A stretch of 64,000 bases of DNA, the filler included, from Collodictyon triciliatum (Eukaryota), in NCBI GenBank assembly GCA_043381765.1. It is 18 parts of 18 records of this genome, joined end to end, with 100 filler letters (N's around TTAATTAATTAA, not from the genome) between each part and the next. Parts side by side here need not be neighbours in the genome. Positions count along the whole stretch, not along the records: positions 53,473 to 56,919 come from JBHJMP010007309.1; 17 more parts are not named here. One strand, written 5' to 3'. Shown here in pieces: positions 1-64,000 of this stretch. The notes below the pieces were generated by a model. It was not told the origin of the DNA. It made no database searches and saw only the letters and a list, made by a program, of their open reading frames with translations. The translations under genes were made by a program, and so were the position numbers. Positions within the stretch are counted from its first letter, which is position 1. Each line of letters opens with the position of its first letter.

Positions 1-80
1 TTCTTTTCTTTTTTTTCTTTTTTTCTTTTTTTCTTTTTTCTTTTTTCTTTTTCTGTGATGCTTTTGATGATTTGGTTTAT

Positions 81-3000
81 TTATTTTCGGGCGAGCGAGA
101 TGTCGTGCGTGGTTGTGATGGTGTTGTTTAGTGATATGAACGCGATGGCAACCTCGTATCCTATTGTGCAGAATCATACTTTTGATTAAACAATCCTTTT
201 TTTTTATATGTGTCGTAGTAGATTAAGTCCAAAGAGTGGAACACTTTGGACCCTGCGTTTATCAAAGTCAAAAAAAAAAAGCGAGGCAACTAAGCGCGGC
301 TGTGATTTGATTGTCGCAGCGCATTAGCCCATGGGATTACAAACAGCCTTCAAAAAAAAATCATAAAGAAAAGAGAGTAAATGCATCAAAAAGCCGTTAG
401 ACGAAAGGATGATTCATACCTGGAGCAGAGAAGATGAAGGTGTATTTGCCATCCGGGAGGAATATGTTATATCTTCCAAACATAGAGTTCGAGTGACGGC
501 TTTCACCCTTGGACCACATCACTTCACGGACTACGAAAAACAAAGGAAAAGGAAAAACACAGTAGGGAGTATGCATGAAACATGAGCCTTAGAGTTTACA
601 TATCCAATCGCCACTGCTATGTCTGAAGAGGAAAAGAATGGAGATGGACAGCAAAGAAAGAGACGAGGAAGGTGTAGGCGATAAAATTATATAAAGTATC
701 ATTTCAAATAGGTGGTTTGCAGATTGCAAAAAGAAAATATATGAAACGTCATACCGTCGATCCTTGCGACAACTGGTTCCCCCGTATCCTTATCAGTGAC
801 CCGGCCAGTCAAAGGAATTGGTTTGGTTAAGACCGCTACGGCCAAAGGCCAGATACGGTCGGCTTCTGCTAGAGTTCGTTGATACCTATGAATATAATGA
901 ATTGGTAGCGAAGGATAAGAGCAGGGAAAATATATAGGACCACAAATCAATGAAATTTTCTTATATTTAACGTTATCATTCTCACGATGGCTGGAACTCA
1001 GTTTCCGTTTCTACCAAAAAAGCGTAATTTGTCAGTTCTTTGATAGAGAATTCTTGATGTTCTCCGTCAGCGCTACAGATTGAGAAACCGATAAGAAAGT
1101 ATACATTGAGTTCAATAAATGAATTGCGATAATAATTGTGGAATCTGAAAAGCACAGATGCTAACCTGGGCGCACGGGACTCATACCCAATCAAACGTGC
1201 CAACGCAGTTCCTTCAGAGGAAATATAGTCATCGATTATATGTGGAATCTGTTCACAACTGCACACATCAGAATGATAAGATCTTGGAATTAGTTGGGAA
1301 TCCCCATTTATGAATCCCGAAACATATTAATGTACTTGCAAGATATAAAATGTACATAAAGTAAACATATATACATGTGGCAAATAAAGGGACGAAAAAA
1401 AATAATGTAAATGACAATTCAAAATAATTGGCGCAGAGAAATAGTATATGAAGGAAGAAGACCTGTAAGATACTAAAACACTTCTTCCCGGTGAATGGAA
1501 GTCAATCACCTTTGCAAAGTTTCTTCGGCGACTGAATTGTACCATATTCTGTATTGAATTGGGGAAAAAAACACACACACAAAATAGCAGAAGCGGTCCT
1601 TAGAATTAGTGCTACTTTTTATCGTTGCTTTTGAAGGTGGACACGTTTAGACATATAAACACAATAAATGTGAACTTACCTTGGTCTCCTGTTCAGAAAT
1701 GGCAGAATGACCTCGGAACGTGTCACTTGAAGGGCTTTTGAGTTATAGGCGTAAATAGAAATATAAATATAAATACATCACAAGATACCCAAAAAATTTT
1801 AATATCCATATCTTACATTTGTATAATATTGTCACATCCCGTATAAATTAAGAAAAATAAACTGGACATGAAAATGAATCATATAGGTGTATAAATTACA
1901 TACATGATATTTCCACTGCATATCCCGTCCCAGCCCAAATCGTAATTCCGATTCAGATCAATCTTAACGACGAAATATATGGTAGACATATGTTTAGTAA
2001 AAATCAACGCTGCAGCGAGGAATGACAATTAGCATAACACATACCCCGGCACCGAGTCCAGAAACTTGGTGCCGATTCTTTCTCCACCTTTTGATGTATA
2101 TTGTATGATTTTCAGTGTTTAAAATATTTTCGTATTTGTTTACAAAATATGATATGCTTCGTGATGTATTGCGTTAATTTTTTTTATAACTTCGAATTAC
2201 ATGTTATTTGAACGCCAAACATATTCTAGGCCGTCTATTGCACAATTCAGGGGGGGAAATGTTATCTCAAATTGGTGGGTTAAAAAAATTTAAAAATAGA
2301 TGTATATTAGGTTGACCAGGATTCCAAACTGGCGCGAGGAAGATTTCATTATTGTCGACGTAGTCTCGGATATCACCATTCCTGTAATATATTAAAACGA
2401 AATCACAAAAAAAAAAAAAAAGGCTTATAGTGGGAAAAGTGTGCCTCCTGTCACGATACCTCTTTCTATATTAATAGATAGTTTATGCAAATGATTTTAA
2501 TTTGGTGTATTTCATGAATATTTGAAAGTGTGATAGTACGTCTCGTAGTTTTCAGTTAATCTTCTGATCAATTCCAAGACTATTTCAGGCGTCACAATCT
2601 CCCTGGAAAACGAGGTGGTATAAATAGTATATTTTAATTTTGCTACAAAAATAAAGTTCGGGCTGCGTAAAATGGTGCAATAAAACAGCAAGAAACATTA
2701 CCTAGCGTGGTGTAGAGCAACGAAGAGTATCTAAGAGCATGGTTGGAGTGTCATATATCAGTTATTTGAATAAGTGAGATAATTTTCCTTCACGTGAAAA
2801 AAATAGAGGTATTTTCATATGGTACGAATAGAATATGTGTGCTCTAATTGATGTATGGTTTGTATCACATTTGGTTCATCTTCGTCCACATCAACATTAT
2901 CAGATATTTTTAGAGCAAGCATGGGACGATTCTATGTTGTATTTAAGTGAGTTTCGTCAAAAATCAATTTGGGTGTAGAGAAATATGTGAATGGAATAAA

Positions 3001-3190
3001 CTTCAAAGTAAATAAATAACTAAAGTTTTGGATTTTTTTGAATAATAAAAAAGGCACTTCATGAGTATTTCCAACACCGTATTCAGCCCCAACATCCACC
3101 AGCTTTGCAATCGTAGGGTATCTACTTGCTGTCTCGGAAAGAATTTGGTTGATGGAATCCAAGTCATGATATCCTGTCGGCAACACTTCC
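81..3190 (-). CDS. Zinc carboxypeptidase, family M14 (carboxypeptidase T-like) with C-terminal beta-sandwich; ~14 exons, 5' end not resolved
   Basis: GT-AG splicing gives GYHDLDSINQIL...RPMLALKISDN...ILFVALHHARE (HxxE)...APVWNPDGLEY...WRKNR...IDLNRNY...AISEQETK...IDFHS...FLVETE...LTGRVTDKDTGEPV...SAPGYE...LARK*. Stop at 81-83, followed by AATAAA. Confidence 0.9.
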
Positions 3191-3466
3191 CTAGTATTTG
3201 AGTTATGTTAAAAGTAGTAATCAGAATTCGATCATACATAGGATAAATCTTTCTGATCATCCAACGTGAAATTACTTGAATTTTTAAAATTGGAAGAAAA
3301 AACAGTGATATGGATAACAGCGAGGAAAGGTTTTTGTTTTTGTTTTTTGTTTTTTGTTTTTTGTTTTTTGTTATTTGTTTTTGTTATTTGTTTTTGTTAT
3401 TTGTTTTTGTTATTTGTTTTTGTTATTTGTTTTTGTTATTTGTTTTTGTTATTTGTTTTTGTTATT

Positions 3467-3567
3467 NNNNNNNNNNNNNNNNNNNNNNNNNNNNNNNNNN
3501 NNNNNNNNNNTTAATTAATTAANNNNNNNNNNNNNNNNNNNNNNNNNNNNNNNNNNNNNNNNNNNNA
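3467..3567. other. Artificial contig spacer (N-run, TTAATTAATTAA, N-run); recurs about every 3.5 kb through the window
   Basis: The same 12-mer, giving stops in all six frames and flanked by N runs, occurs at ~3511, 7070, 10779, 14338, 17896, 21453, 25009, 28563, 32116, 35668, 39220, 42769, 46318, 49868, 53417, 56964 and 60512. Confidence 0.98.
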
Positions 3568-3614
3568 AGCGCATAAGATAAAAGACAGCGTAATTCAAGA
3601 TAAAAAAAAAAAAA

Positions 3615-3699
<85 letters not shown>

Positions 3700-3950
3700 A
3701 ACGAAAAGAAATGAAAAGAGAAAATTTTTTTCCTTTATTCGATTCAAAATGAAAAGAGAAATGAAAAGAAAAGAAAAAGAAAAGAAAAGAAAAAGAAAAG
3801 AAAAAGAAAAGAAAAGAAAAACAAAAAACAAATAACACGGGCAAGCCCAACAATCAAGACAGCTGGTAAGGAAACACCACCAACTCGGATCTATATCAAC
3901 CAGGCGGAAGTGCGAGAGAGAGAGAGAGCTAGAGCTAGATAGAAAGACAA

Positions 3951-4893
3951 ATGGCTGAGCAGCGCGTCTCCACCTTGATCATCGGAGCCGGAATGGCGGG
4001 CGTAACCACGGCGTACAAACTGGTGCGAACGCACGGACACAAAGCAACGCGCCCAGACCTGCTGATTCTGGAGGGACGCGATCGCGCAGGAGGCCGCATG
4101 CACACGCGCTTCGACTTTGGGGCAGACGGAAAAGGCATCATCGACTGCGGGGCGAGCTGGCTGCACACGCCGCGGGAAGAGCTCGGGCGCAATCCACTGC
4201 ATCAGGTAGCAGAGGAGCTCGGGATCCAACTCTCCGAGGATGACGGGCTGTCGGGAGATCTGGACCACATCTACGACGGGGTGCGGGGCGAGTTCATCCC
4301 GGCCGAGTTTGTGGGCCACGCCTTCGAGTGGCTGCTGCGGATCGTGGACTACGTGGACTCTACGTTCTCGGGCAAGACGAAGGGCGCGGCAAACCCGTCT
4401 GTGGCCGACGCCGTCCAGCCGCTCGTGGCGCACTGGCTCAGTCTCGGCCCCGACGGCGCGCCTGCGCACTCACCCGCCGCCCGGCCCGACCCTGCCTGGC
4501 CCGAGCGCCCCGACCCGATCGATCTGCCCGAGGGCTGGACGTGGCCCGACTTCATCGCCACCATGCGCCGCCTCATGCGCTGGAATCTGCGCGTCATGGA
4601 GCAGATCGACTCTGCCGTCCTCACCCGCATCTCTGCCGCCCAGTGGGACGCCATCACATTCATCTCCGACGAGGACCGCCTCGTTCCCGGCGGATACATC
4701 CAGTACATCACCCGCATGTCGGCCTTTTTCCCGCAGGCCATTGAGTTCAACAAGGTGTGTGCGATTTGTGTGTGATTTATGTGTGATTTGCGTGTCCTAC
4801 ACTGGGTTGTGTCGTCGCACCTATCCTCATCTGTCTGTTCTTTGGTTCTCTGCTTTTGTCTGGTCACTATTATTTCTATCTCTGTTACCGCCA

Positions 4894-4981
<88 letters not shown>

Positions 4982-6438
4982 TATAAGGTTGTTTGTTTCC
5001 CGGAGCATATGATTCTGAGTCGATAATGGGTAGATAGGTGTGCTGAATCCCAATAAATTCGTATCAATAGATCGTCACCTCTGTGGAGACAAATCCGGGT
5101 GCAGTTGATGGATACAAGGTTGTGGTTCGCACTTCGGATGGGGCTGTCTATCACGCCCAGCGTGTGGTGGTGACTGTCCCGTTGGGGGTTTTAAAGGCGC
5201 AAAAGGTTATACAATGACACAAACGAACGAAGGCCTATTTTAATCGACCTATAAATCCACAACCTAAGCACGTGCACACACATAAATATACATATATATT
5301 CTTCATATACCCACTTGTTCTTTTTCCTTTTTTCTTCTTCTTACTCTTACTCTTACTCTTACTCTTACTATTTGCCATTCTCTATCTCATGCATGACCTG
5401 ACTGCGAATATTTCTGCATAGATTCGATTCGAACCCCCTCTGCCTCAGGCCAAACAATTAGCTATCCAACGCATCGGGTATGGTCTGCTTGATAAGGTCT
5501 TTGTCGAGTTTCCGAAGCAGTTTTGGTCGGAAGATATGAGAGTGTTTGGATATCTGCACGACGGTCCTCTTGATTTGCCTTACACGATGAACTATGGTCA
5601 TTTGAACGGCCGCCCCACCCTCCTCTTCCTTATCAGCTGTGACTACGCAGAGCATGCAGAGACAGTTCCGGTTGAGGAAGTTGTCAAGTCCATCCTGGCC
5701 ATCCTCCGAAAATCCTTCGGGGCAGAAAATGTGATTCTTGTTTCACAAATTCAGCGGTCATAGCCCTCTAAACAACTTATATATGTTAAGTTATCCTAGT
5801 TGAGGACCGCATCAAGCCCACTGCAACCGAACATGACTCTAATTTCATGGTACGCACCTAGGTTCCCGAGCCTGTTTCCTATCATATGACAAGATGGAGA
5901 AGCGATCCCTTGGCCTTGGGGTCGTACAGTTACATCCCGCCAGACTCCAGTTTGGATGACTGCGCAGAGCTTTTCAGGCCTATCGGCCGGTAAGAACGAG
6001 ATGAGCCTCAATGATAGCTGTCGTTACCCCAGCAAACAATATTATATAAAACACTACAGAGTTTATACAATTTAATTCAACTGCATAATACGTATGCATA
6101 GAAATTGATATCACCCTACTTTCAAAAATTGAAGAATAAGGATATTCAAAATATATCGGCATAGCAAAGAATGAAAATTCTATGCGCATAATTGCCACTC
6201 TTCTCTCTTTGTGTATTATTATTATTATTCTTATTATTATTCTTATTATTATCATCATCATCACCATCATCACCATCACCATCACCATCAACGTAACATT
6301 TCCTTTAGAGAAATCTACTTCGCCGGAGAGGCTGCCAACGGGGCGGGATATGGCACAGTCCACGGGGCGTACTGGTCCGGGGTAGAAGCTGCCAACGAGA
6401 TTGCCAAGGGACTGAGTCTGCCACCCCCAAAGTTGTAG
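3951..6438 (+). CDS. Flavin-containing amine oxidase (polyamine oxidase/LSD1-type fold); 5 exons
   Basis: IIGAGMAG dinucleotide-binding motif, LEGRDRAGGR, DCGASWLH, VVVTVPLGVLK, TRWRSDPLALGSYS, YFAGEA...GTVHGAYWSG. Exons ~3951-4755, 5071-5205, 5422-5730, 5862-5988, 6309-6438. Confidence 0.92.
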
Positions 6439-6858
6439 AAACCCCCCGCAAGGACACCGGGCGTGCTCCCAGTCCCCCGGAGTTGTTGTCGTCGCCACGC
6501 ACGAGGTTTAAGCAAACGCATCCAAAACTTGAATTCACGGCAGAGCACCAACCGCCATCAACTCCCGGTATTGAAATCCCTATGGAATAAACAGACACAA
6601 TGACGTCGATCTTTGGCCGAGTGGAGCAAAGGGATACTTTATTGTGGTGTGAAGAGAAGTCTTATCCTTCAGAGCTTTTCTTTCTTTTTTCTTAAGGCGG
6701 ATGAAAGTATGATGGGAAAGATGTTTAAATTCATGCTTCTTTCTCGATTTCACTTTCTCAGGGTAGAGTCAAACACACGAAGGGAATGGTGAAGGAGGCA
6801 TAACGGTGCGTGATTGGGGGATGTTGCACGGAGGAGTGATGGCCTTGCTGCCGAATAA

Positions 6859-7025
6859 TTATATGGGCATCTCGAAGGAGACCTTGATGGACAGGCTGCG
6901 GGCCATCTCGTTGATCTGGGCCATGCGGACCGCCTTGATGGCTGCATCGTCGAGGTCGGTGGCGCTGATCATCTTGAGGCCGCTCTCCTCAATGATGCGG
7001 GCTCCTTCAGTGCGGTTGGTGCCTG
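6859..7025 (-). CDS. Succinyl-CoA ligase beta subunit, C-terminal fragment (truncated by contig end)
   Basis: GTNRTEGARIIEESGLKMISATDLDDAAIKAVRMAQINEMARSLSIKVSFEMPI* matches the SCS-beta C-terminus (GTN...G..I...SGL......LD.AA), with an ADP-forming-type extension. Confidence 0.85.
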
Positions 7026-7125
7026 NNNNNNNNNNNNNNNNNNNNNNNNNNNNNNNNNNNNNNNNNNNNTTAATTAATTAANNNNNNNNNNNNNNNNNNN
7101 NNNNNNNNNNNNNNNNNNNNNNNNN

Positions 7126-7510
7126 TGTGAATGGCGATGTAGATTTGGTGTCTAGAGACAAACCGCAAAGAGTGCTTGCATCACTCACCAGCGTTTTTGA
7201 TGCAAAGAGATTTTCAATGAACTTGCCTCTTAAAAGTGACGGCTCCCAAGAGAAATGGAAGGACATTCGTACTATTGGAGGAGATATCAATATTCAAAAT
7301 ACCGTGTGCTTGGGTGATGACAATAAGCATATCCTGTTCTCTCTTGGGGCCATATCGAGCGATGAGGATTTCATTGGATTCTGCGAGGATGGAAAGTGCA
7401 CGCGTTTTCAAGCCGAGTGGATGGCTCATCTATATGAGCAAGCTTTGGTCGTGGAGAAGAGCGAGGAGAAAACTGCAGAGTGGAAAGCACTAGTGGCTTC
7501 AAGGCAATAA
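7126..7510 (+). CDS. C-terminal fragment of an unknown protein
   Basis: 127-codon open frame from the contig start to TAA with coding-like composition; no recognised motif. Confidence 0.45.
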
Positions 7511-9635
7511 ATCAACCAAAATTGCAATTATCAGACATCTATTGTCTGTATTTAATACATATATCCTGATTCAGCGCACCAGTTCGAAATCACAAGCACA
7601 AAAATATCTTCAGGCGTTGTAGAGGGAAAAAAATCGGGTGCTTTATAGTTGAATCAAAAGGATATTCTCTCATTTGTGTATGAAATGTTGAAACCATATT
7701 GAAATGATAAAGATACATGCATCATATTGGTAAAAAAAAAAAAAGAGGTATTTTAGGTGGGCAAATAAAGAGTATTTTATTCTATTTTGCGCACGTTTTT
7801 TTTTTTGAAGGAAAGTAGCACGTCAAGCACAAACACTTATTTATCTAGGATTTCGGGGGCTATGACACTAGTTTTTTCAAAAGTATACATATAGAGGTGT
7901 ATATATGTTTTTATATGTGCTTGTATATGATGCAGATGTCAATTAATCCTCACAACACGTCGGGAAAAATGCACCAGTGCTCTCCTATTTTGATTGGGAT
8001 GCAAGCGTGGAGAGCTCAAATTCATTTTTGATACCAAGCATGCATCCTGCTATTGCACCATGTTTCCCTGAACGCACCATGGAAAAGAATCTGGAACGTT
8101 CGTAAGACTACGACTATTTTCGTTCGATTTTTTTCCTTAGCTTCTGTAAAAGAAAGTAATTGAAACCAATCACATATCTGTTGGGCGATATATNNNNNNN
8201 NNNNNNNNNNNNNNNNNNNNNNNNNNNNNNNNNNNNNNNNNNNNNNNNNNNNNNNNNNNNNNNNNNNNNNNNNNNNNNNNNNNNNNNNNNNNNNNNNNNN
8301 NNNNNNNNNNNNNNNNNNNNNNNNNNNNNNNNNNNNNNNNNNNNNNNNNNNNNNNNNNNNNNNNNNNNNNNNNNNNNNNNNNNNNNNNNNNNNNNNNNNN
8401 NNNNNNNNNNNNNNNNNNNNNNNNNNNNNNNNNNNNNNNNNNNNNNNNNNNNNNNNNNNNNNNNNNNNNNNNNNNNNNNNNNNNNNNNNNNNNNNNNNNN
8501 NNNNNNNNNNNNNNNNNNNNNNNNNNNNNNNNNNNNNNNNNNNNNNNNNNNNNNNNNNNNNNNNNNNNNNNNNNNNNNNNNNNNNNNNNNNNNNNNNNNN
8601 NNNNNNNNNNNNNNNNNNNNNNNNNNNNNNNNNNNNNNNNNNNNNNNNNNNNNNNNNNNNNNNNNNNNNNNNNNNNNNNNNNNNNNNNNNNNNNNNNNNN
8701 NNNNNNNNNNNNNNNNNNNNNNNNNNNNNNNNNNNNNNNNNNNNNNNNNNNNNNNNNNNNNNNNNNNNNNNNNNNNNNNNNNNNNNNNNNNNNNNNNNNN
8801 NNNNNNNNNNNNNNNNNNNNNNNNNNNNNNNNNNNNNNNNNNNNAAAAAAAAAAAGCAATTTACTAATGGTATTTTTATGTATTCAAATAAGAGGAAAAA
8901 TGTATATATTTATTCTAGAAGATATTCCAAAAGTTGGGAAATAAACGAAATGTACGATTGCTAGACCTGATATATATGTATTACCTTTATTAATTAAATT
9001 GAGGATTCCAGTCTATCAGGCTCTGGGCACCTTAACAAACTGATTTTTATCCTAATCCCCTTTGTATGCCGGATTAAGCATTTTTCAGAGCTATTTAACC
9101 CTAAAGAGCAATTCTTTTCAATCAATATACTAAAAAAAAAAAAAAAACACACGGTGAGTGCATAGGCTGCCGCCTTTTTTGTATAGAAAAAAATATTTTC
9201 CAAGTTCTGGTAAAATTTCAAATATCCATTTCCATACAGACAAAATTTCTACAATTATTGTCTTTTTCAGATGTAGGTGCCTTAGGTAATCGTGAATGCA
9301 GTAGGTAAATGTTCGAAGAAAAATCAGAAGACCATGCTGAAGAGACTGATATTGCCATATGTTTATCGTAATATGCGAAAAAGAGATATTGTTTCATGTG
9401 ATGGGAGTAGAGCAAGATTATGAATATCGGTAAAGCTAAAAGTTACATTTGGATATTCATTTGCTCAATGAGCTGAAAAGTCATCTTCATATTTCAGAAA
9501 CATCAGAATTGTACAAGGAACGAAGGCCACCACTTCCCGAAAGAACCCTGCGTCGAGAGGCTTGTAGAATAGCTGGAGCATAGAGATGGTGGGAAGTGCG
9601 ACATGAATAATCTTAGGAGTACATCCAAGGAACTG

Positions 9636-9895
9636 GAATGAAAAGGAAAGGAATGAAAAGGAATGAAAAGGAATGAAAAGGAATGAAAAGGAATGAAAAG
9701 GAATGAAAAGGAATGAAAAGGAATGAAAAGGAATGAAAAGGAATCAAAAGGAATCAAAAGGAATCAAAAGGAATCAAAAGGAATCAAAAGGAATCAAAAG
9801 GAATCAAAAGGAATCAAAAGGAATCAAAAGGAATGAAAAGGAATCAAAAGGAATCAAAAGGAATCAAAAGGAATGAAGAGGAATGAAAAGGAATG
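9636..9895 (+). repeat. 10-bp tandem repeat (GGAATGAAAA / GGAATCAAAA)
   Basis: Directly visible tandem array with two variant units. Confidence 0.95.
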
Positions 9896-10569
9896 AAACA
9901 AACAGACAGCAGCAGCGACAGGTCTCACAGGTTCCACCGCCATGTAGCCTGCACTTTCAACCCTCATACAGAAAAGTACACATACCTAATATAGAAATAG
10001 CGCAATTCACATACATAGCGGCAGAATCCGGATGAAGTTTGATAATTGGATCCCGTTTCGCAATCCAAACGACTTAACAAAATCACCCCATCAGAGCTAG
10101 GAAGTCATAAGACCATGAAGCATCTTCTACGACAAAGAAGCAGACATGATCATGAAACACACGGGATGAACCAGTATTGTGAAGCAACGCTGAGAGTTTA
10201 GTTAGGAAGTACGTTAGATCACCTGCAAACTACTGACAGCTGTGTTCCTTTTAATCGACTAGAACCATGGCGAATCTCCACGACCCTCATCAACAACTCC
10301 CTGAAAGAATCGGAGAACTGATCCAAGACCCAAGAGAAACTTATAGATTGAGAGCAGAGTGTATGAAGCTTGTGCCTGGCTGGAGATGTGTAACTATCTT
10401 TTTCTATGCACAATACTTTTCCTTTTGCTGCTTATCTATGCTTTTGAGAGGCTAGTCCCCTGCAATTCTATTCATCGTCCTATTACAAAGTTTGTCCTTG
10501 AGCTCTGTTTTGGAAAGGGTTTAAACGTACCAAGTTTTCTCCAGGGCTGCATAGATCAGCTCATTACTG

Positions 10570-10734
<165 letters not shown>

Positions 10735-11722
10735 NNNNNNNNNNNNNNNNNNNNNNNNNNNNNNNNNNNNNNNNNNNNTTAATTAATTAANNNNNNNNNN
10801 NNNNNNNNNNNNNNNNNNNNNNNNNNNNNNNNNNAGCTTGAAACTCCACACACCGATGACAGTCCGAGCAAGCAGAAGCGTATGTTTCTAAAACCACAAA
10901 CGCGTATCCATACTCCGGTTAAGCAAAGTCCACTGCCGGCTACGCATGGCTCCGAAACCAGGGGATGGTCAAGCGCCGCTTCCGATAATGCCAGACAGAT
11001 AAAGGTGTATCGCTTTTTGTCTGAGTCGCCCAGCAAGAAACGCAAGGAAAGTGACTCTTTGTCCTCTCAAAAGACTTATCCAGTGGAATGAAATAGGATG
11101 TAAACCTTGTCTAAGATAGATGGTTGAATGGACTCGCCGGAATCGATTCGAGAAGTAACTGCCATGTGCGTACTTTCATACACCCGACAACTTTATCCGG
11201 TCTTCTGCCAGTCTCGAATACAACCAGAAATCGCATTAGAGCTGATTCACCACGGGTAGAATAGTCTGCGTGTGAGAACACTTTCTCTCCTTTCTATCTT
11301 GTCTTTTTCTTTTTTTCCTTCCACCCAAAACACAAAAAACCCAACCACAAAATCCGAAGGATTCCACTGTCTCTTCCACAGCTCATTTCTTGTCCTAGAG
11401 GCGAAGGCGGTTACCTCGGCTTTGCTTCATCATAAATTGAAAATTTTAACGAGAAATGAAAATCTAGTGATATTGAAAATTGACTGAATATAGGCTACAA
11501 AAAACACTACCGACTGATGTTTTAAACATATTTCAGCCAGGCTGATACGTCAATAGTTAGCTTCACAAATCCCATTTTACTCTGTAAATAGTATCTTTTC
11601 ATGGATTTCGATACCAAACTAAAAATTTGATATCCGATTCTTAAGGACAAGCTTTTATAGATGACTTATCCTGTCTCTTAAGATTTAATTTTGGTTTATT
11701 ATCACAGACGCCCCTTGAGTAA

Positions 11723-12829
11723 TTATCTGCACAATGACGAAACATTCTTAGGGGACATGATAACGACCTCAAAATTTTCAAGGCAGATATTGTGGACTCT
11801 TTCTTGGTCAAGGCATGTCAATGATTTAGTACCTACACTGCACTTTGAACCTTGAAACTCTGGCCTACAAATTCCAAGGCGGTATTTGTACCAATTTTTT
11901 GACAGATTGGAGTGCCGATTTGCAAAGAATTGTTTTGAAGACGCAAGTATGTAACCATCTACAATCCCATCAGCGTATATACCCATGTCATTCAAAGAGA
12001 GATTAAATGTAACGGCAGAGTATTTTTCAATAATGGATATGCCCAGTTCTTTATCTTGCCAATCAGTTGCAAGGAAAACTGATTTTGTTACATTCTTATT
12101 AAGTTTGGCATCGATTATCCCTTCTATCTCGATGGCTGACATCTTGCAAGCTCCTTCCCATCGCCGTAAATGTATAGCTGCATACGGTTTCACAAGATTG
12201 TATTTAATCCAGTTTTCGGCAATTGTTATCAACTTATCAACAGGCTTAAAATATGTTAAGAGTCTTAAATATTCTGAATCAGGGATACTCCATCGGTACG
12301 GGACACCAACTTGAAGATGAATAGCAGTTTCATTTTTCAATGTTCTTTGAAGCCAACTGTGCGTAAACTTTTTGTCAAATCTTATGTTTGGAATCTCAGT
12401 CCTTAGTTTTACATCTAGGCTACCCAATGAAGGGAAAATTTTCGAATAGTATTCATCGACGAAAATAAAGCTTGGATATTTCTCTAAAAATAACTCTTTG
12501 TTATAATATTTCTCAAAAGGAACATTCCCTAAGTCAGTAATACTTGTCCCGTTCACTAAATGTTCATTCCACCCAGGAAACACTAAAACTCTATTTAGAG
12601 ACTTACTCCAGTACATGGCACTTATCATGGTGATAAGTTGATTATTGAGCCTGCCCATTAAATTGTTGTACACAAAGTATTTATTGAGAGTCAAGTGTGA
12701 GTTTGTATCAGACAATCTCAGGTGCGAATCAGTTAAAATTATGTTTCCTCTCAACTTACCATCCTGAATCCTTGCAAAGCCCAACTGAGGTAGAAGCAAG
12801 AAAAAGACCAAACGGGGTAGTTTGTCCAT
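11723..12829 (-). CDS. GDP-fucose O-fucosyltransferase-like protein (POFUT/O-FucT fold), apparently intronless, with signal peptide
   Basis: 368-aa ORF with hydrophobic N-terminus. MGRLNNQLITMISAMYWSKSLNRVLVFPGW (compare POFUT1 GRFGNQ...AK.LNRTL..P.W), YAAIHLRR, VFLATD and DGYILASSKQFFANRHSNLS. Confidence 0.85.
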   Translation of the reverse strand: MDKLPRLVFFLLLPQLGFARIQDGKLRGNIILTDSHLRLSDTNSHLTLNKYFVYNNLMGRLNNQLITMISAMYWSKSLNRVLVFPGWNEHLVNGTSITDLGNVPFEKYYNKELFLEKYPSFIFVDEYYSKIFPSLGSLDVKLRTEIPNIRFDKKFTHSWLQRTLKNETAIHLQVGVPYRWSIPDSEYLRLLTYFKPVDKLITIAENWIKYNLVKPYAAIHLRRWEGACKMSAIEIEGIIDAKLNKNVTKSVFLATDWQDKELGISIIEKYSAVTFNLSLNDMGIYADGIVDGYILASSKQFFANRHSNLSKNWYKYRLGICRPEFQGSKCSVGTKSLTCLDQERVHNICLENFEVVIMSPKNVSSLCR

Positions 12830-14393
12830 ATTTGTGGATCCTAATTACTGTCTTTGATGCGAGGAGTTTTTCCTAACTTAAAAGAAATTACCCCAATTTA
12901 TATACCTTTGCCAATTTTTTTTAATTACCAAGAAAGGTATTGTATAAATAAATTTATATTTGTGTGGTGTTAATATCTATGTGATATGAGTTTCAATGTG
13001 ACAACTTGTTTTTTAAAGATATAAGACTTGATGGAGCAAATGAAATAAACATCACGTAGAAAATTTATGTATGTTACTGTGTATTATATATTCAAACCTT
13101 TCCCCCATAAAGGTGAAGAGGTGCACGTTGAGAACAATTGACCAATTTATGACGAAAAAAATCATAAAGATGATAAACATACCACCCATGTAATTCAAAG
13201 TGCTTAAAATATTTTCCTACCAAAAGAAATTTTTAAAAATTTAGAAAGTATTTTGTATGCCTTTAAAGAATATGATTTTATTCCATTAATTTTTATGCTT
13301 TTGATAATAAATGATTCATTTGATATTTTTAAGGTAATATAATATCTACATAAAACTAAAAAACCATTTGTTTCGCATAGACATGTATTAAAAATGATTA
13401 AAAAAATCAGACTTTGAATCGAATAAAGGAAAAAATTAACTAAAAAAAAATTTAACTGCGCATACAATTCATGAAAAGAGAAAAATCGGCGGAGTTGAGT
13501 GAGAGATATAATAAAAAAAAATTCGCATCACAGGAAAAGCTTTCACGCTCAACAATCAGATCCATCGAATGAAATATCCCCCCCATTATCATTTAACTCG
13601 TACATTTCAAACCAAATTGACACATTTTTTTGGTAAAGCTATATTTAATCCTGTTTCAAACGTACCCATTCTTTTTTGTGGATACTCCAAAAGGTACAAG
13701 TTGATAGGAATGCAATACTTTGTGAACGATAGTAACAAAAAAAATCAATATGCGTTGCATAAAATTTCATATATATTCCATCAGTTAAACACTTCTCTTA
13801 TTAAAAATATGTGCATTTTTCACATGAATAACGTATTATTTGTAAAGAAAAGTGAAACAAAATTAAATTTTCCTTGTTTTGTTTCATCGATTTTTATATA
13901 ACCTGGAAAAATGCTCAGAATTTAATGAAGCGGTAAGTGTTTTTTTTTTTAATTCTGAAAATCTTATCTGTTGAGCCCGTCTCAACAATCTTTCATTCAA
14001 CCATCAGGCAAGTAGTTCCAAAGTAGGTGGGATGTGTGGGAGATAGAAAAAAGAGAAACAGGGATAAAGATAAAAGGAAAAAAAAAAGAGAGGTCCTTGA
14101 GGCTTGATAAGAGACGCATGGATTTCTTTTGGGGACGCGTGATAATGTCCAGCGAGCATGAGAAAAAAAGGGACGGGTGATATATATTGGATGGAGGAGG
14201 GGGAATACTGCTTTGATGGCGCAAGCTGTCGAAAAGGATGGTGAAAAGAGAAGTGAGGTTCGTTTGATAAGCACTAGGTCGAGTGCAAAGAGANNNNNNN
14301 NNNNNNNNNNNNNNNNNNNNNNNNNNNNNNNNNNNNNTTAATTAATTAANNNNNNNNNNNNNNNNNNNNNNNNNNNNNNNNNNNNNNNNNNNN

Positions 14394-14507
14394 AAGAGAA
14401 GAGAAGAGAAGAGAAGAGAAGAGAAGAGAAGAGAAGAGAAGAGAAGAGAAGAGAAGAGAAGAGAAGAGAAGAGAAGAGAAGAGAAGAGAAGAGAAGAGAA
14501 GAGAAGA
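14394..14507 (+). repeat. (AAGAG)n microsatellite
   Basis: Directly visible at contig start. Confidence 0.95.
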
Positions 14508-14599
14508 TTTCTACATTATAAACATCTACCCAGAGTCATGAAACCAGTAGATTTGGTTATACATTTTAATATAGACTTAATCGTATTCATAATAATCAC

Positions 14600-17648
<3,049 letters not shown>

Positions 17649-17777
17649 CTACGTAGCAGGTAACTGAAAGAAACCCATGCCAACGTGACAGAAATGTATT
17701 CATATATTAGTTATGTTGTACTCTCTTTAAACCATCTCTGAACTTACATGGTTTGTTTTTTTGTTTTGCACTTATTG

Positions 17778-17851
<74 letters not shown>

Positions 17852-17951
17852 NNNNNNNNNNNNNNNNNNNNNNNNNNNNNNNNNNNNNNNNNNNNTTAAT
17901 TAATTAANNNNNNNNNNNNNNNNNNNNNNNNNNNNNNNNNNNNNNNNNNNN

Positions 17952-18015
<64 letters not shown>

Positions 18016-18689
18016 AGAAGAAAACAAAACAACAAAAAGTAAACAAAAAGAAATGTAGTGAGCAGGTGAATGTCAAAGAAAAAACCGAGACTAATCGCAC
18101 TGTGGAGCCAATAAACCAACACAACAAAACAACAAAACACTTCGCCGAATAATCAAACAACTGCTTATGCAACAGACAACAGTGCAGTCAGTCAAGATAC
18201 CGGGAGCCTTCAAGTAAGTCGATGAATAAAATATAAGACAGAATAAAGGCTCACAGAGTGAGTGCATGTATCGTTACAGCCCACCATCATCATGGGCGCA
18301 AAAAGAAAAAGAAAAGATTGTGTCCACGAAGCTGACATTCCAACATTTAACTAGGCGAAAAAAAAATAATATGAATGAATCAAATAAAAGCAAACACCTC
18401 AGTAGCACAATGATAACCAACACATAATCATTCTTTTCGCCTGTGATACATTCTCAAGGTCGATTATCAAACAAACAGGAGATGTGTCACGTTTATCGGC
18501 AACTGCTGGAAAGGTTAGGTTTTTTTTTTATTCTTTTCATCCAGCCTCTGCGAACAAGCTAGCAATCATCTGCACTCATTCAGTTTGGCTGTCATCGGGC
18601 TAGTACTCACTTGTACTTGTTTTGTGGAAAGGGTGGTGTATGGGTGGATGAATGGGTTGTTTAGATGGGGTGGGTGACAGACGAGCCAC

Positions 18690-21408
18690 TTATCGGGTCA
18701 GCATCTTCTGTGCAATCATCATTTGCTTTTCTGAAAGCTTCGTATGAGGATGGTCTGCGCCATACACAGTCTTGAATATTGTGTTGGCTTTTTGGTACAT
18801 GTCCACAGCCTCTTGGTATTTTTTCTGGCTCTTGTAAACCACTCCAATATTCCCATATGTATTGGCAACACTAGAGTGATTTTCTCCAAACACTTTCAGC
18901 TGAATTTCCAATGATTTGTGGTAGTATTCCAGGGCTTTGTCATTCCTATTAAATAATAAGTTAATGAAAGATAAATATAAATACATAATAAATAAAAAAA
19001 ATACTTCCTGAGCTGACGAAAAATTTCTCCAATGTTATTATATGAAGTGGCAACATCAGGGTGTACTTCTCCAAACACTTTCAGCTTAATTTCCAGTGAT
19101 TTGTGAAAGTACTCCAGTGCTTTTTCATTACTATTAAATTATAAGTTAATGAAAGGATAAGCATAAATATAGTCAAATAACAGATACTTTCCAATATTCT
19201 TGTAAACGGTTCCAATATTATTATATGATTTAGCAACATCAGGGTGGACTTCTCCAAACACTTTCAGTTGAATTTCAAATGATTTGTGGTAGTACTCCAG
19301 AGCTTTATCATGTCTATTAAATAATAAGTTAATGAAATGATAAACATAAATATAAAAAAAATAAAAGATACTTTCCAAGATTATTGTAAACTATCCCAAT
19401 ATTATTATATGACGTGGCAACATCAGGGTGGACTTCTCCAAACACCTTCAGCTTAATTTCCAGTGATTTGTGAAAGTACTCCAGTGCTTTTTCATTACTA
19501 TTAAATTATAAGCCAAAATAAATGATAAATATAACACATAATCAAATAAATCATACTTTCTGAGCTGACGAAAAACTTCTCCAATGTTATTATACGATTT
19601 GGCAACATTTGGGTGTACTTCTCCAAACACTTTCAGCTTAATTTCCAATGATTTGTGGTAGTACTCCAGAGCTTTGTCATTCCTATTAAATAATAAGTTA
19701 ACGAAAGATAAACATTAAAAGATAGTCAAATAAAAGATACTTTCCAAGGTTATTGTAAACGGCTCCAATATTATTATATGATTTAGCAACATCAGGGTGG
19801 ACTTCTCCAAACACTTTCAGCTTAATTTCCAATGATTTGTGGTAGTACTCCAGAGCTTTATCATTTCTATTAAATAATAAGTTAATGAAAGATAAACATT
19901 AAAAGATAGTCTAATAAAAGATACTTTCCAAGGTTATTGTAAACGGCTCCAATATTATTATATGATTTGGCAACATCAGGGCGGACTTCTCCAAAGACTT
20001 TCAGTTGAATTTCCAATGATTTGTGGTAGTACTCCAGAGCTTTATCATGCCTATTAAATAATAAGTTAACGAAGGATAAATATAAATACATAATCGAATA
20101 ATAAAGGAAAAAAATAAATACATAATCGAATAAAACATACTTTCCAAGGTTATTGTAAACTATCCCAATGTTATTATATGATTTGGCAACATCAGGGTGT
20201 ACTTCTCCAAACACTTTCAGTTGAATTTCCAATGATTTGTGGTGGTACTCCAGAGCTTTGTCATTCCTATTAAATAATGAGTTAAAGAAAGGATAAATAT
20301 AAATACATAATCAAATAAAACATACTTTCCGAGGTCATCGTAAACTACCCCAATGTTATTATATGAAGCGGCAACATTTGGGTGAATTTCTCCAAACACT
20401 TTCAGCTTAATTTTCAATGATTTGTGGTAGTACTCAAGGGCTTTTTCATTCCTATTAAACGATAAGTCAAATAAATGATAAATATAACACATAATCGAAT
20501 AAAACATACTTTCCAAGGTCACTGTAAACCAACCCTAGAAAATTCATATTTTTGCTATTCGAACCTAATAAAAAAGCCAACCAAAAGTTAGCAACACACC
20601 CATAAAATCCAAATCAACTGACCAAACCCTCATCCGTCTCAACAGAAATGCGATGCTCAAGAATCGGAATCAAAAAGGCATTCTCTTGAATTTGTCGGAA
20701 GTAACTGACCAATGCAGAGCCAGCAGGATTCAATTGCTGTTGTACATATCCATTAATATAAATTCATTGTTGATACATATAATTGAGTTTTATCACCTTG
20801 GCCAACTCACAATAGACAACTTTGTGGTCATAACCGTTCTTATTCAGCGCTCTCCAGCATTCATAAAACTCGAAGCGATAGTTGTCATCCAGCATGCTCA
20901 TAACAGCCTAAAAAAGACTATATTACAACACATGCCACAGTAAAAAATAATAATGAATTCCACCAACCTTTTCATTCTTAATAAAATCCACTAGTGTATT
21001 ATATTCGCTCGAAATCCTCGGATTGTGGCATATTTCGGCAACAACACTCTTGTCTTCAGTGTCAGAGCCGTATTCACCCAGCAGCCACAATCCGTATTCA
21101 CGTGCTTTACTTGTTGTGTATGCTTCATCCTTAAAGTATCTCTCTTTGATGGATTGTGTCAGCAGCTGGTGAGAGAACGCGTATCTGTGATAAGATATTG
21201 TGATAAGCAATGACGACCATTAATAAACATATGAATACCCATATCACCTCCCATTCCTCACAAAGAGCGAATCCAGCAAGACAAAAAGAAATGATTTCCT
21301 AAAATAAAAAATACGATTTATCAAAAGTGACACATATGAATCATATGACAGGAATCGATATACCAGGTTGCATGGTTGATTTGCATGTGAATTTGGTGAA
21401 GTCGATGC
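18690..21408 (-). CDS. NPHP3/NACHT-associated protein, C-terminal part with tandem 42-aa TPR repeats (kinesin-light-chain-type); 5' part missing
   Basis: KSFLFVLLDSLFVRNG/RYAFSHQLL region shared with the NACHT gene in the next contig, then eight 126-nt TPR exons (19005-20451) and a terminal exon 18690-18945 ending ...GADHPHTKLSEKQMMIAQKMLTR*. Confidence 0.88.
19005..20451 (-). repeat. Tandem ~185-bp exon+intron repeat, 8 copies
   Basis: Near-identical 126-nt exons separated by similar ~57-60-nt GT-AG introns (one ~90 nt). Confidence 0.95.
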
Positions 21409-21508
21409 NNNNNNNNNNNNNNNNNNNNNNNNNNNNNNNNNNNNNNNNNNNNTTAATTAATTAANNNNNNNNNNNNNNNNNNNNNNNNNNNNNNNNNNNN
21501 NNNNNNNN

Positions 21509-24500
21509 CATAGTTCTGGTACGATGTTGCGACAAGAGGATGCTCGTTTCCGACTTTCTTTTGGCGAATTTCCATGGCCTTTGTGTATTCAACCAGAGCT
21601 TGCTCATTCCTATGATAAAAAATTGATCAGCATACCTATATCTACAAAATAATATAAGAAATGAAAATTAATAAAAGTGTTACTTTGACTGCTTCGCATA
21701 GATATCTCCGAAGCGGTCATGAGATTGGGCTACTTGCAAGTCGTTCTCGCCTAGTTGTTTGATTCTCAGTTCCAACGATTTCTTGTATTCATCGAGGGCT
21801 TCATCAATTCTATTTCATGAGCAAATCAGAATAATTCTTATTTTTGAAACGCTATAATATAATATTTTTAAAGTTGAAAGCGAGCCTTACTTATCCTGTT
21901 GCTGGTAGATAGTTCCCATCTCTTCATGAATGATGGCAATACGCAGGGTATAATCTTCATTTTTTTCCAATGAATTAAGGCACTTCTTGTAGTAGACCAT
22001 GGATTCAGACCAGCTGTTTTATTTTAGAAATTGAACATTATATTTAATAATCATGTCTTAATCGATAATGAGGAATATACATTTTTTTTTTTTACTTTTG
22101 GAGGTTCTTGTAGACACGACCAAGATTCAGGTGATCAGCAGCCTTTGAATCTATAAGATAATAAGGCTCAATTTCTACATACATAATTATCATCAGAATG
22201 TGGATTCTTCAAAGAAATTTTATGAACCGCATACCTTCTTTTTGATGCCTTCCAAGACGCACATTCAGAACAGACAACAAGAACGAGTTCTCAAAAGACT
22301 CCAAGAAAAATCCAACCAGCAGGTCTCCCACTTTATCCAAAGACTGAAAAAATAAAAGGTAAATCATGATTGATAATTACATTTTGTAAGTTGTAACCTT
22401 CAAAAATTAAAATAAAACAATAAATTACCTTCGCCAAGCTTCCATAGACATCTTTGTAGTTTGCCACCCCACTTGCGTTGATTGCTCTCCAGCATATAAA
22501 GAACTCGTAGCGATAGCGGCCACCAAGCATGATACTGATAACCTATAAAATTTTCAAAAATTAATAAGTGAAAATCGTCTCATTATGACTGAAATACTCG
22601 AATAAAAAATAAAAAATAATAATAAAATTACATGTTTTTGCTTCATGTATTCGACAAGCAAGTCAAACGAACTGCCCTTCAGAAGCTGGTAGCATATCTC
22701 AGCAGCAAGCTCCTCATCCACATCAACAGCCTCAGAATACTGGCCAAACAGCCATTTTCCGTATTTTTCATGGGTTTTTCCATCTCCTGGTTTTCAGAGA
22801 AGTAGACCTTTTCGGTGGTCTCCAGCAGCAGCTGGTGGAAGTACATGTATCTATGATAGACAATAATTAGCTTTATATCGAAAATAAAATTATACCAAAA
22901 AAGCGCCGATTAACGAACAAAAGGATAGTGAAATAAAACCAACCTTCCATTACGAACGAAAAGCGACTCGATGAGGATAAAGAAGAAGGATTTCCTATTT
23001 TAATGAATAAAAGATAAGTTAAAGAAAAAAGAAAATGAGAAAGGGTAAACCCTATTCATTCTATTAAAATTCAAGAGTAAGAAAACCATTCAGCAAGCTC
23101 GAATCCTGCGCCAATCGCGTCTTTCATGTACTTGTCCAGGTCACCTTCACTCAGGCCGATGCGGGAGACAAAGAGAACCTTCATCGAGAGGGAGACATAC
23201 CCGACCTTCATTGTCTCTTTTCCATCAGTTGTGGCGACTGTAATAAAAAACAATCAACAAATGTGGCAATTATAATTATTTACTTTTTTGTGAAATATGA
23301 AACCAATACTCACCTTTCCTGTCAAACTTCAGTTGCCAGCGCTTGATAATGAGAGTGTAAAGCTCAATGACACCATCAGTTGAAAGCAGAGTAAACAGTT
23401 CATCATCAAGCTTCTCATAAACTCCAAAGACCCTGACTTCATCCAGAATGATGCGGAGATAGAGCGGATGGCCTATAAAAATATCAGATAAGAATAACTA
23501 AATCATTGCTTGGAAAATTAAATCTTTAATCAAAATATATACTCTTATTAAAAAAATGTCTCACCAGTATCTTCAAAGTCTGCCAGAATCATTCCAACTT
23601 GCTTTTCGTTCAGGGTCTTGTCATAGCGGATGAGGAAGGATTCGACACCATCCTTAATTTCGCCCTCGGTCAATTTGGCGACAGGAATCGGATCCAGTCC
23701 ACTTTGCTTGGCAGACTTATGACAGATATTTTAATTAATCTTCCACTCAAATCATTTTTATGCAGAATACAAACATATCTCAAATTAATTAAATGATGAA
23801 TACCGCGCAAGATTCATGGGTATGAATGGTCGACACAACCATCGCAACATTAGCTGGCGTTTCTTTGGGCAACCAGGTCAGCAGATGCGGAGCTGGCGTT
23901 CCTTGCGACGGGTGGATTTGGTTGATGGCATCGATGAGAAAGACAAACTTCTCGTCCCTATAATACATAGTTTATTACCAATTTTTTATTCGATTCTAGT
24001 ATTTTAATTTTGATTTTATAATTAAAAAATACAAAAAAAATTGAAATATTACTTGTTTTTCTCCTGAATCATCTTTAGCAAGCCCTGGAGTCCCTCTTTT
24101 TCGTATTCTGGTGGCAAAATAAAATAAATGCATGAATAATTATGCGATGTTTGAATTAAAAATATAAAAAAATAAAATAAAATACAATACCAGCTTCTTG
24201 CTTCTTCTGCTCGACAAAGTTGGCAGAGTTTGTGACCAAAGTCCAGAAGCGAATCGAGACGCTAAAATAAAACAAATATTTTTAGAAAAAACTATATAAT
24301 ATATTTATATCTATAAAAACAAAAAGAAACAAATAACCTTTCCACGTAGTTGCTGAGGTTGGTGCATCTAACAAAATGAAAAAAGACATGCAGCCCAGGA
24401 TGCTTCAGCTCTTCGAGGTCTCTCGCTGTAGCAGCCATGAGCGACGACTTTCCAATCCCAGACTCGGCAGTAAGAACGATGATTTTGGATTTCTCGGTGC

Positions 24501-24927
24501 TCAGCTGATTCATGGCCTAATTAAAAAAAATTAAAAGATAAGAAAAGAATAGCAAAAGATATTATTGTCATTTTTAATTCAACTGCTCTTTATCTTACTT
24601 GCTCCGTGATTGTCTTGAGAAGCTCCTTTCTTCCACCAAACCCGGCCAGTCGATGCATCTTGAACTGGTGCTGCGCTTGGTCTTCAGGGTCTCTCACCTA
24701 TGATATAATTATGTCAACAAAATGTAAATGAAATATACATCACCAATCAATACTGATCAATATAAATCTATAAAAATTATAAAAATACCGTTTGATTCCC
24801 AAAGTCACGCTCGATGGCGTGGGTGAGATGGTAGGTCACAAAGTCCGAATACTCCTTCGCTCCTTTGTAGACAACATGCCCGAACTTGGCCTTGACTTTC
24901 CCTTTGAGCTCGTCCTGCCTCTTACGC
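21509..24927 (-). CDS. NACHT/STAND NTPase (NPHP3/TEP1-like) with C-terminal TPRs; multi-exon, both ends truncated
   Basis: Walker A IIVLTAESGIGKSSLMA, VFFHFVRCT, Walker B LVFLIDAINQI, LLTWLPKETPANVAMVVST, HPLYLRIILDEVRVFG, VLFVSRIGLSE, followed by TPR exons (IDEALDEYKKSLELRIKQLGENDLQVAQSHDRFG). Confidence 0.85.
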
Positions 24928-25234
24928 TAAAATAATACATTAAAATATATGTCAAATAAATCAANNNNNNNNNNNNNNNNNNNNNNNNNNNNNNNNNNNN
25001 NNNNNNNNTTAATTAATTAANNNNNNNNNNNNNNNNNNNNNNNNNNNNNNNNNNNNNNNNNNNNAAAAATAAAAAACAAAAAATAAAAAACAAAAAATAA
25101 AAAACAAAAAATAAAAAACAAAAAACAAAAAACAAAAAACAAAAAACAAAAAACAAAAAACCATAAAAACAAAGAACAAAAAACGACGAAGCACAGGAAT
25201 ATATAAACCCAGCCCCCTCCTCCAGCACCGCCAC

Positions 25235-28200
25235 ATGGGGAATTCGCAAGCCAAGCCCAGTCCAATTCCTGAGGAAGCCCAACGCCGGGCCGACGAGGCA
25301 CGCGCCAAGCAGTTTGATCGCTTGGACCTCAGCCAGCTGGATCTGACCGGCCTGCCCGATCGCGTGCACCTGCCAAGCGTGCGGATCTTTGTCGTGCAGC
25401 GCAATCGCCTGACCCATCTGAGCGCCGTCTTCTGCCAGCGCTGGACGCAGCTGACAACTCTGGATCTGAGCCACAATCTCATCTCTCTGCTTCCCGCCGA
25501 CTTTGTGCGCCTGACGCAGCTTCAGCAGCTCGTGCTGACCGGCAACGAGCTGCAGGATCTCGACGAGAATGCGCTGCTTCTGCTGGGCCAGTTGCGCAGA
25601 CTCGAGGCTGGCAACAATCGCCTCGCGCGCATCCCAGCAAGTCTGTTCCGCTGCACAGCGCTGGAGCTCGCCGTCTTCCGGGGCAATCAAGTGCAGCTCT
25701 TGCCTTTACCCATGCAGATGCAGATGCAGATGCAACCGCCATCGTCCCGGCCCGCGGCGCATCCGACAGATATTTGCCGCCTGGCCCATCTCACACGCCT
25801 CGACATAGCTCGCAACCGCATCGAAGTGCTGCCGCTGGCCATGCTCGATGCAATGCCCGTATTGGCCGTTCTCCAGGCCTCCGCCAACCTGATTCACACT
25901 ATTGCAGCCGAACCGCACAATGCGACTTCTTTGCTCTCCGCCACGAGTCACCAGCCACTCAGCGCAACCACAGATGCGTCGCTCATTTCGCCGCGGAAGC
26001 TGGGCTCGTTCAAACCTTCACCCGAGTCACCGCGGCCATCACAGTTACAGAGCACACAGCATAACCCCCATGTATCTGCATCCTCCGAGCCACCCTCATT
26101 TCCAACTTCACTGCAGTCGCTGGATCTGCAAGAGAATGCACTTCTATCCATGCCAGAGTTTACGCTGTTAATGAAAAACATCGTCACTCTGAATCTCTCC
26201 AGAAACAGACTCACCGCATTGCCATCTCCTTTGTCTCAGCTAGTGTCGCTGGAGTCACTCATCCTCTCGTTCAACAGGCTCTTTGCCTTGCCTAAGGAAA
26301 TCAGCGTCCTCACCAGTCTCGATGAGCTTGATGTATCAAACAACATCTTGCTTTCGCTTCCCAGCGCCATCGGTGCTATGAGATGTCTTCGAAAGCTGCA
26401 GGCCCAACGCAATCAGATATCCGTGCTCAGTCCTTCCATTTGGATGCTGCCGTCTATCCGTGTCATTAATCTCACGTCAAACAAGATATCTGCTCTCCCA
26501 CCAATCAACGCTGATCAGGCACCCATTACGGGATGCTTGGCCGAATTGTATCTGAGTGATAACAATATCACCGAATTTCCGACGTCTCTGATCCACCTTT
26601 CCAGTTTGACTGCACTTGGGCTGTCATATAATCAGATTCCATCCCTGCCTGAAGGTATCGATAAGCTCGCCTACCTGCGATCACTGTTTCTGTCTGGTGA
26701 GCACTTCAATTTCCACTTATATGTGCAAGTTTCTTTATCTTTTTCTTTTCGTAACATCTTATCTCGTTACCAATTTCGTGACATTGTGTTTTCTTCATTT
26801 CGGTGAATTGAAATATGACGAATCAACTAGGAAATCAACTGTGGGATTTACCAGAGAAACTGAAGGACATCTTCGGACTCAGTTGGATTGTAAGACGGAT
26901 TACTTTCGTTTTTTAATTGTTGTTATCGTTGCTATCGTTTCTTCCCCCCTTTAATGTTACAAATTCAAACAAATTTAATGAGTGGAAGCACGATGTGTTC
27001 AGTAGCAGTTTTACACAGCTGCAAATAGAACGCCTTATAATAATGAGAATATCCCATCAAACATGTTTCGCGCTAAGGTCTAACTTTTTCCCCCTATTTT
27101 CCCTCAGTATATCAACCACAACCGTCTACGCGATCTTCCTTCTGTAATTTCGGATATGCCCCTGGAGATTATTGACTTCACCGGAATCGATGCTGCATCC
27201 GTTAAGTATACCAAAAACCCTTTATTCGATATGAAAGATTTCATTTCCAGAACCATTTCGTACATCTTGATAGATGTTTGTTAAAAGCCTCTATGCAACC
27301 ATCCTAATTTTAATTGTATTCACAGAGAAACACTACCCAGTGCCGATGCTTCGTGTGAGTATACTGAATCGAATTTGTGAAAACACAAAAGAAAGTCCAG
27401 TGCTTTCTTAAAAAAAAACAATCGAATAATTAGAGACATTTTACAATGAAAAGTTGAAATTTCATTCTTGACGTTATATTTCTGCATTGTTCTTGTCATT
27501 TCACAGCTTTCAGTGGCGTTGGGCGTCGGCGGTCAGATGGGTTCCGAGTGCAACCAAAAATAACGCAGAGCATACGTTTTAAGTAAGTTTTTAGAACGAA
27601 GCATCGCCATGTAACAAACGAAATTTCTGATTTCATCTTTGATTTTTACCTGTTCCTAAATTGTATTTGCCTCCAGTGTTGGTTATGCTGAAATGATAGG
27701 CCGAAGACCTGCGATGGAAGATTCGATGGCTATTCGAGGAAACTTTCGAAATTCAAATGGTAGAATAAGCTACTTCATAATATAATTTTTCCATGAAATA
27801 AAAAAAATACTTAATTTCTTTGTGGCAGAGCATACACTCATTGAATCTGTATCGATATATAATCTGTGTAATGGATATATATATTCAATGCAGCCCATCC
27901 TTGTTGTTTGACTCAATCCCTTAATATTATCATTGTGTTTTCCCGAACCATTTAGCCGAGGATTTCTTTGGCGTCTTTGATGGTCATGGTACAGGAGGAA
28001 AAGGAAAGGTCAATAACTATGAGTCTTTTCTTTCTTTTTCTCCTTTTTTTTTTCATCGTAAATCATTTCTCTTATACTTCTCCTTGATGGAAAGGCATAA
28101 TTATTAGTCAAGAAGTGAATCTTGCCTGTAAATAATCAATAACAAGATGTCGTTGATACTTCAGATTGCTGCAGACTACATCGCATACCACATTCCCAGA

Positions 28201-28390
28201 GAGCTTGAGGGGGAGATGGATGCACTGCTTGGAAGTATCAAGGAAGCACCGAAGGCTCAAGGAGGTGTTGCATCTAGGAGGAAATCAAAAGGCAGGCAAC
28301 AGGCTGGTGGGATTTTCTCTACTGTCGCTGAAGTAAACGAAGAAGATGAAGATGGTGCCGATGAAAGCGGAGACGAAAGCGATGAAGAGG
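25235..28390 (+). CDS. LRR + PP2C (PPM) phosphatase domain protein; 3' end truncated
   Basis: Long first exon with many LxxLxLxxNxL repeats; later exons read VGYAEMIGRRPAMEDS and FFGVFDGHG (PP2C motifs 1-2). N-terminus MGNSQAK. Confidence 0.85.
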
Positions 28391-28442
28391 GTATGCTATA
28401 ATCGCTCCTCTTCTCTGAAAGATCGTTAAAGGCAGCAATCCT

Positions 28443-28518
<76 letters not shown>

Positions 28519-28732
28519 NNNNNNNNNNNNNNNNNNNNNNNNNNNNNNNNNNNNNNNNNNNNTTAATTAATTAANNNNNNNNNNNNNNNNNNNNNNNNNN
28601 NNNNNNNNNNNNNNNNNNAGAAAAGAGAGAAAAGAGAGAAAAGAGAGAAAAGAGAGAAAAGAGAGAAAAGAGAGAAAAGAGAGAAAAGAGAGAAAAGAGA
28701 GAAAAGAGAGAAAAGAGAGAAATATATAGCGT

Positions 28733-31798
<3,066 letters not shown>

Positions 31799-32171
31799 CT
31801 GATCGGTATTCATTATATGGGATATGAAATGATGAGACTTTAATGTTCATATATGAGAATTAGTTTTTTCATATGAATATCCGTGGTGAAAAGGAAATAA
31901 AACTAGGCTTTAATAAAAGTATAAATTAGTTAAAGAATGACACTCATAAAATGCAGAGAAAAGAAAAGAAAAGAATAGAAAAGTAAAGAAATATAAACTG
32001 ATTTTGTCAGATTTTGTTTATTTCATATACATTAAATAGTAAAAAAAAAAAAAAAAAACTGAGATTCTTTTNNNNNNNNNNNNNNNNNNNNNNNNNNNNN
32101 NNNNNNNNNNNNNNNTTAATTAATTAANNNNNNNNNNNNNNNNNNNNNNNNNNNNNNNNNNNNNNNNNNNN

Positions 32172-32322
32172 TTTAATTTTAATTTTAATTTTAATTTTAA
32201 TTTTAATTTTAATTTTAATTTTAATTTTAATTTTAATTTTAATTTTAATTTTAATTTTAATTTTAATTTTAATTTTAATTTTAATTTTAATTTTAATTTT
32301 AATTTTAATTTTAATTTTAATT
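32172..32322 (+). repeat. (TTTTAA)n microsatellite
   Basis: Directly visible. Confidence 0.95.
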
Positions 32323-32384
32323 ATATTTCTCTTTTGTAAAATTTCTATAATTTATATTTCTTTACAAGAATATGATATAATTAC

Positions 32385-35232
32385 TTAGGTAGCTTTTTGA
32401 AGTGGGATCGATGGACGAGAATGACGTTGCCATCTCTTCAAGTGGAGATATTGATAAATATCTAAGTTTATAAATGGATTTTTTTATTTCAACCTGCTTA
32501 CTATTCATATATAGCTAATTACTTTGGAAAATATATGATCAAATCATTCTTTCAAATATATGGTGTCTGTAGAGAAATATAATTCAAAAGAAAAATGGAA
32601 ACCTTAGAGCCATTTCTACATGTTGTTTTACATCCTGTATTCTAGCTCCTCCAGGTATAGATATGGACTTCATGATTTCTTCAAGCTGCTCTCTGATTAA
32701 TCGAATGTTGTTCTTGAGCTGTATTCTAAATTATGTCGTTATTTTATTCCTTTTTAGAAAATAATCATGAAAATCTTCATAGATGTATCCTTCAATATAA
32801 GGAATAAAATAGTATCCGAATAAAACTGCTTTCTGAAGCTTTTATTCATACATTTGAGACTGACTGATATGAACTCTAACAGGTGCGTGCCTTGTAAACT
32901 CCCCCATGAATGAACTTGATACGTACTGCAGGTATCCATATAAATGAATATTTAAATAAAAGATAGCAATATGAATATACACAAAATTTTGGAGAATTCC
33001 AGAATAAATGCGAAAACTATCGGCATGTATAATCATCACGTACATCTTCCAAATCACTTATCATTGCTTCAGTCAATCTCATGATGTTGCTTGTTCCTAA
33101 GAAAAAAATTGTATCAAACCAGACTATTGTGGATTAAGGGTCATATATATTATTTCCACGCCATGAGTCAAGTTATTAATCAAAAAGAAAAAAACCTGTC
33201 TGGTTTTCGTTTACACTGCCGATAGAAAAGGTCTTTCTAAACAATTTTCAAGATATACGAAATAATTGCAAGAGTGCACAATTTCACAGTAAATAAATAT
33301 CCGAATTTATAAATGAATTAGTTGTTTTAGAGCCAAATTTACGTCTGAATCCTTTCATGTTGTTGGTTCTTGGAAATCATGGCCATATATTATGGTTAGA
33401 GTTGATTAAGAGAGAATATTATAGACTCATCAACATATTAATGGTGTTCATGTATTTTACATTGAAGTGTGTTGTAATGTTTGTTAAGCAGACCTCTTCT
33501 TGGCGATTCGCATCTTTCATCTTTTCTATTTCATCCTTCAACTTCTGTATTTCTCTCTTCAACTTTTCATCTTGTGGAGGCAAGTTTTCATTATCTGAAG
33601 TGCATTTATTATGTAGTCAAGTGGAATAGATGAATGAAAAAGAGAAAATGCCTAAAATCTCATTCGCTCACTAACCGCTCACTGCTTTAGATTTTATGGA
33701 GCTAGATGAGTATTGATCAGGGCCTTTCTATGATAATTTTACACACATTGGCAAGTCGGTATGCCTTAAACTTTTGAAGGACTGGATTGCGTTTGAGCAA
33801 TCGTTATTGAAAATCTTGTGAGTAAAAAGAAAAGAAAGTATACTAACTCTTTTCATATCATATACTTGACGAGTTAATTGGGCAATTTCATCTTCAAGGT
33901 TTTTCTTTCTTAATTCCCAGCTACTTTTCTACAGAGTATGGATTAAGTTGTATGAAACCATACTTTGTTCTTAAACTAAGCAACAACGTATCTACTATTC
34001 CCGTATCTACAGAAATCATTCATTACATAAATATTTCGAAACTACCTGAATCAGTAGTTTTTCGATTTCTTTGTCTTTTTCTCTTATAACTTGTATAAAG
34101 TCGGTGCTTCCATTTGACGCCGAGTAACTATCCTTTATTTGTTTTATAAAAAAAATTACCTTATAAAGATATTAATTTGTGACATGAAGAGGTATGGAGG
34201 TACAGTTCTTTAATGTGATGTAATACTTTTGATATAGATGAATTCGTCTCCTTGTGAGCACTTGATTGATATCTTGGACTAAAGTATGAAATATTCTGGG
34301 GTTCTTGTGATGACATCACATTATGCAGGTTACTTGAAGTCTTCTGAATAACTTCCTTTCAATTTTGTAACGAACTGTGTTGAAATCATTTCATACATAT
34401 TCGCAAACATTTTCAGTGACACAAAAACATCGTATAGTAAATCAACAAAATTAATAATGCCTAAAAAGAAAAAAAAAGGACCCATATCGAGCAAACTATA
34501 CAAAATAAAGGAAACAAGATCAATGATGTAACAGAAAAGAGGGTTCCACATAATTCTTTGCGCTTACATCAGTTCCCTCCTTTGAAAATAGTGTGTATCC
34601 ACCTGTAGATAACTCTGATTCTCTGAGCCATGTCTAAGGTTTATAAACCATCAAACTTGTAGATACTTAATAAACATGAGAATAAGAAGAAAAGGTATGG
34701 GATTATGGAGAAGTCTGATAAGGGAATATGATTGTCAAGGATATGACACCAAGTATAGAGCTTTGTTGTTATTCATAAACCCATCAGGTATGAATAGGAA
34801 AATAAAAAAGGATAAAAAGCAAAGGCCTGGAAGAGAGATATAGAATGAAGTTGACTAATCAGAACAACCTTTTCCATGAAGGTGGACTGCATCTGGGAGA
34901 CCGAGGCAAGCATCTTTTTCTGGAGAGCAGACATGGCAGAGGCTATGTCCCGCTCAAATGCTCTTCCCGCACGAATCCAACCTTCTTCCCCTTCTTTGTG
35001 AGCAGTGCATATACCCAGCCACGATTGCCGCAAAGCCACGTCGGCCTCGCCCACTTGCAAGTCGATCGATCGCAGAAGCCGATCAAAGAGCGTCTTTGCG
35101 TGGAAACGTTCGGCACTTTCAGAGGCAGTCGTGTTGGTACCGAACCGTCGAGAGTCCCGAGCTGAATCCATCGCTTTCAAAGTGGCCTTTGTGCCTCCTC
35201 TGATGTTCTTTTCCTCTGTTCTGTACGCGTTC
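32385..35232 (-). CDS. Multi-exon protein of unknown function, probably coiled-coil; boundaries uncertain
   Basis: GC-rich exon ~34869-35232 (…FHAKTLFDRLLRSIDLQVGEADVALRQSW…) and several short GT-AG-bounded charged, heptad-like exons (e.g. DEKLKREIQKLKDEIEKMKDANRQEE). Confidence 0.5.
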
Positions 35233-37099
35233 TGTGGAGAAAACAGCGTGGTTTTGTTTTTGTTTTTGTTTGTTTGGTTGGTTGGGACTCTCTGTGGGGT
35301 TTTCTTTGGGTCTTTGAGTTTCAGAGTTTCCGCCCAGCTAAATGCACAATTTTGGCTTCTTTTGTTGATTCCCTTGATTTAACACCAGCACATCCGGTAA
35401 ACAAAGGGCAAGATATGTGTGCATGGGAAGAGCAAACGCGAGTAGGGGAAGACACTACCGTGGAGAGGGTAGCACTGGAAAGAAATCAGTGGTAGCGAGT
35501 TGGTCAGGTGGGCGACCCAACTGGTTGATTGGTTGCGTGGGCAGCAGGGGTTGGATATGCTGTGGGAGATATCGCACGACACATTCCCACATCTCTCTTC
35601 GCTTGCGGTCAGAGTAGCGAAGANNNNNNNNNNNNNNNNNNNNNNNNNNNNNNNNNNNNNNNNNNNNTTAATTAATTAANNNNNNNNNNNNNNNNNNNNN
35701 NNNNNNNNNNNNNNNNNNNNNNNTATGTATGTATGTATGTATGTATGTATGTATGTATGTATGTATGTATGTATGTATGTATGTATGTATGTATGTATGT
35801 ATGTTTATATTTTTTTTTTACTGCTCTGAGAAAGAATCAGATTTGTCCTTTTTTTTTGTTTGTCGGCCCGAATTATTTCTTTCCTTACATTTCTACATTA
35901 TTAAATATTATTTCTTCGATGTAGTATTTTATGCCTTTTTTTTTAAAAAAAATTCAGTTAAAAAAAGCTATGCCTAATTTATTTAATCTTCCAACCAATT
36001 TGAAACATTTAAAATCCAGACCTGATTCGCTAGCTAATCTTTTAATAATGTTATTTTTTTTTTCTTGTTCACATGCCACAATAGCATCGCCTCAACACAT
36101 ACCATCATCACATGGCCAGATGCATCATAATAAGTCACACGATGGTAAAATATTTTGTGATATTTTTACAAATAATACTAGTTGGTTCATATTTTCAGTC
36201 ATCCGGTAGTTAAGTACTGTCTCTTATTACCGTGAATAAAACTCGAGATGTAGTTCATCTTCTTCATTCCCTTTTATCTATTCATTTATCTTGATGTAAA
36301 AACGTATTTTTATGTGTTGCAGTGATTCAACTGGATATTTCTTATTACCGAAGAGCCTTGGATTCTGAGGAAAAGGCGACAAGGGCTAGTTAGTCTTTTT
36401 CTAACTAAATTGAACACTTTTCTTTACAGGATTATGATATATTAACCGCCATTTTATTTTACATTTATGCAGTAGTCAATATAAAAGAATAAAAAAGAAG
36501 CAAATTTTATATTTAAGCTAATATATCTTTTATATAATTACTTCTCTAACTTCGATTTTCAATCATCGAAGCTGTTCCTTTTCACACAATTCGAAGCGAC
36601 CATACATCGGGGTCATCACACTTTCGCTCTGTTAAAAGTCAGTATAAGATGATCGAAAAATTATCCTATATTATCATTATGATTATTATTAAATCACCAA
36701 GAGTTAGAACAAATATGCATATCCCACAATTATTTACTACAATCCTCCCTTCACTTAGATATTTTTTTATCAGTAAAAGCGGAAGATGTAATAACTTTAA
36801 AATCGATGAAAATCGCATAATCTGTAGCGCATCCAGATCGCCATCACACACAACCAGATATTGATCCAAGTTCAAGTGGGTTCGTCGTTTTTCCAGTTCC
36901 GCTGCTCGAGACTCATATGGTGCGCCCGAGGCAAGTTACAACACCATTGATGTCCGCTCATGTTGTGGGTGACATGAAAGGACATCAAATTCCTTTGTCT
37001 TCCATTACAGAGCCCCCAAAATCTGAACTGCAGTCATATTCATATTCGCGGACTCTTCAAGCGTCGCATCAAACATGTACCTTTATTATTAGTATTATT

Positions 37100-37199
<100 letters not shown>

Positions 37200-38287
37200 T
37201 CAACAAACATATACACACGAATAAATGACATTGAATATCTCTTGAATCAGTCTTTTAATGTTCATGGCAAAATCGGTCATCCCAGCACTTCATCCACCAC
37301 GCGTCTGGCGTTCAGAGCCAAAGAAGCCGAAGCTGCTTCCCAGCATGCAGGATAGGAAAATAATCAGTCTGGCCGATGTGTGTGCCATTATTACCCCACG
37401 CGAAATGATTTTGACACCTGAAGTCAGACTTACCGCATGAAACAAACCATATCTAAAATGCGATCTAGAAATATTAATTATGTGCATAATTTACGCAGGC
37501 ACACAACGCTAGCTTTGTCTCACCTGCTTTGTGCAGCAGACTCGGGATGCAAAAACTGGAACCGGACTTGCGCTTGGGAAGTCGCTCGCCATCACACTGA
37601 TTGCTGCATTGCTCATGTCACATCTTTCTCTTCTCTAAATAGCCCATTATATCTAGCCACCCATCGTGTGTATAATAAAAAGAATTCAAAAAAATCTTCG
37701 TTCTCTTGTCCTTGGCTTATGGAGACCATGAATGAGCCTGGCGCTGTTTGGGATGACACCGTGTTCGGGTCTGCATCACCAAAAGCGGATACCGTCCGAG
37801 CCGCCATGGCTATCGGAAGCGCTTTTATACATTTCTGGATATTATATACAATTACAATATATATAAGAAATTTTCCAAAATATTTGACAGAGTATTGAAT
37901 TGATTATATAATATATTGAAAATGATTTGAAAAGTGTGGTAGAATTGAGGAGGTGACAGATCCTAGATTACAGATTTTTTTTGCTAGCTTTCGTGCGTAT
38001 AGTCCAGTTCATGCCATTAATTTTATTTAAAAGAGCTGTTGGTTCCTCTATTACAAACACGTGGATAATCGACGTTTGACTCCGTCCCTCACGAACCTCC
38101 CCGATGTTTACCGCTCCACGAAATTCATCAACGCTGACATTTGGCTCCCTGGGGCTCTTTGATCGGGCGCTGTCAGAAAATACAGCGTCAACTCATTCCC
38201 AACCCAATATCGCTCTTCTTCTATGCTCCTTTCTTGTTTTGTTTTCCTTTTTTTCAGTAGCTTTTCCTAGGTTTCCATTCTGCTGCA

Positions 38288-39052
38288 ATGTCCGATCACA
38301 TTGTGCTTCTGGAAGAACTCCGCGAGGTTGTCAGAGATCCCAACATTGCCACACTGCAAGACCGCAAGTCGCTCAGTCTCCACAGACAAAATCTCCAGCA
38401 CGTCCCGCGCGGGGTTTTCCTTCTTTCTGGTTTGGTGCGTTTGACTCTGTCCCACAATCAGCTGCTTTTTCTACCACCAGAGATATCACACTTGATGGCC
38501 CTGGACATGCTTTCTCTTCATGATAATCAGCTGTTCCTGCTACCTCCTGAAATATCGGCCCTGTCGAGCCTCTCGACGCTGAATCTTTGCGGCAATTATT
38601 TATCAATCCTGCCAAAAGAAATATCCTGCTTGACGGCCCTCGTGTCTCTCTATTTAAATGAAAATCAGCTACGATTCATACCTCCTGAGATATCCTATCT
38701 AACCGGCCTCACCGAGTTCTTTGTTCACAAAAATCCGGTACCCGTATATGTAATCTGTATACTGATTTCTCTCCTCATATATATTTTTGGTGCGAATACC
38801 ATCGTGCATAATTAATAGTAAAAAAGAAAAAAAGAGCCCTCAACCTTTTATTCATTTTTATATTTTCAATATAGATAGATGAGCTCCCAGTTCAAATTAC
38901 AGCACTCACGAATGTGCAGATAATATTTGTCCACGGAGGTTGGAGGCAGACTATAAAAAGAGCACCGTACGGCATCACAAATCTCCCTTGTTGGTATAAC
39001 ACTAGTTACGGAGATTATCGCCACATCCGGGCTCTGCAGCTCTATGAACGAG
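38288..39052 (+). CDS. Leucine-rich repeat protein; 3' end truncated
   Basis: Repeats of LxxLxLxxNQLxxLPPEIS in exon 1 (38288-~38739); exon 2 (~38875-39052) IDELPVQITALTN...KRAPYGITNLPCW. Confidence 0.85.
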
Positions 39053-39275
39053 TATGTTTCTCAAGTAAAAAAAACAAAAAACAAAAAACCAAAAAACCAA
39101 AAAACCAAAAAACCAAAAAACCAAAAAACCAAAAAACCAAAAAACCAAAAAACCAAAAAACCAAAAAACCAAAAANNNNNNNNNNNNNNNNNNNNNNNNN
39201 NNNNNNNNNNNNNNNNNNNTTAATTAATTAANNNNNNNNNNNNNNNNNNNNNNNNNNNNNNNNNNNNNNNNNNNN

Positions 39276-39460
39276 AGAAAACAAAAGAACAAAAGAAAAC
39301 AAAAGAAAACAAAAGAAAACAAAAGAAAACAAAAGAAAACAAAAGAAAACAAAAGAAAACAAAAGAAAACAAAAGAAAACAAAAGAAAACAAAAGAAAAC
39401 AAAAGAAAACAAAAGAAAACAAAAGAAAACAAAAGAAAACAAACGAAAACAAAAGAAAAC
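39276..39460 (+). repeat. (AAAAGAAAAC)n tandem repeat
   Basis: Directly visible. Confidence 0.95.
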
Positions 39461-39496
39461 AATCATATTCATTTATTAAATAATTGTAACATACAG

Positions 39497-40411
39497 CTAC
39501 ACTACCTTCTCTGCCGAGTTTGCATCATCCAAATCCCTCGAAGGAGTTTGTCCTTTTAGTCTTACATGTTTAATCATAACAAAATCAGTCTATTTACTTC
39601 TTAGTACAGTATACCTAATATTACAATAAAAAAATTCGATACCTTTTCCTAGGCTGTGCTGTCGTCTAAAAATGACGTTTCTCTTCTTAAAAACGATATG
39701 GAGCACACTTTGAACGGGTACACATCTGACATCAAGAGAGAAAACGAACGGATTAAATCTGAGGTGGCCTATTTGAAGACAGAGCTTAAGTAAGTTTAGA
39801 AGCTCCGCTTGACCGAAACAAATTCATTTCAATACTTCGACCAAAGTATACTACGCTTAATTCTCACCTAAACTCCACTTAATCCTTCTGTAGATATGAA
39901 ATTGAGAGGATTCAAGGAAACCAGAAGTTGGACTTGAATCTCGAGAGAGGACGCATTCAGGTTACTTACCCCACGACATCACTTGGAATTAAATTGAAAT
40001 AGTGAGCCATAACACCAAGACTTGAATGTACTGTTGAACACTGTTTTCTTTCACACTAATAAAATAGGAACTCCTGGCTGGGATTGACGGCAAGATTATC
40101 ACAATCGACAAAAAGATGACCCAAGACATAAATACAATCAAAACAAACATGGAAGCTCTAAAATACGATGTTATCAAGTATTGTGTTGGTGAGTATTTGA
40201 ATATATCTGTTCCTTACGTATATTTCTTTAGATATATAGTTATGGAGTCGTCATTTTATATTGGCATCTATGAATTTGATTTTACCTGAATGGAAGATTA
40301 TTCATGACATGGCTGGCAAAGTCTTCTCTACATTTATTTTTATAATCTTGTCAAGGTACAATTTTATCGACGGTTGCTGCCGGTCTTGCTTTGCTGCGCA
40401 TTTTATTTTGA
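39497..40411 (+). CDS. CCDC90/MCUR1-like mitochondrial coiled-coil protein (DUF1640), C-terminal exons
   Basis: IKRENERIKSEV...YEIERIQGNQKLDLNLERGRI...IKTNMEALKYDVIKYCVGTILSTVAAGLALLRILF* matches the DUF1640 C-terminus with its TM helix. Confidence 0.88.
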
Positions 40412-40858
40412 CCAAAAATGCTTTGTGCGGTAGCCAGTTCATGAAACATGAAGAAACAAGAAAGCCAACCGAGCGTGCCGAAACAATGACAGGCGATGTT
40501 ATACATAAAAGCTATATCATTTTTTTTTTCGTTTTATTGGTGTGTTTTCGGTTTGCTGAGTACATAAGAGATCATTTATCTCCTGGACTTCTTCGATGTA
40601 ATGGACAGGGTTGTTGAATGTGAATCATGCACTCTAAAAAAACCGCATGTTTTGGTGTAGGTACAGTGCTCACATTTTACATTACTACTAAGCATCAGCA
40701 ATCTATTTGATTTGCAATTATTTTTTATATAGATCTAAATCGTAGCTCAATGAATCACAATTCATGCGATGATTTTTATGAGGGTAATTTCAGAACATCT
40801 CCTTTGGGAAAATCAAAACGATGATATATTGAAAAACAAACAAAGAGACAAAACACAC

Positions 40859-42497
40859 ATAGTTATCTGACAAGTCCAGGCTTTCGAGTCGTGTCATAAG
40901 TAACAGGCATTCGGGAACTTTGGTTAACTATATTGGAACGCAGGCATGTGAGACATAACAAAAAAGACAGGGAGTGCGGTGTCAACCTTCCCCAATCGAG
41001 TAACAAAAAGAAGTAAGAAAAAGGAAGAGGGAAAAGAGATAAAAAGAAGAAATAAGATGCTGAAAACTGCAAAAAAACCACAAAAAAATAAGAATGAAAG
41101 TTATTCCATTCTTAAGGAAACCTTGTTGCTGTTTATATCTAGCGAGATAAGTTTTGTCAATAGCGAAAAGGAATCCGGTAGGGTTGAAATCTAGGCGAAG
41201 CAAACTAACTTATTTCCGGCACGAACCAGTCAAGATGTGTCATTATTATTTCTTTATTTTCTTGATGGATGGACACATATACGTATACATATACATACGC
41301 ATATGCACACTCATACATATATACTAAAAAAAGAAGAAGAAAGGGCGGAGCATTGGAAGAGTCCCACCTCGTTGCTGGAAATATCCAACGATGTAAAATT
41401 TCTCCAAGTATCGAGAAGATGTGCGACAGTCACTAAAGATTCTCCTACGTAGTAAGGCGGGTGGTTGTACAGTTGCAAGGAATGGAGATATCTCTTGTGG
41501 TTATAATGTTGGTTATCCCAACACGGGAGCTTCTTGATCCCATAAGGCGCCTTCTTGACATTTGGAGAGCCACGATTCGCAAAGATGAGTGTGTCAAGTA
41601 ACTTGAGATTGGTGATGGCCTCGGGCAGTACAGAAACCTATTGTATTAGTCCAATAAAAAAAAGAAAAAGAAAAAGGAAAAAAGGAAAAAAAGAAAAGAA
41701 AAAAAGAAAAAAGAAAAAAAGAAAAAAAGAAAAAAAGAAAAAAAGAAAAAAAGATTGAGAAATTGGATTATTTAAAATCTATGAAGGGATGAGATTCGAA
41801 ATTGAATATCATTATTCACACAAAAAATACTAATGATTTCTTAATATGAAGAGTTACCAAATACAAAAAAAGAGAAGCGAAATTGTTTCTAGTACAAAGA
41901 AGCATATTAAAAAAAATTCACATAAGTTATTTTTCGTCAAACCTGGTTATCTAATAAATTGATATGGGTGAGGGTGGTCATCTGAGATATCTCCACAGGC
42001 AACTCAGATATATAATTCGAATTAATACTGATATGGCGAATATCAGGAAGTATGCTGAGAGAGATTGGGAAGGAGGTAAGCCCATTGTGCGAAAGGTCGA
42101 TTATGCTCAGGTTGCGCAACAATGAGATTTGCGAATGAAAGGTCGTTATGCGGTTATAACTCAGTTTGAGTATATGTAGCTCCGTCAAGCTACGTAATTC
42201 ACTCGGTAGGCATGAAATCTCGTTGTGCTCAAACTCTAAAACTCGCAGCTTCTTCAGTTTGAATATATCGGAGGGGAAGGATGTCAACTTGTGGCGACTC
42301 ATGTGGAGCTCAGCAAGATTTTTCAGGCAAGACAAACGGACCGGTAGAGCCAGAAGAAATCCTTGAGGTATTTCAAGGTACGTACACTCCCTGATGTTCC
42401 CTAAAGGCCACCATCTTATCATAACTCCTTCCCACGGAGCTTTCGGAGCAATCGGGTATGTGACGTGTGCCGCCGGTTTTGCCTGTTTGTTACCCAT
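40859..42497 (-). CDS. Leucine-rich repeat protein with N-terminal MGNKQAK; final exon unresolved
   Basis: LRRs in exon 1 (42497-~41944); exon 2 ~41637-41368; 69-nt exons 41122-41190 (ISTLPDSFSLLTKLISLDINSNK) and 40859-40927 (LTKVPECLLLMTRLESLDLSDNY). Confidence 0.85.
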
Positions 42498-42617
42498 ACT
42501 TGCGTCAACGCCTACAAAACAAAGTCAGTGCAGTGAGCGACAATTACAAAAATTCTAGTTCTTTGTCAGAACAATAATTCTAGATTAGATAATCAATGCC
42601 ATTACAAAAAAAAAAAA

Positions 42618-42724
42618 ATAGAATCGAATAGAATTGAATAGAATTGAATAGAATTGAATAGAATTGAATAGAATTGAATAGAATTGAATAGAATTGAATA
42701 GAATTGAATAGAATTGAATAGAAT
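42618..42724 (+). repeat. (GAATTGAATA)n tandem repeat
   Basis: Directly visible. Confidence 0.95.
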
Positions 42725-43324
42725 NNNNNNNNNNNNNNNNNNNNNNNNNNNNNNNNNNNNNNNNNNNNTTAATTAATTAANNNNNNNNNNNNNNNNNNNN
42801 NNNNNNNNNNNNNNNNNNNNNNNNAACAAAAAACAAAAAACAAAAAACAAAAAACAAAAAACAAAAAACAAAAAACAAAAAACAAAAAACAAAAAACAAA
42901 AAACAATACAAAAACAAAACAAAAAAAACCATATAGTCGCACTTTTTTTTTCTTGCGCACGGTGCAGCGTATATTCATTTATAAAGATTATCCGGTCCTG
43001 CTGGCACAGACAACTTGATATCATATGATTTGTCATATAAACACTGCAAATTATTGTCAGAATCAAAATAAATATCAATTTTAAAGACATACAAGGCAAA
43101 ACGATATCAAGCAATCACAATCCCCGATTCATCCTGATGGGTTAACCAAGAGAGCTATACACGGCTCACCTCTCGAGAACAAGCCCAGGATTCAAGATTC
43201 AAGATTCAAGAGACCCGCACAAGCAAATCATTCTTTCTTTCTGCATCGTCCGTTTATGCATTCTTTTCAAGCCAGAGCCATCACACCAAGGCTGACACCA
43301 GCGCATCGAGCGCAGTAACAGCGG

Positions 43325-44050
43325 TTATCGAAGCCTGGGCGGGTCAAACTTTGTCTTGAACTGGATCGACAAGCAGTCATCAAACTTGCGGACAAGCTCC
43401 TCCACATACGGGCCGTGGGAAACATCGCGCACCGTGATGAGAAGCGTTTCCCGGTTGCGAGGAACGACTTCACACGGGACATCAGTGAGACTCTCGAGGC
43501 GATGGCTCCACTGATTTGCGCGGTCAAAGCAGTCCTCAAAGTTGGCCTCTTCGCCGCGCAGCTTGTACTTTACCTCGAACATGTAATAACCCAGATACAT
43601 GTTGTAGCGCGAGTGCTTGTCCCGCAGATGCTCGCGCACTTCATCGTACTCTTCATAGTCTGCACCGTGTTCCAAGTGCGACTCATCGTCTCGGCCAGGA
43701 TGCCGCGAGCTTTGGAAAGCCTCGTAGCGGCTCTTCATCCGCCTTTTGATCTCATCGGCATCCGTCACGTTCTGCTTCTTTGCTTCCCGATGCTCCTGAT
43801 GCAGCAGACGCGCAATGTGGTCGTGTCGGATGCGTTCGCGATGCCGCTCGTGGGTCCGGATTTTGCGCTTTGGCTCGTCCTCGGAAACAGAGTCCGCCTT
43901 CCCAGGCACGGCGTTGTCCAGTTGGCTGCTTTGATTCGCATCCACAGAAACGCCGGACTCGGCTGCTGCTGTGTTTGCTGCCGCGAGAAGAAGGACGCAG
44001 GAAAGTGCGGCCAGAATCATCAAGGGAACCGCGTTTCCGTGGCGCGACAT
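43325..44050 (-). CDS. Secreted/ER protein with a C-terminal MESD-like chaperone domain; intronless
   Basis: Signal peptide, charged linker, then YYMFEV...ANQWSHRL...NRETLLITVRDVSHGPYVEELVRKFDDCLSIQF, resembling the MESD core (LMMFV...LWQGSL...DRAIFMLRDGSYAWEIKDFL..QD.C..V.L). Confidence 0.6.
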   Translation of the reverse strand: MSRHGNAVPLMILAALSCVLLLAAANTAAAESGVSVDANQSSQLDNAVPGKADSVSEDEPKRKIRTHERHRERIRHDHIARLLHQEHREAKKQNVTDADEIKRRMKSRYEAFQSSRHPGRDDESHLEHGADYEEYDEVREHLRDKHSRYNMYLGYYMFEVKYKLRGEEANFEDCFDRANQWSHRLESLTDVPCEVVPRNRETLLITVRDVSHGPYVEELVRKFDDCLSIQFKTKFDPPRLR

Positions 44051-44660
44051 ATTCTGCTTGTCTGCTGGTTTGTTTGTTTGTTTGTTTGTTTGTTTGTTTG
44101 TTTGTTTGTTTGTTTGTTTGTTTGTTTGTTTGTTTGTTTGTGCAGGGGATGAAAAGAAAAAGAAAAAGGAAAGAAAGACGGCGTGAACGAGTTACGCGTT
44201 CTGTGCTTGCCTTATTTTGTTTTGTTTGATCGGATTATTTCTTTAAGTTTCCGTTGCGTCGAAGATGCTTTATTGCCTTTTTTTTTTTAAACGCCTTTTT
44301 GGCATACAAAGAGAAGGTTTATATCTTTGGGTTGAGAAAAGTGGAGGTTGTAGAAGAGCCTGGTCATGCCCTCTTTACCCTACTTGCAGGGTTTTATATG
44401 AAATTACAGTTCATCATGGTTTTGTGTGCATTACATGCGGATGTAATAATATGCTTTCCCCTACTTTTTTTTTCTTGTTAGAAAACGATTAGACGAAATA
44501 TAATAAAAAGAGATTAAATAAAACCAAAACGAAACAATTTTTGCTTAATATCCTCTTGTTTATTCGAAAAAGCCTCTCCATAACTCCGAGCCTGACGACT
44601 GCGAAGGCAAAAACCCCACATGTGATGGTTAAATCCTGCAACGTTAAAGAGAGCACAATT

Positions 44661-46090
44661 TCATGTCATTTGGTCCAGTTGTTGAATAAAATCTTCTGTC
44701 CTTAGAACTCCTTCGGTTGGGTGCATTTGAAGGGTCTTCACAAACAATTCATACGCCTGGGGGCGTGTTGTCAATAAAAAGAAAAACTTTGGGGCTCAAT
44801 ACTTTATCTTTCTTCAAGAGTAATATGTATATTGGTAAGGATATTGCCCAACAGCTTCACAGTACACCAAAAACTGATCCCAAAGACACCACGTGATGTA
44901 TGGAAAAAAATAAAGAAGGGTAGTAAAGTTTCAATAAAATGAAATAATAAATGGTGTGAAAAAACTAACCCTCAATCCGACAATGTCCTTCAACTTTCTT
45001 TTGTTCTCTCCAGCCGGGGGACTGAGGTAATCAGAGTTCCCGCTATCACGAGCCTGAGAAATACGCATACATGACTTTGTGTTTTCATAAAGATAAAGGG
45101 TATAAATCGAGTTTTTTTTTTTGGTTTCTTTTCAACAGTTTAAAAGGGTATAAATCGAATGAAATCACCTGTTCATCTATATAGCATGCCAGCATAAATA
45201 GAAATTCAGCCGATTTATACCTGAATCGTTTGTAAGTAATATAATTTAAAATATATTCGTTTTTAAAGGAATCATAAATGGAGATATTTGAAAAGATAAA
45301 GGTATTTGTTTAAAAGGATTCCCGGCCGTTTCTCCGAAATTACCTAACTTCCATCGGACTTTGCTTCTGTTTCATCAACTTTACAACCTTGAACATACCA
45401 CTTTTCGAATGAAATACCTAATATTTTATTTTTCAGTTCATTACTAATTGATTCATCCTATCTGTATTACAATATAGTTCTCATATTATCAACGCATTAT
45501 GATACCGATAAGAACTATGTAAAGCTTCTAACACATATACAAGTACACATCCTCTAGGCTACATATACCTCTTGATTCTCCTTAGAATCATGCAGCGAAG
45601 ATAACAGAGCATCGAGTGTAGCAGTTTGGATGGTTGCTTGCTGATGGTCGAGTTGCTTCAACAATACCTATCATTTTACAATATTCGGGGATGGTTGTAA
45701 TTAGCGTGTCTGCATGTTTTCAATTGCAAGGTCATTTTTGTACGAATAGCCCCGCCACTATCCCGTGGGCAATACAGTTTCCTTTAGAAATATTGTCTCG
45801 TAGCGACTATGAATTAAACAACACTGTACCGTTCTTATGTGAATAATAAATACAGAAACATGTCTCGATACAGTTTGAATGGATTGCCAAATGTAAAACA
45901 ACAATTACATTTCTTGTGTTCAATGAATTGTTCACCTCAATCCCATTTACATCGCGAACAAAGCGTCGGCTCATACGATGCACCAAACAGAGTATGTGAA
46001 TCAGCTCCAAAGCGCGTTGCTTTTCTGCCGAAGACGGTGGAACCATGGTTGGAATCGGGGACAAAACGCTGGGAAACAATTGCCGTGCCA
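44661..46090 (-). CDS. Septation-initiation-network Cdc14-like protein (S. pombe Cdc14/Sid1-partner family, not the Cdc14 phosphatase); 5' end truncated
   Basis: Spliced: ALELIHILCLVHRMSRRFVRDVNGIE/VLLKQLDHQQATIQTATLDALLSSLHDSKENQE/VFHSKSGMFKVVKLMK...R/YKSAEFLFML...QQLDQMT*. Confidence 0.65.
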
Positions 46091-46143
46091 CTACATTATA
46101 ATAGTTTGATTTCAATGTATTCTGTTCTACTTGTATTTCACAC

Positions 46144-46250
46144 AGATAGAGATAGAGATAGAGATAGAGATAGAGATAGAGATAGAGATAGAGATAGAGA
46201 TAGAGATAGAGATAGAGATAGAGATAGAGATAGAGATAGAGATAGAGATA
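46144..46250 (+). repeat. (GATAGA)n microsatellite
   Basis: Directly visible. Confidence 0.95.
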
Positions 46251-46373
46251 ACAATATTGTATCTTTTGTGAATNNNNNNNNNNNNNNNNNNNNNNNNNNN
46301 NNNNNNNNNNNNNNNNNTTAATTAATTAANNNNNNNNNNNNNNNNNNNNNNNNNNNNNNNNNNNNNNNNNNNN

Positions 46374-46665
46374 CGGATGCCAGCAGCACAACGCCCTCCG
46401 TGGCGCACTCGCGGGTGCGGTGGACTTCGCACAGCTGCTCCAGCAGACGCAGGCGTGTGGCGTGTGTCAGTGTCTCAGTGTACTCGACCACAAGGCGCAC
46501 CACGCAGCCGGCCGGGTAGAGTCCCTTCTCCTGCAGTCCCGCTGCTCACTCTACTGGTCGCGTCCGGTAGTGCTCGTAGACCACATTCTCGTCGTCAAGT
46601 TGAGGCACTCCGCTCTTGTGCGTTTCGCTTGCGCTCACCACACCTGAGCTCGGCTTGGTTGCCAT
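46374..46665 (-). pseudogene. GC-rich ORF start with one in-frame TGA; identity unknown (possibly element-derived)
   Basis: MATKPSSGVVS...RTRPVE*AAGLQEKGLYPAGCVVRLVVEY...LLAS, running off the contig. Confidence 0.35.
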
Positions 46666-47470
46666 ACGTGTGGTTTTTGTGCAAAAACCAAAGGGAAACG
46701 TGGTTTTTGTGCGAAAACAAATTTCAGAGTCAAGATTTACTTCTATTTTGGTATTTTTTCATATATTAATCCGACTCTTAGCAGGGGAATGTTTTTATTT
46801 TTTTTTTCAGTCCGATGTAATTTAATGCGCCTTGGCTGAAAGCAGTGACGCGTATCGTATAAGGGTGCAGACCGGCTTGGTAAGGAGGAAGATTCATGGT
46901 TCTTGACGGCGCGCCCGAAGGGGTTGGAATGGTTATGACTCTCATGAAATGCAGTTACAGGGAGTTCTGGCCTGTATTCGATTCATGGCCAAATTTCTCC
47001 GGGGTCGAATGAACAAGCGGTCATCCTTCTCTCCTCAAATTTAGATATTCTGATATTTCGGAAATTTTATGACATATATATACTTGGATATTATTTTTAA
47101 AAGCAGCCTCATCCCCCGATGACTACGGAATATTTCCAGAAAAAGTATATAAGACGTCCTGGAGATCGAACTGAGAGTTCAATATATATTTAAAATTGTC
47201 GAGTAAACGTCAATGCGTTGAACTCTGCGAATCTGACGCATTCGTGCCAACAATAAGTACATATATTTATGGTTACTACCAATTGGTTAAGTTTGTCAGA
47301 CTATTTTCTATATGGGACTCATCAACTCATTTAGAATATGTGGACATAAAGTTAAGTATTATAATTTTAAGAGGGTTTTGAAATAACGAAGAAATATGGT
47401 CTGCAAATCGCGTTATCCTAAATATCCTCTTTATATTTCGTTTAGACATTTTATTTGACATTGTATGGTA

Positions 47471-48890
47471 ATGAAAGGCTTGTCGATACTTCAAACCTTG
47501 GTTATAGTTATTTCATCTTTGACTGCTTATTGTTACAAGAACACTTTAAAATTAGATTTTTCTGACGGAAAAAATTCTGAGATTTCTGTCAAGGTAAAGT
47601 TACCGACGTCTCCTTAATCGATAATATTCGAGGGAATGGTAACGTCTGCGTTTTTCTTAGGAATATGTCGATGGCCAGACAATTTGTAGTGGGTCATTGA
47701 AATTTGAAGGTATTCATTTACTACCCCAGTACCTTGGACTGTATTATTTTAATTCCACGACTCACGTGATTGAACGCGACTTGCAACCATATTGGAGCCA
47801 TCTAAAACTACCCTACGAAGACGTTAAAAATATCGGTCTGGGACTTCACAAAGGCAACAAATATCCCCTCCTTAGCACTGTTGGGGAGTATTGGATATCT
47901 CTAACGAAGAATGCCAGTGTAATGACCCACAATCATGAATTACTTGTAGCAGATGACAGTTATGTTTTTTCTGGAGGTTGCAATACCTTTAATACTTGGG
48001 GCAAGAAGACTAACCTGAAAGTTTCGATACCAACTTCTGATTGCCAGTGGAAAACTAAAAATGTAACTCACAACGACAGAGTTATTGTTTTACCCATAGG
48101 TAAATATGGATATATAGCGTATTACCATTTTTGGACCGAAACCATTCCTCATTGGTTCATATTACCGAAAGAATTGAGAGAAGATTCAAAAATAAAGGTT
48201 CTAATTGAACCTTTGGCAGATTTCATAAAATTTGCCATTAAAATATTGGGAATAGAAAAAAGTAGAATAATTGACATTGATAGGTTCAAGTCGTGCCGCT
48301 ATGTCTTCACAGAGGTCATAATACCCACAATACCCCACTGCGCTATTCCACAATTACCTGAGTTAAAATTATTTAGGCAGCATCTTGATTTAGCCTTTCA
48401 CAATGACATCCAAAACCTTATCCAAAAACCGAGTGCACAAGTTCCTCCAAACCTGCAACATGGCCATCAAAATACTTTGATTGTTATTCATAGGAAAAAA
48501 TCAAGAGCTGTGTTTAACACAGATGACATGGTCATGGCTTTAAAGAAAGTATACGAGCCTGAATACCTGGTTGTTAAATATGATGAAATGAACATGGAAG
48601 AATCAATTAAGCTTTTTCGGTCAGCTAAAGTAATTATCGGTCACCATGGAGCAGGATTAGTGAACATGTTATTCTCTAAATATACTGGTGTAATTGAAAT
48701 ACACGATGCCTCTCCAATTTCTCCTGATAGACCTGGTGGTGTAGTAATATGCTATGCAACATTATCAAGATTGTTAGAATTCCCGTATTATGGATTGTTG
48801 GGGGATCGCAAGTATTTTGATGTAGACAAAGTATTGAAGTATGTTACATTAATGATAAACCTTCTAAATTCAAAACAAGAAAATGAATAA
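47471..48890 (+). CDS. Glycosyltransferase family 61 (DUF563, EOGT-like); 2 exons
   Basis: Exon 1 47471-47593 (signal/anchor MKGLSILQTLVIVISSL), GT-AG intron 47594-47660, in-frame exon 2 with YYHFWTETIP, VIHRKKSRAVFN, IKLFRSAKVIIGHHGAGLVNMLF and VIEI. Confidence 0.88.
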
Positions 48891-49189
48891 ATTTGCAATT
48901 CCATTATCATCAGGATCGGACAAGAGCGATTGTGGGTCTAACAAAATTCCATCTTAATAAAGTTATTAAGTGAATGAATAAAGCATGATTCAAGCATCTT
49001 ACGAAATTTAATGTTGGTAAATTCACTTCAAATCCAAATTATATGACACCAGAAAAATATAGCGAATGTAGGATGCCACGTACGAAGTGGTATTTTTTTA
49101 GTTTTTATATAAAATAAGGACGAGGAAATGTATTTTATACAAAGTTGTTGTATTCCTAGGTTTAAATCTTATTGATTGTCTAATATATT

Positions 49190-49642
49190 TCACGGTATAT
49201 TCCCACATTCCTGAACTTGCTGTCGATTACATACGATGTGGGCATATTTTAGCAAATTTTTTAGGAAGCTGTATTGCACGAGGCTTTCCAGCCTCGATAC
49301 ATTGATTTCTCGTTCGGGTGAATCATTAGGGCGAGAGAATGCGCGCACACTCAATAAGGACCACAGCATATGTCCCCTTGTGATTGCCCAGAGTATTCTA
49401 GAGTCGTGGGTCATTTGTTATTGTGCGCCAAACAGGATGTCAGACGCGCTGAGTCAGTTGGGAGCATAATCAAGCTCAGACAGCATCTTTTGGGTAGATT
49501 CTGTCACTTTTTGAGCAAGAGAGCACTTCATAAATGTGTGTTCGATAGACTCATCTCCACTATGGCACATGGTGCATTCTGGAGAGGTCGTTGCTGCATG
49601 GACTACGCGCACCTATCCACAGCTCTCTGTTGGAGATATTGA
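49190..49642 (-). mobile_element. Degenerate non-LTR retrotransposon ORF2 3' fragment (zf-RVT region)
   Basis: The reverse complement aligns with 57340-57750 (…gagctgtggatagg…cgcgtagtccatgcagcaacgacctctcc…); encodes C..C.....E.IEH.F.KC and ILWAITRGHMLW with frameshifts. Confidence 0.8.
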
Positions 49643-49662
49643 GTAGTAGGGTACGGTTATTT

Positions 49663-49815
49663 GGTTCCTAAACCAGAACGAAAAATCCCAATTCGCACGA
49701 AAGTCTAGGAAGACCCGTGCAAGGAAGCCGCCTGCAAGTCTGTCTGAGCGGATAGTATTTTTGAAAGATGTCGAGCAAGTCGTTTATAGCAAGAACAAGA
49801 CTGCAGGCTCACAGT
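49663..49815 (+). mobile_element. Fragment of the retroelement ORF1-like repeat also present at 63448-63600
   Basis: aagtctaggaagacccgtRcaaRgaagccgcctgcaagtctgtctgagcgga…gtcgagcaagtcgttta…caagaacaag…gcaggctcacag is shared by both loci. Confidence 0.85.
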
Positions 49816-50566
49816 CGCGCTCGNNNNNNNNNNNNNNNNNNNNNNNNNNNNNNNNNNNNNNNNNNNNTTAATTAATTAANNNNNNNNNNNNNNNNNNNNN
49901 NNNNNNNNNNNNNNNNNNNNNNNTTTTTTTGTTGATCCTTTGGAAAAAGTGATCGGGCAAGCCAAAACTGCAAGCAATAAAACTGGGAAAAGTATAGGCT
50001 AAAGAAATTTGTATTACGCACATTGCGCATTAACTGCACGAATTTTCATGTATTGCATGAGCCAATGCCGAAAACATGTTGAAATGAAGCAATAAGAGTA
50101 TAAGTTCCAAAATAGATTTCCATAGAACTTTCGATCGCCCGTGATTGTTGATGAAGCAGACTCGCAGCGCGCAGCAAATCGCACCAAGGACTGAAGGTGC
50201 AACTCGTTCGAAAGAGCGATCACAAAGGTTCAACCAGAGACTATATTGCGTTACCCAAAGAAAACTGCCACAAATACACAAGCGTTTTCACTGTGGATTG
50301 TCGTGAGTAAAAAGAAAAGAAAAAAAAAAAGAAAAAGAAAAAGCGAAGGAACAAAGTCAAAATGGACTTTTTATTTCTGACTTATGAATGAAACCGAAGT
50401 GGTGTGTTAAGTAAATCGGTCTTCAAGGCTTAGTCTACTCACGTCTTTTCTTCTGAGGAGAGTTTGGATTTCTGTATTTCATTTTAAAGAACTCCTAAGG
50501 AAAGGAAAAACATACCCTTTTTTTTTCTTTTCCTTTTCACGCAGGAACAAAGCCGATAGAAAGACC

Positions 50567-53041
50567 ATGAGTCAAAGCACAACAGCACAAGAGCGCGTCG
50601 ATCAGGCGAACGAGATCGTTGACGCCAAACCCTTGGAAGCGCTGGCTCTTCTTCGCTCAGTTGTTGAGGAGCCCTTATCCGAGGATGAAGAGGCCATCAA
50701 GGCCAAGGAGCACGCCATTTTTGCTGTCGGCGAGCTCTACGCAAAGCTCGGGTCTGTAATTCAAGAATGATTGGCCATATGTTTCATCACCTTTGTATTA
50801 CAAACCTCTTCCTAGTTCCTTTGTTGATTTGCCCTTTCATTTATCCCTATATTTTCATGTATGATTTTTATTTTGATCACTACTTCTTTTGATCTTGTAT
50901 AAATGTCAAAGACTCACCAACTATATCTCCCTCACCTTCCTACCCAAATGAACTCAGCAAATTACAAGAGCTGAAAAATCTCTTGGTTCAAATTCGTCCA
51001 TTCTTTGGCGCTATCCCCAAAGCCAAGACAGCAAAAATAGGTTTTTGCTTGTGAAATCTTTTTCTTTCAATCGTTTATTTGCTGAAGCTCAGTAATGTGA
51101 GAAATAGGCACATTTCAATCGGATGAGCCTTTTAAAGAGCAACACGATTCGTAGTCATTCTGTTCCACACATAGTTCGCACGGTTATCGAGCAAGTGGCC
51201 AAAATCCCGAACAGTACCCAAGCCCAGATTCAATTATGTCTTGAGTCCATCGAATGGTCTAAGGCTGAAAAGAGAACTTTCCTTCGTCATCGAATCGAGA
51301 CAAAGCTTGGATCATTGTAATTCTATTCATACCGATGCATGGACACCAAACTCTCAAGTTGTAATCCTGTTATCTACTTCGTGGTGCTTCCATTCGAACT
51401 TAAACATTAAGGTTAACGCACGTCATGGAATATTCTACTAACATATTTTTTTTTTGGTTACATCATAAAATGTGACATTCTTAAGGTACCTTCAAAACAA
51501 GCAATTTTTGCCCGCCCTTAACATAATCACGTCATTGGTGCGCGAGGTTAAACGACTTGACGACAAGGCTCTTCTGTTAGAAATTCAGCTTCTCGAGTCG
51601 CAGATTCATTACGCGCTGAGAAATTTAGCAAAGTCCAAGGTACCAGTATTGGAAATATATAGTTGTATCATCTTACTCGCTTTTTTTCAATTCCCCCCTT
51701 TCTTTTGACATGTTACTTTGTTGGAGGAAACCGTTCTCCATGAGAAAAATATCTACAGATTTTCTCAAGATTTATTTAAATGAATCAGGGTTCGCTCACA
51801 TCCGCAAGAGCATGTGCAAACGGCATATACTGTCCTCCACTTCTTCAGGCGCAAATCGACCTTCAATCAGGCATTTTAAATGCCGAAGAGAAGGATTTTA
51901 AGACAGCGTACGTAATATCACCATTAATATACATACATACATACATACATACATACATACATACATACATACATACATACATACATACATACATACATAC
52001 ATACATACATACATACATACATACATACATACATACATACTGGGTACGTTTGTGTTAATCATTCATCTTTTCTCGAATTCAGGTACTCTTATTTTTATGA
52101 AGCCTTTGAAAACTTCTCTTCTCTAAATGAGCCTAGAACTTTTGCTTGCATCAAATATATGCTCCTTTGCAAAATCATGACCAACAACGTCAGTCTTTTA
52201 TATCTATATTTTAATTACTGTCTTTGAGAAGTCTTGCATTTGATTACTGAGTCATTGAAGTTGAAAAAGAGTGTCAAAGTATCTGTCTAAAAACTTGTTA
52301 TTTTCTTTTCTTTACAAACTCCCGAAATAGCCGGAAGATGTACAGGCCATTGTCAACGGGAAGCTTGCAGTGAAGTATGCGGGAGCGGAGGTTGAGGCCA
52401 TGAAGGCTATCTCAGACGCCCATACTCAGCGCTCTTTGAAAAAGTTTGAGGAAGCTGTCTCAACCTTTGACAAAGGTAATTAGACTAGAATCGTACAAGC
52501 CGTAAAAGCATCATCATCTTCTCGATTGCTTCCAACCTGGCCTACCTCTATTTTTCCTGTCTGTCTGATTGACGTGATATCAAGGGGAAAAAAAAGCATA
52601 ATAGTTAACATATCGGTGTTGTGAATAGAGCTCAAGCAAGACCCAATTGTCGACTCTCACCTTTCTGAGCTGTACGATATTCTCCTGGAACAAAATCTCG
52701 CTCGTCTGATTGAGCCCTTCGCCAAAGTGGAGATTGCCCACATTGCATACCTGATCAATCTTCCTATCAACAAAGTTGAATCCAAGTAAGTCAAGCCTCC
52801 TCTTCTCGTCTCACAAGCCTATCTGGACTCCCAGGCTAACCTTATGATGAATGTATTCTGCAGACTCTCTCAAATGATTCTGGACAAAAAATTCAATGGG
52901 ATTCTCGACCAAGGCGCAGGATGCTTGATTGCGTTTGAGGAGCCGAAAATCGATGGAACATACGCAAAGTCTCTCGAAACCATGGAGAACCTAAACAAGG
53001 TCGTCGACTCGCTCTTCGAAAGAGCCTCGGAAATCTCATAA
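50567..53041 (+). CDS. RPN6: 26S proteasome lid subunit Rpn6/PSMD11; complete, ~9 exons
   Basis: [119 protein letters not shown]. Confidence 0.96.
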
Positions 53042-53485
53042 ACAGAACTGCGGCTACAGAGCGCCCCCGTGAACTCACGCATTCAAAGACGCTGCAGACT
53101 ACTCAAGAGACATGATACAGCTTCGAAAACGAATCATTTCATTCCAACCTTTATCTTACAGGTTCAGGGATGCACACTTGGAGTTTGCCTTATTTTTTGT
53201 TTTGTTTTGTTTTGTTTGTTTGTTTGTTTGTTTGTTTGTTTGTTTGTTTGTTTGTTTGTTTGTTTGTTTGTTTGTTTGTTTGTTTGTTTGTTTGTTTGTT
53301 TTTACTTCATTTTATTACATTGAGATCTCACTTTGACGCGCCCGAAGCTCCCCACGCCTGGTTGCAACCAATNNNNNNNNNNNNNNNNNNNNNNNNNNNN
53401 NNNNNNNNNNNNNNNNTTAATTAATTAANNNNNNNNNNNNNNNNNNNNNNNNNNNNNNNNNNNNNNNNNNNNAAAAAAAAAAAAA

Positions 53486-53536
<51 letters not shown>

Positions 53537-53626
53537 AAAAAAAAGATAAAAGAAAAAGCCACCAGCGATAAAGCATGAAGCTTAGCAACCTGCCTCACAC
53601 GCAGTACGACAAAGCGGCGCCAGAAG

Positions 53627-55231
53627 ATGACTCTAAGCAGCGTCCTTGGAGTTTTGCTTGGTGGGGTCACCAAAGTGCGTCCTTGCATCGGAATCTTCTC
53701 TTACTTCCGCGTCCCCGAGGAAGGGATGAAGCACTGGGAGGTTTTGTCCCGCGGATCGGCCTTCTTTGTCCGCTCTCCACAGACAAACTCGCTCAAAGTC
53801 CTGACCGCTGCGGTGAGAAACCATCGGTCTTGTTTTCATGCGGCCCTCCTTCTTGTTTCCAGCCGACGGGCCACACCTGCTCTATTTCATCAGCCTTCCC
53901 TTTCGTAGCATATCACCCACCCGTTTCTCTACCCGCGGTTTTATCCCCAAGAGTGGCTTCGTGCTGTGAAGGAGAAGCATACGCGGTATGAGGTTCTAGT
54001 GAAAGACGTGAGTATATCGCCTCTGGCCATAACATACACATGCTGTCTCCTCGCAATCCGTCATGTGCCACCACAACAACCGGCTTTAGGTTATATCATG
54101 GCCCATTTCTTTATATCAGATAAAATATCACCTCGCTTTGCAATCCTTTATATATATGCATTAAGAGAAGGAGATATACTCAAATTAGTACATTCAGTCT
54201 CAATCAGGATTATATACATATATTGCCATTTAGATAGTAATTCGTATTTGTCGCACGTATGTAATATCAAGAGATTCTGGCACTGTAGCTGATATGTTCC
54301 CACGTACGCATACACGCATACTTTTCATAGGAAATCACGGGTGATGTACTTTGGCGTCAAAATCTCCCGAAAATCGGCCTTGTTGACGAGGAAAATGACG
54401 TTGCCGTACTTGAGTCACCTCCGGAACATTACATCCAGCAAAAGTTGATTCAAGCCGGCATTGGTGTTCGAATTCTGGACATCGCAAATGATGTCCCCAC
54501 AAAGAATCAGGCAAGTTTGAGATATAGTGAGAAATATGCCTAAAGTAGATCATACGTCTTTCCTCTTTCCACTTACATTTGTACTGTACTAATTGCACTC
54601 CCAAATAAAGGTGATTATGATTATGATTATGATAATGATAATGATAATGATAATGATAATGGTAATAATAATGGTAATGGTAATGATAATGATAATGGTA
54701 ATGGTAATGATCATGATAATATTATTATTATAATACCAAAATACATAAATAAGAAATAAACACTGCTTATTTCTTACCAGAATATATATCATGATTGATG
54801 TGCGATTATGACAATATCACCAGGGCATCAGCTTTTCTGGCCACACAATAAGCACGCAAGTGCCAGCGAGCATGGAAGAAGAGAAAGAACTTGGAGAAAC
54901 TTTAATTCCTGATGAATCTCCCGGCTTTGTCCACTCGCACACAAACAGAATGATATTCGCCCATACGCAGAAGGAGCTTTCTGTCGGGATGTGTGGCGGC
55001 CCTGTTCTAAGCGGCGAATCGTGCGTGGGTTTACTCACAGCCAAAGTCCAGACTCCGGGAGCAGACGACCACCTCACTTTGGAGCAGCGGGCCCTGCGCC
55101 ATGAGCTGAAGGACAAGGCGGTTTTCGTGCCGACAAGCATTCTGAACAGTCTGATTGCACAGTCGAGCCAAGACGAATCGAATGTTTCTTCTGATGAGAA
55201 TGTCGCAAATGAAGGAGACTTTAAAATGTGA
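53627..55231 (+). CDS. Trypsin/chymotrypsin-fold (PA clan) protease-like protein with Cys at the nucleophile position; 4 exons
   Basis: Exons 53627-53812, 53909-54007, 54331-54510, 54824-55231, all phase 0. Motifs GSAFFV, VLTAAH, NDVAVL and LSVGMCGGPVL...CVGLL. Confidence 0.75.
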
Positions 55232-55833
55232 ACCGCCAAATTCAAAGCAAAAAAGGAGGATGATAAATATACAACCAAATACAATACTCCATCTAGTGCG
55301 CATGTAAAAGAAGAAAAGCCAAAATAGTATACACGAATATTTTCATAAGATCTCAACAATTCAATAATGCATTAAGCAATAACAATTAATATATATATAT
55401 CGCCAGAAGCTTTTCTTGTTTGCGACGAAAGTTTGAACGAAAGCCTCGCTAAGCGCAATGTCTGGATTTCTGTGCGCTTGGGCCATCTCTAATCACCTAA
55501 TTATCTTATGTAGATACACTTGGCGCCCATCTCTTTCCTTGGTTTTTTTACTCTTGTTCTTACCCTTCTGTCCGATTTGACCGCTAAACAAAAAAAACAA
55601 AAAAAAACAAAAATAAATATATGATGGAATCAAGCAACCATAAAGTATATTTTGATAGTGGTTTTTCTTTTCTTTTCTGTTATAAAACATGATTGATTCG
55701 TGCTGATTAGATGGCTGTTTGTCTGGCTATTGGTGCCACTATGGGACATGAAAATCACTAGAAAAGAAAAAAAATTATAGTGTAGGTTATCATCCTTTTG
55801 TCTCTTCTGCTTCTTCTTTATGGATGGGTTGCC

Positions 55834-56760
55834 TCATGCAGCTGCCTCGGTATCTTCTCTCAACCTTTTGGAGTAAGTGTGTGCGTGCGCGCTTGAGTTT
55901 GAAGGAGCGTTGGTTGCAACAGGAATCGGGCGCGTGTGTGGCACATGTTTTCGGCGCTTCTTTGGCTTAACTTGATATTCATGATATGATTCCGAAGGAT
56001 ATTTGGGCATTCTATACACGGGCATCACATCAGCATTCTTGAATCACACACATATATATGCTTTCCCGGATAAACAAACATTGATTATATTCTTGGTCCT
56101 CAGAAATATATGAATAAGATAAATATCACATTTTATGAAAAGGCTTGATGTGTTTTTGTCATGTTCGATTAATTGTTCGTACTCGTGAGGTTCCAGCGGG
56201 AGCGGCGCGTTTGTAAAATATGGTGATTGGAGAGCCTCTTCTGCAGATATACGCCTTTTTGGGTCTACACACAGCATTTTCTCAAGTAACTCACGGGCGT
56301 CTGGTCGAACCCTAAACGATGCGACATAGTTAAATAACTTTTTTTTTGGATGAATAGGTTGAGACGATTAGGTATTTAGTTGAAACAATTCGGGTGGTGG
56401 AGCTACTGTAGATATATTGTTGGTTATAATTCACAATCATGCCTTTATAGTCTGTTCGCAATTATTATTATTATTATTATTTAAAAAAAACCCAAATACC
56501 TCACAAATTAATGGTTGTAAATGTTTCTTTTTCTTTCGTTTTGATAAAAAATAATAATAATAATTACTCTCTATATACAGTATTGAAGCGGTTAGGATAA
56601 TTTGCAATCGCCAGGCGGTTAAATATTGGAAGCTTGGATACGCCTGGGTACGTATCTTCTGTAGGCTTTCCACACACTCTGCAGATGCGGTCGATCTGGT
56701 CGATTTCATCCTTTCCCGGGAACAAGGTTGAACGTGTGAGTAATTCACCAAATATGGCCC
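55834..56760 (-). CDS. Cyclin-dependent kinase, CDK9/CDK12/CDKC type; C-terminal exons
   Basis: GAIFGELLTRSTLFPGKDEIDQIDRICRVCGKPTEDTYPGV, ARELLEKMLCVDPKRRISAEEALQSPYF, MPKYPSESYHEYQVKPKKRRK (HE plus basic tail typical of transcription-elongation CDKs). Confidence 0.85.
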
Positions 56761-57019
56761 TAGGTCACAAGAAGAACAAACTCCTTTATAATTTGTTCTA
56801 ACTCACTTTAATATACAAGAAATGAAACAAAAATGAAACAAAAATGAAACAAAAATGAAACAAAAATGAAACAAAAATGAAACAAAAATGAAACAAAAAT
56901 GAAACAAAAATGAAACAAANNNNNNNNNNNNNNNNNNNNNNNNNNNNNNNNNNNNNNNNNNNNTTAATTAATTAANNNNNNNNNNNNNNNNNNNNNNNNN
57001 NNNNNNNNNNNNNNNNNNN

Positions 57020-57997
57020 ATGCAACCCCAACCACAGCCGTCCTGAACAACAAAGGAGAATGGCGCTCACGACGTCCCATCTCATACGGAGCACCGTCGC
57101 CATTTTTCTTTCGCCTGAAGAACCAAAGGCGGTCCATCACACCTGATTCTCCGCAATTCTCGATGGCCATGGCGTACTCCAAATTCTTTCGATACAAAAT
57201 ATCGCCGCGGACACCTTACAAAAAGTCAAAACATCAACGATGGGGAGAAACACTGGGCATCACACACACCGCTCACCGCGAGCTGGAGACAAGCACGAAC
57301 CCCGCAAGTCCTTCCAAGTCACCGCTCTTTAATGCTTAATATCACCAATAGGGAGCTATGGATAGGCACACGCGTAGTCCATGCAGCAACGACCTCTCCC
57401 AAGAATGCACACTTTGCAGCAACGGTGATGAAACCATTGAGCACACGTTTGTGAAGTGTCCCTTCGCTCAAACACTGCGCGAAACAGCCGGCGAGATTCT
57501 TCGACTGACACTCAAGACGGCTGCGGCTGTTTGTCCAATCCAGGCGATATTTTTGCCTCTTCAACAGCGACATCCAGATGCAAAAACATTCTGGGCAGTG
57601 ACGCGAGGCCATTTGCTATGAACAATGTGGATAGCGCGCATATACTCACGCAAAGCAAGACTCAACAACCAGCCACCCATTCCGGATAATAGACTGGATG
57701 ACATCATACAAATCTCTTTCCTCAACAGCTTCCTTCGCCACCTGCACGTTCTCTACTACTCAGACCCTGTGAGAAGAGACATGTGGAAAGAAGCTGAGAA
57801 AGATATTAAACCTCGCCTTGTCTCTCTCTCATGCAAGCACAAGACTCTGGCTATTGGCCTAACCGCAGAATGCAATTCCTGATTACCGACTTCTTCTCCG
57901 CCACCCGGCCAACAAGTAGCGTCCATGCAAACGGTGGCTGAAACATTGGAGACAGGAACTCCATCTCCATACGCAAAGAAAAATAAACAAAATAAAA
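57020..57997 (+). mobile_element. 3' end of a decayed non-LTR (L1/Tx1-like) retrotransposon with A-rich tail
   Basis: ECTLCSNGDETIEHTFVKCPFAQ (zf-RVT CCHC pattern), FWAVTRGHLL*TMWIAR with stops and frameshifts; A-rich run ~57975-57997; second copy at 49190-49642. Confidence 0.8.
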
Positions 57998-60567
57998 TGG
58001 CAAAAAATGGCCCAGTAAGATGGGTTTATTAGCAAAGTAAATTGGCTTTAACTAGGACTTTGTGAAAAAATAAGTTAATCGAGCGCGATGGATTCTTTGA
58101 ACGATGCACTTAAACAGAGCATTGCAACAAATGGTGGAATGAGGTTACTCAGGAAATGAGTTGTAGTGCGTCAGCATAGTTCATATACATATATTTATCA
58201 CGGGCTAAAGGCATACAATCAAATAACTATGCATAAAAATCAAATACAGCATTATATCCAAATTGAATATTCTTTTTTTTTTAAATAAAATTAGCGACTT
58301 TCACATGTTGCGTCTACTAGTTGCGCATTAATTGCCTGATTTAAATCAGTCGCATCATTTGGACTTTGCCGGAAGCTAGGCCTCGGATTGAATCCAGGTC
58401 AGGGCTTTGGTAGTTACAGCTTTTAAGGATTGTATGAAGCTCGACCCACAATAGATATATTTAGATGAGTCTTAATTTTTGTTTCTATATTACACCGACC
58501 TGCATGTGAATCCAAAACGCGTTCGTGCTTTCAACCAAGGCGCAACAACTAGGGCGGGCTGTAGAATCATAATAAAACCCTTTCTTTAGACAAGATATAT
58601 AAGGAAAAAAATCAATAAGCCACATTGACCTTAGCGACAGTGTGAGATCAGTAACTTACAAAAAAAGAGATTTCTAGCGGTGGTCTAATAAGTTATTATT
58701 TTTACAGAATATCCAATAATATCATGTATTCCTTTTGTAAAGTAAAAAAAAAAGTAAGGTTATAGCATAAACCTTTGCTTTGTGCCAGGTTTTGTTAGCC
58801 ATTATAATGAGTCAATAAAGATACTCGAAAGGTGGTGCGTGTCACTTAAGCCCGCATCAAATATCAGCCATTTCAAAAAAAAACATAGATTAAAAAGAAA
58901 CGGTATTCATCTTTGGCGATGTGTTTGATCAATATACTATTGAAGAAAAGAAAGAAAAGAAAAGAAGTTAACAACTAGTAAACTAGACTTTGGATTCCAA
59001 TAGCGATATGCGCCTGCAGTGCTTTCAAGAGCAACAATGAGCAGTGAAATATATCAAAGTGCTTTGATTTACTGGTTTTTTAGGTCACGACTGCATCCTT
59101 TCCATCAGATATCTGAATGGATAAGGTCGATATGTGGGCCATTTGGTGCGCACAATGTGCTTTTCTCTTCAACTAATACAATGCGATGTTCTAGTGCTTT
59201 TGTTTCTTGTTATGTGTGAATGTTAATTTTAATGATAATATACTTTCCATAGGTACGCATTTTATTATGTGCAGTTGCAATATTTCCCTCTGTTCAAAGA
59301 CCGTTACGAATAAAAAAATGATGAAGAGTTGATAATGTGATGAAAGAGATGTATGGGTTGCAGTATTAGAAAACGATAAATATTCCAGGCTATATTTACT
59401 TTCAAGACAGTCAATAACCCGCTTATTCAGATATCCAAGACACTAGCCCCATTTTTTCCATTTCCGTCCATCATTTTTGCTATGCTTTTTTGCTTTGGAT
59501 TTCTCTGCGCGACTAAAGTTTGTAATAAGAAAACAACTAAATTTACCTATGTCTTTTCTTTTTCTTCCAAACTCCGAACAACTCTTTCAAATCGGCAAAA
59601 GCAACTTCAGACTCGAATCATAAGCACACATTAAAAACACCCACCTTCAACATCAGCACAAGCACATTTCCACCGACGAAAGCACACAGACAGCCAAGAA
59701 CAAAAGCCAAAGACCAGCACAACACAACTGATCTATTAAATCCCTATTGCTTGGACATTTATTTTTTTTAACAAAACACAAATAAAAACCACCGATCAAC
59801 ATAAGGCCAAGCAAACTGAAGAAACCAACATGAAAACATACCTTTATTTTCTTTAAAAAAGCGGAGGTTTATCTAAGCAAGTCTTTTACCTATGTCAGAA
59901 AGTCAAAAGACTTGATCGAGAATGAGGTAGTCTATCAAAAGCCGGCAAATAAAAATAAAATGAAAGAAACAAGAACGGACCAAAGATGAGCCCCTTCAGC
60001 AAAACTTTATGTGATTGGCTCTAGTCTTGCCCAGCATAATCCCTAAGTTATGTTACGCACGAACCGACCAAAACTCAAAACACATGAAAACTTATTTACA
60101 TATCCAAATAAACATTAGATTCAACTATTACTCCTTCCTGCAAAGGTTTTAGGGCCCTTATCATTACAACAATTCGAAAGCCAAGGAGAGCTGGCATCTT
60201 CCGGATTTCCGAGCCTTTCTGTTGCAAAGCATCGTTGGCCACGCATACACACTATATGAAATATCTCTTGATTCTATTTTTATTTTTTTATCGAAGCTTT
60301 AGCTGATTTGACGTTTTGCTGTTACTATGAATTTAAAGTGAATTCTATTCCAATCTCATGCAGTTTGTGATGCTTTCTAGGAGCTTCGGGGCGATTGAAT
60401 CTCTGGTTGCTCTGCCCACAGTAAGATCACTTCGATGGAGATCCTTCAAACGTAGACTTTAAGAGCGNNNNNNNNNNNNNNNNNNNNNNNNNNNNNNNNN
60501 NNNNNNNNNNNTTAATTAATTAANNNNNNNNNNNNNNNNNNNNNNNNNNNNNNNNNNNNNNNNNNNN

Positions 60568-61000
60568 GCACTTTTTGATCGCAGTACTTCAGCTGCAATA
60601 GATCGATGGGGAGATTCCGTTTCGAGTTACTAGTTCGGCCGGGCGTGATGCTGACTTTCGCCATTATACTTCTGGTCTCACTGGAGTCCATCGATGGTTG
60701 AATTAAACCAGCCGAGATCGAGGGGCAGGGGAGTAGTCTATCTGGCGTGAGATGGTGTCTGACCTGGACGAACGTGGTTCGAACCCCACAGGGTGCGCGG
60801 TGTGTGTATTTCCGACCCTGTAACACAAAATCCATGAACCCTCCTCCTGTGCCCTCGGTTATATCCGATCCAGGGCAGCCGGGGTGTGCTTTGCCGGACT
60901 ACGGAGCACACTCCACAACTCTCGATGAAAATGGTGTTACCATAAGAGTGCTTCATGAGAGGGAGAGATGCCATAACAACGCTGTGCTTCGATCCCACAA
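60568..61000 (+). mobile_element. Probable tyrosine-recombinase remnant (DIRS/Crypton-like)
   Basis: One frame reads RFRFELLVRPGVML...*...CLTWTNVV...VYFRPCNTKS...VISDPGQPGCA, resembling YR box I (F..LLRP.E), L.W..V and the catalytic Lys strand; contains a stop. Confidence 0.45.
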
Positions 61001-61879
61001 AAACATACTCAAACATAGTGTCTCCCCTATAATCCATGTCTGCCCTTCTAAGAATATTCCCCAAGCCCACACACCCCTTCGCAAAAGCTTCCTTGGCACA
61101 CGTCCTACCAAGCCGTACCTCACCTAACTATCCTCGATCTTGTCAAAATATTTTACGGAAACCTATAAAAACGTTTATGAAAGAAGTAAGGGTTCTTTTC
61201 GAACCCCGAAGTCGAAAAAAGTAAAAATGTTCTTATGTGATTTATTTTCGCGAACTTTGAAGCTGACGCATTAGCGATGAATATTCGTAAGGTACGTTAT
61301 ATTTCTCGCGCCAAACTCGACCTCCCATGGGCCAGACAGGTGCTAGCCTCGCGCGAAGTCTCACTGTAGGTCGAAAATCAACAATGCTGATTCAGGCGCA
61401 GGCAAAAGAATCTATCTATGCTGGATATTCTGAATTTCTAGGTCACGTCGCTCTTACATTGATATTCACGTAAAACTCGAGCTAGTGTTTTGCCTAGGTT
61501 ATTTTGATCTTAATCAAAGTAGTACAAGTCTTCAAATTAAGAAATTTCTCAAATTTAGTAACATTACTTGATTCTTTTCATTTTGAAAAAGTTCCGATAT
61601 TCAGATGTGATCTTTAAGATGGTTCTATGTACGGCGATGCTGATGCTAGGTTGTGCGCGGCGCATGGAATTTTTAAGTCTCTTAAGCTTCTAGGTAGTAC
61701 TATCAATGTTGAGGTTATATTTTGACAATAATAATCAGTGTTATTCTCGTTCACAATTTGAAATAATTTTATTCCAAGAAATTTAAAAACAGTACCTGAA
61801 CTCAGTTTCTGTTGAGCCATTCCCACATTCCATCAAACTTCATTTTTTTATTTTTAGACTGGTAGTACTATTATAAATT

Positions 61880-63058
61880 ATGTTTCGCTCATATTATGAT
61901 CTTGTGACAAGGTATATTATGACTTCTATCTTGAAGAGAGCAATTCTCTCGTTATCGCTCTCAATTCTAGTCATTACACCCTGGATTTCGCTTCACGAGA
62001 AGTACCGATCAGATAATGTGAAGCCTCAAAAATTTTTAAAGTCCTTAGTACACGGAAGACACGCAGTAAAATTAATTGATGAGTATGACAACGTATTCCA
62101 TAATAGCACCATTCTTTCCGATGAAGAGCTCTTAGACATGATTAGAGATTGCAAGCAAGAGTATCCATCAGTAATATATTATAATCGCGTTCCTAAATGC
62201 GGCTCCTCTTCTATGATGAAGTATATACAAGATAATTCTCAGGATTCGTCACAGAGACCTAATGAATTCCGCTCCCACTCTTACATACACGATCCTCACA
62301 CAACTCGTGACCATCCTGTAAAAGATCCATACGTCATGTACATTTCAAAAGAAGAGGCTAAAGTTAGGACTGATGAACTATTGAGTATGAGGCCTGCAGT
62401 GTTTGATAGCCACACCTCATATTACCCGTATTTGCCTGTTAATGCCCACCAAACTTTAACTGGTCATGGAGACATATCGTACTTCAATATTCTGAGGGAA
62501 CCATTCGAGAGATTTATTTCCTTCAAGAATTATCAGTGTCGAGAGTTTCATCAACTTTGCGAGGAAACTTTTGAGGAAGTAACTCGGTTCTTGGCAAATG
62601 AACAGCTTGCATATATCTGTGGTCATCAACCCGAATGTCACCCTAGAGACCACGTTTCTCTTTATATCGCTAAAGTTCGCATCGTACAAACCTACAGTGT
62701 CGTGGGGATATCTGATAGTCTTAACCATACTATTCGTATTCTCAGAAGAATTTTTCCTTATTTCTTTTTCAAGGTTGAGAATTTTTGAATATGAAAAATT
62801 GAATGTGTAACTATCAGAAAAAATATTAAGAATCTGGTGTATATGAAAATCATTTACGAAAAAGTTATTTTTATTCAAAAAACCTTGTAGCCATACGATG
62901 GAATCCGCAGAAATGTAGGCCCCACCTCCAAGAGAACCTGGAAAGTGACGCAGAAGCAGAAAGATTATTTTTACAGTCTCAATGAAAATGACGTTCTATT
63001 GTATAATTTCACGAAAGAAGTTTTCATGAGAAAAATGGAATTATGCAATATCACATAG
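61880..63058 (+). CDS. Heparan-sulfate 2-O-sulfotransferase-like Golgi sulfotransferase (Sulfotransfer_2); 2 exons
   Basis: TM anchor, YYNRVPKCGSSSM (5'-PSB), NILREPFERFISF (3'-PB), YSVVGI. Intron 62774-62890 joins an in-frame exon PYDGIRRN...NENDVLLYNFTKEVF...*. Confidence 0.88.
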
Positions 63059-63366
63059 TAGAAAGTGTCTCAATTGCTGAAATTGAATAAATGAAGTGGC
63101 AACTTAATAAAGATAATCTGCACAAGTATTATGAAGTGGAAAATTTAATAACTGTCACCAAGTTGCTAGAAGTGTTCATGTGTGTTGCTAAGAAACTGAA
63201 GCTAACAACTCATTTTGTATAAAATCAGTAATTCAATATTATTGGTTATTATAACATGACGTGAATGTTTACTTCGAATTATATGATATCCATAGGTCAT
63301 TTTTCCTTTAATATGACTCAAATTGCTGTTCCCGCACCTGATTTTCAATCAAGCTTCCCGCGCCTG

Positions 63367-64000
63367 ATGGAAAACACGAGCCGAGATGGGGAGATCAGCG
63401 CAAGCCGCAACCCGTCGAAGGCTTTGCAAGTTGCAGCCAGCTCTTCTGGTTCCAACACTGGTGCGAAAAACCCCGAGTTGTACGTAAGTCTAGGAAGACC
63501 CGTACAAAGAAGCCGCCTGCAAGTCTGTCTGAGCGGAAAGTATTTTTGCACGGGGTCGAGCAAGTCGTTTACAACAAGAACAAGGCACGCAGGCTCACAG
63601 ATGTGCTCACCGCCTTCTTGAAAGCAAACAAACTTTGGGAAGAGTCCATCCAATTGCGCTTACCGGACAGCGAAGACCTTGGCCTGATTGCCTTCCGCAC
63701 TGCAGAGAACGCCCGAAAGCTTCTGGAACTGAAGCAGGTAAGTTTGATCGATATTACGATCAGCTTCGGCTGAAGTAAACCAACAGAGACCTCTGTGATG
63801 CTCTACCAACTAGCGCTGGACGTGTGGCCGCAACTCCTTCGTGAGGAGCTGAAGCCGTTCAGACCGACCCACGTGGAGGTCAAAAAAGACAAAGGCTTCT
63901 TCACAGACACGGCCGTGGTGAAGCTTCTTTGTCACAAGAACCAGCTCCCTGCAAAGTTTACGGTCATGGGCAAAAAGTGTCCAAAGCGCATCCTCAAACA
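63367..64000 (+). mobile_element. Degenerate non-LTR retrotransposon ORF1-like region (RRM-like)
   Basis: RKVFLHGVEQ...LGLIAFRTAENARKLL...*...VMLYQLALDVWPQLLREELKPF...FTDTAVVKL...LPAKFTVMG resembles L1/Tx1 ORF1 RRM regions. It has a frameshift and a stop, and part is repeated at 49663-49815. Confidence 0.65.

Follow-up and report, generated by a model that had tools for sequence, protein, structure and literature searches.

The stretch of DNA analysed here, called the window below, comprises 64,000 nucleotides from Collodictyon triciliatum (NCBI GenBank assembly GCA_043381765.1) and is, according to the list of N-runs, a chain of separate ~3.45-kb contigs joined by spacers of 44 N, TTAATTAATTAA and 44 N. 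These contigs are unlinked, and gene neighbourhood across spacers is therefore not usable; a P-loop gene that had been considered as a linked neighbour of the repeat array was rejected as such, as it lies on the other side of a spacer on a separate contig. This P-loop gene is a paralogue of the array gene, and both are cut at their 5' ends (Table 1). When spliced, the 15 exons of the array gene give a single open frame of 619 codons. Its first visible exon is homologous to a paralogue exon ending in AEW, the K-S-F-L-F-..-V-R-N-G-R motif of its second exon recurs in the paralogue and in the Diphylleia rotans products P0005, P0008 and P0016, its third exon has 35% identity to the paralogue, and the counterpart of its sixth exon in the paralogue ends at 22096.

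Table 1. Features of the array contig and of the contig carrying the paralogue (positions in the window; the coordinates of the paralogue TPR exons were read by ruler from the sequence)
Feature	Position	Strand	Sites and remarks
Array contig, 3,457 nt	17952..21408	.	Spacers at both bounds; poly-A run 17952-18053
First visible exon	21364..21408	-	GT donor; in frame with downstream exons; truncated by contig end at 21408
Exon 2, 51 nt	21248..21298	-	AG and GT sites; family motif K-S-F-L-F-..-V-R-N-G-R conserved
Exon 3, 217 nt, helical region, post-NACHT in relatives	20968..21184	-	AG and GT sites; P0016 match
Exon 4, 111 nt	20797..20907	-	AG and GT sites, in frame; within P0016 alignment
Exon 5, 118 nt	20619..20736	-	AG and GT sites, in frame
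Exon 6, 55 nt, helix A of first TPR only	20510..20564	-	AG and GT sites, in frame
Eight 126-nt exons with phase-2 introns, 184-bp units	19005..20451	-	Exon = helix B, linker and next helix A
126-nt exons, singly	20451-20326, 20266-20141, 20050-19925, 19866-19741, 19682-19557, 19497-19372, 19313-19188, 19130-19005	-	AG acceptor and GT donor at every exon
Sole long intron, 90 nt	20051..20140	-	Internal tandem duplication of ~32 nt; Tandem Repeats Finder period 32 at 20072-20133
Terminal exon	18690..18945	-	Ninth repeat, one more complete TPR, capping helix, stop codon 18692-18690; frame confirmed
Paralogue contig	21509..24964	-	P-loop exon 24516-24338; Walker-B exon 23957-23804
Paralogue diverged TPR exons	22013-21891 (123 nt), 21809-21684 (126 nt), 21609-21509 (cut)	-	Same phase-2 register

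The core of the gene is a run of eight consecutive exons on the minus strand, all exactly 126 nt (42 aa) long, each flanked by GT-AG introns that are all of phase 2, the frame beginning at exon base 2. The earlier note described these features correctly, the strand having been added here, and its statement that any exon could be gained, lost or skipped in frame follows from the symmetry of the exons (126 nt, phase 2 on both sides). The introns, with lengths of 58, 59, 90, 58, 58, 59, 58, 57 and 59 nt, had been called near-identical, which holds for one pair (97%) only; pairwise identities range from 77 to 97% (mean p-distance 0.158). Tandem Repeats Finder reports a period of 184 (6.6 copies, score 1559) and one of 368 (score 1815), placing the repetition far beyond chance. 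The second period hints at a two-unit, 368-bp higher-order repeat, but pairwise distances between units lend it no support. Two further descriptions needed amendment. Each exon does correspond to one 42-residue period, but not to one TPR in the Pfam register, since it is out of step with the motif and an intron splits each motif between helix A and helix B; and the array of eight is extended by the ninth repeat of the terminal exon and by the upstream exon that holds helix A only.

Pfam scans, carried out exon by exon on contiguous translations, match the terminal exon to TPR_10 (60.1 bits; cut-off 27.5) and TPR_12 (58.5 bits; cut-off 30.1), and single internal exons of the array also reach TPR_12 (31.9 and 35.4 bits; cut-off 30.1). 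The best solved relatives of the terminal exon in the PDB are structures of kinesin light chain 1 (7ai4, E 4.7e-24; 3nf1, E 9.9e-24), with alignments that recur with a 42-residue period. Judged by these matches, the repeats are kinesin-light-chain-type 42-residue TPRs. In protein searches, the terminal exon found only two distant TPR proteins (34-41% identity) and the helical exon of the gene no close relatives; a 409-residue glycosyltransferase ORF on another contig of the window likewise gave no match.

What kind of protein carries these repeats? The 5' part of the array gene (21297-20587) aligns to residues 563-738 of P0016 (tblastn, chained E 4e-55), a 1,081-residue D. rotans product that is the longest isoform of P0009, and P0009 itself matches Pfam NACHT (35.4 bits; cut-off 26.7) and TPR_12 (204.5 bits). 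TPR_12 is found in P0010 as well as in P0009, while P0008 has DUF4062 at its N-terminus, which the N-terminal stretch of P0016 resembles. D. rotans transcripts are the closest relatives (40-74% identity per exon), in keeping with the earlier attribution of the gene to a protist. In the paralogue, the P-loop exon scanned alone stays below the cut-offs (in brackets) for NPHP3_N (22.6 bits; 24.8), NACHT (21.5; 26.7) and NB-ARC (13.7; 23.5), and the Walker-B exon scanned alone gives 12.4 bits for NACHT; the relatives of the P-loop exon, in turn, exceed the cut-off for NACHT, NPHP3_N or nSTAND1. At E <= 0.001, NB-ARC is absent from D. rotans P0005, P0008, P0009 and P0010, and also from P0006 among the best 25 of 56 families.

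That the array gene begins with sequence homologous to what follows NACHT in these relatives thus supports placing it in a DUF4062-NACHT-TPR family, and, to judge from the encoded protein, it belongs to a protist family of NACHT-TPR (NLR-like) proteins with the array at its end. The label “NLR-like”, which the earlier note had already used, therefore stands by virtue of this homology, with a proviso: no NTPase domain is visible on the array contig, which ends at 21408, downstream of the expected place of that domain, so that for the array gene the label rests on paralogy, the NTPase part being expected beyond the contig end. Several members of the family are diverged and vary in architecture, including DUF4062 and WD40 additions. 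In the literature searched, Diphylleia and NACHT occur together in a single paper, which concerns a plant, and the family therefore seems undescribed in the protist lineage. The position and phase of the intron are common to the array gene and the paralogue, whose repeats have diverged.

Within the array, by comparison, the eight 41-residue exon translations are on average 81% identical (range 68-93%), against a mean of 31% for the repeats of P0016, which indicates recent amplification or homogenisation of the array. The chimeric likenesses between units that the earlier note had pointed out all hold when bases are counted: units 6 and 8 have one difference in their first 60 exon bases (6-11 against other internal units), units 5 and 8 have two in their last 28 bases (9-15 against other units), and units 2 and 6 have one in their last 28 bases. 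Tests for recombination give signals between units. The PHI test is significant (p = 0.0002-0.0004), 153 of 378 site pairs are incompatible with a minimum number of recombination events (Rm) of 9, and the longest-shared-run test on units 6 and 8 gives p = 0.0005 (0.018 corrected for 36 pairs). Maximum chi-square places breakpoints after exon bases 84-88 with p = 0.0001-0.0003 for triplets picked post hoc, or ~0.03-0.08 once corrected for the 252 possible triplets. Recombination between repeats is therefore statistically supported. The best breakpoints by maximum chi-square lie within exons and not in introns, and thus ordinary homologous exchange is favoured over intron-mediated exon shuffling.

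A mosaic of this kind may also arise in assembly: the TPR units would then be genuine, but how many there are, how they are ordered and which of them are chimeric would result from merged short reads of near-identical units or of paralogous arrays. The ~3.45-kb contigs, ending in microsatellites or homopolymers, are those of a highly fragmented assembly; the paralogue has an apparent frameshift within an A-run that suggests sequencing error; and units share exact stretches of 66, 59, 57 and 56 nt, the longest of them linking units 6 and 8 where the two resemble each other. Yet the longest exact repeat is 66 nt, and units are told apart by 7-30 of their 126 exon bases as well as by their introns, so that reads of at least 100 nt can place them. 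Across the whole array, moreover, a single frame stays open and the splice sites are intact, and the mosaic tracts carry 1-3 private bases, which fits old conversion and not the reuse of identical reads. We consider an assembly artefact unlikely, although part of the mosaic or of the copy number may still stem from assembly.

Amino acid change in the array is concentrated in one segment, as the earlier note had it: across nine repeats 21 of 41 columns are invariant, and variation clusters at the end of helix A. The groove-facing positions of a TPR (2, 5, 6, 9, 12 and 13; Magliery and Regan 2005) were fixed a priori from that source, before the site test. The mean pairwise residue difference at these positions is 0.476, compared to 0.195 overall (permutation p = 0.004), the enrichment being at positions 2, 9, 12 and 13, and they contain four of the five codons with at least three residues (hypergeometric p = 6.4e-4). 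The earlier note had asked whether variable sites line the concave groove, and by TPR position they are enriched there; as to selection, dN/dS comes to 0.26 for the whole repeat and to 0.30 for the groove codons, in which dS has reached saturation (1.3). Being below 1 in every site set measured, dN/dS gave no sign of positive or diversifying selection.

These values would also suit a protein that has nothing to do with immunity, namely a housekeeping adaptor resembling nephrocystin-3 or kinesin light chain, whose repeats would have been amplified neutrally, without any part in recognising variable ligands. A dN/dS below 1 fits conserved function, NPHP3_N and TPR_NPHP3 are among the best Pfam matches, and kinesin light chains are the closest solved structures, the best in the PDB being KLC1 and KLC2 of the same 42-residue TPR subtype (TPR_10 / TPR_12). 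In kinesin light chain and nephrocystin-3, the TPR domains are conserved scaffolds of low copy number, and their repeats have diverged. The array, unlike these, consists of near-copies of recent origin and belongs to a family with multiple members, and a diverged family with varied architectures (DUF4062, WD40) is typical of expanded STAND families and not of single-copy scaffolds. In addition, 81% repeat identity together with groove-focused change is the pattern described for the repeats of fungal NLRs (Dyrka et al. 2014, PMC4986451), and we regard a non-immune scaffold as improbable.

In light of the above, our preferred reading is that the array is probably a sensor domain at the C-terminus of a STAND protein of the NACHT type, formed through germline duplication of units and gene conversion. 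This putative sensor domain likely consists of ten kinesin-light-chain-type 42-residue TPRs. An old phase-2 intron of the family, lying between helix A and helix B, would have given one 126-nt exon per repeat period, and the 184-bp unit of exon plus tiny intron would then have multiplied recently in the germline as tandem copies, probably through unequal crossing-over or replication slippage. Gene conversion or unequal exchange may subsequently have moved short tracts from copy to copy, the breakpoints falling in the most conserved stretch of the exon, which encodes S-Y-N-N-I-G. Purifying selection would maintain the TPR scaffold, while the groove-facing stripe of helix A (positions 2, 9, 12 and 13) may gain or retain amino acid differences that could alter binding in the groove. 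By analogy with other STAND/NLR proteins, the product would sense a ligand and respond by NTPase-driven oligomerisation and signalling.

The exon-per-repeat design is already known from brown-algal receptor genes, to which the array gene adds a NACHT example. In Ectocarpus, NB-ARC-TPR genes have TPR domains made of 42-residue exons (Zambounis et al. 2012, PMC3341825), and as presented there they share with the array gene a STAND NTPase family, a C-terminal TPR array in which the 42-residue period equals one exon, an exon that seems to begin near the G-K-Y/N of helix B and to end with helix A, the possibility of in-frame change in exon number, and the proposed class of candidate immune receptors. 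From the motif printed in that paper (PMC3341825), the intron sites of the two seem to be 1-2 codons apart. The differences from Ectocarpus as described (PMC3341825) are that the NTPase here is NACHT-like (the paralogue fails the NB-ARC cut-off and its relatives pass that for NACHT), that the introns, at 57-90 nt, lack the inactivated TPR exons held by the Ectocarpus introns, that the units, introns included, are recent copies, and that the lineage is a different, AT-rich one.

Fungal NLRs have TPR, ANK or WD repeats with high internal conservation, and repeat-number polymorphism and positive selection have been shown for them (Dyrka et al. 2014, PMC4986451). According to that account, they resemble the array gene in combining NACHT or NB-ARC with TPRs of 42 residues (for which kinesin light chain 2 served as the model in the fungal case), in high within-gene repeat identity, in inter-repeat recombination, and in variable sites on the concave face. 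The array mean of 81% is near but below the fungal criterion of repeats more than 85% identical over at least 100 residues (PMC4986451). Unlike the fungal genes as described (PMC4986451), where no intron-per-repeat structure is mentioned, the array has a separate exon for each period, and positive selection was not found in it (groove dN/dS 0.30).

A third parallel is with the LRR-exon arrays reported in 2019 (PMC6564038), which likewise have exons of exact length, phase-2 introns, a junction codon linking neighbours, exon-plus-intron units visible as DNA repeats, and Ka/Ks values of purifying selection. Their expansion has been ascribed to unequal crossing-over (PMC6564038), as we propose here. 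Those arrays, as reported (PMC6564038), are of LRR and not TPR, with no STAND NTPase described, their introns measure ~230-260 nt against 57-90 nt, and their repeats go with a LINE-like element, none of which was seen on the array contig.

The earlier note went further in proposing a recombination- or splicing-diversified STAND-TPR sensor system. Of this, the family, the symmetric exons and the recombination stand; a programmed, somatic or splicing-based “system” does not. As hypothesised for the brown-algal genes, such a system would rearrange exon cassettes somatically or splice them alternatively, yielding many variants per locus. The eight symmetric exons, any subset of which is in frame, the recombination signal between units, the variation at groove positions, and the presence of family members on 2 of the 18 window contigs, which hints at a large family, are all compatible with it. 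However, the introns are too short for spare cassettes and hold neither spare nor inactivated exons, and tblastn found no further repeat copies on the array contig, none on the opposite strand, and none window-wide outside the two family contigs. The breakpoints lie in exons and not introns, dN/dS is below 1, and recombination signal sequences and associated enzymes were not seen on the array contig. Among six isoforms that D. rotans makes from a single related gene, moreover, none has lost a 42-residue unit internally; what is seen instead are ORFs ending at an intron site. Dedicated machinery for programmed or splicing-based diversification is unsupported, and we judge such a system very improbable.

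A milder version, which we offer as speculation and think unlikely, is that the interchangeable exons of a large protist DUF4062-NACHT-TPR family serve as cassettes in the germline, possibly also at the level of splicing, and that the helix-A segments lining the groove are re-sorted into new binding specificities by frequent unequal exchange, both inside an array and among paralogous ones. Were this true, exon-per-repeat receptor diversification would have arisen once more, independently of brown algae and ciliates, and in a deep, little-studied branch of eukaryotes. Other exon-per-repeat receptor cases are the NB-ARC-TPR and ROCO-LRR genes of brown algae and the 90-bp LRR exons of ciliates. 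On our preferred reading, the gene brings a further lineage, with a family of the NACHT and not the NB-ARC type, into the small set of eukaryotes with candidate intracellular receptors built of one exon per repeat, and its 184-bp units with tiny introns make it a compact test case for how arrays grow and are re-sorted.

A metagenome scan with the repeat alignment returned 73 loci, 75% being the top identity. No intron-per-repeat relative or regular ~184-nt spacing occurred among the 54 loci with at least two repeats, and any single spacing of 160-210 nt was confined to two of them; 245 of the 306 repeat spacings at the matching loci are of 126 nt.

The most economical account of this TPR array is tandem germline amplification of a 184-bp unit followed by short-tract exchange. 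The intron that separates helix A from helix B would be old in this family; in the array gene, an exon-intron unit of that length would have been amplified in tandem, and the amplified units would afterwards have swapped short tracts. Purifying selection would act on the TPR scaffold, with groove-lining residues differing from repeat to repeat, and, by analogy with other STAND proteins, ligand binding by the array may release an NTPase-driven assembly.

The eight 126-nt exons with phase-2 GT-AG introns described in the earlier note are borne out by the splice sites and by the reading frame: 15 exons, including five more upstream of the 55-nt exon, join into a single open frame of 619 codons whose 5' end is cut by the contig end. 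All 126-nt exons read from the second base, so that every intron is in phase 2, and the array introns are 77-97% identical to one another, the 90-nt intron containing an internal duplication of ~32 nt. The 184-bp unit scores 1559 in Tandem Repeats Finder. In Pfam scans done exon by exon on contiguous translations, the terminal exon matches TPR_10 (60.1 bits) and TPR_12 (58.5 bits), each over cut-off, and single internal exons match TPR_12 (31.9 and 35.4 bits); among solved structures, the repeats come closest to kinesin light chain 1 and 2 TPR domains (best E 4.7e-24). The reading of one exon per TPR holds for the period and fails for the register, as by Pfam each exon encodes helix B and linker of one TPR and then helix A of the next, with the intron at the junction codon (K or N) directly after helix A. 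A count by helix pairs gives ten TPRs and a capping helix in the product.

Features of the array gene, its paralogue and the other contigs, by position along the window
Feature	Position	Strand	Detail
Spacers	3467-3566, 7026-7125, 10735-10834 and so on, to 60468-60567		
Internal gap	8194-8844		651 N, inside one piece
Exon giving first helix A	20564-20510	minus	55 nt
Eight array exons	20451-20326 down to 19130-19005	minus	each exactly 126 nt; AG acceptor and GT donor at each
Array introns		minus	58, 59, 90, 58, 58, 59, 58, 57, 59 nt
Terminal exon	18945-18690	minus	ninth repeat at its start; stop 18692-18690
Paralogue P-loop exon	24516-24338	minus	NPHP3_N, NACHT and AAA matches weak, under cut-off (single exon scanned)
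Paralogue frame change near A-run	22766-22800	minus	exon homologous to 21184-20968
LRR protein	25235-26803	plus	LRR_8 1.9e-40
LRR protein	38261-38812	plus	LRR_8 6.6e-16
LRR protein	41940-42524	minus	LRR_8 2.3e-16
WD40-repeat exons	28619-29900	minus	WD40 7.5e-09; split by short microsatellite-bearing introns
GDP-fucose protein O-fucosyltransferase	11726-12844	minus	long intron-free ORF
Glycosyltransferase 61	47661-48887	plus	long intron-free ORF
Sulfotransferase family 2 member	61877-62785	plus	long intron-free ORF

The NTPase part of the array gene would fall past the contig end. A paralogue has a P-loop exon, to which NB-ARC matches more weakly than NPHP3_N, NACHT and AAA, and a Walker-B exon, and has a helical region and family motifs in common with the array gene; the two genes lie on different pieces (21509-24964 and 17952-21408, respectively), and their adjacency in the genome is not implied. 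Searched exhaustively, the P-loop exon gave 10 proteins at E <= 0.001; five are ORFs from the Diphylleia rotans transcriptome in EukProt. The paralogue is 36-74% identical per exon to the best D. rotans ORF, which points to a source organism related to D. rotans or to one with many paralogues. Over cut-off, Pfam finds NACHT, NPHP3_N or nSTAND1 in the D. rotans ORFs, with a STAND match together with TPR_12/TPR_10 in P0009 and P0010; P0008 has a DUF4062 match as well, and P0006 has further TPR and WD40 repeats. Residues 563-738 of P0016, a 1,081-residue isoform of P0009, align with the 5' portion of the array gene (21297-20587) at a chained E of 4e-55, and these residues lie between the NACHT domain and the TPRs. 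From this alignment and the Pfam matches of the family, we assign the array gene to a predicted DUF4062-NACHT-TPR STAND family, by homology rather than by a visible NTPase of its own. DUF4062, NACHT and TPR occur together in three papers of the searched literature, and of the two listed one deals with a ctenophore genome, the other with bacteria; a literature search returned no link between Diphylleia and NACHT, the sole co-mention concerning a plant. Two short predicted proteins, P0003 (81 aa, from a 2,665-nt JGI/IMG contig) and P0004 (71 aa, from a 582-nt NCBI contig), are 90% and 74% identical to the paralogue P-loop exon and run on at their ends into apparent intron sequence, which, as judged from sequence, shows that public metagenome/genome data include contigs from this organism or from a very near relative.

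The intron site is old and the array young. The site is present also in the diverged paralogue, whose TPR exons (123 nt, 126 nt and one cut exon) keep the phase-2 register of the array gene and whose repeats are strongly diverged. All three D. rotans ORFs that end inside the TPR region (P0005, P0014 and P0015) stop exactly at the junction-codon residue, the pattern that a retained phase-2 intron would be expected to give. Mean repeat-to-repeat identity is 81% in the array gene (range 68-93%) and 31% in P0016 (range 15-46%). In metagenome contigs, related arrays of 42-residue TPRs run without interruption: across the 54 loci with at least two repeats, 245 of 306 spacings equal 126 nt, and no locus has a regular period near 184 nt. 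Irregular spacings occur at two of the metagenome loci only, L003 (1,716 nt, G+C 0.38; 134/126/209) and L018 (168/135/126.../390), which might contain occasional introns in a related TPR array.

The mosaic likenesses that had been noticed by eye are reproduced by base counts. Units 6 and 8, said to share their 5' part, have a single mismatch in the first 60 exon bases (6-11 with other internal units) and have the last 12 intron bases in common; units 5 and 8, said to share a 3' end, have two mismatches in the last 28 bases (9-15 with other units), and units 2 and 6 have one there. The recombination test called for in the earlier note is positive, with a pairwise homoplasy index p of 0.0002-0.0004 (28 informative sites, three window sizes); incompatibility affects 153 of 378 site pairs, and no fewer than 9 recombination events are required. 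With each exon taken together with its upstream intron, a longest-shared-run test picks out units 6 and 8 (p = 0.0005, corrected 0.018 for 36 pairs), with units 3 and 4 at p = 0.003 (corrected 0.108). Maximum chi-square, for triplets selected after the data were seen from 252 possible, makes unit 8 a mosaic of units 6 and 5 (p = 0.0003) and unit 6 a mosaic of units 8 and 2 (p = 0.0001), with breakpoints after exon bases 84-88. These breakpoints sit in the invariant stretch coding S-Y-N-N-I-G, and the flanking introns travel with neither half of the mosaic units; hence the mosaic is a signature of gene conversion or unequal exchange in conserved coding DNA, not of intron-mediated exon shuffling. 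A programmed diversification system finds no support: introns of this size leave no room for hidden cassettes, the contig and the window hold no spare exons, the exchange points are exonic, and no repeat is skipped among isoforms of one related gene.

Residue change among the repeats is unevenly placed. Of 41 columns, 21 do not vary across all nine repeats; codon variability is greatest at helix A positions 2, 9, 12 and 13 (Pfam TPR_1 register), and positions 5 and 6 are invariant asparagines across the eight internal repeats. According to Magliery and Regan (PMC1261162), TPRs vary most at positions 2, 5, 9, 12, 13, 33 and 34, which are on the concave face, and HOP binds ligands via positions 2, 5, 6, 9, 12 and 13. 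The latter six, taken a priori as the groove set from this published numbering rather than from a model of the array protein, show a mean pairwise residue difference of 0.476 vs 0.195 for all 42 codons (permutation p = 0.004 for eight repeats, 0.001 for nine) and hold four of the five codons with at least three residues (p = 6.4e-4 and 0.013, respectively). Nei-Gojobori dN/dS is 0.26 overall, 0.20 in helix B plus linker, 0.32 in helix A and 0.30 in the groove set, where dS is saturated; these values indicate no adaptive change, and the nine repeats, short and recombining, are fewer than site-model tests need. Groove-set dN (0.39) exceeds the raw divergence of the intron core (p-distance 0.195) and is close to the dS of other codons (0.36), which fits relaxed or diversifying pressure at groove sites without proving it.

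Among known systems, the closest precedent is the Ectocarpus NB-ARC-TPR family, with TPR domains of 42-residue exons in 13 of 24 loci (PMC3341825). The array gene differs in its lineage, in its NACHT-like nucleotide-binding domain (assigned by homology) where Ectocarpus has NB-ARC, and in being without the intronic pseudo-exons of the Ectocarpus genes. Fungal NLRs with highly conserved TPR repeats have in common with it a KLC-type repeat, inter-repeat recombination and concave-face variation; their repeats meet an 85% identity criterion, which the array gene (mean 81%) falls narrowly under, and, unlike those of the array gene, are not described in the extract as one exon per repeat (PMC4986451). 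Tetrahymena LRR genes likewise have equal-length exons, phase-2 introns and a junction codon, and their exon arrays are ascribed to unequal crossing-over under purifying selection (PMC6564038).

Mis-assembly of the array is a live caveat: the assembly is highly fragmented, the units are linked by exact repeats up to 66 nt, and the paralogue has an apparent frameshift at an A-run, where two ORFs in different frames (22679-22909 and 22554-22793) overlap, which reflects either sequencing error or a pseudogene. The window holds 17 spacers of one identical form (44 N + TTAATTAATTAA + 44 N), 3,547-3,709 nt apart, and piece lengths drop almost steadily along it. This marks the window as separate contigs chained together, each ~3.45 kb and roughly size-sorted. 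Gene neighbourhood across the spacers is not real, and many pieces terminate in homopolymers or microsatellites.

Three other contigs encode LRR proteins, two of which start M-G-N-x-Q-A-K-P, an apparent myristoylation signal, and Collodictyon triciliatum may have a large LRR gene family as well. A word-index protein search found no relatives of the glycosyltransferase 61 ORF. The piece at 3567-7025 (especially 3891-5074) has a much higher G+C (0.51 at 4001-6000 vs ~0.35 elsewhere), with a flavin amine-oxidase-like ORF and overlapping long ORFs in several frames; it may have come from another source, or it may just be a gene rich in G+C.

Follow-up and report, generated by a model that had tools for sequence, protein, structure and literature searches.

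Can a eukaryotic cell encode a protease of the trypsin fold in which the catalytic serine is replaced by a cysteine? This question is raised by a gene of Collodictyon triciliatum found in the window, that is, the whole stretch of DNA analysed here (64,000 nucleotides, filler included, composed of 18 parts of 18 records of one genome assembly joined end to end, in which parts side by side need not be neighbours in the genome; the part carrying the gene runs from 53,473 to 56,919). According to two published accounts (PMC4576821, PMC6524800), Ser is the nucleophile of the cellular PA-clan proteases, the clan's nine Cys families stand for positive-strand RNA viruses, and the viral enzymes have their closest cellular relatives in the HtrA (S1C) proteases. 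A sequence-only reading of the locus had described a spliced nuclear gene for a PA-clan protein with a His-Asp-Cys triad, and had interpreted the product as a cellular 3C-like cysteine protease arising either from a Ser-to-Cys switch or from an old viral capture.

The gene is formed by four exons on the + strand at positions 53627-55231 (Table 1), whose translation and joining give 873 nt in frame and a protein of 290 residues, the sole stop codon being the terminal one. The motifs of the protein follow each other in the order GSAF (residue 43), LTAAH (His63), NDVAV (Asp118) and GMCGGP (Cys212), with exon 1 terminating in LTAA right before the codon of the catalytic His. Re-translation thus reproduced the coordinates, the codons and the motif order of the sequence-only reading, including the TGT codon of the Cys and the retained His and Asp. 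The protein has only about 20 residues ahead of the first strand and its C-terminus lies 78 residues past Cys212. The N-terminus encoded by exon 1 can be aligned with full-length relatives, and residues 11-285, to which all four exons contribute, are collinear with the single open frame of a metagenome locus (L007), which gives independent support to the four-exon model.

Table 1. Coordinates, along the window, of the protease gene and of the features around it.
Feature	Positions	Strand	Description
RPN6 gene, N-terminal domain	50411-50770		upstream neighbour, multi-exon proteasome gene
RPN6 gene, PCI domain and C-terminal helix	52790-53041		same gene
5' untranslated stretch of exon 1	53603-53626	+	X2 contig
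Start codon	53627	+	ATG
Exon 1	53627-53812	+	62 codons; start codon, first β-strands, GSAF
Intron 1	53813-53908	+	96 nt, GT-AG, phase 0
Exon 2	53909-54007	+	33 codons; codon 1 is the predicted catalytic His63 (HITHPF)
Codon of His63	53909-53911	+	CAT
Intron 2	54008-54330	+	323 nt, GT-AG, phase 0
Exon 3	54331-54510	+	60 codons; Asp118 within ENDVAVL
Codon of Asp118	54397-54399	+	GAC
Intron 3	54511-54823	+	313 nt, GC-AG, phase 0
(TGATAA)n microsatellite	54612-54720		contained in intron 3
Exon 4	54824-55231	+	135 codons and TGA; second β-barrel, GMCGGPV with Cys212, C-terminal helix and tail
Codon of Cys212	54992-54994	+	TGT
Stop codon	55229-55231	+	TGA
Protein kinase exon	56044-56367	-	downstream neighbour
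Retroelement zinc-finger remnant	57352-57621		

Five public sequencing runs are listed for this stretch, and part of it is present in four of them (X1 to X4). X1 and X2 belong to one study, are presumed to be RNA and may stem from the organism of the assembly itself. Two further studies supplied X3 and X4, both freshwater metatranscriptomes whose contigs are at least 99% alike, X3 being RNA on record. The contigs skip intron 1 in X2 (joint 53811>53908, with a shorter side of 22 letters), intron 2 in X2 and X3 (joint 54007>54331) and intron 3 in X1 and X2 (joint 54507>54821). As the last of these joints has 4 ambiguous letters, it equals 54510>54824 and fits the GC-AG boundaries of 54511-54823. 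The two short ends of X3 that hang loose coincide with the last 12 letters of exon 1 and with the beginning of exon 4, and one X1 contig begins within intron 2, indicating that this transcript was partly unspliced. The X2 contig possesses a 23-letter leader before 53603, absent from the window even when 3 mismatches are allowed; this leader presents in the transcript an in-frame TAA and no ATG upstream of 53627, supporting the start codon at that position. The Cys212 codon TGT is unaltered in contigs of X1, X2 and X4 (three runs, two studies), and the only exonic differences listed in the contigs, at 55063 and 55204, are both synonymous third positions. The gene is expressed as spliced RNA, and the exons, for which the sequence-only reading had pointed to transcripts as a check, are borne out at all three joints with the TGT intact.

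Along the window the gene sits between the RPN6 gene, located in a preceding part, and the protein kinase exon, which lies on the opposite strand in the same part as the protease gene. This position and the splice joints in the contigs agree with the earlier description of a cellular, intron-containing nuclear gene. No viral genes were seen near the protease gene and no RdRp, helicase or capsid gene adjoins it; an Rfam search of 52500-56000 gave no match and no paralogues were found within the window. The window also encodes LRR proteins, a GT61 glycosyltransferase, an O-fucosyltransferase and a sulfotransferase.

In order to establish whether the Cys is shared, the relatives of the protein have to be considered. 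A HMMER search of 1.84 billion representative proteins with exon 4 led to 13 matches, 11 with GMCGGP, one being the window's own product and one an unrelated repeat protein. Exon 4 alone finds relatives at E-values of 2.4e-30 and below, so that the similarity is beyond chance. A profile built from five full-length members retrieved 22 proteins of 195-403 residues, every one of them a family member; one relative (P0015) is attributed by its source to a Cyanoptyche-like MMETSP transcriptome, the others being unnamed or 'hypothetical protein'. Scanning metagenomes with a pattern that includes the Cys, and which Ser variants would escape, gave 44 confirmed loci from 76 motif matches; at 40 of these 44 loci the motif belongs to an open frame of 100 residues or more, and at 24 a single frame spans the entire gene. 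At nine of the metagenome loci the neighbouring genes were checked (35 frames) and are eukaryotic, comprising condensin Cnd3, ArfGap with FYVE, EDC4, RCC1, an LRRK2-type ARM protein, a GOST seven-transmembrane protein, ankyrin/WW and EF-hand proteins and a pectinacetylesterase, with neither shared synteny nor viral hallmark genes (RdRp, helicase, capsid) at these nine loci.

Outside eukaryotes the searches gave no relatives. A single-protein scan of prokaryote species genomes found none, and the pattern LxxGMCGGPV in prokaryote DNA matched 25 loci with the motif only, in unrelated contexts and with a best family-HMM score of 16.5 bits; viral contigs scanned with the family profile gave 6 motif matches and no relative. 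A word-indexed search revealed no longer proteins containing exon 4, and fused or longer forms sought with the family profile were not found, which is weak evidence. The family is conserved and apparently eukaryote-only, extending across many microbial eukaryotes, with a range drawn from the one named transcriptome and from the neighbouring genes. No description of the family was found in full-text searches of the openly accessible literature.

The conservation of the triad was analysed in an alignment of the window protein with 31 relatives, counting the rows that cover each column. None of the three residues varies (His in 26 of 26 rows, Asp in 28 of 28, Cys in 30 of 30), and the variants of the nucleophile motif are confined to GSCGGP (P0031), GMCGGA (P0025) and GMCGAP (P0027). 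The partial relative P0006 is 49% identical to the window protein and the other relatives 23-33%, which indicates that the triad has been kept across deep divergence. In family pairs, substitutions that alter the protein are much scarcer than silent ones, with pN 0.17 against pS 0.82 for L024/L028 and dN/dS of 0.23-0.42 for other pairs, in which the frames extend into upstream sequence. Just after the CVG motif, at least 90% of the family displays Glu-Gly, as opposed to Thr-Ala in the window protein and in P0006, the relative closest to it, which makes the branch of the window protein a slightly unusual one.

These sequences keep the predicted His-Asp-Cys triad without exception and their GxCGG turn is intact, so that an active endopeptidase is the most economical reading. 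We propose that His63, positioned by Asp118, would take the proton from Cys212 with formation of a thiolate-imidazolium pair, prior to the attack of the thiolate on the scissile bond. In this mechanism the backbone amides of the GMCGG turn would provide the oxyanion hole, and a thioester acyl-enzyme intermediate would be formed and subsequently hydrolysed; chemistry of the 3C type would then be placed on a scaffold of the HtrA type.

The same features have also to be confronted with the possibility that the protein is non-proteolytic or otherwise catalytic, acting as a binding pseudoprotease, as a redox-sensing thiol protein or as an acyl-transfer or ligase-type enzyme that proceeds via a thioester without peptide hydrolysis. 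Pseudoenzymes of the PA fold are indeed common among the structural neighbours, such as haptoglobin, HGF, the scabies-mite SMIPPs and MamO. Pseudoproteases typically lack one or more of the triad residues; in this family, however, neither the triad nor the GxCGG oxyanion turn varies although identity is as low as 23-49%, as would be expected for a functional catalytic site rather than for a binding module. A role other than proteolysis is thus unlikely, and we retain the active endopeptidase as the reading to be followed.

The fold was approached by proxy through the full-length relative P0015, which is 33% identical to the window protein over 245 columns. The AlphaFold2 model of P0015, obtained from the 26-row family alignment, has a pLDDT of 93.7 and a pTM of 0.89, and shows the strand pattern of two barrels followed by a C-terminal helix. 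Structural comparison of this model with VIA-align places DegS first (Z 20.2, rmsd 2.6, 180 residues aligned), followed by Deg9 (Z 19.2), Deg2 (19.2), Deg1 (18.6) and HtrA3 (18.1), with other S1 proteases next; 124 representative chains are found at Z of at least 8, with S1-family proteases at the head. A Foldseek search, the check on structure that the sequence-only reading had named, returned HtrA1, HtrA3, Deg9, SplA and V8 on top, with E-values of about 1e-9 and a probability of 1.00 to HtrA1. On the model of P0015, the family member is a protein with the double β-barrel fold of clan PA (trypsin), and the earlier assignment to a PA-clan protein with His-Asp-Cys is upheld, the triad being seen in the window protein itself and the fold being taken from its relative.

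Sequence profiles point in the same direction. Pfam Trypsin_2 (PF13365) matches 17 of 26 members at E of 1 or less, with a best value of 1.9e-9, and no PDZ families are among the Pfam matches of these 26 members at the same threshold. P0015 (28.2 bits) and P0017 (29.9 bits) are the two that score above the 27.6-bit cut-off of Trypsin_2 among seven members scanned singly, and the frame of L005 reaches 42.1 bits. The exons of the window taken singly matched no Pfam family, and exon 4 had no meaningful match against PDB sequences. The PDB sequence matches, 17 in number, are all weak (E of at least 0.23) and all of HtrA type, with the Cys aligned on the Ser of GNSGGP. In the protein atlas the label is 'trypsin-like peptidase'.

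Members of the family mostly span 250-400 residues, and there is no evident signal peptide. N-terminal extensions of 63-150 residues, lengths that the first Met of the open frame may overshoot, occur in several single-frame relatives; Arg, Ala, Ser and Thr abound in them and acidic residues are scarce. By composition alone these extensions look like organelle presequences. The site of action would be intracellular and, judging from these extensions, possibly organellar in some members.

For a comparison at the level of residues, the family profile was aligned by hhalign with two comparator sets. The HtrA comparators were five bacterial HtrA genes from two prokaryote genomes, and the 3C comparators were 14 picornain-3C-type stretches from viral contigs (11 full and 3 partial Peptidase_C3 matches), which are mostly enterovirus-like and represent one viral Cys family, 3C-like proteases of protist viruses being outside the set. 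The family aligns with HtrA at a probability of 91.3% (E 9.4e-7) over 107 columns, and with picornain 3C at 4.9% (E 0.0082) over 18 columns that correspond to the GxCGG stretch only; HtrA against picornain 3C gives 0.15% (E 0.39) over 19 columns. In the alignment with HtrA, the Asp of the family falls on the catalytic Asp and the Cys on the Ser of GNSGGP, and in a greedier alignment the His falls on the His too, within a low-confidence extension.

These comparisons bear directly on the proposal of an ancient capture, in which the gene would derive from a 3C-like Cys protease of a positive-strand RNA virus. Such a capture would account for a chemistry presumed to be the same and for the similar GxCGG motif, and a trace of viral similarity does exist, since 1 of the 26 members touches Pfam Peptidase_C3 (E 0.18, about 20 residues) and potyvirus NIa and Picornavirales polyproteins are among the matches of P0015 in the BFVD viral structures (E of about 3e-8 to 3e-7). 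The latter, however, appear further down than the first BFVD rows, which are giant-virus trypsin or Do-like proteins and not RNA-virus Cys proteases. The top structural matches are all cellular S1C or S1B proteases, with no 3C or 3C-like protease among the best 50 structural rows (lowest Z 15.3), an absence without value as proof, and the 18-column match to the mostly enterovirus-like 3C set stands against 107 columns for HtrA. Gly-x-His after the nucleophile is a substrate-pocket motif of 3C proteases; it is invariant in the alignment of the 3C comparators, whereas at this place the family carries G-[VIL]-[VIL]-E-G and the window protein G-L-L-T-A. A capture is further opposed by the lack of any relative in the viral contigs and by the organisation of the gene, which stands alone, begins and ends with codons of its own, is interrupted by three spliceosomal introns and has no RdRp, helicase or capsid gene beside it, nor have the nine other loci. 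We regard descent from an RNA virus as very improbable.

That the Cys would be a private substitution, a sequencing error or a gene-model artefact, for which no point in favour was found, has next to no chance of being right, as it is refuted by the TGT codon, which the assembly shares with contigs of three runs (two studies), by the Cys in 30 of 30 family rows and, as regards a wrong gene model, by the collinear frame of L007.

We consider it probable that the family represents a PDZ-less, single-domain PA-fold peptidase descended from Ser proteases of the HtrA/Deg type (Trypsin_2), with Cys as the nucleophile in G-M-C-G-G-P. The most likely origin, we infer, is a Ser-to-Cys switch in a cellular lineage. 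Between the two origins put forward by the sequence-only reading, the nucleophile switch is the one favoured, and the old viral capture finds no support in view of the searches that gave no viral locus, the eukaryotic housekeeping neighbours and the 1 of 26 members touching Peptidase_C3 versus 17 of 26 matching Trypsin_2. From its description as a cellular 3C-like Cys protease, the cellular His-Asp-Cys protein of trypsin fold stands, and the kinship with 3C is not supported (Z 20.2 to DegS; 91% versus 5% in the profile comparison). Its check on homologues likewise showed the Cys to be common to the family, leaving no room for a substitution peculiar to this gene.

The relationship might also be conceived in the opposite direction, with a cellular HtrA-like lineage that had undergone the Ser-to-Cys switch as the source of the 3C-type protease for picorna-like RNA viruses of early eukaryotes. 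We find this quite improbable; if viruses did take 3C from this family or from a close relative, the nucleophile switch would have arisen in cells and not in viruses.

An invariant His-Asp-Cys in a deeply conserved, intron-bearing eukaryotic family of HtrA-like proteins would be a natural cellular counterexample to the Ser-only rule. On the present sequences the family is a candidate new peptidase family, as well as a natural test case for the tolerance of a Ser-to-Cys nucleophile switch, and it offers a concrete cellular protein for comparison with the 3C-like proteases on the question of their origin. Pending biochemistry, it should be of interest to specialists in proteases and in the origin of viruses.

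Among the known systems, HtrA, DegP, DegS and Deg (MEROPS S1C; Trypsin_2 PF13365) are the closest to the family in both fold and profile. The order of the triad and the motifs are the same, and the family stretch FAxTxxxLxxGMCGGPV aligns on the HtrA stretch ending in GNSGGP; the Thr-Ala found after CVG in the window protein and P0006 also resembles HtrA. The two differ in the nucleophile, which is Ser within GNSGGP in HtrA and Cys in 30 of 30 rows of the family, in the architecture, since HtrA proteins have at least one C-terminal PDZ domain whereas the family members have no PDZ match, and in the segment after the catalytic His (HVTHPFLFPxYYP...), which is specific to the family.

The viral 3C and 3C-like proteases (clan PA; C3, C4, C24, C30, C37 and others) are domains of a polyprotein, whereas the window gene is a standalone nuclear gene bearing introns. 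The downstream Gly-x-His of viral 3C has no counterpart in the family, and the kinship that can be detected with picornain 3C is confined to the motif. What the two have in common is the fold class and the His-Asp-Cys triad, its Cys placed in a GxCGG turn, and by analogy the thiol-based catalysis is presumed to be the same. The family would thus be a cellular equivalent of a catalytic chemistry known until now from the proteases of RNA viruses.

The transcript of the protease gene was analysed by aligning contigs of public sequencing runs to the window; two of these runs, X1 and X2, are presumed to be RNA. The contig from run X1 starts within intron 2, of which it retains the stretch 54056-54330, and continues unspliced into exon 3, yet intron 3 is skipped in the same contig; this transcript is partly processed or intron-retaining. 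At the 5' end, one RNA contig from run X2 carries 23 letters ahead of position 53603, adjoining an AG, and this stretch has no match anywhere in the window when up to three mismatches are allowed. Its source may be a trans-spliced leader, or else an exon further upstream that fell into the assembly gaps at 53374-53472.

The surroundings of the gene are listed in the table. Leucine-rich repeats (LRR_8) are abundant in three open frames, all inside 17 kb of the window, and these frames may form a small LRR gene cluster.

Features around the protease gene and elsewhere in the window
Feature	Window position	Strand	Location or relation
Proteasome RPN6 gene, multi-exon	50411-53041	+	neighbour of protease gene
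(TTTG)n microsatellite, 25.8 copies	within 53196-53557		between RPN6 and protease gene
Two N runs	within 53196-53557		between RPN6 and protease gene
A-rich run, 85 bases	within 53196-53557		between RPN6 and protease gene
(TGATAA)n array, 18 copies	54612-54720		inside intron 3 of protease gene
Protein kinase exon	56044-56367	-	neighbour, opposite strand to protease gene
zf-RVT remnant of retroelement	57352-57621	+	neighbour of protease gene
LRR_8-rich open frame	25115-26806
LRR_8-rich open frame	38261-38815
LRR_8-rich open frame	41937-42524

A Thr-Ala pair (55034-55039) follows CVGLL in the window protein and in the partial P0006, its closest relative, at the place where at least 90% of the family of Cys-bearing HtrA-like proteins have Glu-Gly. 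The change is specific to the branch of these two proteins and lies beside the presumed wall of the S1 pocket.

Among the metagenome loci, the GC-rich contig L013 (GC 0.67) carries two family copies arranged tail to tail, at 3956-4942 (+) and 5893-5210 (-) of that contig, so local duplication of the family has occurred in at least one lineage. In most other family frames 28-49 residues precede the protease domain, and in one frame only 6; some relatives (among L001-L005, L009 and L044) bear 63-150 residues ahead of it. Arg, Ala, Ser and Thr are abundant in these long N-terminal extensions, which, judged by their composition, look like organelle-targeting peptides.
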